Shown piece by piece: positions 1 through 64,000 of a stretch of 64,000 nucleotides of DNA. Within the stretch, counting starts at the first letter, position 1. Each line of letters opens with the position of its first letter. Origin of the DNA: an uncultured Pseudomonadota bacterium (lineage in GTDB: Bacteria > Pseudomonadota > Gammaproteobacteria > Steroidobacterales > Steroidobacteraceae); the NCBI GenBank assembly GCA_963712795.1, contig CAVQJH010000015.1, positions 577,543-641,542 on the forward strand, read 5' to 3'. A model generated the notes under the pieces. That model was given only the letters and a program-made list of their open reading frames with translations, was not told where the DNA came from and did not search any database. A program made the translations under genes and the position numbers.

Positions 1-188
1 ACAACGCCTGGGGGCTCTATAACTACGACGGCAACGTGCAGGAATGGGTGCGCGGCGACAACGGGCTGCAGGCGCGCGGGGGCGACTACACCGACAGCTT
101 CTCGCTGTGCAAGCCAACCACGGCACGCGCGCAGAGCGGAGCACCCGATCCCGTCACGGGTTTCCGCGTGTTGCGGGAGATCAAGTAG
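1..188 (+). CDS. FGE-sulfatase (formylglycine-generating-enzyme-like) domain protein, C-terminal fragment; 5' end lies outside the window
   Basis: Frame-3 translation NAWGLYNYDGNVQEWVRGDNGLQARGGDYTDSFSLCKPTTARAQSGAPDPVTGFRVLREIK* ends at TAG 186-188. The tail pattern mirrors the C-terminus of the next gene (…ANAWHLMHMVGNAREWVADAW…GIRLVREIR). Confidence 0.6.
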   Translation, partial: NAWGLYNYDGNVQEWVRGDNGLQARGGDYTDSFSLCKPTTARAQSGAPDPVTGFRVLREIK

Positions 189-205
189 CATGGCGCCGCG
201 GTCGC

Positions 206-1954
206 ATGAGCGCCGACACAGCTGACCGGCTGCGCGCGCTCGCGCGAGATCATGCGGATGGCCGCTCGAGCCTCGAGACGTACCGCCGGCTGCGCGCCCA
301 ACTCCTCGACAGTCTGGTCGTGGCCGCCGATGAGGCTGAGCCCGATGCGACCCAGCCCCGGCCGGCGCCGCAGCCCGGCGAGGTGACGCAGCCGCGTGCG
401 GCGGCCCCGCGCGCCGCCGCGGAGCGCCCCGGGGCTGCGCCCGCCGGCAACGAGGCGAGGGCGGGGCGAGTCACCGGATACGTGGCCGTCGGACTCATTC
501 TCGCGCTCGCTGTCGTATTTCTCGTTTGGAGGCAGCATGCGCGCGGCCTCGCGCCGTCCGCCGCCGCCACGGCGAGCAGCGGGGCGGGCACGGGTGAGAG
601 CGACCAGACGGATCCGCTCAGGGGGCTCCTCGAGCCGCTGCTGCAGAATCCCGACTGGAGCGATTCCCGGCTGGTCGCGCTCAACCAGGCGCTGCTCGAA
701 GCCGGTCAGCCGCGACTCGACGCGGCGCGCAATACCGACTGGTTCGATGCCTTCGTGGCGAGCGTGCGCAGCCGGCTGCTGCAGCAACAGGCGCTTGCCA
801 GCGCGCCGCTCACCCCGGACAACAGTCCGCTTGCGGCGCTGGCTGTGACGCTCGGCATCGACCTCGCCGCGCCCTCCCAGCCGGCTGCGGCCGCCACGCA
901 GCCGCAGAGCGGCGCGCCAGACCATGTGCCGGCGGGCAGCGCAGAGCAGCCCGAGGCCGCTCCGGGCGCAGCCGGCGCCAAGGCAGCCCCTGCCGGCAAA
1001 TCCGAGTCCGCGAGCGCACGTGCGCAAGCTTCGGGGTCCGCAAGCACGGTGCCGGTCCGAGTGGAGCCAGTCGCTGCGCAGCCCGCCACAGCCGAGCCGG
1101 CGGCGGCGCAACCGGCCGGCTCGCAGGCTGTCAATCCGGGGTCTGCGAGCGGCCCGGCGGGGCCGCAGAATGAGGCCGCGAAGACCGCGGCACCTCACGA
1201 GTATCCCGCTTGCGCGGCCGCCTTGAGTCAGGTCCGCCGCAACTACTGCCAGGACTTCCTCGCCTCCGGCGCCGCGGCGCCGCTGCTCGCGGTGATTCCC
1301 AGCGGCTCTTTCATGATGGGCAACGGCGAGCTGGCCGCGGAGGGGCCGGTGCATCGCGTGACGCTTGCCTACGAGTTCGCCATGTCCGTGTACGAGGTCT
1401 CGCAGTCAGAGTTCCAGCTCTATTGCCGCACCACCGGCAAGGCCTGTCCGCAGCAACCGTGGACGCGTAGCGACGATCCCGTGGTCAACGTCTCCTGGCA
1501 CGATGCGCAGGACTATGCGCGGTGGCTTTCTCTGGCCACTCACCAGCGCTACCGACTGCCGACGGAAGCGGAGTGGGAGTACGCAGCTCGCGCAGGCGCT
1601 CAGGGCCTGTATCCCAGCGGCGATTCGCTCTCGCCAACCGATGCTTATTTCTCGATGGGTGCGATCCTGACCGCGCCCGCGCCACGCAGCATGCGGTTCA
1701 ATGCGAACGCCTGGCACCTGATGCACATGGTCGGCAATGCCCGCGAATGGGTCGCGGATGCGTGGAATCCGAGCTTTTCCGGGGCGCCCGCCGACGGCGG
1801 TGCGCGCACCCAGGGTGAGTCAGGCAGCAAGGTGGTGCGCGGCGGCTGTTACGCCGATCAGGCCATCAAGCTGCGACTGACCACACGCGAGCCGCTGCCG
1901 GCCGACACCCGCGACCCATGCACGGGAATTCGCCTGGTCCGTGAGATCCGCTGA
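206..1954 (+). CDS. membrane-anchored protein with C-terminal FGE-sulfatase/SUMF1-like domain (tandem paralog of the upstream gene); long Ala/Pro-rich linker
   Basis: ATG at 206 (MSADTADRLRAL…). One TM segment (GYVAVGLILALAVVFLVW). The C-terminal domain carries FGE-family hallmarks: GSFMMGN, HRVTLAYEFAMSVYEVSQSEF, WHDAQDYARWLS, YRLPTEAEWEYAARAG, GNAREWVADAW, VVRGGCY. High GC3 coding signal. Confidence 0.7.
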   Translation: MSADTADRLRALARDHADGRSSLETYRRLRAQLLDSLVVAADEAEPDATQPRPAPQPGEVTQPRAAAPRAAAERPGAAPAGNEARAGRVTGYVAVGLILALAVVFLVWRQHARGLAPSAAATASSGAGTGESDQTDPLRGLLEPLLQNPDWSDSRLVALNQALLEAGQPRLDAARNTDWFDAFVASVRSRLLQQQALASAPLTPDNSPLAALAVTLGIDLAAPSQPAAAATQPQSGAPDHVPAGSAEQPEAAPGAAGAKAAPAGKSESASARAQASGSASTVPVRVEPVAAQPATAEPAAAQPAGSQAVNPGSASGPAGPQNEAAKTAAPHEYPACAAALSQVRRNYCQDFLASGAAAPLLAVIPSGSFMMGNGELAAEGPVHRVTLAYEFAMSVYEVSQSEFQLYCRTTGKACPQQPWTRSDDPVVNVSWHDAQDYARWLSLATHQRYRLPTEAEWEYAARAGAQGLYPSGDSLSPTDAYFSMGAILTAPAPRSMRFNANAWHLMHMVGNAREWVADAWNPSFSGAPADGGARTQGESGSKVVRGGCYADQAIKLRLTTREPLPADTRDPCTGIRLVREIR

Positions 1955-2129
1955 CAGCGAAACGGCCGCCGGACTTGTCATAATCCATGGTTGCAAAGCC
2001 CAGGTGGACCCGGTAGGCTTTCTGAAGAAACGATAAAGCGACCCCGACCCCTCTGGGGGCTGGCGCGAACAAACATCAGCCGAAGACTGGCAACACCATC
2101 ACACGGATTGGTCGACGGGAGGTTTCCGC

Positions 2130-3926
2130 GTGCATTTCCGCAGGCGCTCGCACGGCTGCATCAAGCCCTTGTTCCTCGCAGCCGCGGCGTGCTCTGCCAC
2201 GAGCATCATGTCGGTCGCTGCGGCGCAGGGCGTGAGCCCTCCCGGCGGCGTACTGCCGATCACCCCGAAGAGCACCCAGCCGTCGCTGCCGAGTCCGGCG
2301 GCGCAACTGCTCATTCCGGGTATCAACGAGCGGCCGCTCGGCCTCACGGAAGGCCCTAAGATCGTCGTCAAAGCCTTTCGTCTGCAGGATGCCGTCGACC
2401 TGCCGCAGTACGGCGTGCGGGTCGCGGATGCCAACGAGATTCTCGACGATGCTGTCAGGACGGAGCCGGCGCAGGGCTACGCCATCAACCAGCTGCAGGC
2501 CATTGCCGGCCGGGTGGCCGACTACTACCACGCGAAGGGGCTGGTTCTCGCGCAGGCCTTCGTGCCGGCGCAGACCGTCAGTGACGGGACGGTGGCCGTG
2601 GCGGTGCTGGTCGGCAAACTCGAGGCCGTGAAGGTCGTAGGGAACAAGCACTATTCCACGCGCGTCCTGTTGCGGCCTTTCAAGAAGCTCGTCGGCCAAC
2701 CCGTCGACAAGGATGACGTCGAGTCGGCCCTGCTCACCGTCACCGGCTATCCCGGCATGACTGCGTTCGGCGTGCTGGCCGCGGGACGAGAGCTCGGTAC
2801 GACGGATTTGACGCTGCGCGTGCAGCGCGAGAAACCCGTGAGCCTCGACGTCTCCATGGATAATGAAGGTGTCGCAGTCTCGGGCCAGTATCGCGCTCAG
2901 GTGGGCGTGACGGTGAACGACCCGCTCGGCCTGGCCGACCAGCTGCAGCTCTCCGGCATGTATGCCTTCGATCCCTCGGACAGCAACGAGCATGGCGCCT
3001 ACGGCGGCGCGTCCTACAGTGTCCCGGTCTTCTCGCCGCGCGACTTCCTCGAGCTGTCGTACTTCACGAACGCCTATGTCGTCGGCGGCCTCGGGGCGGA
3101 CCTGCAGCTGATCAACCCGAAGGGCAAAGCCTCGGTCGGTGAGCTCGGGTACCGGCACGATTTCGCGCCGAGCCGGCTCGGCTCGGCCAGCCTCGGCGTC
3201 GCTTTCGACGTGAAGCGCGCCACCTTCTCCGCCAACAACACGGAGCTCTTCAAGGACGATCTGAGCACGGTGCATGCCGATTTCAACTGGAACCGGATCG
3301 ACACCCGCTTCCGAGGCATCAACCAGCTGCTGCTTTCCTACGAGCACGGCTTCAGGAACGTCCTCGGCTCGCTCGGCGATTACGACCCCAATCTGACGCC
3401 CCGCGCCAGCCGGTTGGACGCGACGGGGGCGTTCAACAAGGGCCTCGTCTCGTTGGAGCGCCTGCAACGGATCACCTCGAACGTCTCGCTGCTGCTGCAC
3501 GTGCAGGGCCAGGAGACGAGCGATCCCCTGGTATCGCTCGAGCAGCTGTCGCTTGCCGGACCCGACGCCGTGCGCGCGTACTCCGTCGCCGATGTCCTGG
3601 TCGACAAAGGGGGCATCGGCACCGCGGAGCTGATCGTGGGGGCGCCGGGCTTCGCGAACCGCCCGGCCTTCGGCGACCGCACCTGGGGCCAGGAGCTGCA
3701 ATTCTCGGTCTTCGTGGACTACGCGGCCGGATGGCTGAACGACTATGTCCCCGGTACCAGCGTCATTCCGCAATACGTCAACCTCGGCGGCTGGGGTGGC
3801 GCGATCCAGTTCAACGTGCCGGGGCGGGTTTTCGCCCGAATCGACGTGGCGAAACCCATGACGGCGCGGCGGCCCGGAAACGGGCGCGATCCGCAATACT
3901 TCTTCAGGTTGGGTGTGAGCCTCTAG
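2130..3926 (+). CDS. two-partner secretion outer-membrane transporter, ShlB/FhaC/HecB (TpsB) family
   Basis: Signal peptide (MHFRRRSHGCIKPLFLAAAACSATSIMSVAAAQG). POTRA-like region (PKIVVKAFRLQDAVDLPQYGV…AINQLQAIAGRVADYYHAKGLVLAQAFVPAQTVSDGTVAVAVLVGKL), followed by a beta-barrel region typical of hemolysin activation/secretion proteins. Sits immediately upstream of a TPS-domain exoprotein gene. Confidence 0.85.
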   Translation: MHFRRRSHGCIKPLFLAAAACSATSIMSVAAAQGVSPPGGVLPITPKSTQPSLPSPAAQLLIPGINERPLGLTEGPKIVVKAFRLQDAVDLPQYGVRVADANEILDDAVRTEPAQGYAINQLQAIAGRVADYYHAKGLVLAQAFVPAQTVSDGTVAVAVLVGKLEAVKVVGNKHYSTRVLLRPFKKLVGQPVDKDDVESALLTVTGYPGMTAFGVLAAGRELGTTDLTLRVQREKPVSLDVSMDNEGVAVSGQYRAQVGVTVNDPLGLADQLQLSGMYAFDPSDSNEHGAYGGASYSVPVFSPRDFLELSYFTNAYVVGGLGADLQLINPKGKASVGELGYRHDFAPSRLGSASLGVAFDVKRATFSANNTELFKDDLSTVHADFNWNRIDTRFRGINQLLLSYEHGFRNVLGSLGDYDPNLTPRASRLDATGAFNKGLVSLERLQRITSNVSLLLHVQGQETSDPLVSLEQLSLAGPDAVRAYSVADVLVDKGGIGTAELIVGAPGFANRPAFGDRTWGQELQFSVFVDYAAGWLNDYVPGTSVIPQYVNLGGWGGAIQFNVPGRVFARIDVAKPMTARRPGNGRDPQYFFRLGVSL

Positions 3927-3941
3927 CGCGAGCCCATTGCT

Positions 3942-6900
3942 ATGAACAACGATGCCATTCGCCAGTTCGTCCGCAGGGAGCTGCGGGCCGTCACCCTGGG
4001 AGTTGCGACCGCCATCGGAATCGGCGGCGGGCTCCCGGCGGCGATCGCCAACCCGATCGGCGGCGCCGTGGTGAGCGGGCAGGGGAGCATCAGCAGCCCC
4101 AACGCCACGACCACCCTGATCAACCAGCAGTCAAACCAGCTGACGCTCAACTGGTCGAGCTTCAACATCGCCAGCGGCCAGACCGTCCGCTTCGTCCAGC
4201 CCTCGAGCTCCTCCGTCGCGCTCAACAACATCCTCAGCCAGAGCCCCAGCCAGATCTTCGGCGAGCTCGACGCCAACGGCCGCGTCGTACTCATCAATCC
4301 CAACGGCATTCTCTTCGGCCGCAGCGCGCAGCTCAACGTCGGCTCGCTGATCGCCAGCTCGCTGGAGCTCAAGGAATACGATCCGGCGACCGGCCGCCTG
4401 TCGTTCCAGTCCCTCAGCGGCCATGCAGGCGTGATCGACAACGAAGGCACCATCACCGCCGCGCGGGGCGGCTCCGTGGCGCTGCTCGGCGGCACGGTGC
4501 TCAACAACGGGCTGGTCGTGGCCGATTACGGCACGGTCGCCATGGGCGCCGGGGACGTCGCGACACTCGATTTCTACGGCGGCGGGCTCCTGCGGCTGCA
4601 GGTCAGCGGCGATGCGAAGTCGAACCCCAGCGGCGCGGCGGCCGCCGTGCAAAACAGTGGCCGGATCCAGGCCAATGGCGGCCAGGTGCTGCTGACGGCG
4701 GGTGCGACGCAGGGCGTCTTTGCGTCGGCCGTGGATAACTCGGGAGTCATCCGCGCGGGCCGCATCCAGAACGTCGGCGGCGTGATCGAGCTTCTCGGCA
4801 CGGATGGGGCGGCGACCAACAGCGGGACACTCGACGCATCCGGCGCAGACGCGGCCTCGACCGGTGGCACGGTTACCGTCACGGGCAACTCCGTTTCGTT
4901 GACGGCCGCCGCCAAGATCAATGTTTCAGGCGCGGCCGGCGGCGGCAACGCTTACATCGGGGGCGGTCTGCACGGCGCGGACAGCTCGGTCCCCAATGCT
5001 TCCTCGACCTCCGTCGCTTCCGGCGCGACCGTCGATGCAGACGCAACACGTGCCGGGAATGGCGGCACCATCGCCGTGTGGTCCGACGGTACGACCACCG
5101 CGCAAGGGAGCTTTTCGGCCAATGCGGGCTCGGCGGGTGGCAACGGCGGCATGATCGAGACGTCAGGGCACGTCCTGAACGCGACCGGCGCAACCGTTCG
5201 AGCAGCCGCCCCGGCCGGAGATCCCGGGTTGTGGCTGCTGGATCCCTACAACGTCGCCATTGACCATGGCAGCGGGACATCGATCAGCGGCGGCAACAAC
5301 GGCACGAATACGACGGTATTCGACGGCGACATCAATGCGGCTCTGAAAGGCACCGGCACGGGGGACGGCACCGACGTCACCATCGAGACCAGCCAGCCGG
5401 CGGCCAGCAGCCCCACCGCGACCGGCGCGATTACTTTCGGGTCCGGGGTCGTGATCACCAACGCTGACAACGTAACCCACACGCTTACCCTGGACGCGGA
5501 CACCTCTATCGATCTGACTGCGACGACGGCTCCCAGCATCACGTCCGGCACGGGGGCTTTGAACCTCGTTTTGACTGCGAACGCCAACGGTGAGGCGCAA
5601 ACAGCGTCGACCGCCGGCGTTACGCTCGCCGGAACGATCACCGTCAATGACCTGACCGTCACGGCGTCAGGACCGATCAGTCAGACCGGAGGGACGATCA
5701 AGGCGAGCGGCAATCTCAGCGAGACGGCCGGTGGCGCGATCAGCCAGGGTGCCGCGGCGGGGATTCAGCTGACCGGGACGGCGGGGACGAATACCGCGAC
5801 GTTTACCGTCAAGGGGGGCACATTCGATGTGAACCTCGACGGCGCAGCGAACGACTTCAACGACGAGGCGACGACGATCGCGGCCAGCGGGACGGGCGCA
5901 GCGGTCCAGAATGTCGACGTCGTGGATACGAACGCGACCTTCGTGCCGCTGACACTGCCTGGGACGCTCACGAGCCTGGTGCTGAGCGACGCCAATGCGC
6001 CGATCGCGCTCGCCGCGCAGACGCTCACGGGGGTGGGCGCCGGGAACAACCTCGCCGGAGGAACGACGACGCTGGACGTCACTGCCGGTGGTGCAATCAC
6101 GCAGAGCGGCGCGCTGGTAGTGACCGGCACTACGGCGCTGAATGCAGACGCCGGGACCACACCAGCAGCCATCACACTGAGCAACGCCAGCAATACGTTC
6201 AGCGGCAATGTCGCCTTCACCGGCACGGCTGTAACCCTGCAGAGCGCCGGCGCTCTGAGCAGCTCCGGCAGCGCGAGCGGCAATCTGAGCGAAACGGCCG
6301 GCGGGACCATCAGCGAGGGCACGGCGGGGATTCAGCTCGGCGGAACGGCGGGGACGAACACAGCAACGTTCACCGTTACCGGGGGCACATTCGATGTGAA
6401 CCTGGGCAACGCGGCGAACGACTTCAACGACGAGGCGACCACGATTGCCGCAACTGGAACGGGCGCGGCGGTCGTGAACGTGAGTCTGGCGGACACGAAC
6501 GCGACCTTCGTGCCGCTGACGTTGCCCGCGTCGCTCACGAGTCTGGTGCTGAGCGATCCCAATGCGGCGATCGGGCTCGCCGCGCAGACGCTCACGGGGG
6601 TGGGCGCTGGGAACAATCTCGCCGGAGGAACGGCGACACTGGCTGTGACTGCCGGCGGCGCGATCACGCAGAGCGGCGCGCTGGCGGTGGCCGGCACCAC
6701 GACTCTGAATGCCGACGCCGGGACCGCGAACGGTGCCATCACGCTGACCAACGTCGGCAATGCCTTCAACGGCTCGATCACAGCGACCGGCGGCGTGGTG
6801 AGCCTGGCGAACACACTCTCGACGACGCTCGCCGGCGCCGACACCGCCAGCAATCTGACGCTCGATTCCGGCGGGGCGGTCACGTTCGGGACCGCAAGCA

Positions 6901-9900
6901 CGGACAGCACGATCCTTTCGGGCGCGCTCGTCGTGCAGGGGTTGAGCGGCGGGGCGGCCGGCGGGACGGTGAGCCAGGTCGGCAAACTCAGCGTCGGCAC
7001 CACGAGCAACATCGACACGGGCGCCAACGCGATCACGCTCGGCAACTCGGCCAACACCTTCGGCGGCAATGTCTCCTTCAACGGCGCCGCGGTGACGCTG
7101 GCGGCGGACGCCAACGGCCTGTCCAGCTCCGGCATTGCGAGCGGGAATTTGAGCGAGACGACCGCCGGCGACATCGCCGAAGGATCAGCGGGTATTCAGC
7201 TCACCGGGACGGCCGGGACGAACACTGCGACGTTTACCGTCAGCGGGACCACGCATAACGTCAACCTCAGCAGCGTCGCGAACAACTTCAACGACGAGGC
7301 GACCACGATCACCGCAAGCGGAGCGGGCGCGGCGGTCGGCAATATCGCGGTGACCGACCTCAACACGACATTCGTACCGCTGACCCTGCCGAAGCCGCTC
7401 GCGAGCCTGGTGTTGAACGATTCCAGTGCGCCGATCGTGCTCGCCGCAGCGACCCTCACGGGAGTGGGAGCCGGCACGAATCTCGCGGGGGGAACGACCA
7501 CGCTGGACGTCACTGCCGGTGGTGCGATCACGCAGAGCGGCGCAGTGTCGGTGACTGGTACGACGGCGCTGAATGCCAACGCCGGAACAGGCGCCATCAC
7601 ACTGAACAACGCCGCGAATGCGTTCAGCGGCAATGTCGGCTTCGCCGGTGGCGCGGTGACCCTGGCGAGCTCGGGTTCGCTGAGCACCTCCGGCATCGCG
7701 AGCGGCAATCTGAGCGAGACCGCCGGCGGCACGATCGGCGAAGGCGCGGCGGGGATTCAGCTCGGCGGAACGGCGGGGACGAACACCGCCACGTTCACCG
7801 TCACCGGGGGCACGCATGATGTGAACCTGGGCAACGCGGCTAACAACTTCAAGGGCGAGGCGACTACTGTCACGGCAACCGGTGGGGGCGCCGTCGGGAA
7901 TGTCAGTGTGGCGGACACGAACGCGGCTTTCGTGCCGCTGACCCTGGACGGGCCGCTCACGAGCCTGGTGCTGAGCGATCACAATGCGCCGATTACCCTC
8001 GGCCCCGTGGTGCTCGCCGGAGTGGGCGCCGGGACGAATCTCGCCGGAGGAACGACGACACTTGACGTCACCGCAGGCGGTGCAATCACGCAGAGCGGCG
8101 CAGTGGCGGTGACCGGCACGACGGCGCTGAATGCCGGCGGCGGCGGCGCCATCACCCTGAACGACCCCAGCAATTCCTTCAGCGGCAATGTCGCCTTCAC
8201 CGGCGGCGCGGTAGCCCTGCAGAGCGCGGGCGCTCTCAGCAGCTCCGGCACGGCGACCGGGAATCTCAGTGAGACCGCCGGTGGGACAATCAGTGAAGGC
8301 GCGGCGGGTATTCGGCTGACCGGGGCGGCAGGCGCGGATACAGCCACATTTACCGTCACCGGAGGCACACAGGACGTGAACCTCGGCAGCGCCGCGAACA
8401 ACTTCAACGATGATCCGACAATGATCGCGGCAAGCGGCGGCGCAGTGGGCAATGTCGCCGTGGCGGACACCAACGCGACCTTCGTGCCGCTGACGCTTTC
8501 CGGAACGCTTACGAGCCTGGTGCTGAGCGATCCCAATGCGCCGATCACGCTCGCCCCGGCGACCCTCACGGGAGTGGGCGCTGGGACGAATCTTGCAGGA
8601 GGAACGACGACGCTGGCCGTGACTGCCGGCGGCCCGATCACGCAGAGCGGCGCCCTGGTGGTGAGCGGCACCAGCGCGCTGATTGCCAGCAGCGGCACGG
8701 GCGACATCACGCTCAGCAACGCTGCCAATGTCTTCAACGGCGGCATCACGGTCCGCGGCAACAACGTGGCCGTGGCGAATGCGGCGGGCACGACGATCGC
8801 GGGGGCGAGCACGGCGGGCAGCCTGACGCTCGATACGGGCGGAGCGGTCGCCTTCGGCACCGTGAGCACGGACAGCACGACCGTTACGAACGGGCTCATC
8901 GTGCAGGGAGTGGGCGGCAGCGGACCCACCGGAGGACCGGTGAGCCAGGTCGGCAAGCTCGTCGTTGGAGGGACGACGTCGATCGATGCCGGCCCGAACG
9001 ACATTACGCTGTCGAACTCTGCCAATGCCCTGACGGGTGCAGTCACGTTCACCGGTGGGGCGGTGACGCTGGCGAACGCCGACGCGACGACACTTGCCGG
9101 CGCCGACAGCGCCGGCAGTCTGACGCTCGATGCCGGCGGAGCGGTCACTTTCGGGGCTGTGAGCACGGACAGCACGACGGTGGCGAACGGGCTCATCGTG
9201 CAGGGAGTGGGCGGCAGCGGCGCGGCCGGTGGGGCGGTGGGCCAGGTCGGCACCCTCGCCGTCGGCGGCACGAGCAACATCAACGCCGGTGGCAACGCGA
9301 TCACCCTCGGGAACCCGGCCAACAACTTCGGCGGCAATGTCGGCTTTGCCGGCTCGACCGTGGCCCTGGCGAGCGTCGGGCCGCTGAGCAGCTCCGGCTC
9401 GGCCAGGGGCAATCTCGCCGAGACGGCGGGCGGCACGATCGGCGAGGGCGCGGCGGGGATTCAGCTGACCGGGACGGCGGGGACGAACACCGCGACGTTT
9501 ACCGTCGCGGGAGTCACAGCCGATGTGAACCTTGGCAGCGCCGCGAACAACTTCAACGGCGAGGCGACGAGGATCGCGGCCAGCGGGGCAGGCGGCATCA
9601 TCGGGAATATCAGCGTCGCGGATACGAACACGACTTTCGTGCCGCTGACCCTGCCCGCGGCGACGCTCACGAGCCTGGTGCTGAGCGATCCCCATGCGCC
9701 GATCACGCTCGCCCCGGAGACTCTCACGGGAGTGGGCGCCGGGACGAATCTCGCCGGGGGAACGACGACGCTGGCCGTAACTGCCGGCGGGGCGATCACG
9801 CAGAGCGGCGCGCTGGTGGTGGACGGCACGAGCGCACTGAATACCACCGGCAACATCACACTGAGTAACGCCGCCAATACGTTCAACGGCGGTATTGCGC

Positions 9901-11591
9901 TCGGCGGCAATGACGTGACGGTAACCAATACGATCGCCACCACCGTCGCGGGCGCCAACACGACGGGCAGTCTGACCCTCGATTCCGGCGGGGCGGTGGC
10001 CCAAGCCGGTGCCCTCGTTGTCACGGGGACGACGTCTGTCAACGCTGGCACGAACGACATCACACTAGCGAATTCGTCCAATGCCTTGAGTGGTGCGGTC
10101 ACGATGACCGGCGGGGCGGTGTCGCTGGCGAACGCGGATGCGACGACATTCGCCGGCGCCACCAGCGTCAGCAGTCTGACGCTCGCTGCCGGCGGCGCAG
10201 TGAGTGAAACGGGAACATTGAGCGTTGCCACCACGACGTCGGTCAACGCGGGCACGAACGACATCAGCCTGGCGCAGGCCAACACCTTCGGTGGCAACGT
10301 GGCCTTCGGCGGTCACAATGTGTCGCTGGCCAGCGGCAGTGGCGACCTGATGAGCTCGGGCAGCGCGAGCGGGAATCTGACCGAGACGAGCGCCGGCGCG
10401 ATCACCCAGGGCGGGACGTTGAACGTCACGGGCAAGTCGACACTCACGGCGAATGGCGGGACGGGTGGCATCGCGCTGGGGAATGCAGGCAATACCTTCG
10501 CCGGTCCGGTCACTCTCAGTGGCGCAGCAGTGACGCTGGCGAACGCCGGCGCGATGACTCTCGCTGGCGCAAGCAAGGCGGCCAGCTTGACGCTCGACGC
10601 CGGCGGCGCGGTGACCTTCGGGGCCGCGAGCACCGACAGCACGACCGTGACGAACAACCTGATCGTGCAGGGAGTCAGCGGCAGCGGGGCGGCCGGCGGC
10701 GCAGTGAGCGAGGTCGGCAAACTCAACGTCGGCGGCACGACATCGATCGATGCCGGCAGCAACGACATCAATCTCAACCAGGTAAACACCTTCGGCGGCG
10801 GCGTGACCTTCGCCGGTCGCAACGTGGTGCTGACCGCCGGCGCGGGCGGTCTGACGAGCTCGGGTACGGCGAGTGGCACCTTGACCGAGATCGCCAAGGG
10901 TTCCTCTTCGGACCTGAACATCGGCAGCCTCAGTGCGGGGGGCCATACCCTGCTCATCGCCGGAGACAGCATTCTTGGCACGAGCGCGCAGGCGACCGTC
11001 ACCGCGAACAACGTGGAGGTGCGGTACGGCCTGGAGAATTCGAATGGCCAGCTCGGTAGCACCACCGCGGGTCAGCAGGTCGGATTCGTGGCGGCCGGAT
11101 CCCCGGGCGTGCAGCTGACCTTGTGGCTACCCGCGCCCGGCACCCAGTTCCAGAGCACGGATCTTCGCCAGACCGCGTCTGATTTGACCATCACCAGACA
11201 CCCCTTCGCGGCGGGAGAGCAGGAGATCCTGTACTCGGCGCCGTTCGGCGTGTCCCCGGGGCAGGTCACGGGCACTTTGGCCGCCATCCAATCCACGCTG
11301 CAGGGCACCGCCACTCAGTCGGCGGGGGTGGCGCAGGGCGCGGCCACTCAGGGGACCCAGAGCGTGCTCATCATCGACTGGGGCTCGTACAACCCGAACG
11401 TGAGCCTCTTCGGCACGCTCAATCCGGCGGTATGCCTGCCCGCCGATCAGCGTGACGAAAGCGTGGGTTCCGGCTCGGGGTGCGCCGCGGCCAGTGCTTC
11501 GGTCCTGAAGACTCCCACGCCGGCCCTGGTGGCCATGGTGCCGACGCAGGAAGGATGGAAGCCGATGCAGCTGTACTACCTGGCGCGCTGA
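3942..11591 (+). CDS. giant TpsA exoprotein (filamentous hemagglutinin/ShlA-like), 2549 aa, with N-terminal TPS secretion domain and long tandem-repeat beta-helix-like body
   Basis: Extended signal peptide. TPS domain: NPIGGAVVSGQGSISSPNATTTLINQQSNQLTLNWSSFNIASGQTVRFVQPSSSSVALNNILSQSPSQIFGELDANGRVVLINPNGILFGRSAQLNVGSLIASSLEL. The body is G/A/T/S/N-rich and highly repetitive. The C-terminal ~250 aa are unique, with no VENN/CDI-like motif recognised. Confidence 0.85.
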   Translation: MNNDAIRQFVRRELRAVTLGVATAIGIGGGLPAAIANPIGGAVVSGQGSISSPNATTTLINQQSNQLTLNWSSFNIASGQTVRFVQPSSSSVALNNILSQSPSQIFGELDANGRVVLINPNGILFGRSAQLNVGSLIASSLELKEYDPATGRLSFQSLSGHAGVIDNEGTITAARGGSVALLGGTVLNNGLVVADYGTVAMGAGDVATLDFYGGGLLRLQVSGDAKSNPSGAAAAVQNSGRIQANGGQVLLTAGATQGVFASAVDNSGVIRAGRIQNVGGVIELLGTDGAATNSGTLDASGADAASTGGTVTVTGNSVSLTAAAKINVSGAAGGGNAYIGGGLHGADSSVPNASSTSVASGATVDADATRAGNGGTIAVWSDGTTTAQGSFSANAGSAGGNGGMIETSGHVLNATGATVRAAAPAGDPGLWLLDPYNVAIDHGSGTSISGGNNGTNTTVFDGDINAALKGTGTGDGTDVTIETSQPAASSPTATGAITFGSGVVITNADNVTHTLTLDADTSIDLTATTAPSITSGTGALNLVLTANANGEAQTASTAGVTLAGTITVNDLTVTASGPISQTGGTIKASGNLSETAGGAISQGAAAGIQLTGTAGTNTATFTVKGGTFDVNLDGAANDFNDEATTIAASGTGAAVQNVDVVDTNATFVPLTLPGTLTSLVLSDANAPIALAAQTLTGVGAGNNLAGGTTTLDVTAGGAITQSGALVVTGTTALNADAGTTPAAITLSNASNTFSGNVAFTGTAVTLQSAGALSSSGSASGNLSETAGGTISEGTAGIQLGGTAGTNTATFTVTGGTFDVNLGNAANDFNDEATTIAATGTGAAVVNVSLADTNATFVPLTLPASLTSLVLSDPNAAIGLAAQTLTGVGAGNNLAGGTATLAVTAGGAITQSGALAVAGTTTLNADAGTANGAITLTNVGNAFNGSITATGGVVSLANTLSTTLAGADTASNLTLDSGGAVTFGTASTDSTILSGALVVQGLSGGAAGGTVSQVGKLSVGTTSNIDTGANAITLGNSANTFGGNVSFNGAAVTLAADANGLSSSGIASGNLSETTAGDIAEGSAGIQLTGTAGTNTATFTVSGTTHNVNLSSVANNFNDEATTITASGAGAAVGNIAVTDLNTTFVPLTLPKPLASLVLNDSSAPIVLAAATLTGVGAGTNLAGGTTTLDVTAGGAITQSGAVSVTGTTALNANAGTGAITLNNAANAFSGNVGFAGGAVTLASSGSLSTSGIASGNLSETAGGTIGEGAAGIQLGGTAGTNTATFTVTGGTHDVNLGNAANNFKGEATTVTATGGGAVGNVSVADTNAAFVPLTLDGPLTSLVLSDHNAPITLGPVVLAGVGAGTNLAGGTTTLDVTAGGAITQSGAVAVTGTTALNAGGGGAITLNDPSNSFSGNVAFTGGAVALQSAGALSSSGTATGNLSETAGGTISEGAAGIRLTGAAGADTATFTVTGGTQDVNLGSAANNFNDDPTMIAASGGAVGNVAVADTNATFVPLTLSGTLTSLVLSDPNAPITLAPATLTGVGAGTNLAGGTTTLAVTAGGPITQSGALVVSGTSALIASSGTGDITLSNAANVFNGGITVRGNNVAVANAAGTTIAGASTAGSLTLDTGGAVAFGTVSTDSTTVTNGLIVQGVGGSGPTGGPVSQVGKLVVGGTTSIDAGPNDITLSNSANALTGAVTFTGGAVTLANADATTLAGADSAGSLTLDAGGAVTFGAVSTDSTTVANGLIVQGVGGSGAAGGAVGQVGTLAVGGTSNINAGGNAITLGNPANNFGGNVGFAGSTVALASVGPLSSSGSARGNLAETAGGTIGEGAAGIQLTGTAGTNTATFTVAGVTADVNLGSAANNFNGEATRIAASGAGGIIGNISVADTNTTFVPLTLPAATLTSLVLSDPHAPITLAPETLTGVGAGTNLAGGTTTLAVTAGGAITQSGALVVDGTSALNTTGNITLSNAANTFNGGIALGGNDVTVTNTIATTVAGANTTGSLTLDSGGAVAQAGALVVTGTTSVNAGTNDITLANSSNALSGAVTMTGGAVSLANADATTFAGATSVSSLTLAAGGAVSETGTLSVATTTSVNAGTNDISLAQANTFGGNVAFGGHNVSLASGSGDLMSSGSASGNLTETSAGAITQGGTLNVTGKSTLTANGGTGGIALGNAGNTFAGPVTLSGAAVTLANAGAMTLAGASKAASLTLDAGGAVTFGAASTDSTTVTNNLIVQGVSGSGAAGGAVSEVGKLNVGGTTSIDAGSNDINLNQVNTFGGGVTFAGRNVVLTAGAGGLTSSGTASGTLTEIAKGSSSDLNIGSLSAGGHTLLIAGDSILGTSAQATVTANNVEVRYGLENSNGQLGSTTAGQQVGFVAAGSPGVQLTLWLPAPGTQFQSTDLRQTASDLTITRHPFAAGEQEILYSAPFGVSPGQVTGTLAAIQSTLQGTATQSAGVAQGAATQGTQSVLIIDWGSYNPNVSLFGTLNPAVCLPADQRDESVGSGSGCAAASASVLKTPTPALVAMVPTQEGWKPMQLYYLAR
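5700..10900 (+). repeat. intragenic tandem repeat array inside tpsA: ~560-nt (~190-aa) modules, each beginning SGNLSETAGG…GIQLTGTAGTNTATFTV…, interleaved with a second module type (…LTLD(S/A)GGAVTFG(T/A)(V/A)STDSTTV…)
   Basis: Near-identical DNA seeds (gcgagcggcaatctgagcgagac[cg]gccgg…) recur at ~5706, 6272, 7140, 7700, 8258, 9410, 10370 and 10868. Spacings are 558-566 nt, or 868/1150 nt where the second module type is inserted. Confidence 0.8.
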
Positions 11592-12193
11592 TCGTCGATC
11601 TCCCGATGCAGCCATGCCCGGGCGGTCGCCCAGTCGCGTTTGACCGTGGCTTCTGAAACGCCGAGTGCTTCGGATGTCTCGCGAATGGAGAGGCCGCCGA
11701 AGTACCGCAGCTCCACTACCCGGGCCTGCTGGAGATCGAGCGCGGCAAGGCGGCTCAGCGCCTCATCCACGGCGAGCACGTCGCTCTCGCCTGGCTCGGT
11801 AGCGGCGAGGTTCTCCGCCAGCGTGATCCGGCAGCCCCCGTCGCGCTTCTTGGCCAGCCGGGTGCGGGCATGGTCGACCAGGATCTGCCGCATCAGATGT
11901 GAGGTCAGGGCGACGAAATGGCTGCGGTCGCTCACCTCCGCCGCACCCTGGTCCACCAGCCGCAGGTATGCCTCATTGATGAGGGCGGTGGTCTGCAGGG
12001 TGTGATCCGCCCGTTCCCGGCGCAGATGGCGCTGCGCGATGCGCCGCAGTTCCTCGTACACGAGGGGCAGGAGACGGCGCAGCGCGTCATCGTCTCCGGA
12101 GCGCCAAAGCCGGAAGAGCTCGCCGGGAGAGGGGGCCGGAGAGGAGGGCATCAGTCCTATGGTACGGCGCATTCCGGCTCGGCGGCCGGGCAT
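11576..12193 (-). CDS. ECF-family RNA polymerase sigma-70 factor (Ser/Thr-kinase-associated ECF type)
   Basis: Sigma2 and sigma4 regions: LVYEELRRIAQRHLRRERADHTLQTTALINEAYLRLVD … LDLQQARVVELRYFGGLSIRETSEALGVSEATVKRDWATARAWL. The start may be 12193 or an internal Met (12172/12151). The 3' end overlaps the tpsA stop by 16 nt, convergent. Confidence 0.8.
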   Translation of the reverse strand: MPGRRAGMRRTIGLMPSSPAPSPGELFRLWRSGDDDALRRLLPLVYEELRRIAQRHLRRERADHTLQTTALINEAYLRLVDQGAAEVSDRSHFVALTSHLMRQILVDHARTRLAKKRDGGCRITLAENLAATEPGESDVLAVDEALSRLAALDLQQARVVELRYFGGLSIRETSEALGVSEATVKRDWATARAWLHREIDDQRAR

Positions 12194-12216
12194 CCGGTCT
12201 CATTTCGTGGGGGGCC

Positions 12217-12822
12217 GTGAGCCTTTTTCGACCCGGATTCCGCTTTACCTCTTTTATGGAGCTCAAGGTCATCATCAATCCGTTGGACGGCGCCGGCCCG
12301 GGCAAGCGGTTACTGTCCAACCTGTTTTACGGTTGCGGCTACAACTTCTACCGCTGCGAGAGACAGCTGCGTGCCGACGACCTGTTGATCCGCGAGAAGC
12401 TGCGCCAGCTTCTGGAGGACTGCCGCTCGCACCTGGGCGCGCTCGAGACGGCCTTTCGGCGTGCGCATCGCGCGCAGCCGGATCGAGACTACGCCTTTCT
12501 GAGCCCGGCCGCCCTCGCCACGGCGCAGACTCTGCTGCACGCCCGGCGCGAACTCGAGGCGATGGACACGGCAATCCACAGCGCTGCGATGCCGGAGACC
12601 AGCCGCATCCACCAGCGCCAGCGAGAGGAGCGCGGCACCCTCGAGAGGCTCGTGGCGGTGGACGGCGAGGTGCTGCTCGCGCTGGTCACGCTGCGCGATG
12701 CGATAGCCAGATTGGACGACGGAGCCGCGGCCGCGACCATGATGGACGAGCTCCTGCGCGCCAGCGATTTCAGCGCGCTCTGGAACCGGCGCGCGGTCCT
12801 GCTGTCGGGCCAGTCAGGGTGA
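12217..12822 (+). CDS. hypothetical protein (alternative start 12256, MELKVIINPLDGAG…)
   Basis: 201-aa ORF with strong GC3 bias and non-repetitive composition, between the ECF sigma and kinase genes. Minus-strand alternatives here are Arg-rich junk. No family recognised. Confidence 0.35.
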   Translation: MSLFRPGFRFTSFMELKVIINPLDGAGPGKRLLSNLFYGCGYNFYRCERQLRADDLLIREKLRQLLEDCRSHLGALETAFRRAHRAQPDRDYAFLSPAALATAQTLLHARRELEAMDTAIHSAAMPETSRIHQRQREERGTLERLVAVDGEVLLALVTLRDAIARLDDGAAAATMMDELLRASDFSALWNRRAVLLSGQSG

Positions 12823-15690
12823 TCACCCGAGGATTCTTCGCAAGCGATTCAGCGTGACGCGCGCCGGATGCGTCGGCGCCAGGCCCGCATCCACGATGGC
12901 GCCGGACTCCGCGATCAGAGCCCGCGCTTCGGCGCGCCGGCCGAGGGAGGCGAGGCTGGCGGCGAGCTCGACTTTCGCCGCCGCGATGCTGGGCCCGTCC
13001 GGGGCATACCGGCTGTTGGCATAGCCGGCGATGGCGCGCCGATAGAGTGGCACGGCCTCGGCGAAGCGGCGCGCCCGCGCCAGCAGCAGCGCCTTGCCCT
13101 CGTAGGCCATGCTCAGCGCGGCGCTGTGGGGCAGCGAGTGCGCCTCCAGATAGGCGATGGCGCGGTCGTAGGCTCGCTCTGCCTGCCCGTTCGACCCCGC
13201 CTCGCGATAAGTGTCGCCCAGCCAGAGCAAGCGCAGACCCTCGAAGCTGCTGGTCACTACCGAGCGTGGGTCGCCGGGCATCGGTTGGGAGAGTAGCTCG
13301 AGCGCCCGCTGGGTCTCGCCGACGAACGCCAACGGATGGGCCAGCCTGAATGCGAAGAGGGCAGCCGATTGCGGCGTATGGCCATCCATCTGCTGGTAAG
13401 TACGATAGCCCTCCCGCGCAGCGGCGGCCGCGCCGTGGTAATCGCCGTACATCCAGAGCACCTGACTCAAGGCAAACAGCGAGCCGACGTATTCGTCGCG
13501 GTGCACGCTCGCCTGCGCACGATAGTCATCGACGGAGCGCTTGAACCACAATATCGACTCGTGCAGGCGGTTGCGGCGAAACAGAACGTCTCCGAGACTC
13601 AACTCGGTGTCGATGTATCGGTCGCTGGCGCGCCCGAAGATGCGCTCGTAACCGCCGAGGACCTGCTGCCAGGCCTGCGTGGCATCATCGAAGCGGCCCG
13701 CCTCCTGGGCTACCTCGGCATAGTCATTGAGCGCATCGAAATAGCGCACGTCCCCGCTGTTGACGTGGGCACTGATGAGCGCCACACGCAGCCGCGCCAG
13801 TGCAAGCGCATCGCTCCACCGCTGCGCCTGAGCAAAGGCGATGGCCAGTTTGCCGAGGGTGGTTGCGGAGGCCACCGTGTCCTCCCCCTGCGGGCCGCGC
13901 TCGAGAGCGCGCGCCCGCTGCAGGGCGGCGATGGCTCGCAGCGGCTCTGTCGCCAGGTAGGCCTTGCCGATCGCGTTCCAGACGGCCGCCACTGCCAGAG
14001 GATCGGCAGGCTGTTGGGCTTGGAGCACCGCCAGGGCGTGCCGCAGCAGCACGAGGGCTTGGGTCGTACGTCCGGCATCGTTGTACGCGTTTGCGAGACG
14101 GTATTCCGTCCGGGCCCGCAGCAGCGGGTCGCCTGCGGACCCGGCGATGCTCTCGATGCGCAGCGCCTGCTGCAGGTCCCGCTCGCAGGGTTTGGACTGT
14201 CCGATCTCGCACTGCAGCGCCCCGACGGTGGAGAGTATCCGGGCACGCAGCGCCGGCCGGCTCGAGAGCTGCGGATCGATCTGGTCCTGTGCCTGCGCCA
14301 CCAGGGTCCGAACGTCGAGCGCCTGGCCGCCGGTCTTCTCGGGACTGGCCTCCTCGAACAATGACACGAGGTAGTCGCTCACCTTCTGTGACGCGCTCGC
14401 CTCGTCCTCGGCTCGGGCCAGCGCTGCGCGCGCGATGAAGGTCGCCCGGGCAGTCATGACGATACCGGCGATCAGCGCCAGCGCCGTCACCGCCGTCACG
14501 CCGACACCGACCTTGTGCCGCCTCACGAACATCGAGGCGCGATAACCCAACGTCGGCCTGCGGGCCGCCACGGTCCGGTGTCCGAGGTACCGCCGGATGT
14601 CCTCCGCGAGCCGGTCCACGGTCAGGTAGCGCCGCTCCGGCTCCTGGCGCAGCGCCATCAGCACGACGTTGTCGAGATCGCCACGCAGGCGGCGACTCAA
14701 CCTTTCGGGCGAGTCTTGACGGGCGGTGCTCGTCACATCTCTTCCGCGGACTACGACGCTTGGTCTCGTCGGTGCCGGACGGGAAATTCCTCGCGGCGCA
14801 GACTGCATCACGTTACCGCGGCCGCTGTAGGGTTTGATCCCGGTCAGCAGCTCGTAGAGAACGACGCCGAGGGAGTAGACGTCGCTCGCCGCCGTCACCG
14901 GCTCGCCCTTGAGCTGCTCCGGGCTCGCGTAGTCCGGTGTCAACAGCCTGACCGCATTGATGGTGAGGTCCGTACGCACGGGGATCGAGCCCGGCTCGAG
15001 GATCTTGGCGATGCCGAAGTCGAGGAGCTTCGGCGTCCCCTCAGCGGTCACCAGGATGTTGCTGGGCTTCAGATCCCGGTGGATCACCGCGCGCTGATGC
15101 GCGTACTGCACCGCGGAGCACACGAGAAGGAACAGGCGCAGGCGCGCTTCGAGGTCGAGCTGGTGGCGATCGCAGTACTCGGTGATCGGCTGGCCCGCGA
15201 TCAATTCCATCACCAGGTACGGTATCCCTTCCTCCGTGGTGCCGCCGTCGAGCAGGCGCGCGATGTTCGGGTGCTGGAATGCGGCGAGGATCTGCCGCTC
15301 GGTACGCAACCGCTGACCGACGAACTGCGCATCGGCCCCCGCCGGTACCAGCTTTACCGCGACCTCATTCTCGTATTCCTCATCGGCGCGCACCGCCCGG
15401 TAGACCTCCCCCATGCCGCCGGCGCCGATCTCCTCCAGCAGCCGGTAGGGCCCGAGGCGGCGCCCCGCATGAGGGCTCGGGGCGGGGGGCGCCTCGAGGA
15501 CGGCCGCGGCAGGGCTCTCGAGGAAGCCGCTACCGGCATCCTGATCGGCTTCCAGGAGCGATTCGAGCTCGGCGCGAAGTGCCGGATCGCTCTTGCCGAG
15601 GCGCTCGAGATAGGCAGCGCGGTCCGCTCCGGCCAGCGCCATGGCGTCGCCTAGCGCCCCTTTCACCTCTTGCCAGCGCTCGGGTTCCAT
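12823..15690 (-). CDS. Ser/Thr protein kinase with transmembrane segment and C-terminal TPR-repeat sensor region
   Basis: N-terminal sigma-associated region, then Hanks kinase motifs: YRLLEEIGAGGMGEVYRA, VAVKLV, HRDLKPSNILV, DFGIAKI, SPEQ. A TM helix (VGVGVTAVTALALIAGIVM) is followed by ~500 aa of TPR-like repeats. The gene ends 1 nt from the adjacent ORF. Confidence 0.85.
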   Translation of the reverse strand: MEPERWQEVKGALGDAMALAGADRAAYLERLGKSDPALRAELESLLEADQDAGSGFLESPAAAVLEAPPAPSPHAGRRLGPYRLLEEIGAGGMGEVYRAVRADEEYENEVAVKLVPAGADAQFVGQRLRTERQILAAFQHPNIARLLDGGTTEEGIPYLVMELIAGQPITEYCDRHQLDLEARLRLFLLVCSAVQYAHQRAVIHRDLKPSNILVTAEGTPKLLDFGIAKILEPGSIPVRTDLTINAVRLLTPDYASPEQLKGEPVTAASDVYSLGVVLYELLTGIKPYSGRGNVMQSAPRGISRPAPTRPSVVVRGRDVTSTARQDSPERLSRRLRGDLDNVVLMALRQEPERRYLTVDRLAEDIRRYLGHRTVAARRPTLGYRASMFVRRHKVGVGVTAVTALALIAGIVMTARATFIARAALARAEDEASASQKVSDYLVSLFEEASPEKTGGQALDVRTLVAQAQDQIDPQLSSRPALRARILSTVGALQCEIGQSKPCERDLQQALRIESIAGSAGDPLLRARTEYRLANAYNDAGRTTQALVLLRHALAVLQAQQPADPLAVAAVWNAIGKAYLATEPLRAIAALQRARALERGPQGEDTVASATTLGKLAIAFAQAQRWSDALALARLRVALISAHVNSGDVRYFDALNDYAEVAQEAGRFDDATQAWQQVLGGYERIFGRASDRYIDTELSLGDVLFRRNRLHESILWFKRSVDDYRAQASVHRDEYVGSLFALSQVLWMYGDYHGAAAAAREGYRTYQQMDGHTPQSAALFAFRLAHPLAFVGETQRALELLSQPMPGDPRSVVTSSFEGLRLLWLGDTYREAGSNGQAERAYDRAIAYLEAHSLPHSAALSMAYEGKALLLARARRFAEAVPLYRRAIAGYANSRYAPDGPSIAAAKVELAASLASLGRRAEARALIAESGAIVDAGLAPTHPARVTLNRLRRILG

Positions 15691-15846
15691 AGTGTTTCGG
15701 AACGACCCCTGGGTAGGCTCGGCATTGTTCTCGGATTCTTGTTACGGCCCCCCATCTTGTCAGGAATCGGCCGGCCGGGAAAACGCAGCATCGGTTTACC
15801 CCCTAGACCCGCAGCCAGAGAGGTGTTTTTCGGTCCTGTACCGCGA

Positions 15847-16482
15847 TCATCGATCCTTGGGAGTCCCGCGCGCTCTCGTCGCCGCCTGAGCTCTCAAGGC
15901 CCGTGCTACGACCTCGAGGCCGGCGCTGGTGCGGCGCGCCTCCTCAGCCATGCGTCTGCGGAGCACCCAGGGGCCGATGACGGGTGGCACCCAGAACGCC
16001 GGCACCAGTTCGATCCTCGCGTCCAGGCACGTCGTCGCATGAGTCATGGCGCAGGCCCCGACGGTCCAGCGGGCATACCCCGCTTTAAAATCGCCGCCAT
16101 GTGGCAAGAGATCGGCCTCGAGCACGCCGCCATCCGCATTGGCGACTGCCGTCATGACCTGCTCCTGATGCATGGTCTTGCAAAAGATCAGCACACACGT
16201 GTGAACCGCGGTGAAGAGCCGCACACGACCCGGAACTCCTGTTGGTTGGACGCGGACCGCACGCAGGTCAGGGTTGTACCGCATCATGGCGGAGTAGTCC
16301 TGCAGCGCACGAAACACCGCGGGCGGCGACGCGTCAATTGCGACGTGCATGCCGATCACGAAACGCGTACCGTCACGCGTCACCTGCACGGAAAGTACTT
16401 GGGCCGCGTGCGCTTGCATCGCGAACCACGTCAGCGCCATTGCAGCGCAAAAGCCTAATTTCAGGCGTCTCAGTGCGACCAT
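15847..16482 (-). CDS. secreted hypothetical protein, possibly SRPBCC (cyclase/dehydrase-like) fold
   Basis: Signal peptide (MVALRRLKLGFCAAMALTWFAMQAHAAQV). ~180-aa mature region with an alternating beta/alpha pattern (SVQVTRDGTRFVIGMHVAIDASPPAVFRALQDY…). Family call is weak. Confidence 0.4.
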   Translation of the reverse strand: MVALRRLKLGFCAAMALTWFAMQAHAAQVLSVQVTRDGTRFVIGMHVAIDASPPAVFRALQDYSAMMRYNPDLRAVRVQPTGVPGRVRLFTAVHTCVLIFCKTMHQEQVMTAVANADGGVLEADLLPHGGDFKAGYARWTVGACAMTHATTCLDARIELVPAFWVPPVIGPWVLRRRMAEEARRTSAGLEVVARALRAQAATRARGTPKDR

Positions 16483-16619
16483 ATCCAGGTCGTACCCGGC
16501 ATCGGGCGCTGTGTCAATGCATCCCGGCCACGCATTGCCAAGGGCTGCAAATCAGTTCAAAATTCACCCCCCGCTCAGAAGCCCCGGCGAGCACTCCCCG
16601 GGGCTTCTCGTCGTCTAAT

Positions 16620-16690
16620 GGCTAGGTGGCAGAGTGGTCATGCAGCGGCCTGCAAAGCCGTCTACGCCGGTTCGATTCCGACCCTAGCCT
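16620..16690 (+). tRNA. tRNA-Cys (anticodon GCA)
   Basis: Cloverleaf by hand: acceptor GGCTAGG/CCTAGCC; anticodon stem GCGGC/GCCGT with loop CTGCAAA (anticodon GCA); T-arm GCCGG-TTCGATT-CCGAC (one C·A mismatch); discriminator U typical of tRNA-Cys. Strong similarity to bacterial tRNA-Cys (…GCAAA.CCGTCTA..CCGGTTCGA.TCCG…). CCA not encoded. Confidence 0.8.
16671..16687 (+). repeat. attL-like direct repeat: 3' end of tRNA-Cys (ttcgattccgaccctag)
   Basis: Exact 17-nt copy recurs at 20348-20364. Confidence 0.7.
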
Positions 16691-16948
16691 GATTTCGCCT
16701 TGTCCTGCGACGTACCGAGAAGATCAATGACGTCGCAAAAAGCCCGGAAAACCCTGCAAATCCCGCCTATCGGCGTCTCGAGCTGTCCATTGACAGGATA
16801 GCACAGGGTGGGGTACATGGCGGGGGTATCTCGGGAGTCAACTAACAGATACCCCACTTTCGCCATGCCAGTACTCAACGAGCTGAAAATCCGCGCCGCC
16901 AGGCCGAATGAGAGGGCTACAGGAAACTCATTCTACAGCCGAGTGCCG

Positions 16949-17884
16949 CTAAAGGCCCTTCGGAATGAACAACTTCCAATCGTCGTTGTAAGCGGGATTC
17001 TTTGTGCCGTGTGCGAGATGGAATTTGAACTGACTGACCCGAGACCGAAACGGCTCTAGGCTGTCTGCGCGGTAGCTCGCGCGTGACATCAGAAACCCAA
17101 TGGCCTGCGCGTACGGGTAGGAGTAGTTAAGTTGATCGAGGATCGAGGCCAGCGCCGGTGCCGATACACGTTCACGTGCGACCTCGAATGCATTGAGTAC
17201 CTGGTGGATACCGCCTGCGTAGGCGGGTCGAACCGTTACATCGATAAGCGTTCTTTCAAGATTTGTAGTTTTCGTGCCTAAAGCCTCTGGGTGGGTGCTC
17301 GGCTCGACACCAAGTCGACCGGTGTTCTTGCCGGCCAGAATCATCACCTTCAGGTTCCCGTTCTCGTAGGAGAGCTTTGAGTGTCGTTGCTTGCCTGCAA
17401 AGGCACGGTCAATTGCAAGCTGAGACAACGGTGAGTTGCGAGCGGGCTTGGCGCTTTGCTCTACGTTCAGATAAATCCCAGGTGGTGGCGTCTTGATGAG
17501 CCTGTGTAAATAGGCCGCAGTTCCGTGGCTGAGGTAGCCGTTTTTGCGTAGTGAGGCGGCAAGTGCAAAGGGTGAGGGTGGGCCAACGCAGTAGCGCTTC
17601 GCTTCTTTCGAGTACTCTTTGGACTCGAGGGAGACCGAGATCAGATGTTTGCGAATAACTAGGAAGTTGAGGAATGCATCGAGGGTTGTGCTTTTCGCGA
17701 GGGTCCCTTCGCGACGCAGCCGACGAAATGGTTCAGCGAGCTCGGGACGGGTGTAGATTCGGCCTGGATGCGGGCTAATTGCGGCGAGTATTCGCGTTTC
17801 GCCTCTTACCAGCTTGGTTCTAAAGGGCATGTTCAGTAACCATCTCCCAGGAAGGTATATATACCCTCCTGGAGATGGTGCCAT
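16949..17884 (-). CDS. hypothetical protein (possibly AbiEi-like wHTH regulator/antitoxin); start may be 17830 (MPFRTK…)
   Basis: 311-aa ORF in the island with lower GC and non-repetitive sequence. No catalytic motifs recognised; family assignment is a guess. Confidence 0.4.
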   Translation of the reverse strand: MAPSPGGYIYLPGRWLLNMPFRTKLVRGETRILAAISPHPGRIYTRPELAEPFRRLRREGTLAKSTTLDAFLNFLVIRKHLISVSLESKEYSKEAKRYCVGPPSPFALAASLRKNGYLSHGTAAYLHRLIKTPPPGIYLNVEQSAKPARNSPLSQLAIDRAFAGKQRHSKLSYENGNLKVMILAGKNTGRLGVEPSTHPEALGTKTTNLERTLIDVTVRPAYAGGIHQVLNAFEVARERVSAPALASILDQLNYSYPYAQAIGFLMSRASYRADSLEPFRSRVSQFKFHLAHGTKNPAYNDDWKLFIPKGL

Positions 17885-17953
17885 CGAGTTCCTCAGACCC
17901 CGGCTCCTCCTTTGAGAGGAGGGAAGGAAGGCCTTGCCAGCCCCGCCACTTGC

Positions 17954-17979
17954 TTAATGTAATCTTCCTATTACACTAA
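17954..17979 (+). promoter_or_regulatory. imperfect inverted repeat TTAATGTAAT-N6-ATTACACTAA upstream of hipB; candidate HipB operator
   Basis: Half-sites match 8/10 as reverse complements. Located 17-42 nt upstream of the hipB start. Confidence 0.3.
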
Positions 17980-17995
17980 TGGCATTTTATGGAAC

Positions 17996-18343
17996 ATGAA
18001 GATTACATCTATGCCCACCCCACATAGGCCTTCCATCGGTGTTCGCAGAGCCCTGCGCAAGCTTGGACACGACCTGCGCGATGCGAGACGACGTCGCGGT
18101 CTCCCGGCCTGGGTTGTGGCCGAACGCGCCTTTACTAGCCGCCCCACTCTACAGCGCGTCGAACAGGGAGATCCGGCCGTAGGTATTGGCATCTATGCCG
18201 CCGTCCTCCAAGCGCTCGGATTTCTTGATGAGCTAAGCCAGGTCGCTGATGCAAGTCGCGACGCTGCTGGCGTTGCCCTAGCCAACGAGAAGTTGCCGCA
18301 GCGAATTCGATTGCGGCGCGTACCCGAGATCAATCGTGGCTGA
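17996..18343 (+). CDS. hipB: HipB-like XRE-family HTH antitoxin/transcriptional regulator
   Basis: 115-aa protein with an HTH region (LRDARRRRGLPAWVVAERAFTSRPTLQRVEQGD). Overlaps the hipA start by 8 nt. Confidence 0.7.
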   Translation: MKITSMPTPHRPSIGVRRALRKLGHDLRDARRRRGLPAWVVAERAFTSRPTLQRVEQGDPAVGIGIYAAVLQALGFLDELSQVADASRDAAGVALANEKLPQRIRLRRVPEINRG

Positions 18344-19583
18344 AATCGAAGTCTATATCGATTTCGCGCCGGGATTGAAGCGCGTTGGGACGCTGCACCG
18401 CCATGCGCGACGTGGCGGAGAAGCGATCAGTTTCGAGTACCACGCAGACTGGCTTGCGGATCCAGCAAGATTTTCTCTGGAGCCTGCCCTTGCACTCGGC
18501 CGGGGCGCGTTTGCCCCCGCCGACCAGCAGCTAATTTTTGGCTCCATCGGCGACTCCGCGCCGGATACGTGGGGCCGCCGCCTGATGCAACGCGCCGAGC
18601 GCCGGCGCGCCGTGCGCGACGGTCGCGCGCCGCGCACCCTTCAAGAACTCGATTATCTTCTCGGAGTGTCCGATGTCTCCCGTCTTGGTGCGCTACGATT
18701 CCGTAACGCCGGAGAGGAGGCCTTCCAGTCTTCGGCCGCAGGTGGTGTACCTAAACTCGTTGACCTCGGTCGGCTGCTCGGAGTGACCGAGCGGATCCTT
18801 CGCGAGGAGGAGACAGACGAGGACCTGCAGATGATCTTCGCGCCAGGCTCATCTCTCGGGGGAGCACGGCCAAAAGCGTCAGTCGTTGATCAGCACGGCC
18901 AACTTTCCATCGCCAAATTTCCAAAGGAAATCGACGAGTACAGCATGGAGCTGTGGGAGTTCGTTGCGCTTAATCTCGCAAAGCAAGCCGGAATTCGAAC
19001 TCCTGTTAATGAGTTACTCAGCGTCGCCGGTAGGCCTGTATTGCTCTCGCGTCGCTTCGATCGTGCCGATGCCACACGCATCCCGTTTCTATCTGGTCTT
19101 TCGATGCTGACCCTCAAGGATGGAGAGCGCGCCAGCTACCCAGAGCTAGTGGACGTGCTAACTGAGAATGGCGCTCAAGCGCGAGAGGACGCGCATGAGT
19201 TGTACAGGCGAATGGTCTTGAACGTGCTGATCTCAAATGACGATGATCACTTGCGCAACCACGGCTTTCTATGGACAGGACCACAAGGCTGGACACTTTC
19301 GCCGGCGTACGACCTAAATCCCACACCCGTGGACGTACGTCCACGCATTCTGAGCACGAACATCACTCTGGACGACGCCACGTGTGACCTGGACCTTGTA
19401 CTTTCGACCGCGGAGTACTTTTCTCTGGCGCTCAGGGATGCGAGACAGGTAGTTAGCGAGGTTGCCAAGACAACCGTGAAGTGGCGAGAAGTGGCCGCTG
19501 AAGCGGGCGCCTCCAATGCCGAAATTCAACGCATGGCAAGCGCGTTTGAGCACGACGACCTGCACCGCGCCCTCGCTCTTTGA
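18336..19583 (+). CDS. hipA: HipA-family serine/threonine kinase toxin (type II TA)
   Basis: HipA N-terminal domain plus kinase core motifs: SLGGARPK (cf. SLSGAQPK) and DDHLRNHGF (catalytic loop); also LSPAYDLNPT. Typical hipB-hipA overlap. Confidence 0.85.
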   Translation: MAEIEVYIDFAPGLKRVGTLHRHARRGGEAISFEYHADWLADPARFSLEPALALGRGAFAPADQQLIFGSIGDSAPDTWGRRLMQRAERRRAVRDGRAPRTLQELDYLLGVSDVSRLGALRFRNAGEEAFQSSAAGGVPKLVDLGRLLGVTERILREEETDEDLQMIFAPGSSLGGARPKASVVDQHGQLSIAKFPKEIDEYSMELWEFVALNLAKQAGIRTPVNELLSVAGRPVLLSRRFDRADATRIPFLSGLSMLTLKDGERASYPELVDVLTENGAQAREDAHELYRRMVLNVLISNDDDHLRNHGFLWTGPQGWTLSPAYDLNPTPVDVRPRILSTNITLDDATCDLDLVLSTAEYFSLALRDARQVVSEVAKTTVKWREVAAEAGASNAEIQRMASAFEHDDLHRALAL

Positions 19584-19624
19584 AAGGCATCCAGCAAGCG
19601 AGTGGACGATGCACGACGTGAACC

Positions 19625-20266
19625 TCACCGTGTTCTTTCCAACACCCGCTCGCGGACCAGGTCATCTTCTCGAGTCCTCGCTGATCTCTGCGCGTTTACA
19701 CGGCGAATGAGTTCGCTGGCGATTCGCTCCCGATCCGTGAGCACCGGTGGCAGGCTCTTTACGAATTGCCGGACCTCGCTCGCGAGAACGGTTTCTCCTT
19801 GCTTTTCCAGCAGGGCAGTCACTCCCCGCCAACCGGCGACCACTACCTTTCGCGTCTCAGCTAGTTTGGCGTGCGCCGGATCGCGAATCGTGCCGGACCT
19901 AGCCAGCTCTCTGGCGACGCCTTCGACCTTGTCGCGGAGGGCATATGAGGTTCGCCGTCTCGTGGTCCGGTAGTGGCCATCCCGCTCAACTCCCTTGCTT
20001 CGTCCCCGCACCACCCGCGGCGTTGCGTTGGCGGCGACACCCTGGTCCCGCATCATCCGCGCGAAGTCCTGGCGCCACTCGCGTAGCATCGCTTTGCCGA
20101 TGTGGAGAAGGGAGGGACACCCGGACCGGGCGGGGACGCATTCTCCGAGTACAATCGGCACGGCGAGCGGAAGGACCCATGATCGGCCTCGTTTACAGGC
20201 TGGTTGTGGTAGGCGCTCGCTCGTGTTACCGCACGGGCGGGCGCCGCCTTGAACAGACTGAGGCAC
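19625..20266 (-). pseudogene. relic of a MOB relaxase gene (C-terminal ~160 aa only); N-terminal relaxase domain missing
   Basis: Residues from …LLHIGKAMLREWRQDFARMMRDQGVAANATPRVVRGRSKG… onward align with 58846-59706 (…LHIDKPMLREWREDFARTMREQGIAANATSRVIRGRNKG…). The first ~55 aa of the ORF do not align. No HxDxxHxH motif is present. Confidence 0.6.
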
Positions 20267-20347
20267 GATCGGCAGGGGTATGCCTTCGGGGTATCCGGGA
20301 AGGAGGTCGGCTAATCCGCTTTCGGTTTCAAAGGCTTAGGTCCATCC

Positions 20348-20364
20348 TTCGATTCCGACCCTAG
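20348..20364 (+). repeat. attR-like direct repeat (ttcgattccgaccctag), copy of the tRNA-Cys 3' end
   Basis: Exact 17-nt match to 16671-16687. Lies right after the relaxase relic and before the GC-rich nmrA-like gene. Confidence 0.7.
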
Positions 20365-20401
20365 TTCGATCTCAATCTTCATTTGGTGTGAACGTCGCGG
20401 T

Positions 20402-21274
20402 TCACGCCCTCACGGCCTTCTGGGCCGCCGCGAAGACCTCGCGTGCGGACGTCGTACCCGCTACGTGCTCCGTACCCGCGACTCCGAGGTCCATCCATCC
20501 TGCATTCACGGCCTCAAACATTTCTTCGGCAGGTCCGGTGTGGCCCTTCGGGATGCCGAATTGCTCGAACGCTTCCGCCCACCCTGCACGCGGGACTGCA
20601 AAGGCTTTCACGTCGAGATTCAGGACTTCACCCAATTGCTCCGCGACTTCATCCGCGGTGATCATCGAACCAAGCTCGACGACGCGCTGCCCTGACCACG
20701 CTGGCCCGGTCAAAAGGGTTGCCACCTCCGCGCCGATGTCGTTCGTCGCGACCATGGTCGACTTCCGGTTTGTCGGATTGTAGTAGACCGGTAGCGTTCC
20801 ACCCTGGGCGACCTGCAAGCCGTAGAGGAAGTTTTCGAAGAATCCACCTGCGCGCACAAATGCAATTGGCGATACCAGGTCGCGAAAACCTTGCTCCAGA
20901 AGCGACAAGGCCGTGATCATCCCAAGCCCGCTGGTCCTGTTCGCACCCATCGATGAAAGCGCCACCACCCGCGGCGGCGCTGCCTTGGTGAGCGCCTCGA
21001 CATAGTTCGCGATCACGCCCTTGGCTTCTTTGTAATCGGGCGAGGGGGCCCAGACAGCCGGCAACATGACAAACGCGCCTTCGACACCTTTGAGCGCCCG
21101 CTCGATGGCTGCCGATTCATTCCAATCACCCTCAACCAGTTCCACGCCCTGGTTCGCCCAGCTTGACGCCTTCTCGCGATTGCGGACCAGCGCTCGTACT
21201 TCCTTGCCGCGCGCCAACAGATGTGCTGCCGTTGCGCCGCCGACTTTTCCCGTGATTCCCATTACTAAAAACAT
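20402..21274 (-). CDS. NmrA-like NAD(P)-binding (atypical SDR) family protein
   Basis: N-terminal Rossmann motif MFLVMGITGKVGGATAAHLLARGKEVRALVRN. Length and pattern typical of the NmrA/HSCARG family. Confidence 0.8.
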   Translation of the reverse strand: MFLVMGITGKVGGATAAHLLARGKEVRALVRNREKASSWANQGVELVEGDWNESAAIERALKGVEGAFVMLPAVWAPSPDYKEAKGVIANYVEALTKAAPPRVVALSSMGANRTSGLGMITALSLLEQGFRDLVSPIAFVRAGGFFENFLYGLQVAQGGTLPVYYNPTNRKSTMVATNDIGAEVATLLTGPAWSGQRVVELGSMITADEVAEQLGEVLNLDVKAFAVPRAGWAEAFEQFGIPKGHTGPAEEMFEAVNAGWMDLGVAGTEHVAGTTSAREVFAAAQKAVRA

Positions 21275-21319
21275 GTGTTTTCTCCTGATCTTGAGGGGCA
21301 GAGCACTGCCCCTGTTGGT

Positions 21320-21742
21320 TCAACTGATGAGCGGCAGAATGGCCCGGATACGGGGATCGCGCGCATAGAGGCCGCCCCATGTCATCGCGCCCAGAAGCAG
21401 GGCAATGATTTCCGGCGGCGATCCCAACTCACCAATGCGGACATGGGCGCAGATGGCACCTCCCAAAAAGCCCGTCACCAGGATCGCGCCGAGGACGGCG
21501 GTGGCCGGGATGGCGTAAAGGATGGCGCAGGCGAGTATGATCGGACCCACGATGCGGGTCAGGTCCATCGCGAACCCGGTTTCCTGCAACATGCTCGCGA
21601 TCTGTGCCGGCGCGAAAAGCTGAATAGTGGCGTCTGCCACCAGAGCGATAACGACAAACGCGCTCATTATCCGGCCGGCCCACAGGGCGCGATGCAAAGT
21701 CATAGTTTCAGGCACCTGATGCAGATTCATAGTTTCGGGCAC
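21320..21742 (-). CDS. DoxX-family membrane protein
   Basis: ~130-aa protein with 3-4 TM helices (RIMSAFVVIALVADATIQLFAPAQ…IVGPIILACAILYAI…ILVTGFLGGAICAHV). Start ambiguous (21742/21730/21703). Confidence 0.7.
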   Translation of the reverse strand: MPETMNLHQVPETMTLHRALWAGRIMSAFVVIALVADATIQLFAPAQIASMLQETGFAMDLTRIVGPIILACAILYAIPATAVLGAILVTGFLGGAICAHVRIGELGSPPEIIALLLGAMTWGGLYARDPRIRAILPLIS

Positions 21743-21765
21743 TTGTCATTCTCCGATAGGGGGAT

Positions 21766-21782
21766 CCCCTATTTCCGGAGCT
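21766..21782 (+). promoter_or_regulatory. near-perfect palindrome ATAGGGGGATCCCCTAT in the divergent doxX/nmrA-lysR intergenic region; candidate LysR-type (T-N11-A / ATAG-N-CTAT) box
   Basis: Seen directly in sequence, ~80 nt upstream of the lysR-family start and ~25 nt upstream of doxX. Confidence 0.35.
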
Positions 21783-21863
21783 TACTGTGTCTCTTGGGTA
21801 TGATAAACGCCGAGGAACTGAACTTACTGTTCTCTCCACGGCGAACAATACCGAGGCACGAAA

Positions 21864-22769
21864 ATGCAGAATCTCGAACCTATCCTCATTTTCATAACGG
21901 TAGCGGAAATGGGGAGCTTCACCCACGCAGCCGATAGCCTGGGCATTCAGAAGGGAAGGGCCTCAACGGCGGTCCGGAAGCTGGAAGAAGATGTCGGTGT
22001 CAGGCTTCTGCACCGGACGACGCGTAGCGTGCAGTTGACGGAAGACGGACGGGTTTTTCATGCGCGTGCCCGCGATCTGCTTGCTGACGTTGACGATCTG
22101 TACTCAATGTTCGCAAGCGATCGAGTGGCTCTTCGCGGGCGCTTACGGGTTGATCTGCCGAGCGAGCTGGCGCGCACCACTATCGTGCCGGCCTTGCCGG
22201 CCTTCATGGCGACTTATCCCGAGTTGGAGCTGGAGGTGTCGAGTACGGATCGCCAAGTTGATCTGGTTCAAGAGGGGTTTGACTGCGTATTGCGACTTGG
22301 TCCCATCGGGGACGAGACGCTGATTGCGCGCCCGCTGGGCAAGTTACGCATGATCAACGCCGCCAGTCCTGCCTACCTGGCGCGCCATGGCGTCCCTCGA
22401 TCGCTGGAAGATCTGCAGCATCAGGAACATCGGGCAATTCATTTCGCGAGGACACTCGGCGCAAAACCCTATGGATGGGAGTATCCGCACGGCGATAGCT
22501 ACGCGAGGCTTCAGTTGCGAGGTGCGCTGCACGTCAACAGCGTGCAGTCCTACGAAGCCGCTGGCATCGCCGGCCTTGGCCTGATTCAGGCACCACTGTT
22601 GGCGATTGGGCGTTACTTGGAGAGTGGAGCGTTGATAGAGCTTCTACCAGATTTTCAGCACAAGCCGCTCGACGTCTCCCTGGTAGTAGCGCATCGGCGC
22701 AACCTGTCACGCCGAGTCCGCGCATTCATGAAATGGATCGAAAATGTGCTCGCGCCCCACCTGGAATAG
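21864..22769 (+). CDS. LysR-family transcriptional regulator
   Basis: N-terminal HTH (ILIFITVAEMGSFTHAADSLGIQKGRASTAVRKLEEDVGVRLLHRTTRSVQLTEDG). LysR substrate-binding domain follows. Divergent from the doxX-nmrA pair. Confidence 0.85.
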   Translation: MQNLEPILIFITVAEMGSFTHAADSLGIQKGRASTAVRKLEEDVGVRLLHRTTRSVQLTEDGRVFHARARDLLADVDDLYSMFASDRVALRGRLRVDLPSELARTTIVPALPAFMATYPELELEVSSTDRQVDLVQEGFDCVLRLGPIGDETLIARPLGKLRMINAASPAYLARHGVPRSLEDLQHQEHRAIHFARTLGAKPYGWEYPHGDSYARLQLRGALHVNSVQSYEAAGIAGLGLIQAPLLAIGRYLESGALIELLPDFQHKPLDVSLVVAHRRNLSRRVRAFMKWIENVLAPHLE

Positions 22770-22828
22770 CGCTGCAGTGCCGCGTGCAACGTCATCGAAT
22801 CCATTTCGGATCGAGCGCGGTATAATTA

Positions 22829-23107
22829 GTGTCTCGATCGCCCCGCGGAGATTCCCGAATGACTGAAGACGTGCAAGCAGAGCTGGCGAGGCTTCGAGCC
22901 GAGAATGAGCACCTGAAGCAGGCAGGGCGCAGCAAGCTCGCGATGAAAGTCAGCGAGAAGGGCGCGCTGTCCGTCTACGGCATGGGGCGTTTCCCGGTTA
23001 CGCTCTACAAGGAACAGTGGCTGCGGCTGCTTTCGATGGCCGAGGAGATCAAGGCCTTCATCGAGGCGAACCAGGCCAGCCTGAAGTCAAAGGATTCCAA
23101 GGAATAG
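22829..23107 (+). CDS. small hypothetical coiled-coil protein (likely start 22859, MTEDVQAEL…)
   Basis: 92-aa ORF with helical heptad-like sequence (AELARLRAENEHLKQ…). No family recognised. Confidence 0.3.
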   Translation: MSRSPRGDSRMTEDVQAELARLRAENEHLKQAGRSKLAMKVSEKGALSVYGMGRFPVTLYKEQWLRLLSMAEEIKAFIEANQASLKSKDSKE

Positions 23108-23167
23108 TCGACCACATTGAAAATGAGTGTATTCGGTCTTGGCTGGATCATGGCGTAAACTCCGGGA

Positions 23168-23821
23168 ATGAACGCCAAGACCTGGACCGCCGTAGACGAC
23201 TACCTGAGCCGTCTCATCGTGCACCCCGACGCTGCGCTCGCAGCCGCCCGCGAGGCGAGTAAGGCCGGGGGCCTGCCCGATATCGCAGTGAGCGCGCCGC
23301 AGGGTAAGCTCCTCAACCTGCTGGCGAGGTCCATGGGAGCACGGCGCATCCTCGAGATCGGCACCCTGGGCGGCTACAGCGCCATCTGGCTGGCGCGCGC
23401 GCTGCCCCCCGGTGGCCAGCTCGTCACCCTTGAATACAGCCCCAAGCATGCCGAGATCGCAAGCGCCAATCTGGCGCGCGCCGGACTCGGGGAGATGGCC
23501 GAGGTCAGGGTGGGGCCGGGGCTGGAGCTGCTGCCCAGGCTCACCGGTCCCTTCGATTTCTTCTTCATCGACGCCGACAAGGAAGGCTATCCCGACTACT
23601 TCCGGGCCTGCCTCGCGCTGGCGCGTCCCGGAAGCATGATGGTGTTCGACAACGTCGTGCGCGACGGTGAAGTCATCGACTCACGGACCCGCGACCCAGC
23701 TGTCCGCGCAGTGCGTCAGCTGTACGAGAACATAGCCGCGGAGCCGCGCGTCTCGGCAACGTCCATCCAGACGGTTGGCTCCAAGGGCTACGACGGCTTC
23801 TGCATGCTCCTCGTGAGCTGA
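23168..23821 (+). CDS. class I SAM-dependent O-methyltransferase (family 3, caffeoyl-CoA OMT-like)
   Basis: SAM motif RILEIGTLGGYSAIWLA; LVTLEYSPKHAEIA; FDFFFIDADKEGYPDYF; MMVFDNVVRDGEV. Confidence 0.8.
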   Translation: MNAKTWTAVDDYLSRLIVHPDAALAAAREASKAGGLPDIAVSAPQGKLLNLLARSMGARRILEIGTLGGYSAIWLARALPPGGQLVTLEYSPKHAEIASANLARAGLGEMAEVRVGPGLELLPRLTGPFDFFFIDADKEGYPDYFRACLALARPGSMMVFDNVVRDGEVIDSRTRDPAVRAVRQLYENIAAEPRVSATSIQTVGSKGYDGFCMLLVS

Positions 23822-23826
23822 TCCCT

Positions 23827-25851
23827 TTACCAGATCACGCAGCGCTGCGCATTGACCATGGGGCTGTCCGCGGGAACGTGGAAAGCCTCCTGAAACTGCG
23901 GCACGTTCGCCACCGTGCCGTTCACCCGGTACTGCGGCGGCGCATGCGGGTCGATCGTGACGCGGCGGCGCGCTTCCGCCGGCCGGGTGCTGTTGGCCCA
24001 CACGTGCGCCCCCGCGATAAAGAACTGCTGGTCGGGCGTGTAGCCGTCGATGGTCTTGGCATCCTTGTAGGCGCTGGACGCATGGAAGGCGCGCCAGGCC
24101 AGCATCATGCCGCCGAGGTCAGCGGTCTCCTCGCCGGTGACGAGCTTCCCTTGCACGTGCAGGTCGCCGTCCACCGTGTAGCTCGAGAAGTGGTTCGAGA
24201 CGCAGGAGGTGGCGGCGTGGAAGCGCTTCGCGTCCTCGGGCGTCCACCAGTTCTTCAGGTTGCCGTGGCCGTCGAACTGCGCGCCCTGATCATCGAAGCC
24301 GTGGGTCATCTCATGGCCCATGACCCAGCCGATGGCGCCGTAATTGACCGCCGCCGGCGCGTTGGGATCGAAGAAGGGCGGTTGCAGGATGCCGGCCGGG
24401 AAGTTGATGTTGTTCATGGACGGGGCGTAGTAGGCATTCACCGTCTGCGGCGTCATGTACCACTCGTTCCGGTCCAGGGGCTTGCCGATCTTGTTCAATT
24501 CCCGCTTCTGCTCGAACTCGTTCGCCCGCATCACGTTGAGCACGTAGGGGCCGCGATCGATGCGCAGCGTCGAGTAGTCACGCCACTTGTCGGGGTAGCC
24601 GATGCGCTCGCCCATCATGTCGAGTTTGACCATCGCCGCCTGACGGGTCGCCGGCGTCATCCAAGGCAGGGTCGCCAGATCGCTCTTCAGCGCCGCGCGG
24701 ATGTTGTGCAGGATGTCGAGCACCTGCGCCTTGGAGGAGGGCGGGAACTCCTTCGCGACGTAGAGCTTGCCGATGGCGAAGCCGAGCGCATCGTCCTCCG
24801 CGTTGACGACGCGCTGCCAGCGCGGCAGCAGCTTCTGCGCCCCGGTTATCGCTGACTCCATCCTGAAGTTCTCATCAACAAAGGGTTTGGCGAGATACGG
24901 CGCGAAAGCGTCGATGAGGCGCCAGCGCAGATAGATCTTCCACTGCAGGAGCGGGACACTGCTCAGGTCCTTGCCGAGGGCACCGAAGAACTGCGGCATC
25001 GCGAGGTTGATGCTGGTGATCTGCGGATAGCCTATCTCCCGGAAGTACTCGCTCCAGGAGAAGTTCGGCGTGCTGTGGTCGAGCTGCGCCAGGTTCATGA
25101 CGTGGTAGATGGCGTGCGGGTTACGCTGCTCCACGCGTGACATCGATGCCTTGGCGAGGCCGGTCTCGATCGACATGACGATCGCCGCCTCTTTCGCAGC
25201 CACTGCCTTGCCGTCGCCGAGCAGCTGGAACGTGCGTGTCAGGTGCGCGACGTACTCAGCGCGGATCTGCTTGAACTTCGGATCCTGCTTCAGGTAGTAG
25301 TCGCGGTCCGGCAGCCCGATACCCCCCTGACCGGCGACTCCGATCACGCGGCTGGAATCCTTGAAGTCTTGCATCTCGCCGACGCCGAACATCGCATCGA
25401 CGCCGATCATCTGCAGCTGAGCCACCTCCCGCTGCAGGTCCTTGAGATTACGGATGCCGCCGATGCCGTCGAGCTCGGGCGATAGCGCGCCTACGCCGAC
25501 GCGATCGATGAGCTTCTCGTCCATGCCGCTGGCGTAGAAGTCACCCACCTTCTGCGCGGCGCTGCCATCCGGCGCATGCGTCTTGGCGGCATCCTGTATC
25601 AGCTGCCGAATGACCGTCTCGTTGCGGATCTGGAGGATGTTGAAACTGTCCCAGGTGGAGTACGCGGCCGGGATGGGGTGGCGCTTCTGCCAGTCGCCGT
25701 TCGCGAACTGGTAGAAGTCCTGCGCGGGCTTGGCATGAGTGTCGAGCCAGCCCGGGTGCAGTGCGTCTATATCCGCCGCAGCACCGGCGGCGAGCGCCGC
25801 CCCCGACAGGCCGAGAAGGATCCCTAGAATCGGCAGCCGATTGAGTCGCAT
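23827..25851 (-). CDS. M13-family zinc metallopeptidase (neprilysin/PepO-like), secreted
   Basis: Signal peptide (MRLNRLPILGILLGLSGAALAAGAA). Zinc motifs GHEMTHGFD and …EETADLGG…. Conserved C-terminal …NAQRCVIW. Confidence 0.85.
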   Translation of the reverse strand: MRLNRLPILGILLGLSGAALAAGAAADIDALHPGWLDTHAKPAQDFYQFANGDWQKRHPIPAAYSTWDSFNILQIRNETVIRQLIQDAAKTHAPDGSAAQKVGDFYASGMDEKLIDRVGVGALSPELDGIGGIRNLKDLQREVAQLQMIGVDAMFGVGEMQDFKDSSRVIGVAGQGGIGLPDRDYYLKQDPKFKQIRAEYVAHLTRTFQLLGDGKAVAAKEAAIVMSIETGLAKASMSRVEQRNPHAIYHVMNLAQLDHSTPNFSWSEYFREIGYPQITSINLAMPQFFGALGKDLSSVPLLQWKIYLRWRLIDAFAPYLAKPFVDENFRMESAITGAQKLLPRWQRVVNAEDDALGFAIGKLYVAKEFPPSSKAQVLDILHNIRAALKSDLATLPWMTPATRQAAMVKLDMMGERIGYPDKWRDYSTLRIDRGPYVLNVMRANEFEQKRELNKIGKPLDRNEWYMTPQTVNAYYAPSMNNINFPAGILQPPFFDPNAPAAVNYGAIGWVMGHEMTHGFDDQGAQFDGHGNLKNWWTPEDAKRFHAATSCVSNHFSSYTVDGDLHVQGKLVTGEETADLGGMMLAWRAFHASSAYKDAKTIDGYTPDQQFFIAGAHVWANSTRPAEARRRVTIDPHAPPQYRVNGTVANVPQFQEAFHVPADSPMVNAQRCVIW

Positions 25852-25917
25852 ATGTCCCCTGGCGTTATAAGCACATCCGGAGCGGGGCCGGTTTCGGCGG
25901 CCGATCCTAGCATACCG

Positions 25918-26403
25918 TCAGGGACCAAGGAGGCGGGAGGCTAGTGTCATCGCTGCTCTGAGGCCCGTGGAGGAGAGCGCCGCATCTCCGGCCAGCCGCT
26001 CGGTGAGCTGCGCGGCCGGCTGCGGCGGACAGCAGTGGTAGCCCTGCCACTGATCGCAGCCGAGCGCGCGAATGCGCTCGAGCTGCTCCGCGGTCTCCAC
26101 GCCTTCGGCAACCACTTGCAAGCGCACGCTGTGCGCGAACGAGACGATGGCCCGAACGATCGACTCGTCCGTCACGCTCGTCGGCAGATCCCTGATGAAG
26201 CTGCGATCGATCTTCAGTTTGTCGATGGGCAGCCGCCGCAGATAGCTCAGGCTGGAGTAACCCGTGCCGAAATCGTCGATCGCGATGCTGATGCCCATGG
26301 AGCGCAGCAACTTCAGAGCTGACGCGGATCTCTCCGGATCGATCATCAGCGCGCTCTCGGTGCGCCTGCGGCAGCGCCGCCCCGGTTGAGGAGCGGCACA
26401 CAA
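25918..26403 (-). pseudogene. EAL-domain (c-di-GMP phosphodiesterase) C-terminal fragment; N-terminal half absent
   Basis: Contains DDFGTGYSSLSYLRRLPIDKLKIDRSFIRDL and …RLQVVAEGVETAEQLERIRALGCDQWQGY. Only ~125 aa of a ~240-aa EAL domain are present. Confidence 0.6.
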
Positions 26404-26813
26404 GCGCGAACCAGTGTACCGCCCGCGGTGGATTCGACGGTGAACGTGCCCCCGAGTTGGCGGATGCGCTCACGCATGCCCGCGACACCGACACCGGCAA
26501 ACCGTCGGACAGCTTCGCGGCTTCCTGTTCGAGCTGGACGAGCTCGATCTCGAGCGCCGCGAGCGACTGGCCGGTCGAATCGTGCAGATCCCGCCCGATG
26601 CGCCGCCGGTCCTCGTCCTGCAGCCGCAACAGCTCGGCCGAGACCTGCCGCAGCTGCAGCGCGGACCTCGCTCGCAGCCGCCAACGCCGCTCCCAGGCCG
26701 TGATCGAGCATGGTCTGGGTAGCGCTCGTCAGCGCCGCTGTCACGCCCCGCAGGCGCTCTTGCTCGTCCTGCATCACCTGCAGGTAATCGTCGTGGATCC
26801 TCAAGGGCGGCAA
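26346..26813 (-). pseudogene. sensor histidine kinase remnants (HisKA_3 and HATPase_c pieces in different frames, 25907-26813)
   Basis: Frame A (25907-26629): RRRIGRDLHDSTGQSLAALEIELVQLEQEA, a HisKA_3 H-box. Frame B (26346-26813): GVGVAGMRERIRQLGGTFTVESTAGGTLVRACVPL, a HATPase G2/C-terminus. The pieces are out of frame and lack the intervening N/G1 boxes. Confidence 0.55.
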
Positions 26814-26993
26814 AGGCGCTGCCGGCCGCCACCGCTGCCTGCGGGCGAGGAAGTGCCGGGCGCGTCACGCCCGGCCAGGGGGAAGTGCTACCGCGTGCAC
26901 AGTTCGAGCGCGCGTCTATGGCGGCCTCGGGGCACACTCTGGGAGACTGACGAATGGCTGCGGTCGCGCCTGGCGCGAGATTCGGGGTGAGGT

Positions 26994-27566
26994 ATGGCCG
27001 GTTTGATCATCTTCCTCTTGCTCGTGGTCCTGCTGATCGGGTACACCGTCACGATCTACAACGGCCTCGTGCGCACGCGCAACGAGGTCAAGCTCTCATG
27101 GTCCAACATCGACGTGCTGCTGGTTCAGCGGCATGACGAGTTGCCGAAGCTCATCGAGGTCTGCAAACGCTACATGCAGCACGAGCGGGAGACGCTCGAG
27201 CGCGTGACGCAGGCAAGGTCGCAGGTCGATGCGGCACGCCACACCGGGGATGTCGCCTCGGTGAGCATGGCGGAAGGCGCTCTGCGCAGCGGTCTCGCCA
27301 ATCTCTACGCCGTCGCCGAGCGTTATCCCGAGCTCAAGGCCGATACCATGTTCCGCAACCTCGCCGCGCGCATCAGCGCGCTCGAGACCGCGATCACCGA
27401 CCGCCGGGAGATCTACAACGATGCGGCGAACGCGCAGAATGTCCGCATCGAGACATTCCCCGATGCGATCATCGCGGGCATGTTCGATTTCTCGCCCGCG
27501 CGCCTGCTGAAGTTCGACGCCTCGCAGACGGCGGACGTCGATGTAGGTCTGGCATTCGGCAAGTGA
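26994..27566 (+). CDS. lemA: LemA-family membrane protein
   Basis: N-terminal TM (LIIFLLLVVLLIGYTVTIYNGLV). Conserved LemA core (…NIDVLLVQRHDELPKLIEVCKRYMQHERETLERVTQAR…YPELKADTMFRNL…). Confidence 0.85.
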   Translation: MAGLIIFLLLVVLLIGYTVTIYNGLVRTRNEVKLSWSNIDVLLVQRHDELPKLIEVCKRYMQHERETLERVTQARSQVDAARHTGDVASVSMAEGALRSGLANLYAVAERYPELKADTMFRNLAARISALETAITDRREIYNDAANAQNVRIETFPDAIIAGMFDFSPARLLKFDASQTADVDVGLAFGK

Positions 27567-28459
27567 TCCCGCAGGGAATCATCCCGGGCTTCCTGGCTCT
27601 CGCCGTCCTGCTGGCGGCCGGCACGGCCTACGCCGTCTACCGTTTCTTCGTCAGCGTGCGGCGCGACCGCTTCGCCGCCGATACCCCGGTTGCACACATC
27701 CGCTCGGCCGCCCAGGGTTACGTGCACCTCGAGGGCGAGGCGGGACCGCCTCCCGAAGGGGCCATCGCGGCTCCCTTGAGTGGTTTGCCGTGTGTGTGGT
27801 GGGACTACAAGATCGAGTACCACACCCCGTGCGGCAACGACCGCAAGGAGTGGCGGATCATCGACCGCGCCACCAGCGTCACGCCGTTTTCCCTCCGCGA
27901 TCACGACGCCGAGTGTCTGGTGGGTCCCGTTGGCGCCGACGTGACGCCGACAGCACATGAAACCTGGTACGGCGATAGGCAGCGGCCCGGCTTACTGCCC
28001 GACGCCGGAGGGCGCGGATGGAGCCCCGATCGCGACTACCGCTATACGGAGCAGCTGATTATCCCGGGTGCGCATCTGACCGTGCTGGGCGAGCTGCGCT
28101 CACGCTCGACCGTCGAGTCGATCGAGCAAGCCGTGGGCAAGATCGTCGTGGAGTGGAAGCACGATCAGGCCGGACTGCTGGCAAGGTTCGACCGCAACCA
28201 TGACGGCCAGCTCGACGCCGACGAATGGGAGGCGGTCCGCGCCGCCGCCCGAGAGCAAGTGGAGGCGGGCCTTGCTTGCAAGGATCAGCGGGTGAGTGTC
28301 GTCGGACAGACTACTCACGGGGAGCCGTTTCTCATCGCGCCGCTCGATGGCAAGCGTCTCGTGAAGCGCGAGAAGCAGCACGCCGTATGGGCGCTGGCAG
28401 CGAGTGTGGCGTTGGCGCTGCTCACGGCATGGGCGGCGCAGAAAGCGCTCCTGCACTGA
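27563..28459 (+). CDS. membrane protein, probable GIDE-domain (E3-ligase-like) LemA partner; contains EF-hand-like Ca-binding loop
   Basis: 4-nt overlap with lemA. N-terminal TM; central Cys/Trp-rich region (LPCVWWDYKIEYHTPCGNDRKEWRI). DRNHDGQLDADEWEAVRAAA matches the DxDxDG EF-hand loop. C-terminal TM. Confidence 0.55.
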   Translation: MIPQGIIPGFLALAVLLAAGTAYAVYRFFVSVRRDRFAADTPVAHIRSAAQGYVHLEGEAGPPPEGAIAAPLSGLPCVWWDYKIEYHTPCGNDRKEWRIIDRATSVTPFSLRDHDAECLVGPVGADVTPTAHETWYGDRQRPGLLPDAGGRGWSPDRDYRYTEQLIIPGAHLTVLGELRSRSTVESIEQAVGKIVVEWKHDQAGLLARFDRNHDGQLDADEWEAVRAAAREQVEAGLACKDQRVSVVGQTTHGEPFLIAPLDGKRLVKREKQHAVWALAASVALALLTAWAAQKALLH

Positions 28460-28510
28460 CGGATGATCGTGTCAGCTGTCTTCGGGGCAGGATTCAGGCA
28501 CCCTTGCCGC

Positions 28511-28858
28511 ATGAGGATCCGCACGAGCCTGCTCGTTTCGCTCGCAATGGCGCTGCCGCTCGCCGGCTGCGAGATGCTCGACCGCACGCCGCCCGAGCAA
28601 CATCCATCCGTAATTGCCGCGAGATACGTCGGGAAGCCCTTGCTCGACCTCGAGATGCGCTGGAGCGCGCCCTCGGACCTCGGCACCGCGGGCGACGGGC
28701 AGAAGGCGACCTGGAAGTTCGATCAGTTCAACCTTGCAGGCTGCAGCGTGACGGTCCACGCCGACGGCCGCGGCATCATTAGACGGGTGAACTGGACGCG
28801 GGGCTGCGGTCCCAAGGGAACTGGAACCGAAGCGCCGGCGGGATACGAGTCTCCCTGA
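28511..28858 (+). CDS. hypothetical lipoprotein
   Basis: MRIRTSLLVSLAMALPLAGC… gives a lipobox (LAGC). ~115-aa mature protein, no family recognised. Confidence 0.45.
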   Translation: MRIRTSLLVSLAMALPLAGCEMLDRTPPEQHPSVIAARYVGKPLLDLEMRWSAPSDLGTAGDGQKATWKFDQFNLAGCSVTVHADGRGIIRRVNWTRGCGPKGTGTEAPAGYESP

Positions 28859-28961
28859 GCGACAACGTCGCGGAGGAGGACGGCACCGTCTCCAGTGCCA
28901 AGGCCGCCAGCGAGCTCGGCTGGCGGCCAGACTTCCGCATCGGCGGCGTGTAGCCGGCCGT

Positions 28962-29621
28962 TTACTTCGGCTGCGGCGTCAGTCGCAGATACGGGCGCAG
29001 CGCCTTCCAGCCCGCCGGGAATTTCGACTTCGCCTCCGCATCGGGGATGGAGGTCGGAATGATGACGTCATCACCGCGCTTCCAATTGACCGGCGTCGCC
29101 ACGCTGTGCTTCGCAGTCAGCTGCAGGGCATCCAGCGCACGCAACACCTCGTCGAAATTGCGGCCGACGCTCATCGGATAGGTGAGGATGAGCTTGATCT
29201 TCTTGTCGGGACCGACGATGAACACCGAGCGCACGGTGGCATTGTCGGCCGGCGTCCGCCCCTTGGCCTCGCCGGCGGCCTCGGCCGGCAGCATGTCATA
29301 CAGTTTCGCGACCTTGAGGTCGGTGTCGCCGATCATCGGGTAATAAACCGGCGCACCCTGGGTTTCCTCGATGTCCTTCGACCAGCGCTGATGATCCTCC
29401 ACCGGATCGACGCTCAGGCCGATGATCTTGGTATTGCGGGCCTCGAACTCCGGCTTCAGGCGCGCCATGTAGCCGAGCTCGGTGGTGCAGACCGGGGTGA
29501 AGTCCTTGGGATGCGAGAACAGGATCGCCCAGCCATCGCCGATCCACTGATGGAAGTCGATTCGTCCCTGTGTCGTCTCGGCCGTGAAGTTGGGAGCCTG
29601 ATCGTTGATTCGTAATGACAT
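28962..29621 (-). CDS. 1-Cys peroxiredoxin (Prx6-like)
   Basis: MSLRINDQAPNF…WAILFSHPKDFTPVCTTELG (peroxidatic Cys in the FTPVCTTE motif); …IIGLSVD…; ~219 aa. Confidence 0.85.
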   Translation of the reverse strand: MSLRINDQAPNFTAETTQGRIDFHQWIGDGWAILFSHPKDFTPVCTTELGYMARLKPEFEARNTKIIGLSVDPVEDHQRWSKDIEETQGAPVYYPMIGDTDLKVAKLYDMLPAEAAGEAKGRTPADNATVRSVFIVGPDKKIKLILTYPMSVGRNFDEVLRALDALQLTAKHSVATPVNWKRGDDVIIPTSIPDAEAKSKFPAGWKALRPYLRLTPQPK

Positions 29622-29802
29622 GGGAAACCTCCAGTGCGATGGGGGGCTATTCTAGTCCCGCCTCATGCACGTGCGAGCGCACGCGAGGAATGTGGGTATA
29701 GCGGGCGGCTATGACGGCGGCGGCGTGGCCGCGGCCTGAGGGAGAGGACAACAAGCAGGGGCGCTCCCCGAGCACGGGCGAGCGCCCCCAAAGTGCGCGA
29801 AA

Positions 29803-30177
29803 TCAGCTTCTGGCGTTGAACGAAGCGCACCAGCCGTCGGCGTTCACCGAGTAGCCGGCGAAGATCTGGCAGCCGCCGTAGCCGGAGCTCTGGCCCGCGG
29901 TGCCCTGGAAGAAGCGGCAGGCGCCGCAGCGCTCTCCGGCCTTGTAGGTCGGGAACTTCGACTGGTCGACGCTCTTGGCGCTCTCCTGGTAGCCGAGCGA
30001 CTTGGCGAGGGGGTCGCTGGCGGAGAGATGCGGCAGATTCTCGCCCGCGGCCCGGGCGGAGTGTGGCCTGAGGCCCACCAGCGCGGCCGAGGCCGCCACA
30101 GCGGCGCCGGCGAGGAAGGAGCGGCGCGAGGAATCCGGACGGTTCTTGGGCAGGGACACGGGTGAGCACCTCCGCAT
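29803..30177 (-). CDS. hip: high-potential iron-sulfur protein (HiPIP), Tat-secreted
   Basis: Tat signal SRRSFLAGAAVAASAA. Four cluster cysteines in CGACRFF…GGCQIF…GWCASF. Confidence 0.8.
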   Translation of the reverse strand: MRRCSPVSLPKNRPDSSRRSFLAGAAVAASAALVGLRPHSARAAGENLPHLSASDPLAKSLGYQESAKSVDQSKFPTYKAGERCGACRFFQGTAGQSSGYGGCQIFAGYSVNADGWCASFNARS

Positions 30178-30285
30178 TGATTTTTGTGGATACTCAGTAT
30201 CGGCGAAGCAGCCTCACCCTGGCAACTTTCGGCGCTGCTCCTTGGCCTTCAGCGGGTCCGAAGCTTGCTTGGCAGCGGCATACCT

Positions 30286-31125
30286 ATGGCCAACGTCATC
30301 GCTTCTGTCGATGCGCACGTACACCTGCACTCGTGCTACGACCCCGATGACCTGTTGCGCAACGCCTACGACAACCTGGCGGCGGCAAGTGACGGGGCCG
30401 ACGCCGCCGCGCCCAAAGCCTGCTTCCTGTTGCTGGCGGAATGCGCGCCGGATGATTGCTTCGGCGCCCTGAGCGCACTCGCGGACAGGCATTCGGCGGC
30501 GAACGGCGCATCGCGCTTGCGGCTGCGGCGCTGGGCTGTGGCGCCCACAGAGGAAGTCATCAGCGTGATCGCCCGGGACGCGCAGCGGGAGCTCTTCATC
30601 GTCGCCGGCCGGCAGGTCGCCTGCCGCGAAGGCCTGGAGGTGCTCGTCCTCGGTACGCGGCACCGTTTCGCCGACGGACGCCCGATCCGCGACGTCCTGC
30701 GTGAGTCCGATGCCTTGGGAGTACCGCGCGTCATTCCGTGGGGACCGGGCAAATGGTTCTTCAGCCGCGGCCGGCTGCTGAGCTCCCTCATCGAGGAATT
30801 CCGCAAGCCGACGCTGTTCCTCGGGGACGAAGGCGGCCGGCCGGGCTTCTGGGGATACCCGCAGCACTTCGCGCATGCGGCGCGGCTGGGCGTGCGTGAC
30901 CTGCCAGGCACCGACCCCCTGCCGTTCGCCCACGACGTCGCCAAGGTGGGCCGCATGGGCTTCAAGGTCGCGGTCGATCTCGATCCGGCCCGTCCCGCCG
31001 CGAGCCTGCTGCGCGCGCTCACCCAGGCGGCGACGCCGCTCGAGCGGTTCGCCACCCTGGAGCCGCCGTTGCGCTTCGTGCGCAATCAGATCGGCATGCA
31101 GCTGCGCAAGCGGCTGCGTGCGTGA
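30286..31125 (+). CDS. hypothetical metal-dependent hydrolase (amidohydrolase/TIM-barrel-like)
   Basis: Starts MANVIASVDAHVHLHSCYD, an HxH metal-binding start typical of the amidohydrolase superfamily. 279 aa. Weak family evidence. Confidence 0.4.
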   Translation: MANVIASVDAHVHLHSCYDPDDLLRNAYDNLAAASDGADAAAPKACFLLLAECAPDDCFGALSALADRHSAANGASRLRLRRWAVAPTEEVISVIARDAQRELFIVAGRQVACREGLEVLVLGTRHRFADGRPIRDVLRESDALGVPRVIPWGPGKWFFSRGRLLSSLIEEFRKPTLFLGDEGGRPGFWGYPQHFAHAARLGVRDLPGTDPLPFAHDVAKVGRMGFKVAVDLDPARPAASLLRALTQAATPLERFATLEPPLRFVRNQIGMQLRKRLRA

Positions 31126-31137
31126 CGGGCAGCCCGC

Positions 31138-31431
31138 ATGTGCGGCATCGCCGGAGTGGCCACCCGCGGGAGCACGCCGCCGCGCGAGCTGATCGGCGCC
31201 ATGTGCGATGTGATGCGCCATCGCGGCCCGGACGGGGACGGGGTGCACGTCGAGGCGGGCATCGGCCTCGGCATGCGCCGCCTCGCCGTGTTGGATCTCG
31301 TCACCGGGGATCAGCCGGTCACGAACGAGACTGCAACCGTGCATGCGGTCTTCAACGGCGAGATCTACAACTACCGGGAGCGGTTCAAGGCGCAGATCGA
31401 GCTGCCGGGAGTCAAATCCCATGCTGCGTAA
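31138..31431 (+). pseudogene. asparagine synthetase (glutamine-hydrolysing) N-terminal fragment; only ~97 aa of the class-II GATase domain
   Basis: MCGIAGV…RHRGPDGDGVH…GLGMRRLAVLDL…GDQPV…AVFNGEIYNYRE are canonical AsnB N-terminal motifs. Stop after 97 aa; no synthetase domain follows. Confidence 0.6.
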
Positions 31432-33082
31432 CATCACGCGGCTCGCCGCGACAAACTATGACCTGATCGTCGTCGGGGGCGGCATCTATGGCGCCTGCGC
31501 GGCCTGGGAGGGCGCGCTGCGGGGCCTGCGAACGGCGTTGATAGAGGCCGGGGACTTCGGCGGCGCAACCTCGGGCAACAGCCTCCGCACCCTGCACGGC
31601 GGCCTGCGCCACCTGCAGCGCCTCGACTTCGCGCGCATGCGCGAGTCCATTCGCGAGCGGCGGGAGTGGCTGCGCCTGGCGCCGCATCTCGCCCGGCCGC
31701 TGCGCTTCATTCTGCCGACACACGGCCACGGCCTGCGCGGGCCGCTGGTCATGCGCAGCGCGCTCTGGATCAACGACCTCCTCAGCACCGACCGCAATCG
31801 TGGCGTCCGGGCGGACCGCCGGCTGCCGCCCGCAGCCTTCCTGGGCGAGGCCGCGACCCGCGCGGCGCTTCCGGGCGTCGAGCTGGAAGGCTGTAATGGC
31901 GCCGCGGCATGGCACGACGCGGTCTGTCTGGACACCGAGCGGTTGCTGCTCTCGGTCATCACCGCAGCGTCGGACGCCGGAGCTCACGTTGCGAACTACG
32001 TGCGCGCAACAGGTCTCCTGGCTCACCGGTCCCGAATCCGGGGCGTACACGCCCGGGACGAACTGTCCGGCCGAGAGATGGAGCTGCGGGCGCGATTCGT
32101 CATCAACGCCGCGGGACCCTGGGTGGAGGACTGGCTGCCCGCCGGAGCGGGCCGGCCCGAGGCGCCGATGTTCCGCGCCTCCCGGGCTTTCAACCTGCTG
32201 ACTCGGGCGCTCCCTTTCACCGATGCCGTCGGACTCACGGTGCGCGCCCACGGGATGAGCGAGACCACTTATTTCATACTGCCGTGGAATGGCTACTCGC
32301 TCATCGGAACGCGGCACTTGCGCTGCGATCCTGCCACTCGCTCGGCCGACGTCATGCGCGAAGAAGTGCTCGGGTTCGTGCGCGATCTCAACACGGTTCT
32401 CGGCCGCCACCGGCTGACGGCGGCCGACGTCCGCGGCGTCTTCGCAGGTCTGCTGCCCGAGGCGCAGGACAACACGGGTACCGAGGTCGTGCTCGAGCGC
32501 GATCCGCAGGTGATCGACCACGAGCCGGTGGGACTGCGGGGGCTCGTGTCCGTCGTCGGAGTCAAATGGACCACCGCGCCGGCAGTTGCTGCGCGGGCCG
32601 TGAAGGTCGTATGCCGCCAGCTCGGAGCCACCGAGGAGCTCGCCTCGCGGCCCCGCAAGCTCGCTCCCATGGCGAGCGCCATCGTCGCGGGCCCAGTGGG
32701 CGTACCGCCGCTCGACGCCGCCGCCCGCGCGCACCTCGAGCTGTGTTATGGCGCAGCGCATCGGCACCTTCTCGCCCTGATGGCCGCCGAGCCGGCGCTC
32801 GCCGCACGTGTCGTGGCGGACCTGCCGGTGGTCCTCGCGCAAGTCGCGTATGCGGCACGCTCGGAGATGGCGGTACGTCTCGCGGACGTGGTGATGCGTC
32901 GCACGCCGCTCTACCTCAGCGCCGCGCTCGAGCGGCCAGCGCTCACCGCCTGTGCCGCCGCACTCGCACGCGAGCTGCGCTGGAGCAGCAAGGAAACCGG
33001 CGCCCAGGTGGATGAGGCCACCCGCCAGCTGGCGGCGTTTCGCGGGCCCGTGACATGCGACCTCGAGCCCGCCGCAGCATGA
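31421..33082 (+). CDS. FAD-dependent oxidoreductase (glycerol-3-phosphate dehydrogenase/DAO-like)
   Basis: Start MLRNITR. Dinucleotide motif YDLIVVGGGIYGACAAWEGALRGLRTALIEAGDFGGATSGNS…LHGGLR. ~553 aa. Confidence 0.75.
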   Translation: MLRNITRLAATNYDLIVVGGGIYGACAAWEGALRGLRTALIEAGDFGGATSGNSLRTLHGGLRHLQRLDFARMRESIRERREWLRLAPHLARPLRFILPTHGHGLRGPLVMRSALWINDLLSTDRNRGVRADRRLPPAAFLGEAATRAALPGVELEGCNGAAAWHDAVCLDTERLLLSVITAASDAGAHVANYVRATGLLAHRSRIRGVHARDELSGREMELRARFVINAAGPWVEDWLPAGAGRPEAPMFRASRAFNLLTRALPFTDAVGLTVRAHGMSETTYFILPWNGYSLIGTRHLRCDPATRSADVMREEVLGFVRDLNTVLGRHRLTAADVRGVFAGLLPEAQDNTGTEVVLERDPQVIDHEPVGLRGLVSVVGVKWTTAPAVAARAVKVVCRQLGATEELASRPRKLAPMASAIVAGPVGVPPLDAAARAHLELCYGAAHRHLLALMAAEPALAARVVADLPVVLAQVAYAARSEMAVRLADVVMRRTPLYLSAALERPALTACAAALARELRWSSKETGAQVDEATRQLAAFRGPVTCDLEPAAA

Positions 33083-33237
33083 CTCGGAGATGACATGATG
33101 AGCACGAGCGGCACCCCGTGGCAGCTGCAGATGTATGCGAAGTCGCTGAAGAAGCGGCAGAAGGTGGAGCTGCTGATACAGGTCTATCCGCAACCCAAGA
33201 CCGAGCTTGCGCAAGGCGCGCGGACGGTCCTGCTGAA

Positions 33238-34107
33238 CTAGTGCCCCGGCTTCACCGCGGTGACCGACAGCTTGTAGGCCAGGGCCTTGGCGAGATGCTC
33301 CGGCAGGCAGTTGTAGGCCGGCCGGAAGAGTCGCCGATACAGGGCCGCCTTCAATCCGCGGCGCGCAACCGGCAGCGCGCGATAGTGGTCGTGCACGGCC
33401 TCGATGACCTCGAATCCTTCGAAGAGGCGGAGGATCTCGCGGTCGCTATAGAAGTCGGTGACTGGGGGATCCTGCTCCTGGAACTCGATGTTCTCCCTGC
33501 CGAGGCGCGACAGCAGGTGCATCCACGATCCGCGGCGGTAGAAATGACTGATGATGGCGCGCCCGCCGGGCCTGAGGACGCGCCGGATCTCTTGCAGCGC
33601 CAGCCGGGTGTTGCCCGTGTGGTGCAGTACCCCGTTTGCCCACACGGCATCGAAGCTTTCATCCGGGAACGACAGCGCAAGAACATTCTCGATGCGAACG
33701 TCCTCGGCGGCTGCCTTCTCGAGCTGGAAATGACGGCGTGTCAGGGCGACTGCCTGCGGCGTGAGATCGGTGGCGGTCACGCGCACGCCGCGCTTGAGGA
33801 ACTCGAGGCTGTCATACCCCAGGCCGCAGCCGATCTCGAGCAGATGCCGATCCGTCAGCAGCGCGGCCTCCCGTTGGATCCGCTGCATGATCCAGGGGAA
33901 CTTGAAGGGGTTCATCCAGGGCCGGACGTGCTCGTAGAACGGCCGCGTGCCCGGGTAGATCGCCGAGACGCCCACGTACTGCAGTCCCAGAGTGTGCAGG
34001 TTCCAGTAGTCCTTGACCGCCGTTGCGGCTGCTTGTTGATTCACCGGCTTCTCTCCGGTTTCCCAGTTTTCGGAGCTGTGTTGCCGAAGCCTCAAAGCAA
34101 AGTTCAT
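33238..34107 (-). CDS. class I SAM-dependent methyltransferase (Methyltransf_11-like)
   Basis: LEIGCGLGYDSLEFLKRGVRVTATDL…FDAVWANGVLHHT…LRPGGRAII. Start chosen at MNFALRL (34107), overlapping the upstream gene stop by 4 nt. Confidence 0.75.
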   Translation of the reverse strand: MNFALRLRQHSSENWETGEKPVNQQAAATAVKDYWNLHTLGLQYVGVSAIYPGTRPFYEHVRPWMNPFKFPWIMQRIQREAALLTDRHLLEIGCGLGYDSLEFLKRGVRVTATDLTPQAVALTRRHFQLEKAAAEDVRIENVLALSFPDESFDAVWANGVLHHTGNTRLALQEIRRVLRPGGRAIISHFYRRGSWMHLLSRLGRENIEFQEQDPPVTDFYSDREILRLFEGFEVIEAVHDHYRALPVARRGLKAALYRRLFRPAYNCLPEHLAKALAYKLSVTAVKPGH

Positions 34108-35369
34108 GCCTGCTTCAGGGCGCGCAGCTGCCGCGCCTCGCTGTCGCGTTGCTGTCTGAGAAAGGGCAATGCCAGCCAAGCGGTGAGGACGCAGCGGATC
34201 AGCCAGCCGGCCGCGATGCCGTAGATCACCCCGACCAGGCCGAACGGCGCGGTCAGAAAGGCTCCGGCGACACTGATGCCGATGCAGCCCCAGCATACGA
34301 TGCTCAGGATTCGCAGGCGGCGCGCATCACCACAGGAGACCACGACGGCGGTGGCGAAGCCGCTCAGCACCTTGAGGAATCCCGAGACGAGGGTGGCGGC
34401 GATCAATGCGTGCGACAGATCGTAGCGGCCCGCGGTCATCCAGCGGGCGACCGGCGAGGCGAGCACCCAGATGGCCACCGAGCCCGCCGCGACGGTGACG
34501 AACACGAGGGCGGCCTCCTGCGCGATCTTTGCCCGTCTGGCGCGGCCTCCCGCCGCGACCCGCAGGGTCGGAATGAGCGTGAATTGCACCGCGGACTGCA
34601 GCAGGCGAAACGGCGAGCTCACGAGCGCCGCGAGCACGCTGTAGACGGCCAGGTCGTGCAGCCCCACGATCGGGGCGAGGAGCAGCCGCTCGAGCTGCAT
34701 GAATGCCGCGCCGCTGCTCTGCACTGTCAGGAGCGACAACGCCTCCCAACGCACTCCCCACGGTCTCGGCTGCGGATCGCTCACGCCTTCGCGCCTACGG
34801 ACCAGCCACCACACGGCGGCCGCGGCGAGGATTGCCACCGCGGCAACGAGCAGGCAGACCGTACCCGCCGTGGGCAGGTCGATCCCCAGATCGAGGACTG
34901 CCACCAGAGCGAGCGCACCGTTGAGCAGCTGCACGACCCAGACCGCGGTGCCCAGATGCTGCCGGCCCTGGAAGTGCCCGCCGGCCGACTGCGCGACCCC
35001 CAGGGCGAGCGTGATCAGTACCACGCTCGCCACCAGCGAGGTCGAGAGGTGATAGACGAGAGCCGCAACCGCCGCCGCGCCCGCAGCCGTCAGCGCGCTG
35101 GCGCCCAGGGCCGCGCGCCGCCAGCCGGCGTCGAGCCTGATGCCGCGGCGGGCGGCTACCTGGTCGAGACCGAGGGGCGCGGTGAGGCCCGCAACCGCGA
35201 CGATGCCGAGCACGAGCGACACGAGCCCGTACTCCTCGGTCGGCATGAGTCGGGCGAGGAGCAGGCTGCCGAGACTGAAGCCGACGCCCCCGATTCCCAT
35301 CACCGCCGCGGTGCGCAGCGATGCGGAGCGATATAGAGCCTGCAGCATCAGGAGCAAATGTAGTCCCAC
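34104..35369 (-). CDS. polysaccharide biosynthesis/oligosaccharide flippase (Wzx/MOP-superfamily-like) membrane protein
   Basis: 421 aa with ~12 predicted TM helices. Sits with a methyltransferase and a glycosyltransferase. Confidence 0.65.
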   Translation of the reverse strand: MGLHLLLMLQALYRSASLRTAAVMGIGGVGFSLGSLLLARLMPTEEYGLVSLVLGIVAVAGLTAPLGLDQVAARRGIRLDAGWRRAALGASALTAAGAAAVAALVYHLSTSLVASVVLITLALGVAQSAGGHFQGRQHLGTAVWVVQLLNGALALVAVLDLGIDLPTAGTVCLLVAAVAILAAAAVWWLVRRREGVSDPQPRPWGVRWEALSLLTVQSSGAAFMQLERLLLAPIVGLHDLAVYSVLAALVSSPFRLLQSAVQFTLIPTLRVAAGGRARRAKIAQEAALVFVTVAAGSVAIWVLASPVARWMTAGRYDLSHALIAATLVSGFLKVLSGFATAVVVSCGDARRLRILSIVCWGCIGISVAGAFLTAPFGLVGVIYGIAAGWLIRCVLTAWLALPFLRQQRDSEARQLRALKQA

Positions 35370-35898
35370 CCGGGATGGTTCCCGAGTTGACGCACCAGCT
35401 GCGGGCCGGCCCTCACCGGCACCGCCTGCGGCTCAGGCAAACCTGATGCTGTACCTTCAAGCAGACTGCCGCGCTGAACATCGCGCCCAACGCGAAGCAG
35501 GGCGGTGTCTGGATGGGGGGCGGCACCTGCCGTGGACGCCGCGGGTAATCTCTATGTCCTGACTGGAAACGCCGGTTTCAACGCGCCGGCCGCGGACCCG
35601 CCGAACGACGACTACGGCGACTGCCAATGAAGCGCTCGGGCAGCGCATAGTCGCCGCGAAACCGCCGCAGCTCCTCCGGATCCGTATCCGGCGTGAAGCG
35701 CGGGCCCACACCGGCGTGGGTCACCCAAGGCCCAGACAGCGGTTAACGCTGTCAAGCTTGAGGTCATGCCCGGACGCCGATCGCCGGCGCCTTGGGAATG
35801 CTTCCTGCTAAGCCTAGGAACGTGTCCGCGCCGCAGCCAGCTGGCGGGTATGAGGCGCCGCGCGGGCTGGCGGGCTACCACACGGTGACAATGAAGTC

Positions 35899-36645
35899 AT
35901 GCGCATTCTGAAGATCGTCCCGGAGGCCTTCTACACTGCGCGGGGTACGCCGCTCAGCGCCTACCACCGTGCCCGCGAGCTGCTCCTGCGGGGCCACGAG
36001 GTCGACATCCTGACCTACGGCATCGGCGAGCCGCCGCCGCGCCTGAGCGCACGCGTTTTCCGGACCCGCGGGCCGCACTTCTGCCGCTCGGTGCGCGCCG
36101 GGCTCTCGGCGCCCAAGATCTGGCTCGACGTGCTCCTCTTCGCGAGCCTCAGCTGGCGGCTCTGCCGCGAGCGTTACGACGCCCTCTACGCTCATGAGGA
36201 GGCGGCGCTGCTCGCGCGGATTGCGGGAGCGTTGTTTCGCATCCCGTACGTCTACGATATGCATTCCAGCTTGGTGTTGCAGATCACCGAGCGTGAGTTC
36301 AGCAACCGTCGGGTGGTGGCGTTCCTGCGCTGGATCGAGCGTGTCTGCGTGAGCGGTGCCTGCGCGATTGTAGCCGTCTCGCCCGCCGTGGCGCGCGCGG
36401 CACGGCGCGCGTGGCCGGACGCACTTTGTATCGTGCTCCCGGACTGCTTCGAGGCCGAGGACCAGGAGAAGTCCATCGTCCAGTCTGGCTCCGTCACTGC
36501 GCTGCAGGCACGGCTGCGCAACAAGTCCAGCCGCGATGCCGCCTATGAGGAGATCGCCTCAGCGATCCAGACAGCGAGCGAGCTGCAGCAGAGGCCCACC
36601 ATGGGGTTGTTCTCTTCACACCATACGAGCAGCCATCGGCACTGA
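35899..36645 (+). CDS. glycosyltransferase family 4 (GT-B) N-terminal domain only; truncated (248 aa)
   Basis: MRILKIVPEAFYTARGTPLSAYHRARELLLRGHEVDILTY… is a typical GT4 N-domain. No C-terminal EX7E domain in any frame before the next gene. Confidence 0.55.
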   Translation: MRILKIVPEAFYTARGTPLSAYHRARELLLRGHEVDILTYGIGEPPPRLSARVFRTRGPHFCRSVRAGLSAPKIWLDVLLFASLSWRLCRERYDALYAHEEAALLARIAGALFRIPYVYDMHSSLVLQITEREFSNRRVVAFLRWIERVCVSGACAIVAVSPAVARAARRAWPDALCIVLPDCFEAEDQEKSIVQSGSVTALQARLRNKSSRDAAYEEIASAIQTASELQQRPTMGLFSSHHTSSHRH

Positions 36646-36693
36646 ATTTCACGTCCCCGTAGTCACCCAGGTAGTCTCCGTCCCCTCACATCG

Positions 36694-38922
36694 ATGAGCA
36701 CGGAAATAGAAGAACGAGAACGATCGGACCGAGGAGCCTCGAGGCGGCGCGCGGAAGCCGCCCGAGTTGCATTCGCACCGCGCCCCCCGCCCCGCAGGCA
36801 GCGCTGGAGGCTCGCTGGAACGCTCACCCTGGTGACCCTCGTCGCCCTCGCGGGGGTATGGATTCTTCCCAGAGTCCGCTGGCGGGTCCGCGCCGTCGGC
36901 CTCGAGCTGACCGGGCGCATCCCGGACATGGGACTCGGCGATCTGCTCGCCCTGATACGACCGGGCTCGGGCCAGACGCGGCTGCGCAGCGTTCTGAGCA
37001 CGCGCAATCCCTACCCGGTGATCGTGATCCCGCCGCTCGATGCCGCGCAACAGGCCGCAGGTGTCAGGCTGTATGGCGCGCAATGCGCCGGTTGCCATGC
37101 CCCGGACGGCAGCGGCGGCCCGGGCGCTCCTGCATTGATCGGACGCCCTCTGGCGCACGGGGACACGCCCTGGGCCCTGTACCGGACGATCCGCTACGGA
37201 GTGGCCGGCACGGGAATGCCGCCCCATCCGCTCGCGCGCCGGCAACTGTGGGAGTTGGTCGGCTACCTGACCTCGCTCCGTGCACTGTGGGTGGCGCCCC
37301 GGATTCCAGCCGATGTCGTGGCCAGGCTCGGCTCGGTCCAGTTGCCTTACACGGAGCTGGCGCCGGCCGCGTACGCCGGCAATGACTGGCCGACGTATGG
37401 CGGCTCCTATGCTTCCAACAGGTTCAGCACCCTGACGGAGATCAATACCCTCGACGTCTCGAAGCTGGCGCTGCGCTGGCTGTATCCATTTGCGGGCAAC
37501 CGCTGGGCGATCGAATGCTCGCCTGTCGTGCGCGACGGCATCATGTACGTCACGGGCCCCAATGGCGAGGTGATGGCGCTCGATGCGCTCACCGGCGCGA
37601 AGCTCTGGGAGCACGACCATCCGTTCAGGCTCCTTGGCGGCGGCGAAGGACCGCTCGGACAGAACCGCGGCGTGGCGTTGCTCGGTGACCGGGTTTTCGC
37701 GGCAACATGGGACTCGACGCTCACCGCTCTGTCCGCGGCCACCGGCAAAGTGCTCTGGCAACGGCAGGTGGGGCCTTATCCCGGCAGCTGGCTCAGCGCG
37801 GCACCGCTCGCATTCCGGGACCTCGTGGTCGTGGGCGTGTCCGGCGCCGGCGAGGATTACATCGCCGGCTACGACGCCAGGACCGGACGACAGCGTTGGC
37901 GCTTCATGACCGTCCCCGGCCCCGGCCAGCCCGGACATGACACCTGGGCAGGCGACTCCTGGCGCCGTGGCGGCGCGGGACCCTGGATGACCGGCTCCTA
38001 TGATCCGGCGAGCGACGTCCTCTATTGGGGCATCGGCAACCCGCGGCCGGATTTCGATTCCTCGAAACGCGCGGGCGACAACCTCTACTCCGACTCGGTC
38101 GTCGCGCTGCGCGGCAGTACGGGGAAGCTCCTCTGGCATTTCCAGTTCACTCCCGGGGACACGCACGATTGGGACGCGGCGCAAGTGCCGCTGATCGCGG
38201 ATCGCGCGGTGAGCGCAGGCGGGGAGCGGCGGCTTCTCTGGGCAAACCGCAACGGCTTCTACTATGTTCTAAACCGGGACACCGGAGCCTTCGTGCGCGG
38301 CCTGCCTTTCGCCCGGGAGAACTGGGCGAGCGGCCTCGATGCGCGCGGCCGGCCCATCCTCGAGCCGATGAGCCAGAGCGCTCTGGGGCACCTGGTGTAT
38401 CCGAGCGCCAATGGCGCCACCAGTTGGTGGCCCCCCAGCTATGACCCGGATCTCGAGCTGACTTTCATCCCGGTGTTGACGCAAGGGATGACGTTCTTTC
38501 CGACGGCTTACTCGCTGCCGAGCTCCGAGCTGTCATTCAAGACTTCCATCCGTGCGGTGGACGCCTACAGTGGCAAGCTCGTTTGGGAGCATGAAGAGCG
38601 CGAGCGCACCGGCGACTACACCGTCTCGGGATTGCTGAGCACGCGCGGCGGCCTGGTATTCGCGGCCGCCGATGGCCAGTTCCTTGCATTGGATGCCCAT
38701 TCGGGCCAGACGCTCTGGAGCGCGCAAATCCAGGGAACGACCTACGCCGCTCCGGTCACCTTCGCGGTGGCAGGACAGCAATTCGTGTCCGTGGTCGTCG
38801 GACGATCACTCCTGACCTTCGCCCTGCCGCATGAGACGCCCGCGGATGGCATGAAGCCTGCTGCCGGGGCTTCGCATGCGAAAACACACTCAAGCAGATC
38901 CGGGTCTCGCGCGGCTGGCTGA
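36694..38922 (+). CDS. PQQ-like beta-propeller repeat protein with N-terminal membrane anchor and c-type cytochrome domain (quinohemoprotein-like)
   Basis: TM (LAGTLTLVTLVALAGVWILP). Heme motif CAGCH (YGAQCAGCHAPDGSGG…GMPP). Eight or more A.D..TGk.lW repeats (ALDALTGAKLWEHD, ALSAATGKVLWQRQ, GYDARTGRQRWRF, ALRGSTGKLLWHFQ, AVDAYSGKLVWEHE, ALDAHSGQTLWSAQ). Confidence 0.7.
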   Translation: MSTEIEERERSDRGASRRRAEAARVAFAPRPPPRRQRWRLAGTLTLVTLVALAGVWILPRVRWRVRAVGLELTGRIPDMGLGDLLALIRPGSGQTRLRSVLSTRNPYPVIVIPPLDAAQQAAGVRLYGAQCAGCHAPDGSGGPGAPALIGRPLAHGDTPWALYRTIRYGVAGTGMPPHPLARRQLWELVGYLTSLRALWVAPRIPADVVARLGSVQLPYTELAPAAYAGNDWPTYGGSYASNRFSTLTEINTLDVSKLALRWLYPFAGNRWAIECSPVVRDGIMYVTGPNGEVMALDALTGAKLWEHDHPFRLLGGGEGPLGQNRGVALLGDRVFAATWDSTLTALSAATGKVLWQRQVGPYPGSWLSAAPLAFRDLVVVGVSGAGEDYIAGYDARTGRQRWRFMTVPGPGQPGHDTWAGDSWRRGGAGPWMTGSYDPASDVLYWGIGNPRPDFDSSKRAGDNLYSDSVVALRGSTGKLLWHFQFTPGDTHDWDAAQVPLIADRAVSAGGERRLLWANRNGFYYVLNRDTGAFVRGLPFARENWASGLDARGRPILEPMSQSALGHLVYPSANGATSWWPPSYDPDLELTFIPVLTQGMTFFPTAYSLPSSELSFKTSIRAVDAYSGKLVWEHEERERTGDYTVSGLLSTRGGLVFAAADGQFLALDAHSGQTLWSAQIQGTTYAAPVTFAVAGQQFVSVVVGRSLLTFALPHETPADGMKPAAGASHAKTHSSRSGSRAAG

Positions 38923-39409
38923 TCTCATCGCCGACGCTGAGGTGGCGATGCTGACGACAGAGGACGGCGACGGCACGCTGCGCAGCCGTCCGCTCATGAC
39001 CCTGGAGATGGACGGGCAGGGACGTCTCTGGTTCTTTACCGAGCTCTCGACGCGCAAGGTGGGGGAGATGGACCAGCACCGCAAGGTCAACCTGAGCTAT
39101 GCGGATGTGGTGCGCCAGTGCTTCGTATCGATTTCCGGCCGCGTCAGGCTGTTACGCGACCCGGACAAGGCGCGCGAGCTGTGGACGCAGCGTGTGAAGC
39201 CGTGGTTCCCATCGGGCCTCGACGACCCCGACCTCGGGCTCCTCGAGGTCACGGTGGAAGACGCGGAATATTGGGACGTGCCAGCGAGCCGCATGCAGCG
39301 GCTTTTCGGACTGACTGGCTCGGATCAAGGCAAGCCCGGGCAGCCGGGCGAGCACGGTGAGGTGCGGCCCGGCCCCGGCTCAACCGCGGCGCGGCCGCGC
39401 CGAGAATGA
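38876..39409 (+). CDS. pyridoxamine 5'-phosphate oxidase-like family protein (general stress protein 26-like)
   Basis: …LIADAEVAMLTTEDGDGTLRSRPLMTLEMDGQGRLWFFTELSTRKVGEMDQHRKVNLSYAD… is the PNPOx-like split-barrel pattern. Overlaps the upstream gene end if 38876 is the start (alternative 38948). Confidence 0.75.
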   Translation: MRKHTQADPGLARLADLIADAEVAMLTTEDGDGTLRSRPLMTLEMDGQGRLWFFTELSTRKVGEMDQHRKVNLSYADVVRQCFVSISGRVRLLRDPDKARELWTQRVKPWFPSGLDDPDLGLLEVTVEDAEYWDVPASRMQRLFGLTGSDQGKPGQPGEHGEVRPGPGSTAARPRRE

Positions 39410-39500
39410 ATCGCCGGGAGCGATTCATGACCACGCGCGGCGCGTGCCGGCCCCCGCGCGAGCGGCGGCGAGCCCTAGGATGTGCCGAGCAATCGCTTCG

Positions 39501-39653
39501 TCACGCTCGCCTGAGGAAGGAGATCAGGGCGAGGATCAGGAATATGACGAAGATGACCTTGGCAATCCAGGCGGCTGTCGCGGCCAAACCCCAGAAGCCG
39601 AGGATCCCCGCGACGACGGCGATGATCAGGAAGACGACGGCGTAATACAGCAT
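39501..39653 (-). CDS. DUF1328-family small membrane protein
   Basis: [50 protein letters not shown] (50 aa) is the classic DUF1328/YtjA-like sequence. Confidence 0.7.
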
Positions 39654-39809
39654 GCATGGGCTCCTGGCAGTTGGGGAGCGCACCGCAACTTTCGGACCCA
39701 GCGGCAGGGGAGGTGCTGCCTCTCCGGGGCAGGCGCGCGGCAACCGGCTTGGCCGCGCGGGGCTCCGCCGGGCAGGGAACCCGCTTTGCGCGCGACACTC
39801 GCCCGCACG

Positions 39810-40112
39810 CTACACCTGCTGCCCCATCGCGCGCAGGAGGTCCCTGAGCTCTGCAAGTTGCGCGGTGATGGCCGCCTTATCCGCATCGGAGAGAGCCAGC
39901 TGCGCCAGCAACTCCATCGCACCCTGATAGGTCAGACTCGCACTATCGAGATGGCGGTGTCTCTTTCCGTTCTTTTCCAACGAGGCCGCATCGAGATGCC
40001 AGCGCACGACAGTTACCTGCGCCTTGAGATGCTCGAGGTTCCGGAATTTTTCCAAGTGTGTGCCCTCGCATATCCAAGACCTGCTGTCGGATACGCAGGA
40101 TCCGTGCCGCAA
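39810..40112 (-). CDS. hypothetical small protein
   Basis: ORF with non-repetitive sequence (…THLEKFRNLEHLKAQVTVVRWHLDAASLEKNGKRH…MELLAQLALSDADKAAITAQLAELRDLLRAMGQQV) in a lower-GC patch. No family recognised. Confidence 0.25.
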   Translation of the reverse strand: MRHGSCVSDSRSWICEGTHLEKFRNLEHLKAQVTVVRWHLDAASLEKNGKRHRHLDSASLTYQGAMELLAQLALSDADKAAITAQLAELRDLLRAMGQQV

Positions 40113-40225
40113 CCTGATGATTCAACAAACATAAACGCGCGCTGAACGAGTTAGGTTGACAGCCGGATGCCCGAAAGTTCCTGCGTCTGCGGGCGCCGAC
40201 GGTGTTGGGAAACGGCGACGAACCG

Positions 40226-41068
40226 CTACCAGCGGTATGCGCCCGACACGCTGAGCGAGGCCTGGGCCTTGCGCTCCACCAGGGGGCTGCGCCCGGCGCT
40301 GCCCAGCAGCTCACTGATCGAGAGGTTGACGTTGGTGAGCAGGTGGGGAGTGAAGAAGCGCGTCGCACTGAAGCCGAACCCCGCCGCCTCGAGCCCGCCG
40401 TGGGCGGCGAATACCGGGTAACCTGACTGCAGGGACTGCCGCGGACTGATGCCGTAAATCGTTTGCGAGTGCTCGCGGTCGGCGAAGGTCACCGACGGCC
40501 CGGCAAACATTACGAACTTGCGCGAGCTGCCGGGCAGAGGCGTGTAGACATTGAGGTCGCCGACGAGCCCCGCGGCGCCGCCTGCGATCTTCCTGATATC
40601 GCCACGCAACAGGATGGGCAGGCGCTTGGAGACTATGTAGGTGCCTGCCAGCTTGAGGAAGGGCGCACGGGGAATGTCCCCGAGGCCGTGCAGGGTGCTG
40701 TAGTGCCAGCCCATCCGGCGGCCCATGTCCAGGCCCACGGCAAGCGAAACGCGGTATTGCTTGCCGACGAAGGCGTTGACTCCCAGGCCCTCGCCGCTCG
40801 AGATGAACGCCCTGTTCCGATAGCGGATGTTGATTACGGGCCCGCCGGAGACGAGATACTGGCTGGCGCCGCTATAGATGGGCGTCGTCGAAGCGGCGAC
40901 GCCCGTTATGACGTCCCACTTGGGTACTCTCGGAGCGAACAGGTTCTCGAGCGCGATACCCCCGGCGTACTGCCACTCCTGCATGGGGGAAGGCGTCTGA
41001 GCAGAGACGCCGCGCGCTCCAAATGCGAAAACCGCCGCGCACAGGCACGGCGCCAGTATCTTCAGCAA
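40226..41068 (-). CDS. mipA: MipA/OmpV-family outer membrane protein
   Basis: Signal peptide (MLKILAPCLCAAVFAFGARGVSAQ). Beta-strand-rich 260 aa ending …SVSGAYRW (aromatic C-terminus). Pattern typical of MltA-interacting protein family. Confidence 0.8.
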   Translation of the reverse strand: MLKILAPCLCAAVFAFGARGVSAQTPSPMQEWQYAGGIALENLFAPRVPKWDVITGVAASTTPIYSGASQYLVSGGPVINIRYRNRAFISSGEGLGVNAFVGKQYRVSLAVGLDMGRRMGWHYSTLHGLGDIPRAPFLKLAGTYIVSKRLPILLRGDIRKIAGGAAGLVGDLNVYTPLPGSSRKFVMFAGPSVTFADREHSQTIYGISPRQSLQSGYPVFAAHGGLEAAGFGFSATRFFTPHLLTNVNLSISELLGSAGRSPLVERKAQASLSVSGAYRW

Positions 41069-41126
41069 TAGTCATGCTCCTCCCGGGCTCAACGGCGGAG
41101 GAGCATGCCGGGTTCCCGGCGCAGCC

Positions 41127-41882
41127 TCAGCGGGTTACGCGCACCCGACGGCTGCGCAGCACGGCCAGCGCGCCGAGGAGCAGCGTGACCGCGCCGGCGA
41201 GGGTGGCGGGATCGAGCTCCGGAGCGGAGCTGACCGTGTGGCCCGGCGGGTCCCCGGGGGGCTGGTCATTGTTGCCGGGCGGCGGGTTGCCGCCGTCGTT
41301 CGTCTGCGGGTTCGAGTCGTTGTCCGTCGGAGTCGAGTCATGCACCTGGGTCACACCGCCCGAGGTGCCCGAGGACTGGCGGATGACGGTGACCGCCGTG
41401 CCGCCGTTGGCGCCGCAACCGGCCGGCAGCTCGCAATCGAGCAGCGCGGCGCCGTTGTAGGCATAGCCGTTGGCGAGGCTCTGCGGCTGGGCGGCGGCGG
41501 GCGTCGCGGAATGGTTGCTCGGCGGCGGCGTCTCGCCCGATGCGCCGTCAGAGTCGACGCCCGCATTGCCGGTGGAGGTATTCGCCGTCGCAGCGGAATG
41601 ACCGCCAGTGGGCGGCTGTTGACTGTTGGAATCCGCGATATCCGCCGAGTCGTCGGCGGCGCCGATGGCCGCAGGAACCCGCAGCGTCTGCTTCTCGCCA
41701 GCAGCAGCGACGATGGGCGCACCAGGCTGTTGCAACGCGGCAGGCGCCGGCACCGGGGCCTGGATCGCCTCGGCAACGTTGCGATAGCCATGATGATGGA
41801 CGAGCGTCAGGCCTACCGCCGCCAGGAATCCGAAGAGCAGAGCGATCAGCAGCCAGCGCGTCTTGTTATTTCGTGCCTTCAT
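41127..41882 (-). CDS. Pro/Thr/Gly/Asn-rich low-complexity protein with N-terminal signal-anchor and C-terminal TM + Arg-rich tail (PEP-CTERM-like sorting-signal candidate)
   Basis: N-term MKARNNKTRWLLIALLFGFLAAVGLTLV. C-term …VSSAPELDPATLAGAVTLLLGALAVLRSRRVRVTR (PEL/TM/RR arrangement). The middle is P/T/G/N/A-rich. Confidence 0.5.
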   Translation of the reverse strand: MKARNNKTRWLLIALLFGFLAAVGLTLVHHHGYRNVAEAIQAPVPAPAALQQPGAPIVAAAGEKQTLRVPAAIGAADDSADIADSNSQQPPTGGHSAATANTSTGNAGVDSDGASGETPPPSNHSATPAAAQPQSLANGYAYNGAALLDCELPAGCGANGGTAVTVIRQSSGTSGGVTQVHDSTPTDNDSNPQTNDGGNPPPGNNDQPPGDPPGHTVSSAPELDPATLAGAVTLLLGALAVLRSRRVRVTR

Positions 41883-42032
41883 TGGCCATCCCGTCTTTGA
41901 GTTCTTGTTACGACCGGCTTGGGCCGGCTTCTCGGACGGGAATCATCGCATCGATGTGACCCGTTTCGCAAATTGCCGCGCCGTTTGAACATAACCGTTG
42001 AACATAAGCGGGAGGCGCGCCCGCCGCGGCGG

Positions 42033-42752
42033 TCAGCTCGCGTCGTGGAAAATGACACCCAGGGTATGCCGCCGGCCGGAGCGCACACGGCTGACACCGT
42101 GGCGCAGATTCACGCGGTAATCGCCGCGTGTGCCGTGAACGGGCCGATGATGCACCGCAAACACGACAGCATCGCCTTGCCCGAGCGGCACCACTTCCGC
42201 GCGTGACTGCATGCGCGGACGCTGCTCCGTGAGCACGAATTCCCCACCTTCGAAGTCGCGCCCCGGCTGCGAGAGGAGCACGGTCAACTGCAGAGGAAAC
42301 ACCCAATCTCCATAGAGATCCTGATGCAGACAGTTGTAATCGTCCGGCCCGTACTGCAGCAGCAGCGGGGTCGGCTTCACCTGGCCCGCGGCGTGGCAGC
42401 CGTCGAGAAAAGCCGCGAGACTTTCCGGATAGCGCCCATCTCCTCCCAGGCGGCGACTCCACTCGTTCGCGATGGGCGCCAGAGGCCCATAGAGCGCCGT
42501 ACGCAGCTCCGCGACGAGTGGCGGCAGGGGATAGGCGAAGTACTTGTATTCGCCCCTCCCGAACCCGTGGCGGCTCATTACGACACGGCTGCGGAAGCGG
42601 TTGTCGTCGGAATAGAGAGTCGCCATCTCCCGGCAGGCGACCGGGTCCAGCAGGCTCGGCAACACCGCGCAGCCGCGGGAGTCGAGCTGGGCGGTTATTG
42701 TGGACCAATCCAAGCAGTTAAAACCATGGAATTTCAATGCACTATGCATCAT
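42033..42752 (-). CDS. 2OG-Fe(II) oxygenase superfamily protein (prolyl-hydroxylase-like)
   Basis: HQD…H facial triad context (CLHQDLYGDWVFPLQLTVLLSQPGRDFEGGEFVLTEQ…VVFAVHHRPVHGTRGDYRVNL…RHT). 239 aa. Confidence 0.7.
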   Translation of the reverse strand: MMHSALKFHGFNCLDWSTITAQLDSRGCAVLPSLLDPVACREMATLYSDDNRFRSRVVMSRHGFGRGEYKYFAYPLPPLVAELRTALYGPLAPIANEWSRRLGGDGRYPESLAAFLDGCHAAGQVKPTPLLLQYGPDDYNCLHQDLYGDWVFPLQLTVLLSQPGRDFEGGEFVLTEQRPRMQSRAEVVPLGQGDAVVFAVHHRPVHGTRGDYRVNLRHGVSRVRSGRRHTLGVIFHDAS

Positions 42753-42854
42753 TCATGAAATGCTTTCGAGATAGCCGCGGCGGCCACGAACGCGACCTTA
42801 CTACCGCCGTCTCCGCCACACTCGCCATTTCCGGACGCTAAAGAATCTGAGCCG

Positions 42855-43502
42855 CTAAAGGGCTTTTCGCAGCGTAAGGTTCAGACGCATACGCCCTACA
42901 GTTGGGTGACACGCGTCAACTACAGGCGCGACTCCATGGTACGCAAGACGATTTTCTCCGCCCCAAACCAACACATCGCCATGCGCCAACGCCAGGCGAT
43001 TCGGCTTGTCGGAACGCTTCGAGCCGCCAAACAGGAACGTTGCGCCGACTCCCAACGACACGGAAACGATGGGAGCTGAGAAGTCGCGCTCATCCCGATC
43101 CTGGTGCAGCGACATCCGCGCGCCGGGCTCATAGCGATTGATGAGACATACGTCCGGCCGGAAGGATTCGAATCCCGCCTGCGCGGCAGCGCGTTGCGCA
43201 AGGTGACTGAAGGACACCGGCAGGGTAGGCCAGGGCCGCCCCGTCTCAGGGTCGATTCGATCGTAGCGGTAACCCTTGCGGTCCGTGACCCAGCCGACCT
43301 CCCCGCAGTTGGTCATCGCGGCCGACATCCGCTGGCCGCCGGGCGTGAGCATGTGCCTGAAGGGCGCCGCCGCGGCGACGCCGTCGATGGCTGCCAGCAG
43401 CTCCTGCTCGACAGGCAAGGCAAAGCCTGGAAAGTGAGCCAGCCCCAGCTGGCCCGCGCGCTCGGCTCCGGATCCGTCGAAGAGGTCGTCGGCGAGGCTC
43501 AA
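42855..43502 (-). CDS. alkB: alpha-ketoglutarate-dependent dioxygenase AlkB (alkylated DNA/RNA repair)
   Basis: …CLINRYEPGARMSLHQDRDERDFSAPIVSVSLGVGATFLFGG…GDVLVWGGENRLAYHGV…RMRLNLTLRKAL are AlkB hallmark motifs (HxD…H, RxNxTxR). Confidence 0.85.
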   Translation of the reverse strand: MSLADDLFDGSGAERAGQLGLAHFPGFALPVEQELLAAIDGVAAAAPFRHMLTPGGQRMSAAMTNCGEVGWVTDRKGYRYDRIDPETGRPWPTLPVSFSHLAQRAAAQAGFESFRPDVCLINRYEPGARMSLHQDRDERDFSAPIVSVSLGVGATFLFGGSKRSDKPNRLALAHGDVLVWGGENRLAYHGVAPVVDACHPTVGRMRLNLTLRKAL

Positions 43503-43762
43503 TTCCGTGAGCGGAGCGCGAAGCCCAGCCTGATCTCCGTCGGCAGCAGCTTCACCACCAGATGGAGCAGGAGGGGAACGAGAACGAGGTCATCGATCAT
43601 TCCCGCCAAGGGAAGCGCGAAATTGACGGGATCGAGCGCGTAGAGCCCCAGAACCACCGCGACCGGCCACAGCCAGATGGGCCGGTGCCGATGCCGCAGC
43701 GCGAACCAGAGCAGGCTGAGATCGCGCGCCACCAGTCGCCAGAGCCTGAGCAATCGAAACAT
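43499..43762 (-). CDS. DUF1232/YkvA-family membrane protein
   Basis: 87 aa; …WPVAVVLGLYALDPVNFALPLAGMIDDLVLVPLLLHLV… is the conserved DUF1232 core. 4-nt overlap with alkB. Confidence 0.55.
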   Translation of the reverse strand: MFRLLRLWRLVARDLSLLWFALRHRHRPIWLWPVAVVLGLYALDPVNFALPLAGMIDDLVLVPLLLHLVVKLLPTEIRLGFALRSRN

Positions 43763-44132
43763 GGCGGGGCCTCCCGCAGTCAGATGAGCCTATGATGAAG
43801 ATCACGCCCGCGGAATCAAGCTTTGCCGGCCAGCGAGGGTCTGGCGATGCACGGAGGAGCTAATCCGCGCCGTATCTAGTCGTTGCTGCGACGTGATCCG
43901 ACTCGAGGATCGTCTCGGCGACTCGGTAGAGCATTAACAATTGCTTAATGTTTGTTAATGAGGGGTCGCTCGTTGTATCTCGCCGGCAAGGTGTCCGCAG
44001 GACACCTCGCTGGCCCTCCAATGGCCGCGCCGCGCGGCGAACTGCGGGGCGCCGGCAGTAATCTCGCTATTGGTTCTGGCGCAGCGTCGTCTACTATCAC
44101 GTCCCGCACTTTCTCCGAGGACAGGACCAGCG

Positions 44133-44924
44133 ATGCGTAAGCGACTGCGCCGGGTGCTGCCGGCACTCATGGCGCTCTGCATTCCTTTGTCGGCCATGGC
44201 CGAGACGCTCCCGTCCAAGCCGCAAGCGAGCGGCACGCCGCTCGTCTTTACTGCCCCGGCGTGGCAGTCCGGCGACTACTGGGCAACGTTCGATCATCAG
44301 TTGCTGGTGGACTTCGGCAACCTGGCGCGCTACCGCGCCTCCGATCTGCAACTGAGCGCCACGACCGCGGGCACTGACCGGGTCGTCTTCGTTGGCGACT
44401 CGATCACCGAGGGATGGAAGCTGGAGCAATCGTTTCCCGATAAGCGGTATGTCAATCGCGGTATCAGCGGCCAGACTTCGTCGCAGATCCTCCTGCGATT
44501 TCGCCAGGACGTGATCGATCTGCACCCCAAGGCCGCGGTGATCCTGGCCGGCACCAACGATCTTGCCGAGAACACCGGCCCCGCGACGCTGACCCAGATC
44601 GAAGGCAATCTGCAATCGATGGCGCAGCTGTCCCGAGCCAATCACATTGCGGTGATCCTGTGCTCGGTGTTGCCCTCGGTGAATTACTGGTGGCATCCGC
44701 AACTGCCCAATCCCGCAGCCCGGATTGTCGCCCTGAACCGATGGCTCGAGGCTTACGCGGCGAAAGAGCACTACGTGTACGTGAATTACTACGCGCCTAT
44801 GAAGGACGCCTCAGGCGGCCTCCGGCATGATATGAGTCCCGACGGCGTGCATCCCTCGGCAGCGGGCTACGCCGTCATGGCGCCGCTGGCTCGAGCGGGA
44901 ATCGATGAGGCACTGAAGCAATAG
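44133..44924 (+). CDS. SGNH/GDSL-family hydrolase (lipase/acylhydrolase), secreted
   Basis: Signal peptide MRKRLRRVLPALMALCIPLSAMA. Block I VVFVGDSITEGW; block III AVILAGTNDL; block V DGVHPS. Confidence 0.75.
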   Translation: MRKRLRRVLPALMALCIPLSAMAETLPSKPQASGTPLVFTAPAWQSGDYWATFDHQLLVDFGNLARYRASDLQLSATTAGTDRVVFVGDSITEGWKLEQSFPDKRYVNRGISGQTSSQILLRFRQDVIDLHPKAAVILAGTNDLAENTGPATLTQIEGNLQSMAQLSRANHIAVILCSVLPSVNYWWHPQLPNPAARIVALNRWLEAYAAKEHYVYVNYYAPMKDASGGLRHDMSPDGVHPSAAGYAVMAPLARAGIDEALKQ

Positions 44925-44964
44925 GATTCGGCAGTGCGGCTCCCAGACCGAGGCTGATCGACGA

Positions 44965-46476
44965 GTGTCTTTCTGGTCGCGCAAGACGATCGAAATGTGT
45001 GCCGCCGAGGCGTACAGCGAGGACAGCGGGCCTCGGCTGCGCCGCTCGCTGGGAGTAGTGGGCCTCACGGCGTTCGGCGTGGGCTGCACGATCGGCGCGG
45101 GCATCTTCTCCCTGACCGGCGATGTGGCGGCTCACCAGGCAGGGCCGGCCGTCTCGTTGTCCTTCCTGCTCTCGAGCATCGCCTGTTTCTTCGCGGGACT
45201 CTGCTACGCCGAGTTCGCGGCGATGGTGCCGATCTCCGGCAGCGCTTATTCCTACTCCTTCGTGACGCTCGGCGAGGGGATTGCCTGGATCATAGGCTGG
45301 AGCCTGGTGCTCGAATGGCTGTTCTCCGCGTCTGTCGTCGCAATCAGCTGGTCCGGCTATGCGAGCGCGGCCCTCAAAGACCTCGGACTGTCCCTGCCCA
45401 CAGTCCTGAGCCAAGGACCCTTCGCCATCAGCGCCTCCGGACATTGGACGCTGAGCGGCTCTTGGTTCGATATGCCGGCGGTGCTCGTGGTGGTGGCCTG
45501 CACCGCGCTGGCTCTTGCGGGGACCCGTACGTCGGCGACGGTCAATACCGTGATAGTCATAGCAAAGGTGATCGCGCTCGTGCTGCTCATCGTCATCGGC
45601 GCCCAGCACATTCATCCACAAAATTGGCGACCGTTCATCCCGCGGAACACGGGCAGTTTCGGGGATTTCGGCTGGTCGGGCCTGGCTCGCGCGGCAGGAA
45701 CGCTGTTCTTCGCCTACATCGGATTCGACGGTGTATCGACATTGGCAGAGGAGGCCAGCAATCCGCAGCGGACCTTGCCGTGGAGCCTGTTTGCGTCGCT
45801 GCTGATCTGCACGGTGCTGTACGTCAGCGTGAGCATCGTCGTCACCGGACTGGCCCAATACAGCTCACTCGGCGTACCCGATCCGCTTTATTTCGCGCTC
45901 TCCAAGGCAGGCGTGTCCCTCGGCTATCTCAAAGGTCTGGTGGCGGTGGTCGCCATCGCCGGGTTGCTCTCGGTGGTGTTGGCGAGCATCGTCGGACAGG
46001 TTCGGATCTTCTACTCGATGGCTCGCGACGGGCTCCTGCCTCCGGCCTTCGGCACCCTGAGCCGTTCCGCCGGCATTCCCTACCTCGCCACCATCATCAC
46101 CGGTATTGCCGCGACCATCATGGCCGGGCTATTGCCGCTCGAGCTGCTCGGGGAGCTCATCTCCATCGGGACGCTGCTAGCGTTTGCGATGGTGTGTGCG
46201 GGTGTGGTGATTCTTCGCCGCATCGCCCCGGGTGCCCGGCGGCCATTCCGCACCCCGTGGGTGCCGGTGATTCCAGCGCTGGGGTTCCTGAGCTGCGTGG
46301 CGCTGATGCTCAGCCTGCCAGCCGGCACATGGATTCGGCTGGTAGTGTGGACTGGCTTGGGTTTGGCCATCTACGCGCTGTATGGCCGGCATCACTCCAA
46401 GCTCAGCGCGGCAGCCCTTGCTCGCAAAATCGCCGAATCCGAGCGCACGCTGCATCAATCGTCTCTTCCTCCGTAG
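44965..46476 (+). CDS. APC-superfamily amino acid permease (cationic amino acid transporter-like)
   Basis: 12 TM helices. …GLTAFGVGCTIGAGIFSLTGDVAA…GSAYSYSFVTLGEGIAWIIGW… are typical APC signatures. Confidence 0.85.
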   Translation: MSFWSRKTIEMCAAEAYSEDSGPRLRRSLGVVGLTAFGVGCTIGAGIFSLTGDVAAHQAGPAVSLSFLLSSIACFFAGLCYAEFAAMVPISGSAYSYSFVTLGEGIAWIIGWSLVLEWLFSASVVAISWSGYASAALKDLGLSLPTVLSQGPFAISASGHWTLSGSWFDMPAVLVVVACTALALAGTRTSATVNTVIVIAKVIALVLLIVIGAQHIHPQNWRPFIPRNTGSFGDFGWSGLARAAGTLFFAYIGFDGVSTLAEEASNPQRTLPWSLFASLLICTVLYVSVSIVVTGLAQYSSLGVPDPLYFALSKAGVSLGYLKGLVAVVAIAGLLSVVLASIVGQVRIFYSMARDGLLPPAFGTLSRSAGIPYLATIITGIAATIMAGLLPLELLGELISIGTLLAFAMVCAGVVILRRIAPGARRPFRTPWVPVIPALGFLSCVALMLSLPAGTWIRLVVWTGLGLAIYALYGRHHSKLSAAALARKIAESERTLHQSSLPP

Positions 46477-47569
46477 CGAAGCAGATGCGCACGAAGCGGC
46501 TGGTCCGCTTGCCGAACGCCGCTCCGTCCATCACCGATACCCGCTCCCGCTCGTACAGCGCGCGCATGAATTCGGATGCCGACAGGCCGGTGTCGGATAC
46601 GTCCACCAACATGAACATCCCTGCCTCAGGCACCGTGGGTCGGATGCCCGGAATGCCACGAAGCCCCGCCAGCATCCGCTCGCGGCGCGTGTTGCAGAGC
46701 TCGCGGATGCGATGTTCCGCTTCCGGGGCCACCGCCAATGCCGCAATGGCGGCTTCCTGTATGAAGCCCGGCAGCCCGAAGAGCATGCACATGGCCAGTG
46801 ACTCCGCATGTCTCACCAGCTCTTGCGGCCCGACGAGCCATCCCGCCCGCAATCCCGGCAGGGAGTGCGACTTCGAGAGGCTGCTGATGGTCACCACGCG
46901 CTCGGGCAGAGTTGCTGCAAGGCTCGGCACACGGCCGCCGGGCGCAAGTCCGGCGTACACCTCGTCCGAGACCAGCCACAGATCATGCTTGCGGGCGATC
47001 TCCGCGATGGCGTTCAACTCGGCCTGACTGATGATCACGCCACTGGGGTTGGAGGGAGTAGTCCACACGATGGCGCGCGTCCGCGGCGTCACCAAGGACT
47101 CTAGCGCACCGATGTCCGGCCGAAACCCTTCACCCGTTGCAGCCCGGATCATCCGCGCGCCGGAAACCTCGATCGTCGCCGGATAGGTCGCGTACATCGG
47201 ATCGAATGTGATGACCTCATCGCCCGGGCCCGCGAGGCACATCGAAGCAACGAACAGGGCGTTCTGCGCACCTGCGAGATACACCACGTTCTGCGCCGAT
47301 ACGGCTTGTCCGCTGCGTGCAGTGTGTAGTTTCGCGATCGCCTGCAGGAGCGGGAGGCGGCCGGACGCGGGCGTATAGCGCAGATCCCCGGCCCGCAGCC
47401 GTTCGACGGCCCGATCGATGACCGAGGGAGGGGAATCGAGAGCGGGATCCCCGATACTGAGAACGATGACGTCCTCGCCGCGGGCCCGCGCGGCCGCCGC
47501 GTGATAGTGAGTGACCCATGCGTCGGCGCCGTCACCGCTGATGCGATCGACGAGCGGAGAGAATCTCAT
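46403..47569 (-). CDS. PLP-dependent aminotransferase, class I/II (aspartate/arginine:pyruvate transaminase-like)
   Basis: …LSIGDPALDSPPSVIDRA…NVVYLAGAQNALFVA…SLSKSHSLPGLRAGWLVGP… (PLP lysine in SLSKSH). Convergent overlap with the permease 3' end. Confidence 0.85.
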   Translation of the reverse strand: MRFSPLVDRISGDGADAWVTHYHAAAARARGEDVIVLSIGDPALDSPPSVIDRAVERLRAGDLRYTPASGRLPLLQAIAKLHTARSGQAVSAQNVVYLAGAQNALFVASMCLAGPGDEVITFDPMYATYPATIEVSGARMIRAATGEGFRPDIGALESLVTPRTRAIVWTTPSNPSGVIISQAELNAIAEIARKHDLWLVSDEVYAGLAPGGRVPSLAATLPERVVTISSLSKSHSLPGLRAGWLVGPQELVRHAESLAMCMLFGLPGFIQEAAIAALAVAPEAEHRIRELCNTRRERMLAGLRGIPGIRPTVPEAGMFMLVDVSDTGLSASEFMRALYERERVSVMDGAAFGKRTSRFVRICFATEEETIDAACARIRRFCEQGLPR

Positions 47570-47616
47570 GGTCGTGCAACTTTGCATTTTGGTGCCTGCG
47601 TGTCAATATCCAAAAT

Positions 47617-49218
47617 ATGAGCGCCACATCGACCGTTGGTCGCTACATCGTCGAGCTGCTCGCCGCCAACGGAATCGATGTGGTGTTCGGCATACCGGGC
47701 GTGCATACGCTCGAGTTATATCGAGGCCTGGCGCTGACCGGCATGCGCCATGTGCTCGTGAGGCACGAGCAGAACGCCGGCTTCGCGGCGGACGGCTATG
47801 CGCGCGTGACTGGACGACCCGCGGCGGCATTCGTGATCTCAGGCCCCGGGGTCACGAACGCGCTGACGGCTGTCGCGCAGGCGTATTCCGATTCCGTCCC
47901 CATGATCGTCGTGGCTAGCGCACCGGTGCGCTCCTCCCTCGGTAAGGGGTGGGGTGTCTTGCACGAGGTGCCCGATCAATTGGCGCTCGGAGCCGGCGTC
48001 GCGGGGGTGGCACGAAACGCGTCCTCTGCCGAGGATGTCCGCGACCATTTGCGAGCGATGTTCGCTTCTTTCCGCACCGGCCGGCCCCGGCCTGCTTATC
48101 TGCAGGTCCCCCTGGACCTGCTGGCCAAGCCTACGGGCTTGAGGCCGGCGCGATTTGCCTGCCTCGACTCCCGCCCCAAACCTCCGCCGGAAGCGATTGA
48201 CCGGGCCACTGACTTACTCGCTGCAGCCAAACGGCCGCTCATCATCGCAGGCGGAGGCGCCCGCGAGACAGCTGATGAGGTGCTGCGGCTCGTGGAGCTC
48301 TTGGACGGCTACCTGATTACGACGACCGCCGGCAAAGGGCTGCTGCCGCAAAGCCACCCGGCAAACCTCGGGGCTTCTCTCCAGTACAGAGAGACACAGG
48401 AGCTCGTGGCCTCTGCCGACGCCATCGTAGCGGTGGGCACGGAGTTGTCGGAGACCGATTTCTACACCGGCACCCGCCTGAGGATGGAAGGCCGGCTGAT
48501 CCGGATCGACCTCGATCCGGCGAAGCTCGCGGATCACTACGGCGCGGAGGCTCCGGTGTGGGGCGATGCGCGCGCCAGCCTCCAAGCGATCACGGCCGGG
48601 CTGAAGAAGCGACAGGGGTGGCGAACTGGCGCGGGTCCAGCGACAAACCAGCTTGCAAAGATCAACCAGTCCTTCAATGAGCCCACCCGCGCCCGCCTGA
48701 GTGCGCTCGCTGCTATCCGTGCGGGCGTGCCTGCCGATGGGGTTGTCTTCAGCGACCAGACTCAGATCGCTTATCTCGGCAATTACGCCTACGCCGCAGA
48801 CCGGCCGGGGAGCTGGTTCCATCCCTGCGGCTACGGCGCTTTGGGCTTTGCGCTGCCGGCCGCCATCGGCGCGAAGATCGCACAGCCTGAGCGGGCGGTC
48901 CTCGCGCTTGCCGGCGATTTCGGCCTGCAGTTCACGCTGCAGGAGCTCATGACTGCCGTGGAACTGGAATTGAGTCTGCCGGTGGTGGTCTGGAATAACG
49001 CAGCATTGGGGCAGATCCGCGACGACATGCAGGCGGCAGGCATACCTCCGGTCGGTGTCGTCGCGCTCAATCCTGACTTCATCGCGGTCGCACGGGCGTT
49101 CGGAGCAGAAGGCACGCGCGCAACCAACGCGGCGGAGCTGACCGAAGCCATACGCCGCGCGTTGGCACGCAAGGGACCTACGCTCATAGAAGCGGTCGAG
49201 GCCGACTTCCTGGCGTGA
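47617..49218 (+). CDS. thiamine-pyrophosphate-dependent enzyme (acetolactate-synthase-like; 2-ketoarginine decarboxylase AruI-like)
   Basis: N-terminal TPP-Pyr domain (GIDVVFGIPGVHTLELYRGL…HEQNAGFAADGYARVTGRPAAAFVISGPGVTNALTAVAQAYSDSVPMIVV). C-terminal TPP-binding region (…LAGDFGLQFTLQELMTAVE…). Confidence 0.85.
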   Translation: MSATSTVGRYIVELLAANGIDVVFGIPGVHTLELYRGLALTGMRHVLVRHEQNAGFAADGYARVTGRPAAAFVISGPGVTNALTAVAQAYSDSVPMIVVASAPVRSSLGKGWGVLHEVPDQLALGAGVAGVARNASSAEDVRDHLRAMFASFRTGRPRPAYLQVPLDLLAKPTGLRPARFACLDSRPKPPPEAIDRATDLLAAAKRPLIIAGGGARETADEVLRLVELLDGYLITTTAGKGLLPQSHPANLGASLQYRETQELVASADAIVAVGTELSETDFYTGTRLRMEGRLIRIDLDPAKLADHYGAEAPVWGDARASLQAITAGLKKRQGWRTGAGPATNQLAKINQSFNEPTRARLSALAAIRAGVPADGVVFSDQTQIAYLGNYAYAADRPGSWFHPCGYGALGFALPAAIGAKIAQPERAVLALAGDFGLQFTLQELMTAVELELSLPVVVWNNAALGQIRDDMQAAGIPPVGVVALNPDFIAVARAFGAEGTRATNAAELTEAIRRALARKGPTLIEAVEADFLA

Positions 49219-49711
49219 CGTCCGAATGGACGTCCGTGAACTGCATTGAATTGTTGTTTCTCGCTTGACAAGCGAACGCTCCCGAGTAAACTGCGCAGCC
49301 ATCATGTATCCCAACACACACAAATCGCACGAGACCGCCGGTAGCCCGGCCACGTCATCCTGCAGCATTGAGCATCGCGTCAGACGCGATGCGCTGCGGT
49401 GCGCGCTCGAATTACGTGTGTTCGGATCGGACCGAATCGTATCGGACTAGCCCTCCAATGAGCTCGGAGGGCTGATTCAGGCAGCCTTCCGGGAATCTCG
49501 ACATCACGAGGCCCCGGTCGGCTATGCCACCGGGGCCTCGCTGTTTTTGCGGCCGGCTGCCGACAGAATTCGACACAGCGCCGAGGCGTTGGGTCGTGCA
49601 GAGGTCGAGATTGAAGCCGTGTCAGCGGAGCGGGCTCTTGGGTCCCGCCTGGCGCGCCTGCGCTGTGATTTGCGCTCGCGTGTACCGCACGGGCATTCGG
49701 TCTCAACCCCC

Positions 49712-49786
49712 AGCAAGTTAGCTCAGTGGGTAGAGCGACGGCCTTGTAAGCCGTAAGTCGCGGGTTCGACTCCCGTACTTGCACCA
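49712..49786 (+). tRNA. tRNA-Thr (anticodon TGT)
   Basis: D-arm GCTC-AGTGGGTA-GAGC. Anticodon arm ACGGC-CTTGTAA-GCCGT (anticodon UGU). T-arm GCGGG-TTCGACT-CCCGT. Strong similarity to bacterial tRNA-Thr(UGU). The acceptor stem pairs only 6/7 in my hand fold (GCAAGT/ACTTGC), so exact 5'/3' ends are uncertain by 1 nt. Ends …CACCA. Confidence 0.7.
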
Positions 49787-50124
49787 GCGGCACCTCGACA
49801 GTGCCTCTAAGACGACAGCGGGGCTTTGGCCTCGCATCGAGGTGCCCCAGTGACCTCTTCGCAGGACGCGGTACGTCTCGTGGTCGAGGCGGCGAACAGG
49901 AGAAAGCGCAGGTCACAGCGCGCTGACCGCCTTGAGCGGCCGGGGTGCGCGGCGTCCGAAGCGCTGATCGCGCTCGCCTGGGCGGTTCTTCCGGAAACGG
50001 AGGGGCCTGCGCGGTGAGCGGCAGATGGCGTGGACGGCGCCGCGGCCCCAGCGGCCCGCGGTCGGGGCGTGGGTTACACCTCGACCTATTTTGAAGTGAC
50101 TGGACGATGAGAGGAGATGAAAAC

Positions 50125-51273
50125 ATGTTCGCAATCAAGCGCATCACCATCGCCCAGCATGAGCGTGGTCTCCTGTTCCGCAATCGGAGCTTCGAGACCG
50201 TTCTCGAGCCGGGCGTGCACCGGATCTTCGATCCGCTGAAGCGGGTCGAAGTGCAGGTCTACGATCTGACCGTGCCGGAGTTCGAGCACCCCCGCGTCGA
50301 CTTCCTCCTGGAGGAGGCACGCGAGATGGTCGCGGATTACTTCGCCGTCGTGCAGATCGGCAGCTCCGAGGTCGGCGTTGTGTACAAGAGCGGCAAGGTC
50401 GCCGGCGTCCTGGCGCCCGGAACCAGGCAGCTCTACTGGCGCGGCGCCATCGAGGTGCGCGTCGATCGCCACGATATTTTGCGGGATTTCGAGCTCGCAA
50501 AGGATCTGGCGAAGGTCCTCGTGCGCGCGAAGCAGCCCCTGGCCGCAGCAGTGGCCGAAGCTGTGAGCATGACCGAGGTGCCCGATACCGCGATCGGCCT
50601 GCTGATCGTCGACGGAGAGCTGGCGCAGGTCCTGCATCCGGGTCTGCATGCCTTCTGGAAGTACCAGCGGACGCTGAAGATCGAGCTGGTCGATCGGCGT
50701 GTGCAGGCCATGGAGGTCGCGGGTCAGGAAATCCTGACCCGCGACAAGGTGAGCCTGCGGGTGAACCTGACGGCGCTCTGGCAAGTGCTGGACGCCGTGA
50801 AGGCGCGCTCGACGCTCACCAGCTTCACGGAGTTCGTCTACAAGGAGCTGCAGTTCGCGCTGCGCGAGGCAGTGGGTGCGCGCACCCTCGATGACCTGCT
50901 CGGTGACAAGGGCGCATTCGATCGCGAGATCGGGGACGCCGTACGTACCAAGGTCGAGGAGCATGGACTGGCCGTGCGCTCCGTCGGGGTCAAGGACGTG
51001 ATCCTGCCCGGTGAGATGAAGACCATCCTCAACCTGGTGGTCGAGGCGGAGAAGGTCGCTCAGGCGAACCTGATCCGCCGCCGCGAGGAGACCGCAGCGA
51101 CCCGCTCGCTGCTCAACACCGCGCGGCTCATGGACGAGAACCCGACGCTCCTGCGGATGAAGGAGCTGGAGACGCTGGAGAAGGTCACCGAGAAGATCGA
51201 CAAGCTCACGGTCTTCGGCGGCCTCGACGGTGTGCTGAAGGACATGGTGCGGATTCAGGTGCCAGGCGCCTGA
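50125..51273 (+). CDS. SPFH/Band-7 (stomatin/prohibitin/slipin-like) domain protein
   Basis: Start MFAIKRITIAQHERGLLFRNRSF… The SPFH core (…EVAGQEILTRDKVSLRVNLTALWQVLD…) is followed by a coiled-coil C-terminus (…ANLIRRREETAATRSLLNTARLMDENPTLLRMKELETLEKV…). Confidence 0.85.
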   Translation: MFAIKRITIAQHERGLLFRNRSFETVLEPGVHRIFDPLKRVEVQVYDLTVPEFEHPRVDFLLEEAREMVADYFAVVQIGSSEVGVVYKSGKVAGVLAPGTRQLYWRGAIEVRVDRHDILRDFELAKDLAKVLVRAKQPLAAAVAEAVSMTEVPDTAIGLLIVDGELAQVLHPGLHAFWKYQRTLKIELVDRRVQAMEVAGQEILTRDKVSLRVNLTALWQVLDAVKARSTLTSFTEFVYKELQFALREAVGARTLDDLLGDKGAFDREIGDAVRTKVEEHGLAVRSVGVKDVILPGEMKTILNLVVEAEKVAQANLIRRREETAATRSLLNTARLMDENPTLLRMKELETLEKVTEKIDKLTVFGGLDGVLKDMVRIQVPGA

Positions 51274-51289
51274 GCCGCATCGTTGGTCG

Positions 51290-51322
51290 CCCGGCGGGCC
51301 CTGAGTTCCAGGGCTCGCCGGG
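51290..51322 (+). terminator. GC-rich hairpin (14-bp stem, 5-nt loop) between convergent SPFH gene and the three-gene operon; likely bidirectional terminator
   Basis: cccggcgggccctg-agttc-cagggctcgccggg (one G·U pair), 17 nt after the SPFH stop and ~118 nt before the stop of the 51440 gene. No U-tract, as is common in high-GC genomes. Confidence 0.45.
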
Positions 51323-51439
51323 ATGATTCCGGAGGCGGTGTCCTTCTGCAACCGTGTTGATCACCTCATGGAAAAATGACAGCAAGAACGCGGGTACCCA
51401 AATGCGATCGGCGCCCGCATTCGCGCACGACGCGAGCTG

Positions 51440-53128
51440 TTAGTGGAAGGCCTGCGCCGCGTAACCCACGCCGAGATAGTAAATCTCGTTGTGTGTGTCG
51501 AGCGGAGCCGGCAAAGTAAAGGGAGGCGAGATGGCGGGATCAGCTGCTTTCTTTGCCGATAAGTAGTCGTCCGAGAGCCGCAACCAGACGATGAGCCCTG
51601 CCTTTTTCTCGACCACCTGGCCGGCCGCCCCGCTCTTGGCGTCGGCGGCGAGGCAAGGCACCAGGCCATTGACCAGCGGCGCCGCGATTCCGGAGGGCGT
51701 GTAAACGGCGCACACGGAGCGTCCGCCCGACTGCTGCATCCAGCTGAGCCAAGCCGCCGCGGCAGGCGAGCGCGGAGTCGGAGACCAGACCCGGCCCGGC
51801 TGGGCGACGCCGTCGATGATCCACAGGCCGTGCCAGTTCTGGGTGAAGTATGGGGTGCTGCCGCCGAAAAGCGGCGCGCCGAAGTAGGCGCTCCGCTGGG
51901 CGTTCGCGGTGGCACCGCCACCGCGCAATGCGGCGAGCGTCGGAATCCGGGTCACATCGTACATCGTCGCCACGGCCGCGCTGTGGCCGAGTAACGTGGA
52001 GGTGCAGTTTGTGGGAGGGCCTGCTTCGTCCGCGCTAGTCCACGGTGCGTTGTCTGGCCGCTGAAAGAGGGTGTTGCCGTCCTTGAATGCGAGCTGGCCG
52101 CCGGAGCTACCGTTCCTCAGCGACATCGACTGCGAGAAGAGGAACCGCAGTACCTCCCCCACCAGGCGCCCGAGTCCCTCCTGGCAGTTGAAGGGCTCAC
52201 GCACGAAGTCTCCGGCAATCGTGGCCGGGATCGGCGTGATCACCACCGGTCCCAAGGTGGTGCCGAAGAGGTCCGAGCGCGATCCATAGATCTGGTAGGC
52301 CACTCCAAAGGCCTGACCGGACAACAACGTGCGGTTCGAGCCCAGATCGACGTAGGGCTGGACAAAGTCGCTGACGCTCAGCGGCCCGGTTTTCTGGCTC
52401 GAGCTGCCCCGGACGACGCTCCCGTAAGGGTAGGCGCCCGCGAACGGGAACCGATCCGTCGGATAGTAAGGAGACAGGGGATTGGGGGTGACCTGCAGCA
52501 CAACTGCCGGAGTCAGCCCCACGTTGAACGGAGCCCACACGCCAATCAGAAACCTGAGACTCCCAAAGCCCGGGGGGTCGCCGTATTCGAGCAAGACCCA
52601 CGAGCCGCACTTGTCGAGCGGGACGTTGGTGTCGACGAAATTAAAGCGATCCCAGCCCTTCCCATTGACGTTGGCCGCAACGCCGTTCTTCAACGAGCGC
52701 CAGGTCTTGTTCAGTACCCAGATGCCACGATAGTAGGTGCCATTGCCGATCAGCGCGCCGCCGGCATTGAAGCCGCGATCCGCCGGACTGGATTCCGACA
52801 ACTGCACGCCCGGTGCGAAGCGGACCCTCCCGGGGCGAACCGTGACCGGGACCAGCTGCGAGCCCGTGGAGAGCGAGAGGGACGGATTGTTGGTCGTCCA
52901 GGCGTTGCTCTTGTCGTGGTTGATCTGGGCAACTTCATCGTAATAGCCTGCGGCATTCACGGTCAGGGTCACGAGCGCGGGCCCCTGATCGGGAATCAGC
53001 ACGTCGTGAGGCGCCACCCCGGGGGTGAGCGTCGTCGGCCCTTTACCGAGGTCGAGCGAAGCTGCGACCGTGGCATTGCGCAGCGCAGCGCCGCAGACGT
53101 TCTCTACGCTGATCCGCAGACGGATCAA
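51440..53128 (-). CDS. large hypothetical protein (~563 aa), third gene of uncharacterised operon; putative TTG start overlapping upstream stop (TTGA)
   Basis: Long high-GC3 ORF. Sequence is Gly/Pro/aromatic-rich and non-repetitive (…GTYYRGIWVLNKTWRSLKNG…WVLLEYGDPPGFGSLRFLIGVWAPFNVG…). The longest ATG/GTG-extended ORF (to 53194) would overlap the upstream gene by ~70 nt, so a TTG at 53126-53128 is proposed. No signal peptide, no known motifs. Confidence 0.5.
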   Translation of the reverse strand: MIRLRISVENVCGAALRNATVAASLDLGKGPTTLTPGVAPHDVLIPDQGPALVTLTVNAAGYYDEVAQINHDKSNAWTTNNPSLSLSTGSQLVPVTVRPGRVRFAPGVQLSESSPADRGFNAGGALIGNGTYYRGIWVLNKTWRSLKNGVAANVNGKGWDRFNFVDTNVPLDKCGSWVLLEYGDPPGFGSLRFLIGVWAPFNVGLTPAVVLQVTPNPLSPYYPTDRFPFAGAYPYGSVVRGSSSQKTGPLSVSDFVQPYVDLGSNRTLLSGQAFGVAYQIYGSRSDLFGTTLGPVVITPIPATIAGDFVREPFNCQEGLGRLVGEVLRFLFSQSMSLRNGSSGGQLAFKDGNTLFQRPDNAPWTSADEAGPPTNCTSTLLGHSAAVATMYDVTRIPTLAALRGGGATANAQRSAYFGAPLFGGSTPYFTQNWHGLWIIDGVAQPGRVWSPTPRSPAAAAWLSWMQQSGGRSVCAVYTPSGIAAPLVNGLVPCLAADAKSGAAGQVVEKKAGLIVWLRLSDDYLSAKKAADPAISPPFTLPAPLDTHNEIYYLGVGYAAQAFH

Positions 53129-62806: not shown

Positions 62807-63634
62807 TCATGCCGCGAGCCTGAAATCTGCACGGCCGTAGTAAACATCGTCCGGGGTCTGGTAGTCCAGCGCCTGGTGGGTGCGCATGCCGTTGTAAAAG
62901 TCAAAATACTCCGTCAGTCCTCGTCGCAGCTGCGTTCCGGTCTCGTAGGCATGCAGGTAAATATTTTCGTACTTTACGCTGCGCCACAGGCGTTCGATAA
63001 ACACGTTGTCGATCCATCGACCCTTACCGTCCATGCTGATCTGCACTCCGGCGGCCTTGAGCGTATCGATCCATTCCCCGCAGGTGAATTGCGATCCCTG
63101 GTCCGTGTTGAAGATCTCCGGCTTCCCGTATTTCTGCAGGGCCTCCTGCAGCGCCTCGACGCAGAAGTCCGGCGTCATGGTGTTCGACACCCGCCAGGAG
63201 AGCGTCTTGCGGCTCCCTACATCGATGATGGCCACCAGATACTGGAACCCATGTGCCATCGGCAGGTACGTCAGATCGGCCGCCCAGACGTGATTGGGCC
63301 GTTCGATCTTCAGTCCCGTGAGCAGGTAGGGGTAGACCGCAGATAACGGCGCCGGGATGCTCGTGCGCGGTTTGCGGTAGATCGTCTCCATGCCCATCCG
63401 CCGCATCAGCCTCGTCACATGCCGGCGACCGACCTCGTGCCCCTGGTTCCGCAGCTCCCGGGTCAGCTTGCGAGCCCCGTAGAACGGCCACTTCAGATGC
63501 AACTCATCCAGAAGCCGCATCAGCCTCAAATCCCGCTCCGGCAAGGTCCGTGGGACGTAATAAACGCTCGAACGGCTCAGATCCAGTAGCTGTGCCTGGC
63601 GCTTCACGGATATCTCGCCATCCCGCTCAATCAT
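62807..63634 (-). CDS. IS3-family transposase OrfB (DDE integrase catalytic domain)
   Basis: …[36 protein letters not shown]…[15 protein letters not shown]…[24 protein letters not shown]… (D, D, E catalytic residues and the K/R after E). Confidence 0.85.
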
Positions 63635-63978
63635 CGCTTTCCGCTCAGGCCGGGGAATTTCCCGAGCGCGCCTTCTAAAAAAGAGTTCTCCATCGTCAGC
63701 TCCCCGATCTTCGCCTGCAGCTCCCGGATGCGCTCCTTGCCGTCCGCAGCCAGCACATCCCCGCCAAAGATCGCCGCGGCGTTCTCCAGCAGCTCCGTCT
63801 TCCAGGCCGTCACTTGGGTCGCATGGACCTCGTGGTGCGCCGCTATTTCCGCCACCGTCTTCTCACCCCGGATTGCCTCCAGGGCCACTCGTGCCTTGAA
63901 CGACGCTGAGTGGTTTCGTCTTGGTCTTCTCATGGATCTGTGTCCTCCGGTTGCTATATTGCACCGGCAGATTTCCAC
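63631..63978 (-). CDS. IS3-family transposase OrfA (HTH, leucine-zipper)
   Basis: [58 protein letters not shown]…[20 protein letters not shown] is the typical IS3 OrfA. Confidence 0.8.
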
Positions 63979-64000
63979 TTACACCCCTGCCCGAAAAACC

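What the first reader, a model, noticed from the sequence alone, without database searches (positions are those of the whole stretch)
16620..20364. tRNA-Cys-integrated island remnant bounded by exact 17-bp direct repeats, carrying hipBA and a relaxase relic but no integrase
The 3' 17 nt of tRNA-Cys (ttcgattccgaccctag, 16671-16687) recur exactly at 20348-20364, the signature of site-specific integration (attL/attR). The enclosed 3.7 kb has lower GC. It holds a 311-aa unknown protein, a HipB/HipA toxin-antitoxin pair (HipA motifs SLGGARPK, DDHLRNHGF) and only the C-terminal third of a MOB relaxase. No recombinase is present, so this looks like a decayed integrative mobilisable element stabilised by its TA module.
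Basis: seen in the sequence. Interest (0 to 1): 0.6.

Follow-up and report, generated by a model that had tools for sequence, protein, structure and literature searches.

The report
Decayed mobilisable island at tRNA-Cys

Summary
tRNA-Cys(GCA) lies at 16620-16690, and its 17-nt T-loop-to-acceptor segment recurs exactly at 20348-20364, with none expected by chance.

Intact relatives at the same tRNA-Cys in other Steroidobacteraceae metagenome contigs (L028, L029) carry genes in this order: P4-type integrase, 159-aa ORF, 886-aa SMC-like ATPase, AbiEi-like regulator, hipB, hipA, MOB relaxase, MobC, AlpA-like HTH. The window keeps that order but has two precise deletions:
- A 4,456-bp deletion at 16917/16918 leaves only 17 integrase codons.
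- A deletion at 20108-20115 leaves the non-catalytic C-terminal 47% of the relaxase, joined to about 235 bp of the element's right end.

hipBA and the AbiEi-like gene are intact and under purifying selection. The "311-aa unknown" is a 293-aa AbiEi-family regulator whose ATPase partner was deleted.

Three corrections apply: an integrase relic exists, the relaxase piece is about half rather than a third, and stabilisation by the toxin-antitoxin pair is plausible but untested.

One oddity remains. The right repeat is followed by TTC, not the CCT found in all eight other junctions of this family.

This is a new member of a known kind, of low to moderate interest.

The parts
16620..16690 (+). tRNA-Cys(GCA) gene, the integration target. 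Its last 20 nt (16671-16690) are the identity block shared with the element's attP.
   Evidence: ARAGORN; Rfam tRNA 58.6 bits. The sequence is identical in 13 related loci.
16671..16687 (+). attL core: first copy of the exact 17-bp direct repeat, starting at the first base of the T-loop.
16691..16864 (+). Left end of the element (attL arm and integrase upstream region). It is conserved in relatives that carry the element or its relics, and absent in relatives that do not.
   Evidence: blastn homology runs from the flank through the tRNA to 16917 in L007, L012, L014, L017, L028, L029 and L031. It reaches 16875 in L018 and 16801 in L016. It stops at the tRNA end in L008-L011 and L013.
16865..16917 (+). 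Integrase relic: start codon plus 17 codons (MPVLNELKIRAARPNER) of a P4-type tyrosine integrase. Deletion junction 1 lies at 16917|16918.
   Evidence: tblastn gives 92% identity over 37 residues to the start of the L012 integrase ORF and its upstream extension. The junction alignment with L028 (401 aa; Arm-DNA-bind_3, Phage_int_M, Phage_integrase) shows window 16917 matching both L028 10930 and L028 6473. This gives a 4,456-bp deletion with 1 nt of microhomology.
16949..17830 (-). AbiEi-family regulator or antitoxin homologue, 293 aa and intact. Its co-directional partner in the intact relative L028, an 886-aa SMC/LmuB-like ATPase, has been deleted.
   Evidence: tblastn to plasmid AbiEi proteins, 36% identity, E 8e-48. 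PADLOC AbiEi 5.6e-16. Pfam AbiEi_1 is below its cut-off. A 100%-identical 293-aa database entry, and a family whose members are 293-299 aa long. L028 context. dN/dS 0.15 against L028.
17839..17879 (.). Nested palindromes (ACCATCTCC...GGAGATGGT; CCAGGAAGGTATA/TATACCCTCCTGG) just upstream of the AbiEi-like start. Inferred to be an autoregulatory operator.
   Evidence: the repeat finder. The function is inferred only.
17954..18008 (.). Palindromes (TTAATGTAAT-N6-ATTACACTAA, with a second GATTACAT arm) just upstream of and overlapping the hipB start. Inferred to be a HipB operator.
   Evidence: the repeat finder. The function is inferred from known HipB autoregulation.
18011..18343 (+). hipB: XRE/HTH_31 antitoxin, 110 aa as in relatives. 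An alternative start at 17996 gives 115 aa. It overlaps hipA by 8 bp.
   Evidence: Pfam HTH_31 1.2e-08. NCBIfam couple_hipB is a weak match. Relatives are 110 aa. dN/dS 0.04-0.20.
18336..19583 (+). hipA: HipA-family Ser/Thr kinase toxin, 415 aa and intact.
   Evidence: Pfam HipA_C 1.3e-44 and Couple_hipA 4.9e-05. The DxHxxN and YDL motifs align to Legionella HipT. More than 120 clusters at 74-93% identity are nearly all 415-416 aa long. dN/dS 0.11-0.18.
19625..20110 (-). Relaxase relic: the C-terminal 161 residues (about 184-344 of 344) of a MOBP/VirD2-like relaxase. The catalytic Tyr region and the HTHQEHPHVH motif are missing. The ORF's first ~52 codons read into unrelated right-end DNA.
   Evidence: tblastn to plasmid relaxases, E 1e-18. 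Homologues carry PF03432. 81% amino-acid identity to L028 relaxase residues 183-344. The hipA-to-relaxase 3' junction is shared with L022 and L025-L027.
20108..20115 (.). Deletion junction 2. The middle of the relaxase is joined to the right end of the element across a few nt of microhomology. The deletion removes relaxase residues 1-183, MobC/NikA, the AlpA-like HTH_17 and more.
   Evidence: Two blastn alignments to L018 (10155-10664 and 2499-2748) both end at window 20115. The L028 alignment ends at 20108.
20115..20347 (.). Right end of the element (attR arm).
   Evidence: 88-94% identity to the DNA next to the core in L018 and in L032 and L034-L037; 76-79% to the same DNA in L027 and L033.
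20348..20364 (+). attR core: second copy of the exact 17-bp repeat.
20365..20384 (+). Twenty nt after attR (TTCGATCTCAATCTTCATTT). They replace the expected CCT plus chromosomal flank and resemble a degenerate second core: 11 of 20 match, and 8 of 9 mismatches are transitions. Unexplained.
   Evidence: only 4 of 127,960 window positions reach this criterion, including the two real cores and this site. All 8 other junctions of the family have CCT here.

Best explanation
The segment 16688-20364 is a deletion derivative of an integrative mobilisable element (IME) of roughly 13 kb. This IME family uses a P4-type tyrosine integrase to insert into the T-loop-to-3'-end of the tRNA-Cys(GCA) gene of Steroidobacteraceae.

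Shown:
- The intact relatives L028 and L029 have the order tRNA-Cys, int, 159-aa ORF, 886-aa SMC-like ATPase, AbiEi-like regulator, hipB, hipA, relaxase, MobC/NikA, AlpA-like HTH, onward to a right end that lies off the contig.
- The window has the same order and orientation.
- Two microhomology-type deletions account for the differences. One removes 4,456 bp: integrase codons 18-401, the 159-aa gene and the ATPase gene. The other removes the catalytic half of the relaxase and everything up to about 235 bp from attR.
- Both att cores and both element ends survive. [quoted passage not shown]

Inferred:
- The remnant cannot excise or transfer on its own. The integrase and the AlpA-like HTH protein (the putative excision factor) are gone, the relaxase has no catalytic half, and oriT has probably been lost with the MobC-proximal region.
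- The surviving hipBA acts as a type II toxin-antitoxin pair. HipA would be a kinase that arrests growth, and HipB would neutralise it and repress the operon at the palindromes upstream of hipB.
- The addictive nature of hipBA, or a benefit it confers, is why it outlives the rest of the element.
For: 1. The repeat is exact and non-random.
2. L018 carries a homologous element bounded by the same repeat at the same tRNA. Beyond its attR lies sequence that in L013 directly follows tRNA-Cys, so the pair approximates occupied versus unoccupied sites.
3. In L008-L011 and L013, homology to the window stops at the last base of the tRNA. In L007, L012, L014, L016-L018, L028, L029 and L031 it continues into the element's left end.
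4. L028 and L029 have the full gene set in the same order. Window-to-L028 alignments break at single points, 16917 and 20108.
5. The right end next to attR is 88-94% identical to the DNA next to the core in L018 and five metagenome contigs, and 76-79% in L027 and L033.
6. Between the window and L028, synonymous divergence of element genes (dS 0.10-0.51) is below that of the adjacent chromosomal gene (0.83). This indicates transfer or exchange after the hosts diverged.
7. GC is 0.586 against 0.673 in the left flank.
8. hipA, hipB and the AbiEi-like gene are full length with dN/dS 0.04-0.18.
9. hipBA persists in at least three other independently decayed arrangements (L016; L022-L024; L025-L027) and beside a newer element in L018. 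Two of these groups keep the same hipA-to-relaxase 3' junction.
10. The CIME definition and the decay-and-accretion scenario are described in PMC5704250.
Against: - No true empty site was found, meaning tRNA-Cys directly followed by the window's right flank (NmrA). It was absent from 11 related genomes and from a pattern scan of metagenome contigs.
- The window's attR core is followed by TTC instead of the CCT seen in all other junctions. The right boundary has therefore undergone a further, unexplained change.
- The right end of the intact relative L028 lies off its contig. The size of the second deletion is estimated from L018, which carries an extra IS66.
- Toxicity of HipA, neutralisation by HipB, and any stabilising effect are untested.
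- Pairwise dN/dS averages over both lineages, so it cannot prove that selection still acts in the window's own lineage.
Confidence: 0.9

Rival explanations
1. The remnant is still mobile as a CIME. A related incoming IME of the same family, or a cognate integrase elsewhere in the genome, could recombine attL and attR. It could also integrate alongside and carry the remnant out as a composite (accretion and cis-mobilisation). This refines the best explanation rather than contradicting it.
For: Both cores are intact, including the T-loop segment, and about 230 bp of each arm is conserved. Junctions of the form right end-core-left end exist in relatives (L027, L033, and shorter versions in L032, L034, L036, L037). 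These are either tandem accretions or attP of circular forms. The mechanism is documented for other elements (PMC5704250).
Against: No homologue of the cognate integrase is present anywhere in the 64-kb window. The attR repeat lacks the last 3 nt of the normal 20-bp block. Without MobC, the presumed oriT region and the relaxase catalytic half, mobilisation would require co-integration with a complete element. Nothing here shows excision.
Confidence: 0.2
2. The segment is a composite made by tandem accretion of two different elements followed by deletion. hipBA and the AbiEi-like gene would come from one element, and the relaxase relic and right end from another. It would not be a single decayed element.
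For: In L018, hipBA lies outside the repeat-bounded element. Synonymous divergence is heterogeneous along the island, 0.10 to 0.51. Tandem arrays are common at this locus.
Against: L028, L029 and L031 have AbiEi-like, hipB, hipA and relaxase contiguous and in the same order and orientation within one element that also has an integrase. The intergenic hipA-to-relaxase junction is shared by the window, L022 and L025-L027. Two simple deletions from an L028-type ancestor explain everything.
Confidence: 0.06
3. The genes are ancestral chromosomal genes and the 17-bp repeat is a coincidence or a local duplication.
For: hipBA sits between tRNA-Cys and the OMT-M13 peptidase block in several species, which superficially resembles conserved synteny.
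Against: No chance matches are expected. The repeat is flanked on its inner sides by sequences homologous to the two ends of a repeat-bounded element in L018. Several relatives lack all of it. Element dS is lower than flank dS, and GC is lower.
Confidence: 0.01
4. It is the remnant of a P4-like phage satellite or prophage rather than a conjugatively mobilised element.
For: The family has a P4-type integrase with an Arm-DNA-bind_3 domain and an AlpA-like HTH_17 protein, both also typical of satellites.
Against: Intact relatives encode a MOB relaxase and a MobC/NikA accessory protein, and no capsid, primase or packaging genes. The tRNA-Cys 3' end (core with flanking bases, 21 nt) has no match in the viral contig collection.
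Confidence: 0.03

Closest known systems
CIMEs (cis-mobilizable elements) derived from ICEs or IMEs by deletion, e.g. the ICESt1/CIME family of Streptococcus thermophilus (as reviewed in PMC5704250)
   Same: The element is flanked by attL and attR at the 3' end of a target gene. Its integration and transfer genes have been lost by internal deletion. Related intact elements use the same site, and tandem arrays with decayed partners occur at the same locus.
   Different: The host is a Gammaproteobacterium (Steroidobacteraceae), the target is tRNA-Cys, and the parent is an IME with a relaxase only, not an ICE. Cis-mobilisation has not been shown. The attR block is shortened to 17 of 20 bp.
Salmonella Genomic Island 1 with its sgiAT toxin-antitoxin module (PMC5006074)
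   Same: An integrative mobilisable element carries a toxin-antitoxin pair that is proposed, and in SGI1 shown, to promote maintenance of the island.
   Different: SGI1 integrates at trmE, is intact and is mobilised by IncA/C plasmids, and sgiAT is a different toxin-antitoxin family. Here the element is defunct, the module is hipBA, and the maintenance role is only inferred.
tRNA-integrating islands and phages with P4-type or other tyrosine integrases that cross over in the T-loop, e.g. mycobacteriophage Ms6 at tRNA-Ala (PMC1762012)
   Same: The identity block starts at the T-loop and runs to the 3' end of the tRNA, so the gene is restored after integration. The integrase gene lies next to the tRNA.
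   Different: This is a different tRNA, host and cargo. In the window the integrase is reduced to 17 codons.
HipBA type II toxin-antitoxin systems (E. coli HipA/HipB; Legionella HipT(Lp), PDB 8EZR)
   Same: An XRE-type HipB gene overlaps the start of a HipA_C kinase gene. The catalytic-loop DxHxxN and YDL motifs are present, and palindromes lie upstream.
   Different: The sequence is distant from all solved HipA-family structures (best E 4e-07, over the kinase core only). The kinase target is unknown. The module is carried as cargo of a tRNA-Cys IME family.
AbiE (AbiEi/AbiEii) type IV toxin-antitoxin and abortive-infection systems
   Same: The 293-aa protein matches AbiEi models. In plasmids its homologues sit beside AbiEii nucleotidyltransferase genes.
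   Different: No AbiEii is present here. In the intact relative the neighbour is an 886-aa SMC/LmuB-like ATPase, not AbiEii. In plasmids the pair is convergent rather than an operon.

Membership tests
tRNA-integrated genomic island / integrative mobilisable element (IME) | Direct repeat of the 3' part of a tRNA gene bounding the inserted DNA | tested here: met
   An exact 17-mer at 16671-16687 and 20348-20364, with 0 expected by chance. The same repeat bounds a homologous element in L018.
tRNA-integrated genomic island / integrative mobilisable element (IME) | Site-specific recombinase gene, usually next to the tRNA | tested here: not met
   Only codons 1-17 remain, at 16865-16917. Relatives L028 and L029 have the full 401-aa P4-type integrase at that position. 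No other homologue is present in the window.
tRNA-integrated genomic island / integrative mobilisable element (IME) | Functional relaxase (catalytic Tyr and His-triad) and oriT, without a type IV secretion system | tested here: not met
   The relic lacks residues 1-183, which include the HMVYISHDG and HTHQEHPHVH motifs present in L028. MobC/NikA and the DNA upstream of it are deleted. oriT was not mapped.
tRNA-integrated genomic island / integrative mobilisable element (IME) | Presence/absence polymorphism among related genomes | tested here: met
   L008-L011 and L013 lose homology to the window at the end of the tRNA. L007, L012, L014, L016-L018, L028, L029 and L031 carry the element or relics of it. 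An exact empty site with the window's own right flank was not found.
CIME (cis-mobilizable element; PMC5704250) | Retains attL and attR | tested here: met
   Both 17-bp cores and about 230 bp of each arm are conserved. attR lacks the last 3 nt of the usual 20-bp block.
CIME (cis-mobilizable element; PMC5704250) | Has lost integration and transfer genes by decay of an ICE or IME | tested here: met
   Two deletion junctions were mapped against L028 and L018.
CIME (cis-mobilizable element; PMC5704250) | Can be excised or mobilised in cis after accretion with a functional element | not testable with these tools
   Only indirect evidence exists: tandem or attP-like junctions in L027 and L032-L034, L036, L037.
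HipBA type II toxin-antitoxin system | HipA_C kinase domain with catalytic-loop and Mg-binding motifs | tested here: met
   Pfam HipA_C 1.3e-44 over the full profile. NDDDHLRNHGF and SPAYDL align to GNEDMHLKNFS and SPAYDL of Legionella HipT.
HipBA type II toxin-antitoxin system | Upstream, overlapping HTH (XRE) antitoxin gene | tested here: met
   HTH_31 at 1.2e-08. hipB's stop overlaps hipA's start by 8 bp. The NCBIfam couple_hipB match is below its cut-off.
HipBA type II toxin-antitoxin system | Toxicity of HipA and neutralisation and autorepression by HipB | not testable with these tools
   Palindromes at 17954-18008 are candidate operators.
AbiE (AbiEi/AbiEii) system | AbiEi-type antitoxin or regulator | tested here: met
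   PADLOC AbiEi 5.6e-16. tblastn to annotated AbiEi, E 8e-48. Pfam AbiEi_1 scores 17.9 bits, below its 22.2 cut-off.
AbiE (AbiEi/AbiEii) system | Adjacent AbiEii (DUF1814) nucleotidyltransferase toxin | tested here: not met
   No AbiEii-like sequence was found near 16949. The intact relative has an SMC/LmuB-like ATPase instead.
MOBP/VirD2-like relaxase (PF03432) | N-terminal nuclease domain with catalytic Tyr and HxDxxxPHxH-type motif | tested here: not met
   Pfam finds no domain in the 213-aa ORF. Homology starts just after the His motif of L012, L018 and L028.

The most novel reading that the evidence does not exclude
hipBA may be the selfish 'last survivor' of this IME family. Independent deletions have repeatedly stripped the integrase, relaxase and defence cargo in different Steroidobacteraceae lineages, yet they always stop short of hipBA. 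Losing hipB first would be lethal. The locus would then be a natural, replicated experiment showing addiction-driven persistence of a toxin-antitoxin module on a chromosomal island. The remnant might also still be rescuable in cis by incoming sister elements at this tRNA-Cys hotspot.
Probability: 0.3. Interest if true: 0.4.

Novelty: new member of a known kind. Interest (0 to 1): 0.25.

Why it matters
The case has modest value. It gives a clean, base-pair-resolved example of how an integrative mobilisable element decays into a CIME in an uncultured soil lineage. It defines a previously undescribed tRNA-Cys-targeting IME family in Steroidobacteraceae, with its att core, arms, integrase and relaxase. 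It also documents that the hipBA cargo survives repeated independent decay.

This is useful for annotating these MAGs and for studies of toxin-antitoxin-mediated island retention. It does not change any concept.

Tried and rejected
- I looked for an AbiEii relic at the 3' end of the AbiEi-like gene. The + strand ORF 16808-17059 was compared with plasmid AbiEii proteins and searched against plasmids, and nothing was found. The idea that AbiEii was the lost partner was dropped once L028 showed an SMC-like ATPase there.
- I searched viral contigs for the tRNA-Cys 3' end (core with flanking bases, 21 nt): no match.
- I searched metagenome contigs for an empty site, meaning the tRNA-Cys T-arm and core followed within 30 nt by the NmrA terminator: none.
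- I looked for a displaced original tRNA 3' end or further core copies at up to 3 mismatches: none in the window.
- I checked whether the L018 288-aa gene next to its tRNA was an integrase. It is not, and L018 also lacks an integrase.
- I looked for repeats of the tRNA-Thr 3' end that might bound the second mobilisation module: none.
- Looking up the window's own 293-aa protein to name the source record failed, because it is not on record by exact match.
- The sigma-70 and terminator scans were uninformative, at background level.

Full report
**1. The observation**

The window carries tRNA-Cys(GCA) at 16620-16690 on the + strand (ARAGORN; Rfam 58.6 bits). The 17-mer TTCGATTCCGACCCTAG occurs exactly twice, at 16671-16687 and 20348-20364. 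No further copy appears even at 3 mismatches, and none occurred in 100 shuffles. The repeat begins at the first base of the T-loop and covers the 3' T-stem and five bases of the acceptor stem (read).

GC is 0.586 between the repeats, against 0.647 for the window and 0.673 for the left flank. The next 2.45 kb (NmrA-DoxX-LysR) is also low, at 0.595.

An independent short-read metagenome contig (L001) is 99.96% identical over 17998-20577. The right-hand structure is therefore not an assembly artefact.

**2. Gene content**

- **16949-17884 (-).** The true start is at 17830, giving 293 aa, the same length as a 100%-identical database entry and typical of the family. It is an AbiEi-family protein: tblastn to plasmid homologues gives E 8e-48 and PADLOC AbiEi gives 5.6e-16. 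Pfam AbiEi_1 falls below its cut-off.
- **hipB (18011-18343; HTH_31) and hipA (18336-19583; HipA_C 1.3e-44).** These form an overlapping pair. HipA's catalytic-loop and YDL motifs align with Legionella HipT, the closest solved relative, at only E 4e-07.
- **19625-20266 (-).** This ORF matches MOBP/VirD2-type relaxases only over its C-terminal part.

**3. Host and locus in relatives**

The flanking SRPBCC gene retrieved 11 Steroidobacteraceae MAG loci. Ten have the same SRPBCC-tRNA-Cys arrangement with an identical tRNA 3' end; the eleventh (L015) is cut off within the SRPBCC gene and holds no tRNA-Cys.

In L008-L011 and L013, homology to the window stops at the last base of the tRNA. In L007, L012, L014 and L017 it continues to window position 16917, in L018 to 16875 and in L016 to 16801. 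In L012 this conserved stretch runs into a P4-type integrase gene beginning MPVLNELKIRAARPKERAYKLFD. The window has MPVLNELKIRAARPNER at 16865-16915 and then diverges. An integrase relic of 17 codons therefore sits exactly where the integrase should be.

**4. A repeat-bounded relative**

L018 (JGI metagenome contig) has tRNA-Cys and a second exact copy of the core 9.4 kb away. The DNA just inside its distal core is 90% identical to window 20115-20364. Its relaxase C-terminal half is 80% identical to window 19607-20115. Both alignments end at window 20115.

Beyond its distal core, L018 has CCT and then sequence homologous to what directly follows tRNA-Cys in L013. This approximates an occupied/unoccupied pair.

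**5. Intact relatives and the two deletions**

Close homologues of the AbiEi-like protein led to L028 and L029. Downstream of the same tRNA-Cys these carry, in order:
- a 401-aa integrase (Arm-DNA-bind_3, Phage_int_M, Phage_integrase)
- a 159-aa ORF
- an 886-aa SMC_N/AAA_23 ATPase with LmuB-like PADLOC hits
- the AbiEi-like gene, hipB and hipA
- a 344-aa relaxase (PF03432), a MobC/NikA-like protein, an HTH_17 (AlpA-like) protein and AbiEi_4

The window aligns to L028 in three colinear blocks:

| Window | L028 | Identity |
|---|---|---|
| 15913-16917 | 11925-10930 | 78% |
| 16917-17876 | 6473-5515 | 86% |
| 17948-20108 | 5398-3238 | 92% |

Junction 1 is a 4,456-bp deletion with one base of microhomology. 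It removes integrase codons 18-401, the 159-aa gene and the ATPase gene.

Junction 2 lies at 20108-20115. It joins relaxase residue ~184 to the last ~235 bp of the element across a few bases of microhomology. It removes the catalytic Tyr region and the HTHQEHPHVH motif, MobC, HTH_17 and more. From L018 the gap is 7.4 kb including a 2.4-kb IS66, so about 5 kb. The ancestor was therefore about 13 kb.

**6. Was hipBA original cargo?**

L028, L029 and L031 have AbiEi-like, hipB, hipA and relaxase contiguous within one element. The short spacer between the hipA stop and the relaxase stop, together with a few terminal relaxase codons, is shared by the window, L022 and L025-L027. L022-L024 also keep a 29-residue relic of the AbiEi-like gene upstream of hipB. 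A composite origin is therefore unnecessary.

Relatives show other decay states:
- L016 has tRNA, 110 nt of left end, a DUF2442-like ORF and hipBA.
- L017 has about 110 integrase codons and no hipBA.
- L018's element also lacks an integrase.

More distant hipBA copies (77%) sit at other sites. One has an AbiEi-like relic (L038), and one lies next to tRNA-Glu (L040).

**7. Selection and transfer**

Window-versus-L028 comparisons:

| Gene | dN/dS | dS |
|---|---|---|
| hipA | 0.14 | 0.19 |
| hipB | 0.04 | 0.10 |
| AbiEi-like | 0.15 | 0.51 |
| relaxase C-half | 0.29 | 0.34 |
| chromosomal SRPBCC (flank) | 0.31 | 0.83 |

The element is younger in these hosts than the hosts' divergence, which is consistent with horizontal movement. 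hipBA is constrained.

**8. The right boundary**

A metagenome scan for right end plus core gave six more junctions. With L018 and L027, that makes eight, and all have the core followed by CCT, giving a 20-bp block that completes the tRNA. After that block, two contigs (L018 and L035) continue into chromosomal-type flank. The other six continue into 13-110 nt of the element's left end, which indicates tandem accretion or attP.

Only the window, and L001 from the same strain, has TTC followed by unrelated DNA that runs into the NmrA terminator. The 20 nt after the core match the core at 11 of 20 positions, and 8 of 9 mismatches are transitions. This is rare in the window: 4 of 127,960 positions reach the criterion, counting the two real cores and this site. 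I cannot explain it. An older, degenerate att core from an earlier integration is possible.

No relative carries the NmrA-DoxX-LysR block, and no empty site with that flank was found.

**9. Interpretation**

The segment is a decayed IME. [quoted passage not shown]

It is inferred to be immobile on its own. It might be rescuable by a sister element, but no cognate integrase is present in the window.

hipBA is inferred to be a working type II toxin-antitoxin pair, with candidate operators at 17954-18008. Its persistence across independently decayed copies fits addiction or benefit, as shown for sgiAT on SGI1 (PMC5006074). This is untested here.

**10. Verdict**

This is a new member of a known kind. 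Interest is low to moderate at 0.25.

Noticed in passing
window 56916-59706: A second, related mobilisation module lies on the + strand. It comprises right-end-like DNA (56920-57249, 69% to L018), an HTH_17 gene (57629-57895), MobC (58142-58675) and a relaxase. The relaxase is split between two frames (58677-59198 and 59149-59661; 53-60% amino-acid identity to the L028 relaxase; PF03432). The window contains no cognate integrase and no repeat of the tRNA-Thr (49712-49785) 3' end.
   Followed up: partly
window 20365-22818: A NmrA-family reductase, a DoxX-like membrane protein and a LysR regulator form a low-GC (0.595) block between attR and the conserved orf92-OMT-M13 peptidase genes. No sampled relative has this block, so it is probably another acquired segment.
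   Followed up: partly
window 20365-20384: The attR core is followed by TTCGATCTCAATCTTCATTT. This matches the 20-bp att block at 11 of 20 positions with 8 of 9 mismatches being transitions, whereas every other junction in the family has CCT here. It may be a degenerate older core. Unexplained.
   Followed up: partly
L018 2499-11922: A 9.4-kb element bounded by exact 20-bp repeats at tRNA-Cys also lacks an integrase. It carries an IS66 insertion and an AbiEi_4/AbiEii pair. hipBA lies outside its attR.
   Followed up: yes
L027 1-240; L033 1588-1905; also L032, L034, L036, L037: Junctions of the form right end-core(20 bp)-left end are the configuration of attP or of tandem accretion of elements. 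The left-end remnants vary from 13 to 115 nt.
   Followed up: partly
L028 5560-9742 (and L029, L030): The AbiEi-like 293-aa gene is followed co-directionally by an 886-aa SMC_N/AAA_23, LmuB-like ATPase and a 159-aa ORF, a candidate defence cassette. In plasmids of three phyla the same AbiEi-like protein instead converges on, and overlaps by 4-24 bp, an AbiEii gene.
   Followed up: partly
L012 1950-8219: The cargo between integrase and relaxase in this relative is a five-gene block (425, 367, 354, 288 and 688 aa) that includes P-loop proteins and a metallophosphoesterase-like protein. It is probably a defence system and was not analysed.
   Followed up: no
window 17839-17879 and 17954-18008: Strong palindromes lie in the divergent AbiEi-like/hipB intergenic region and are candidate operators for the two regulators.
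   Followed up: no
window 3942-11591: A very long ORF (2,549 aa) lies on the + strand upstream of the locus. It was not examined.
   Followed up: no
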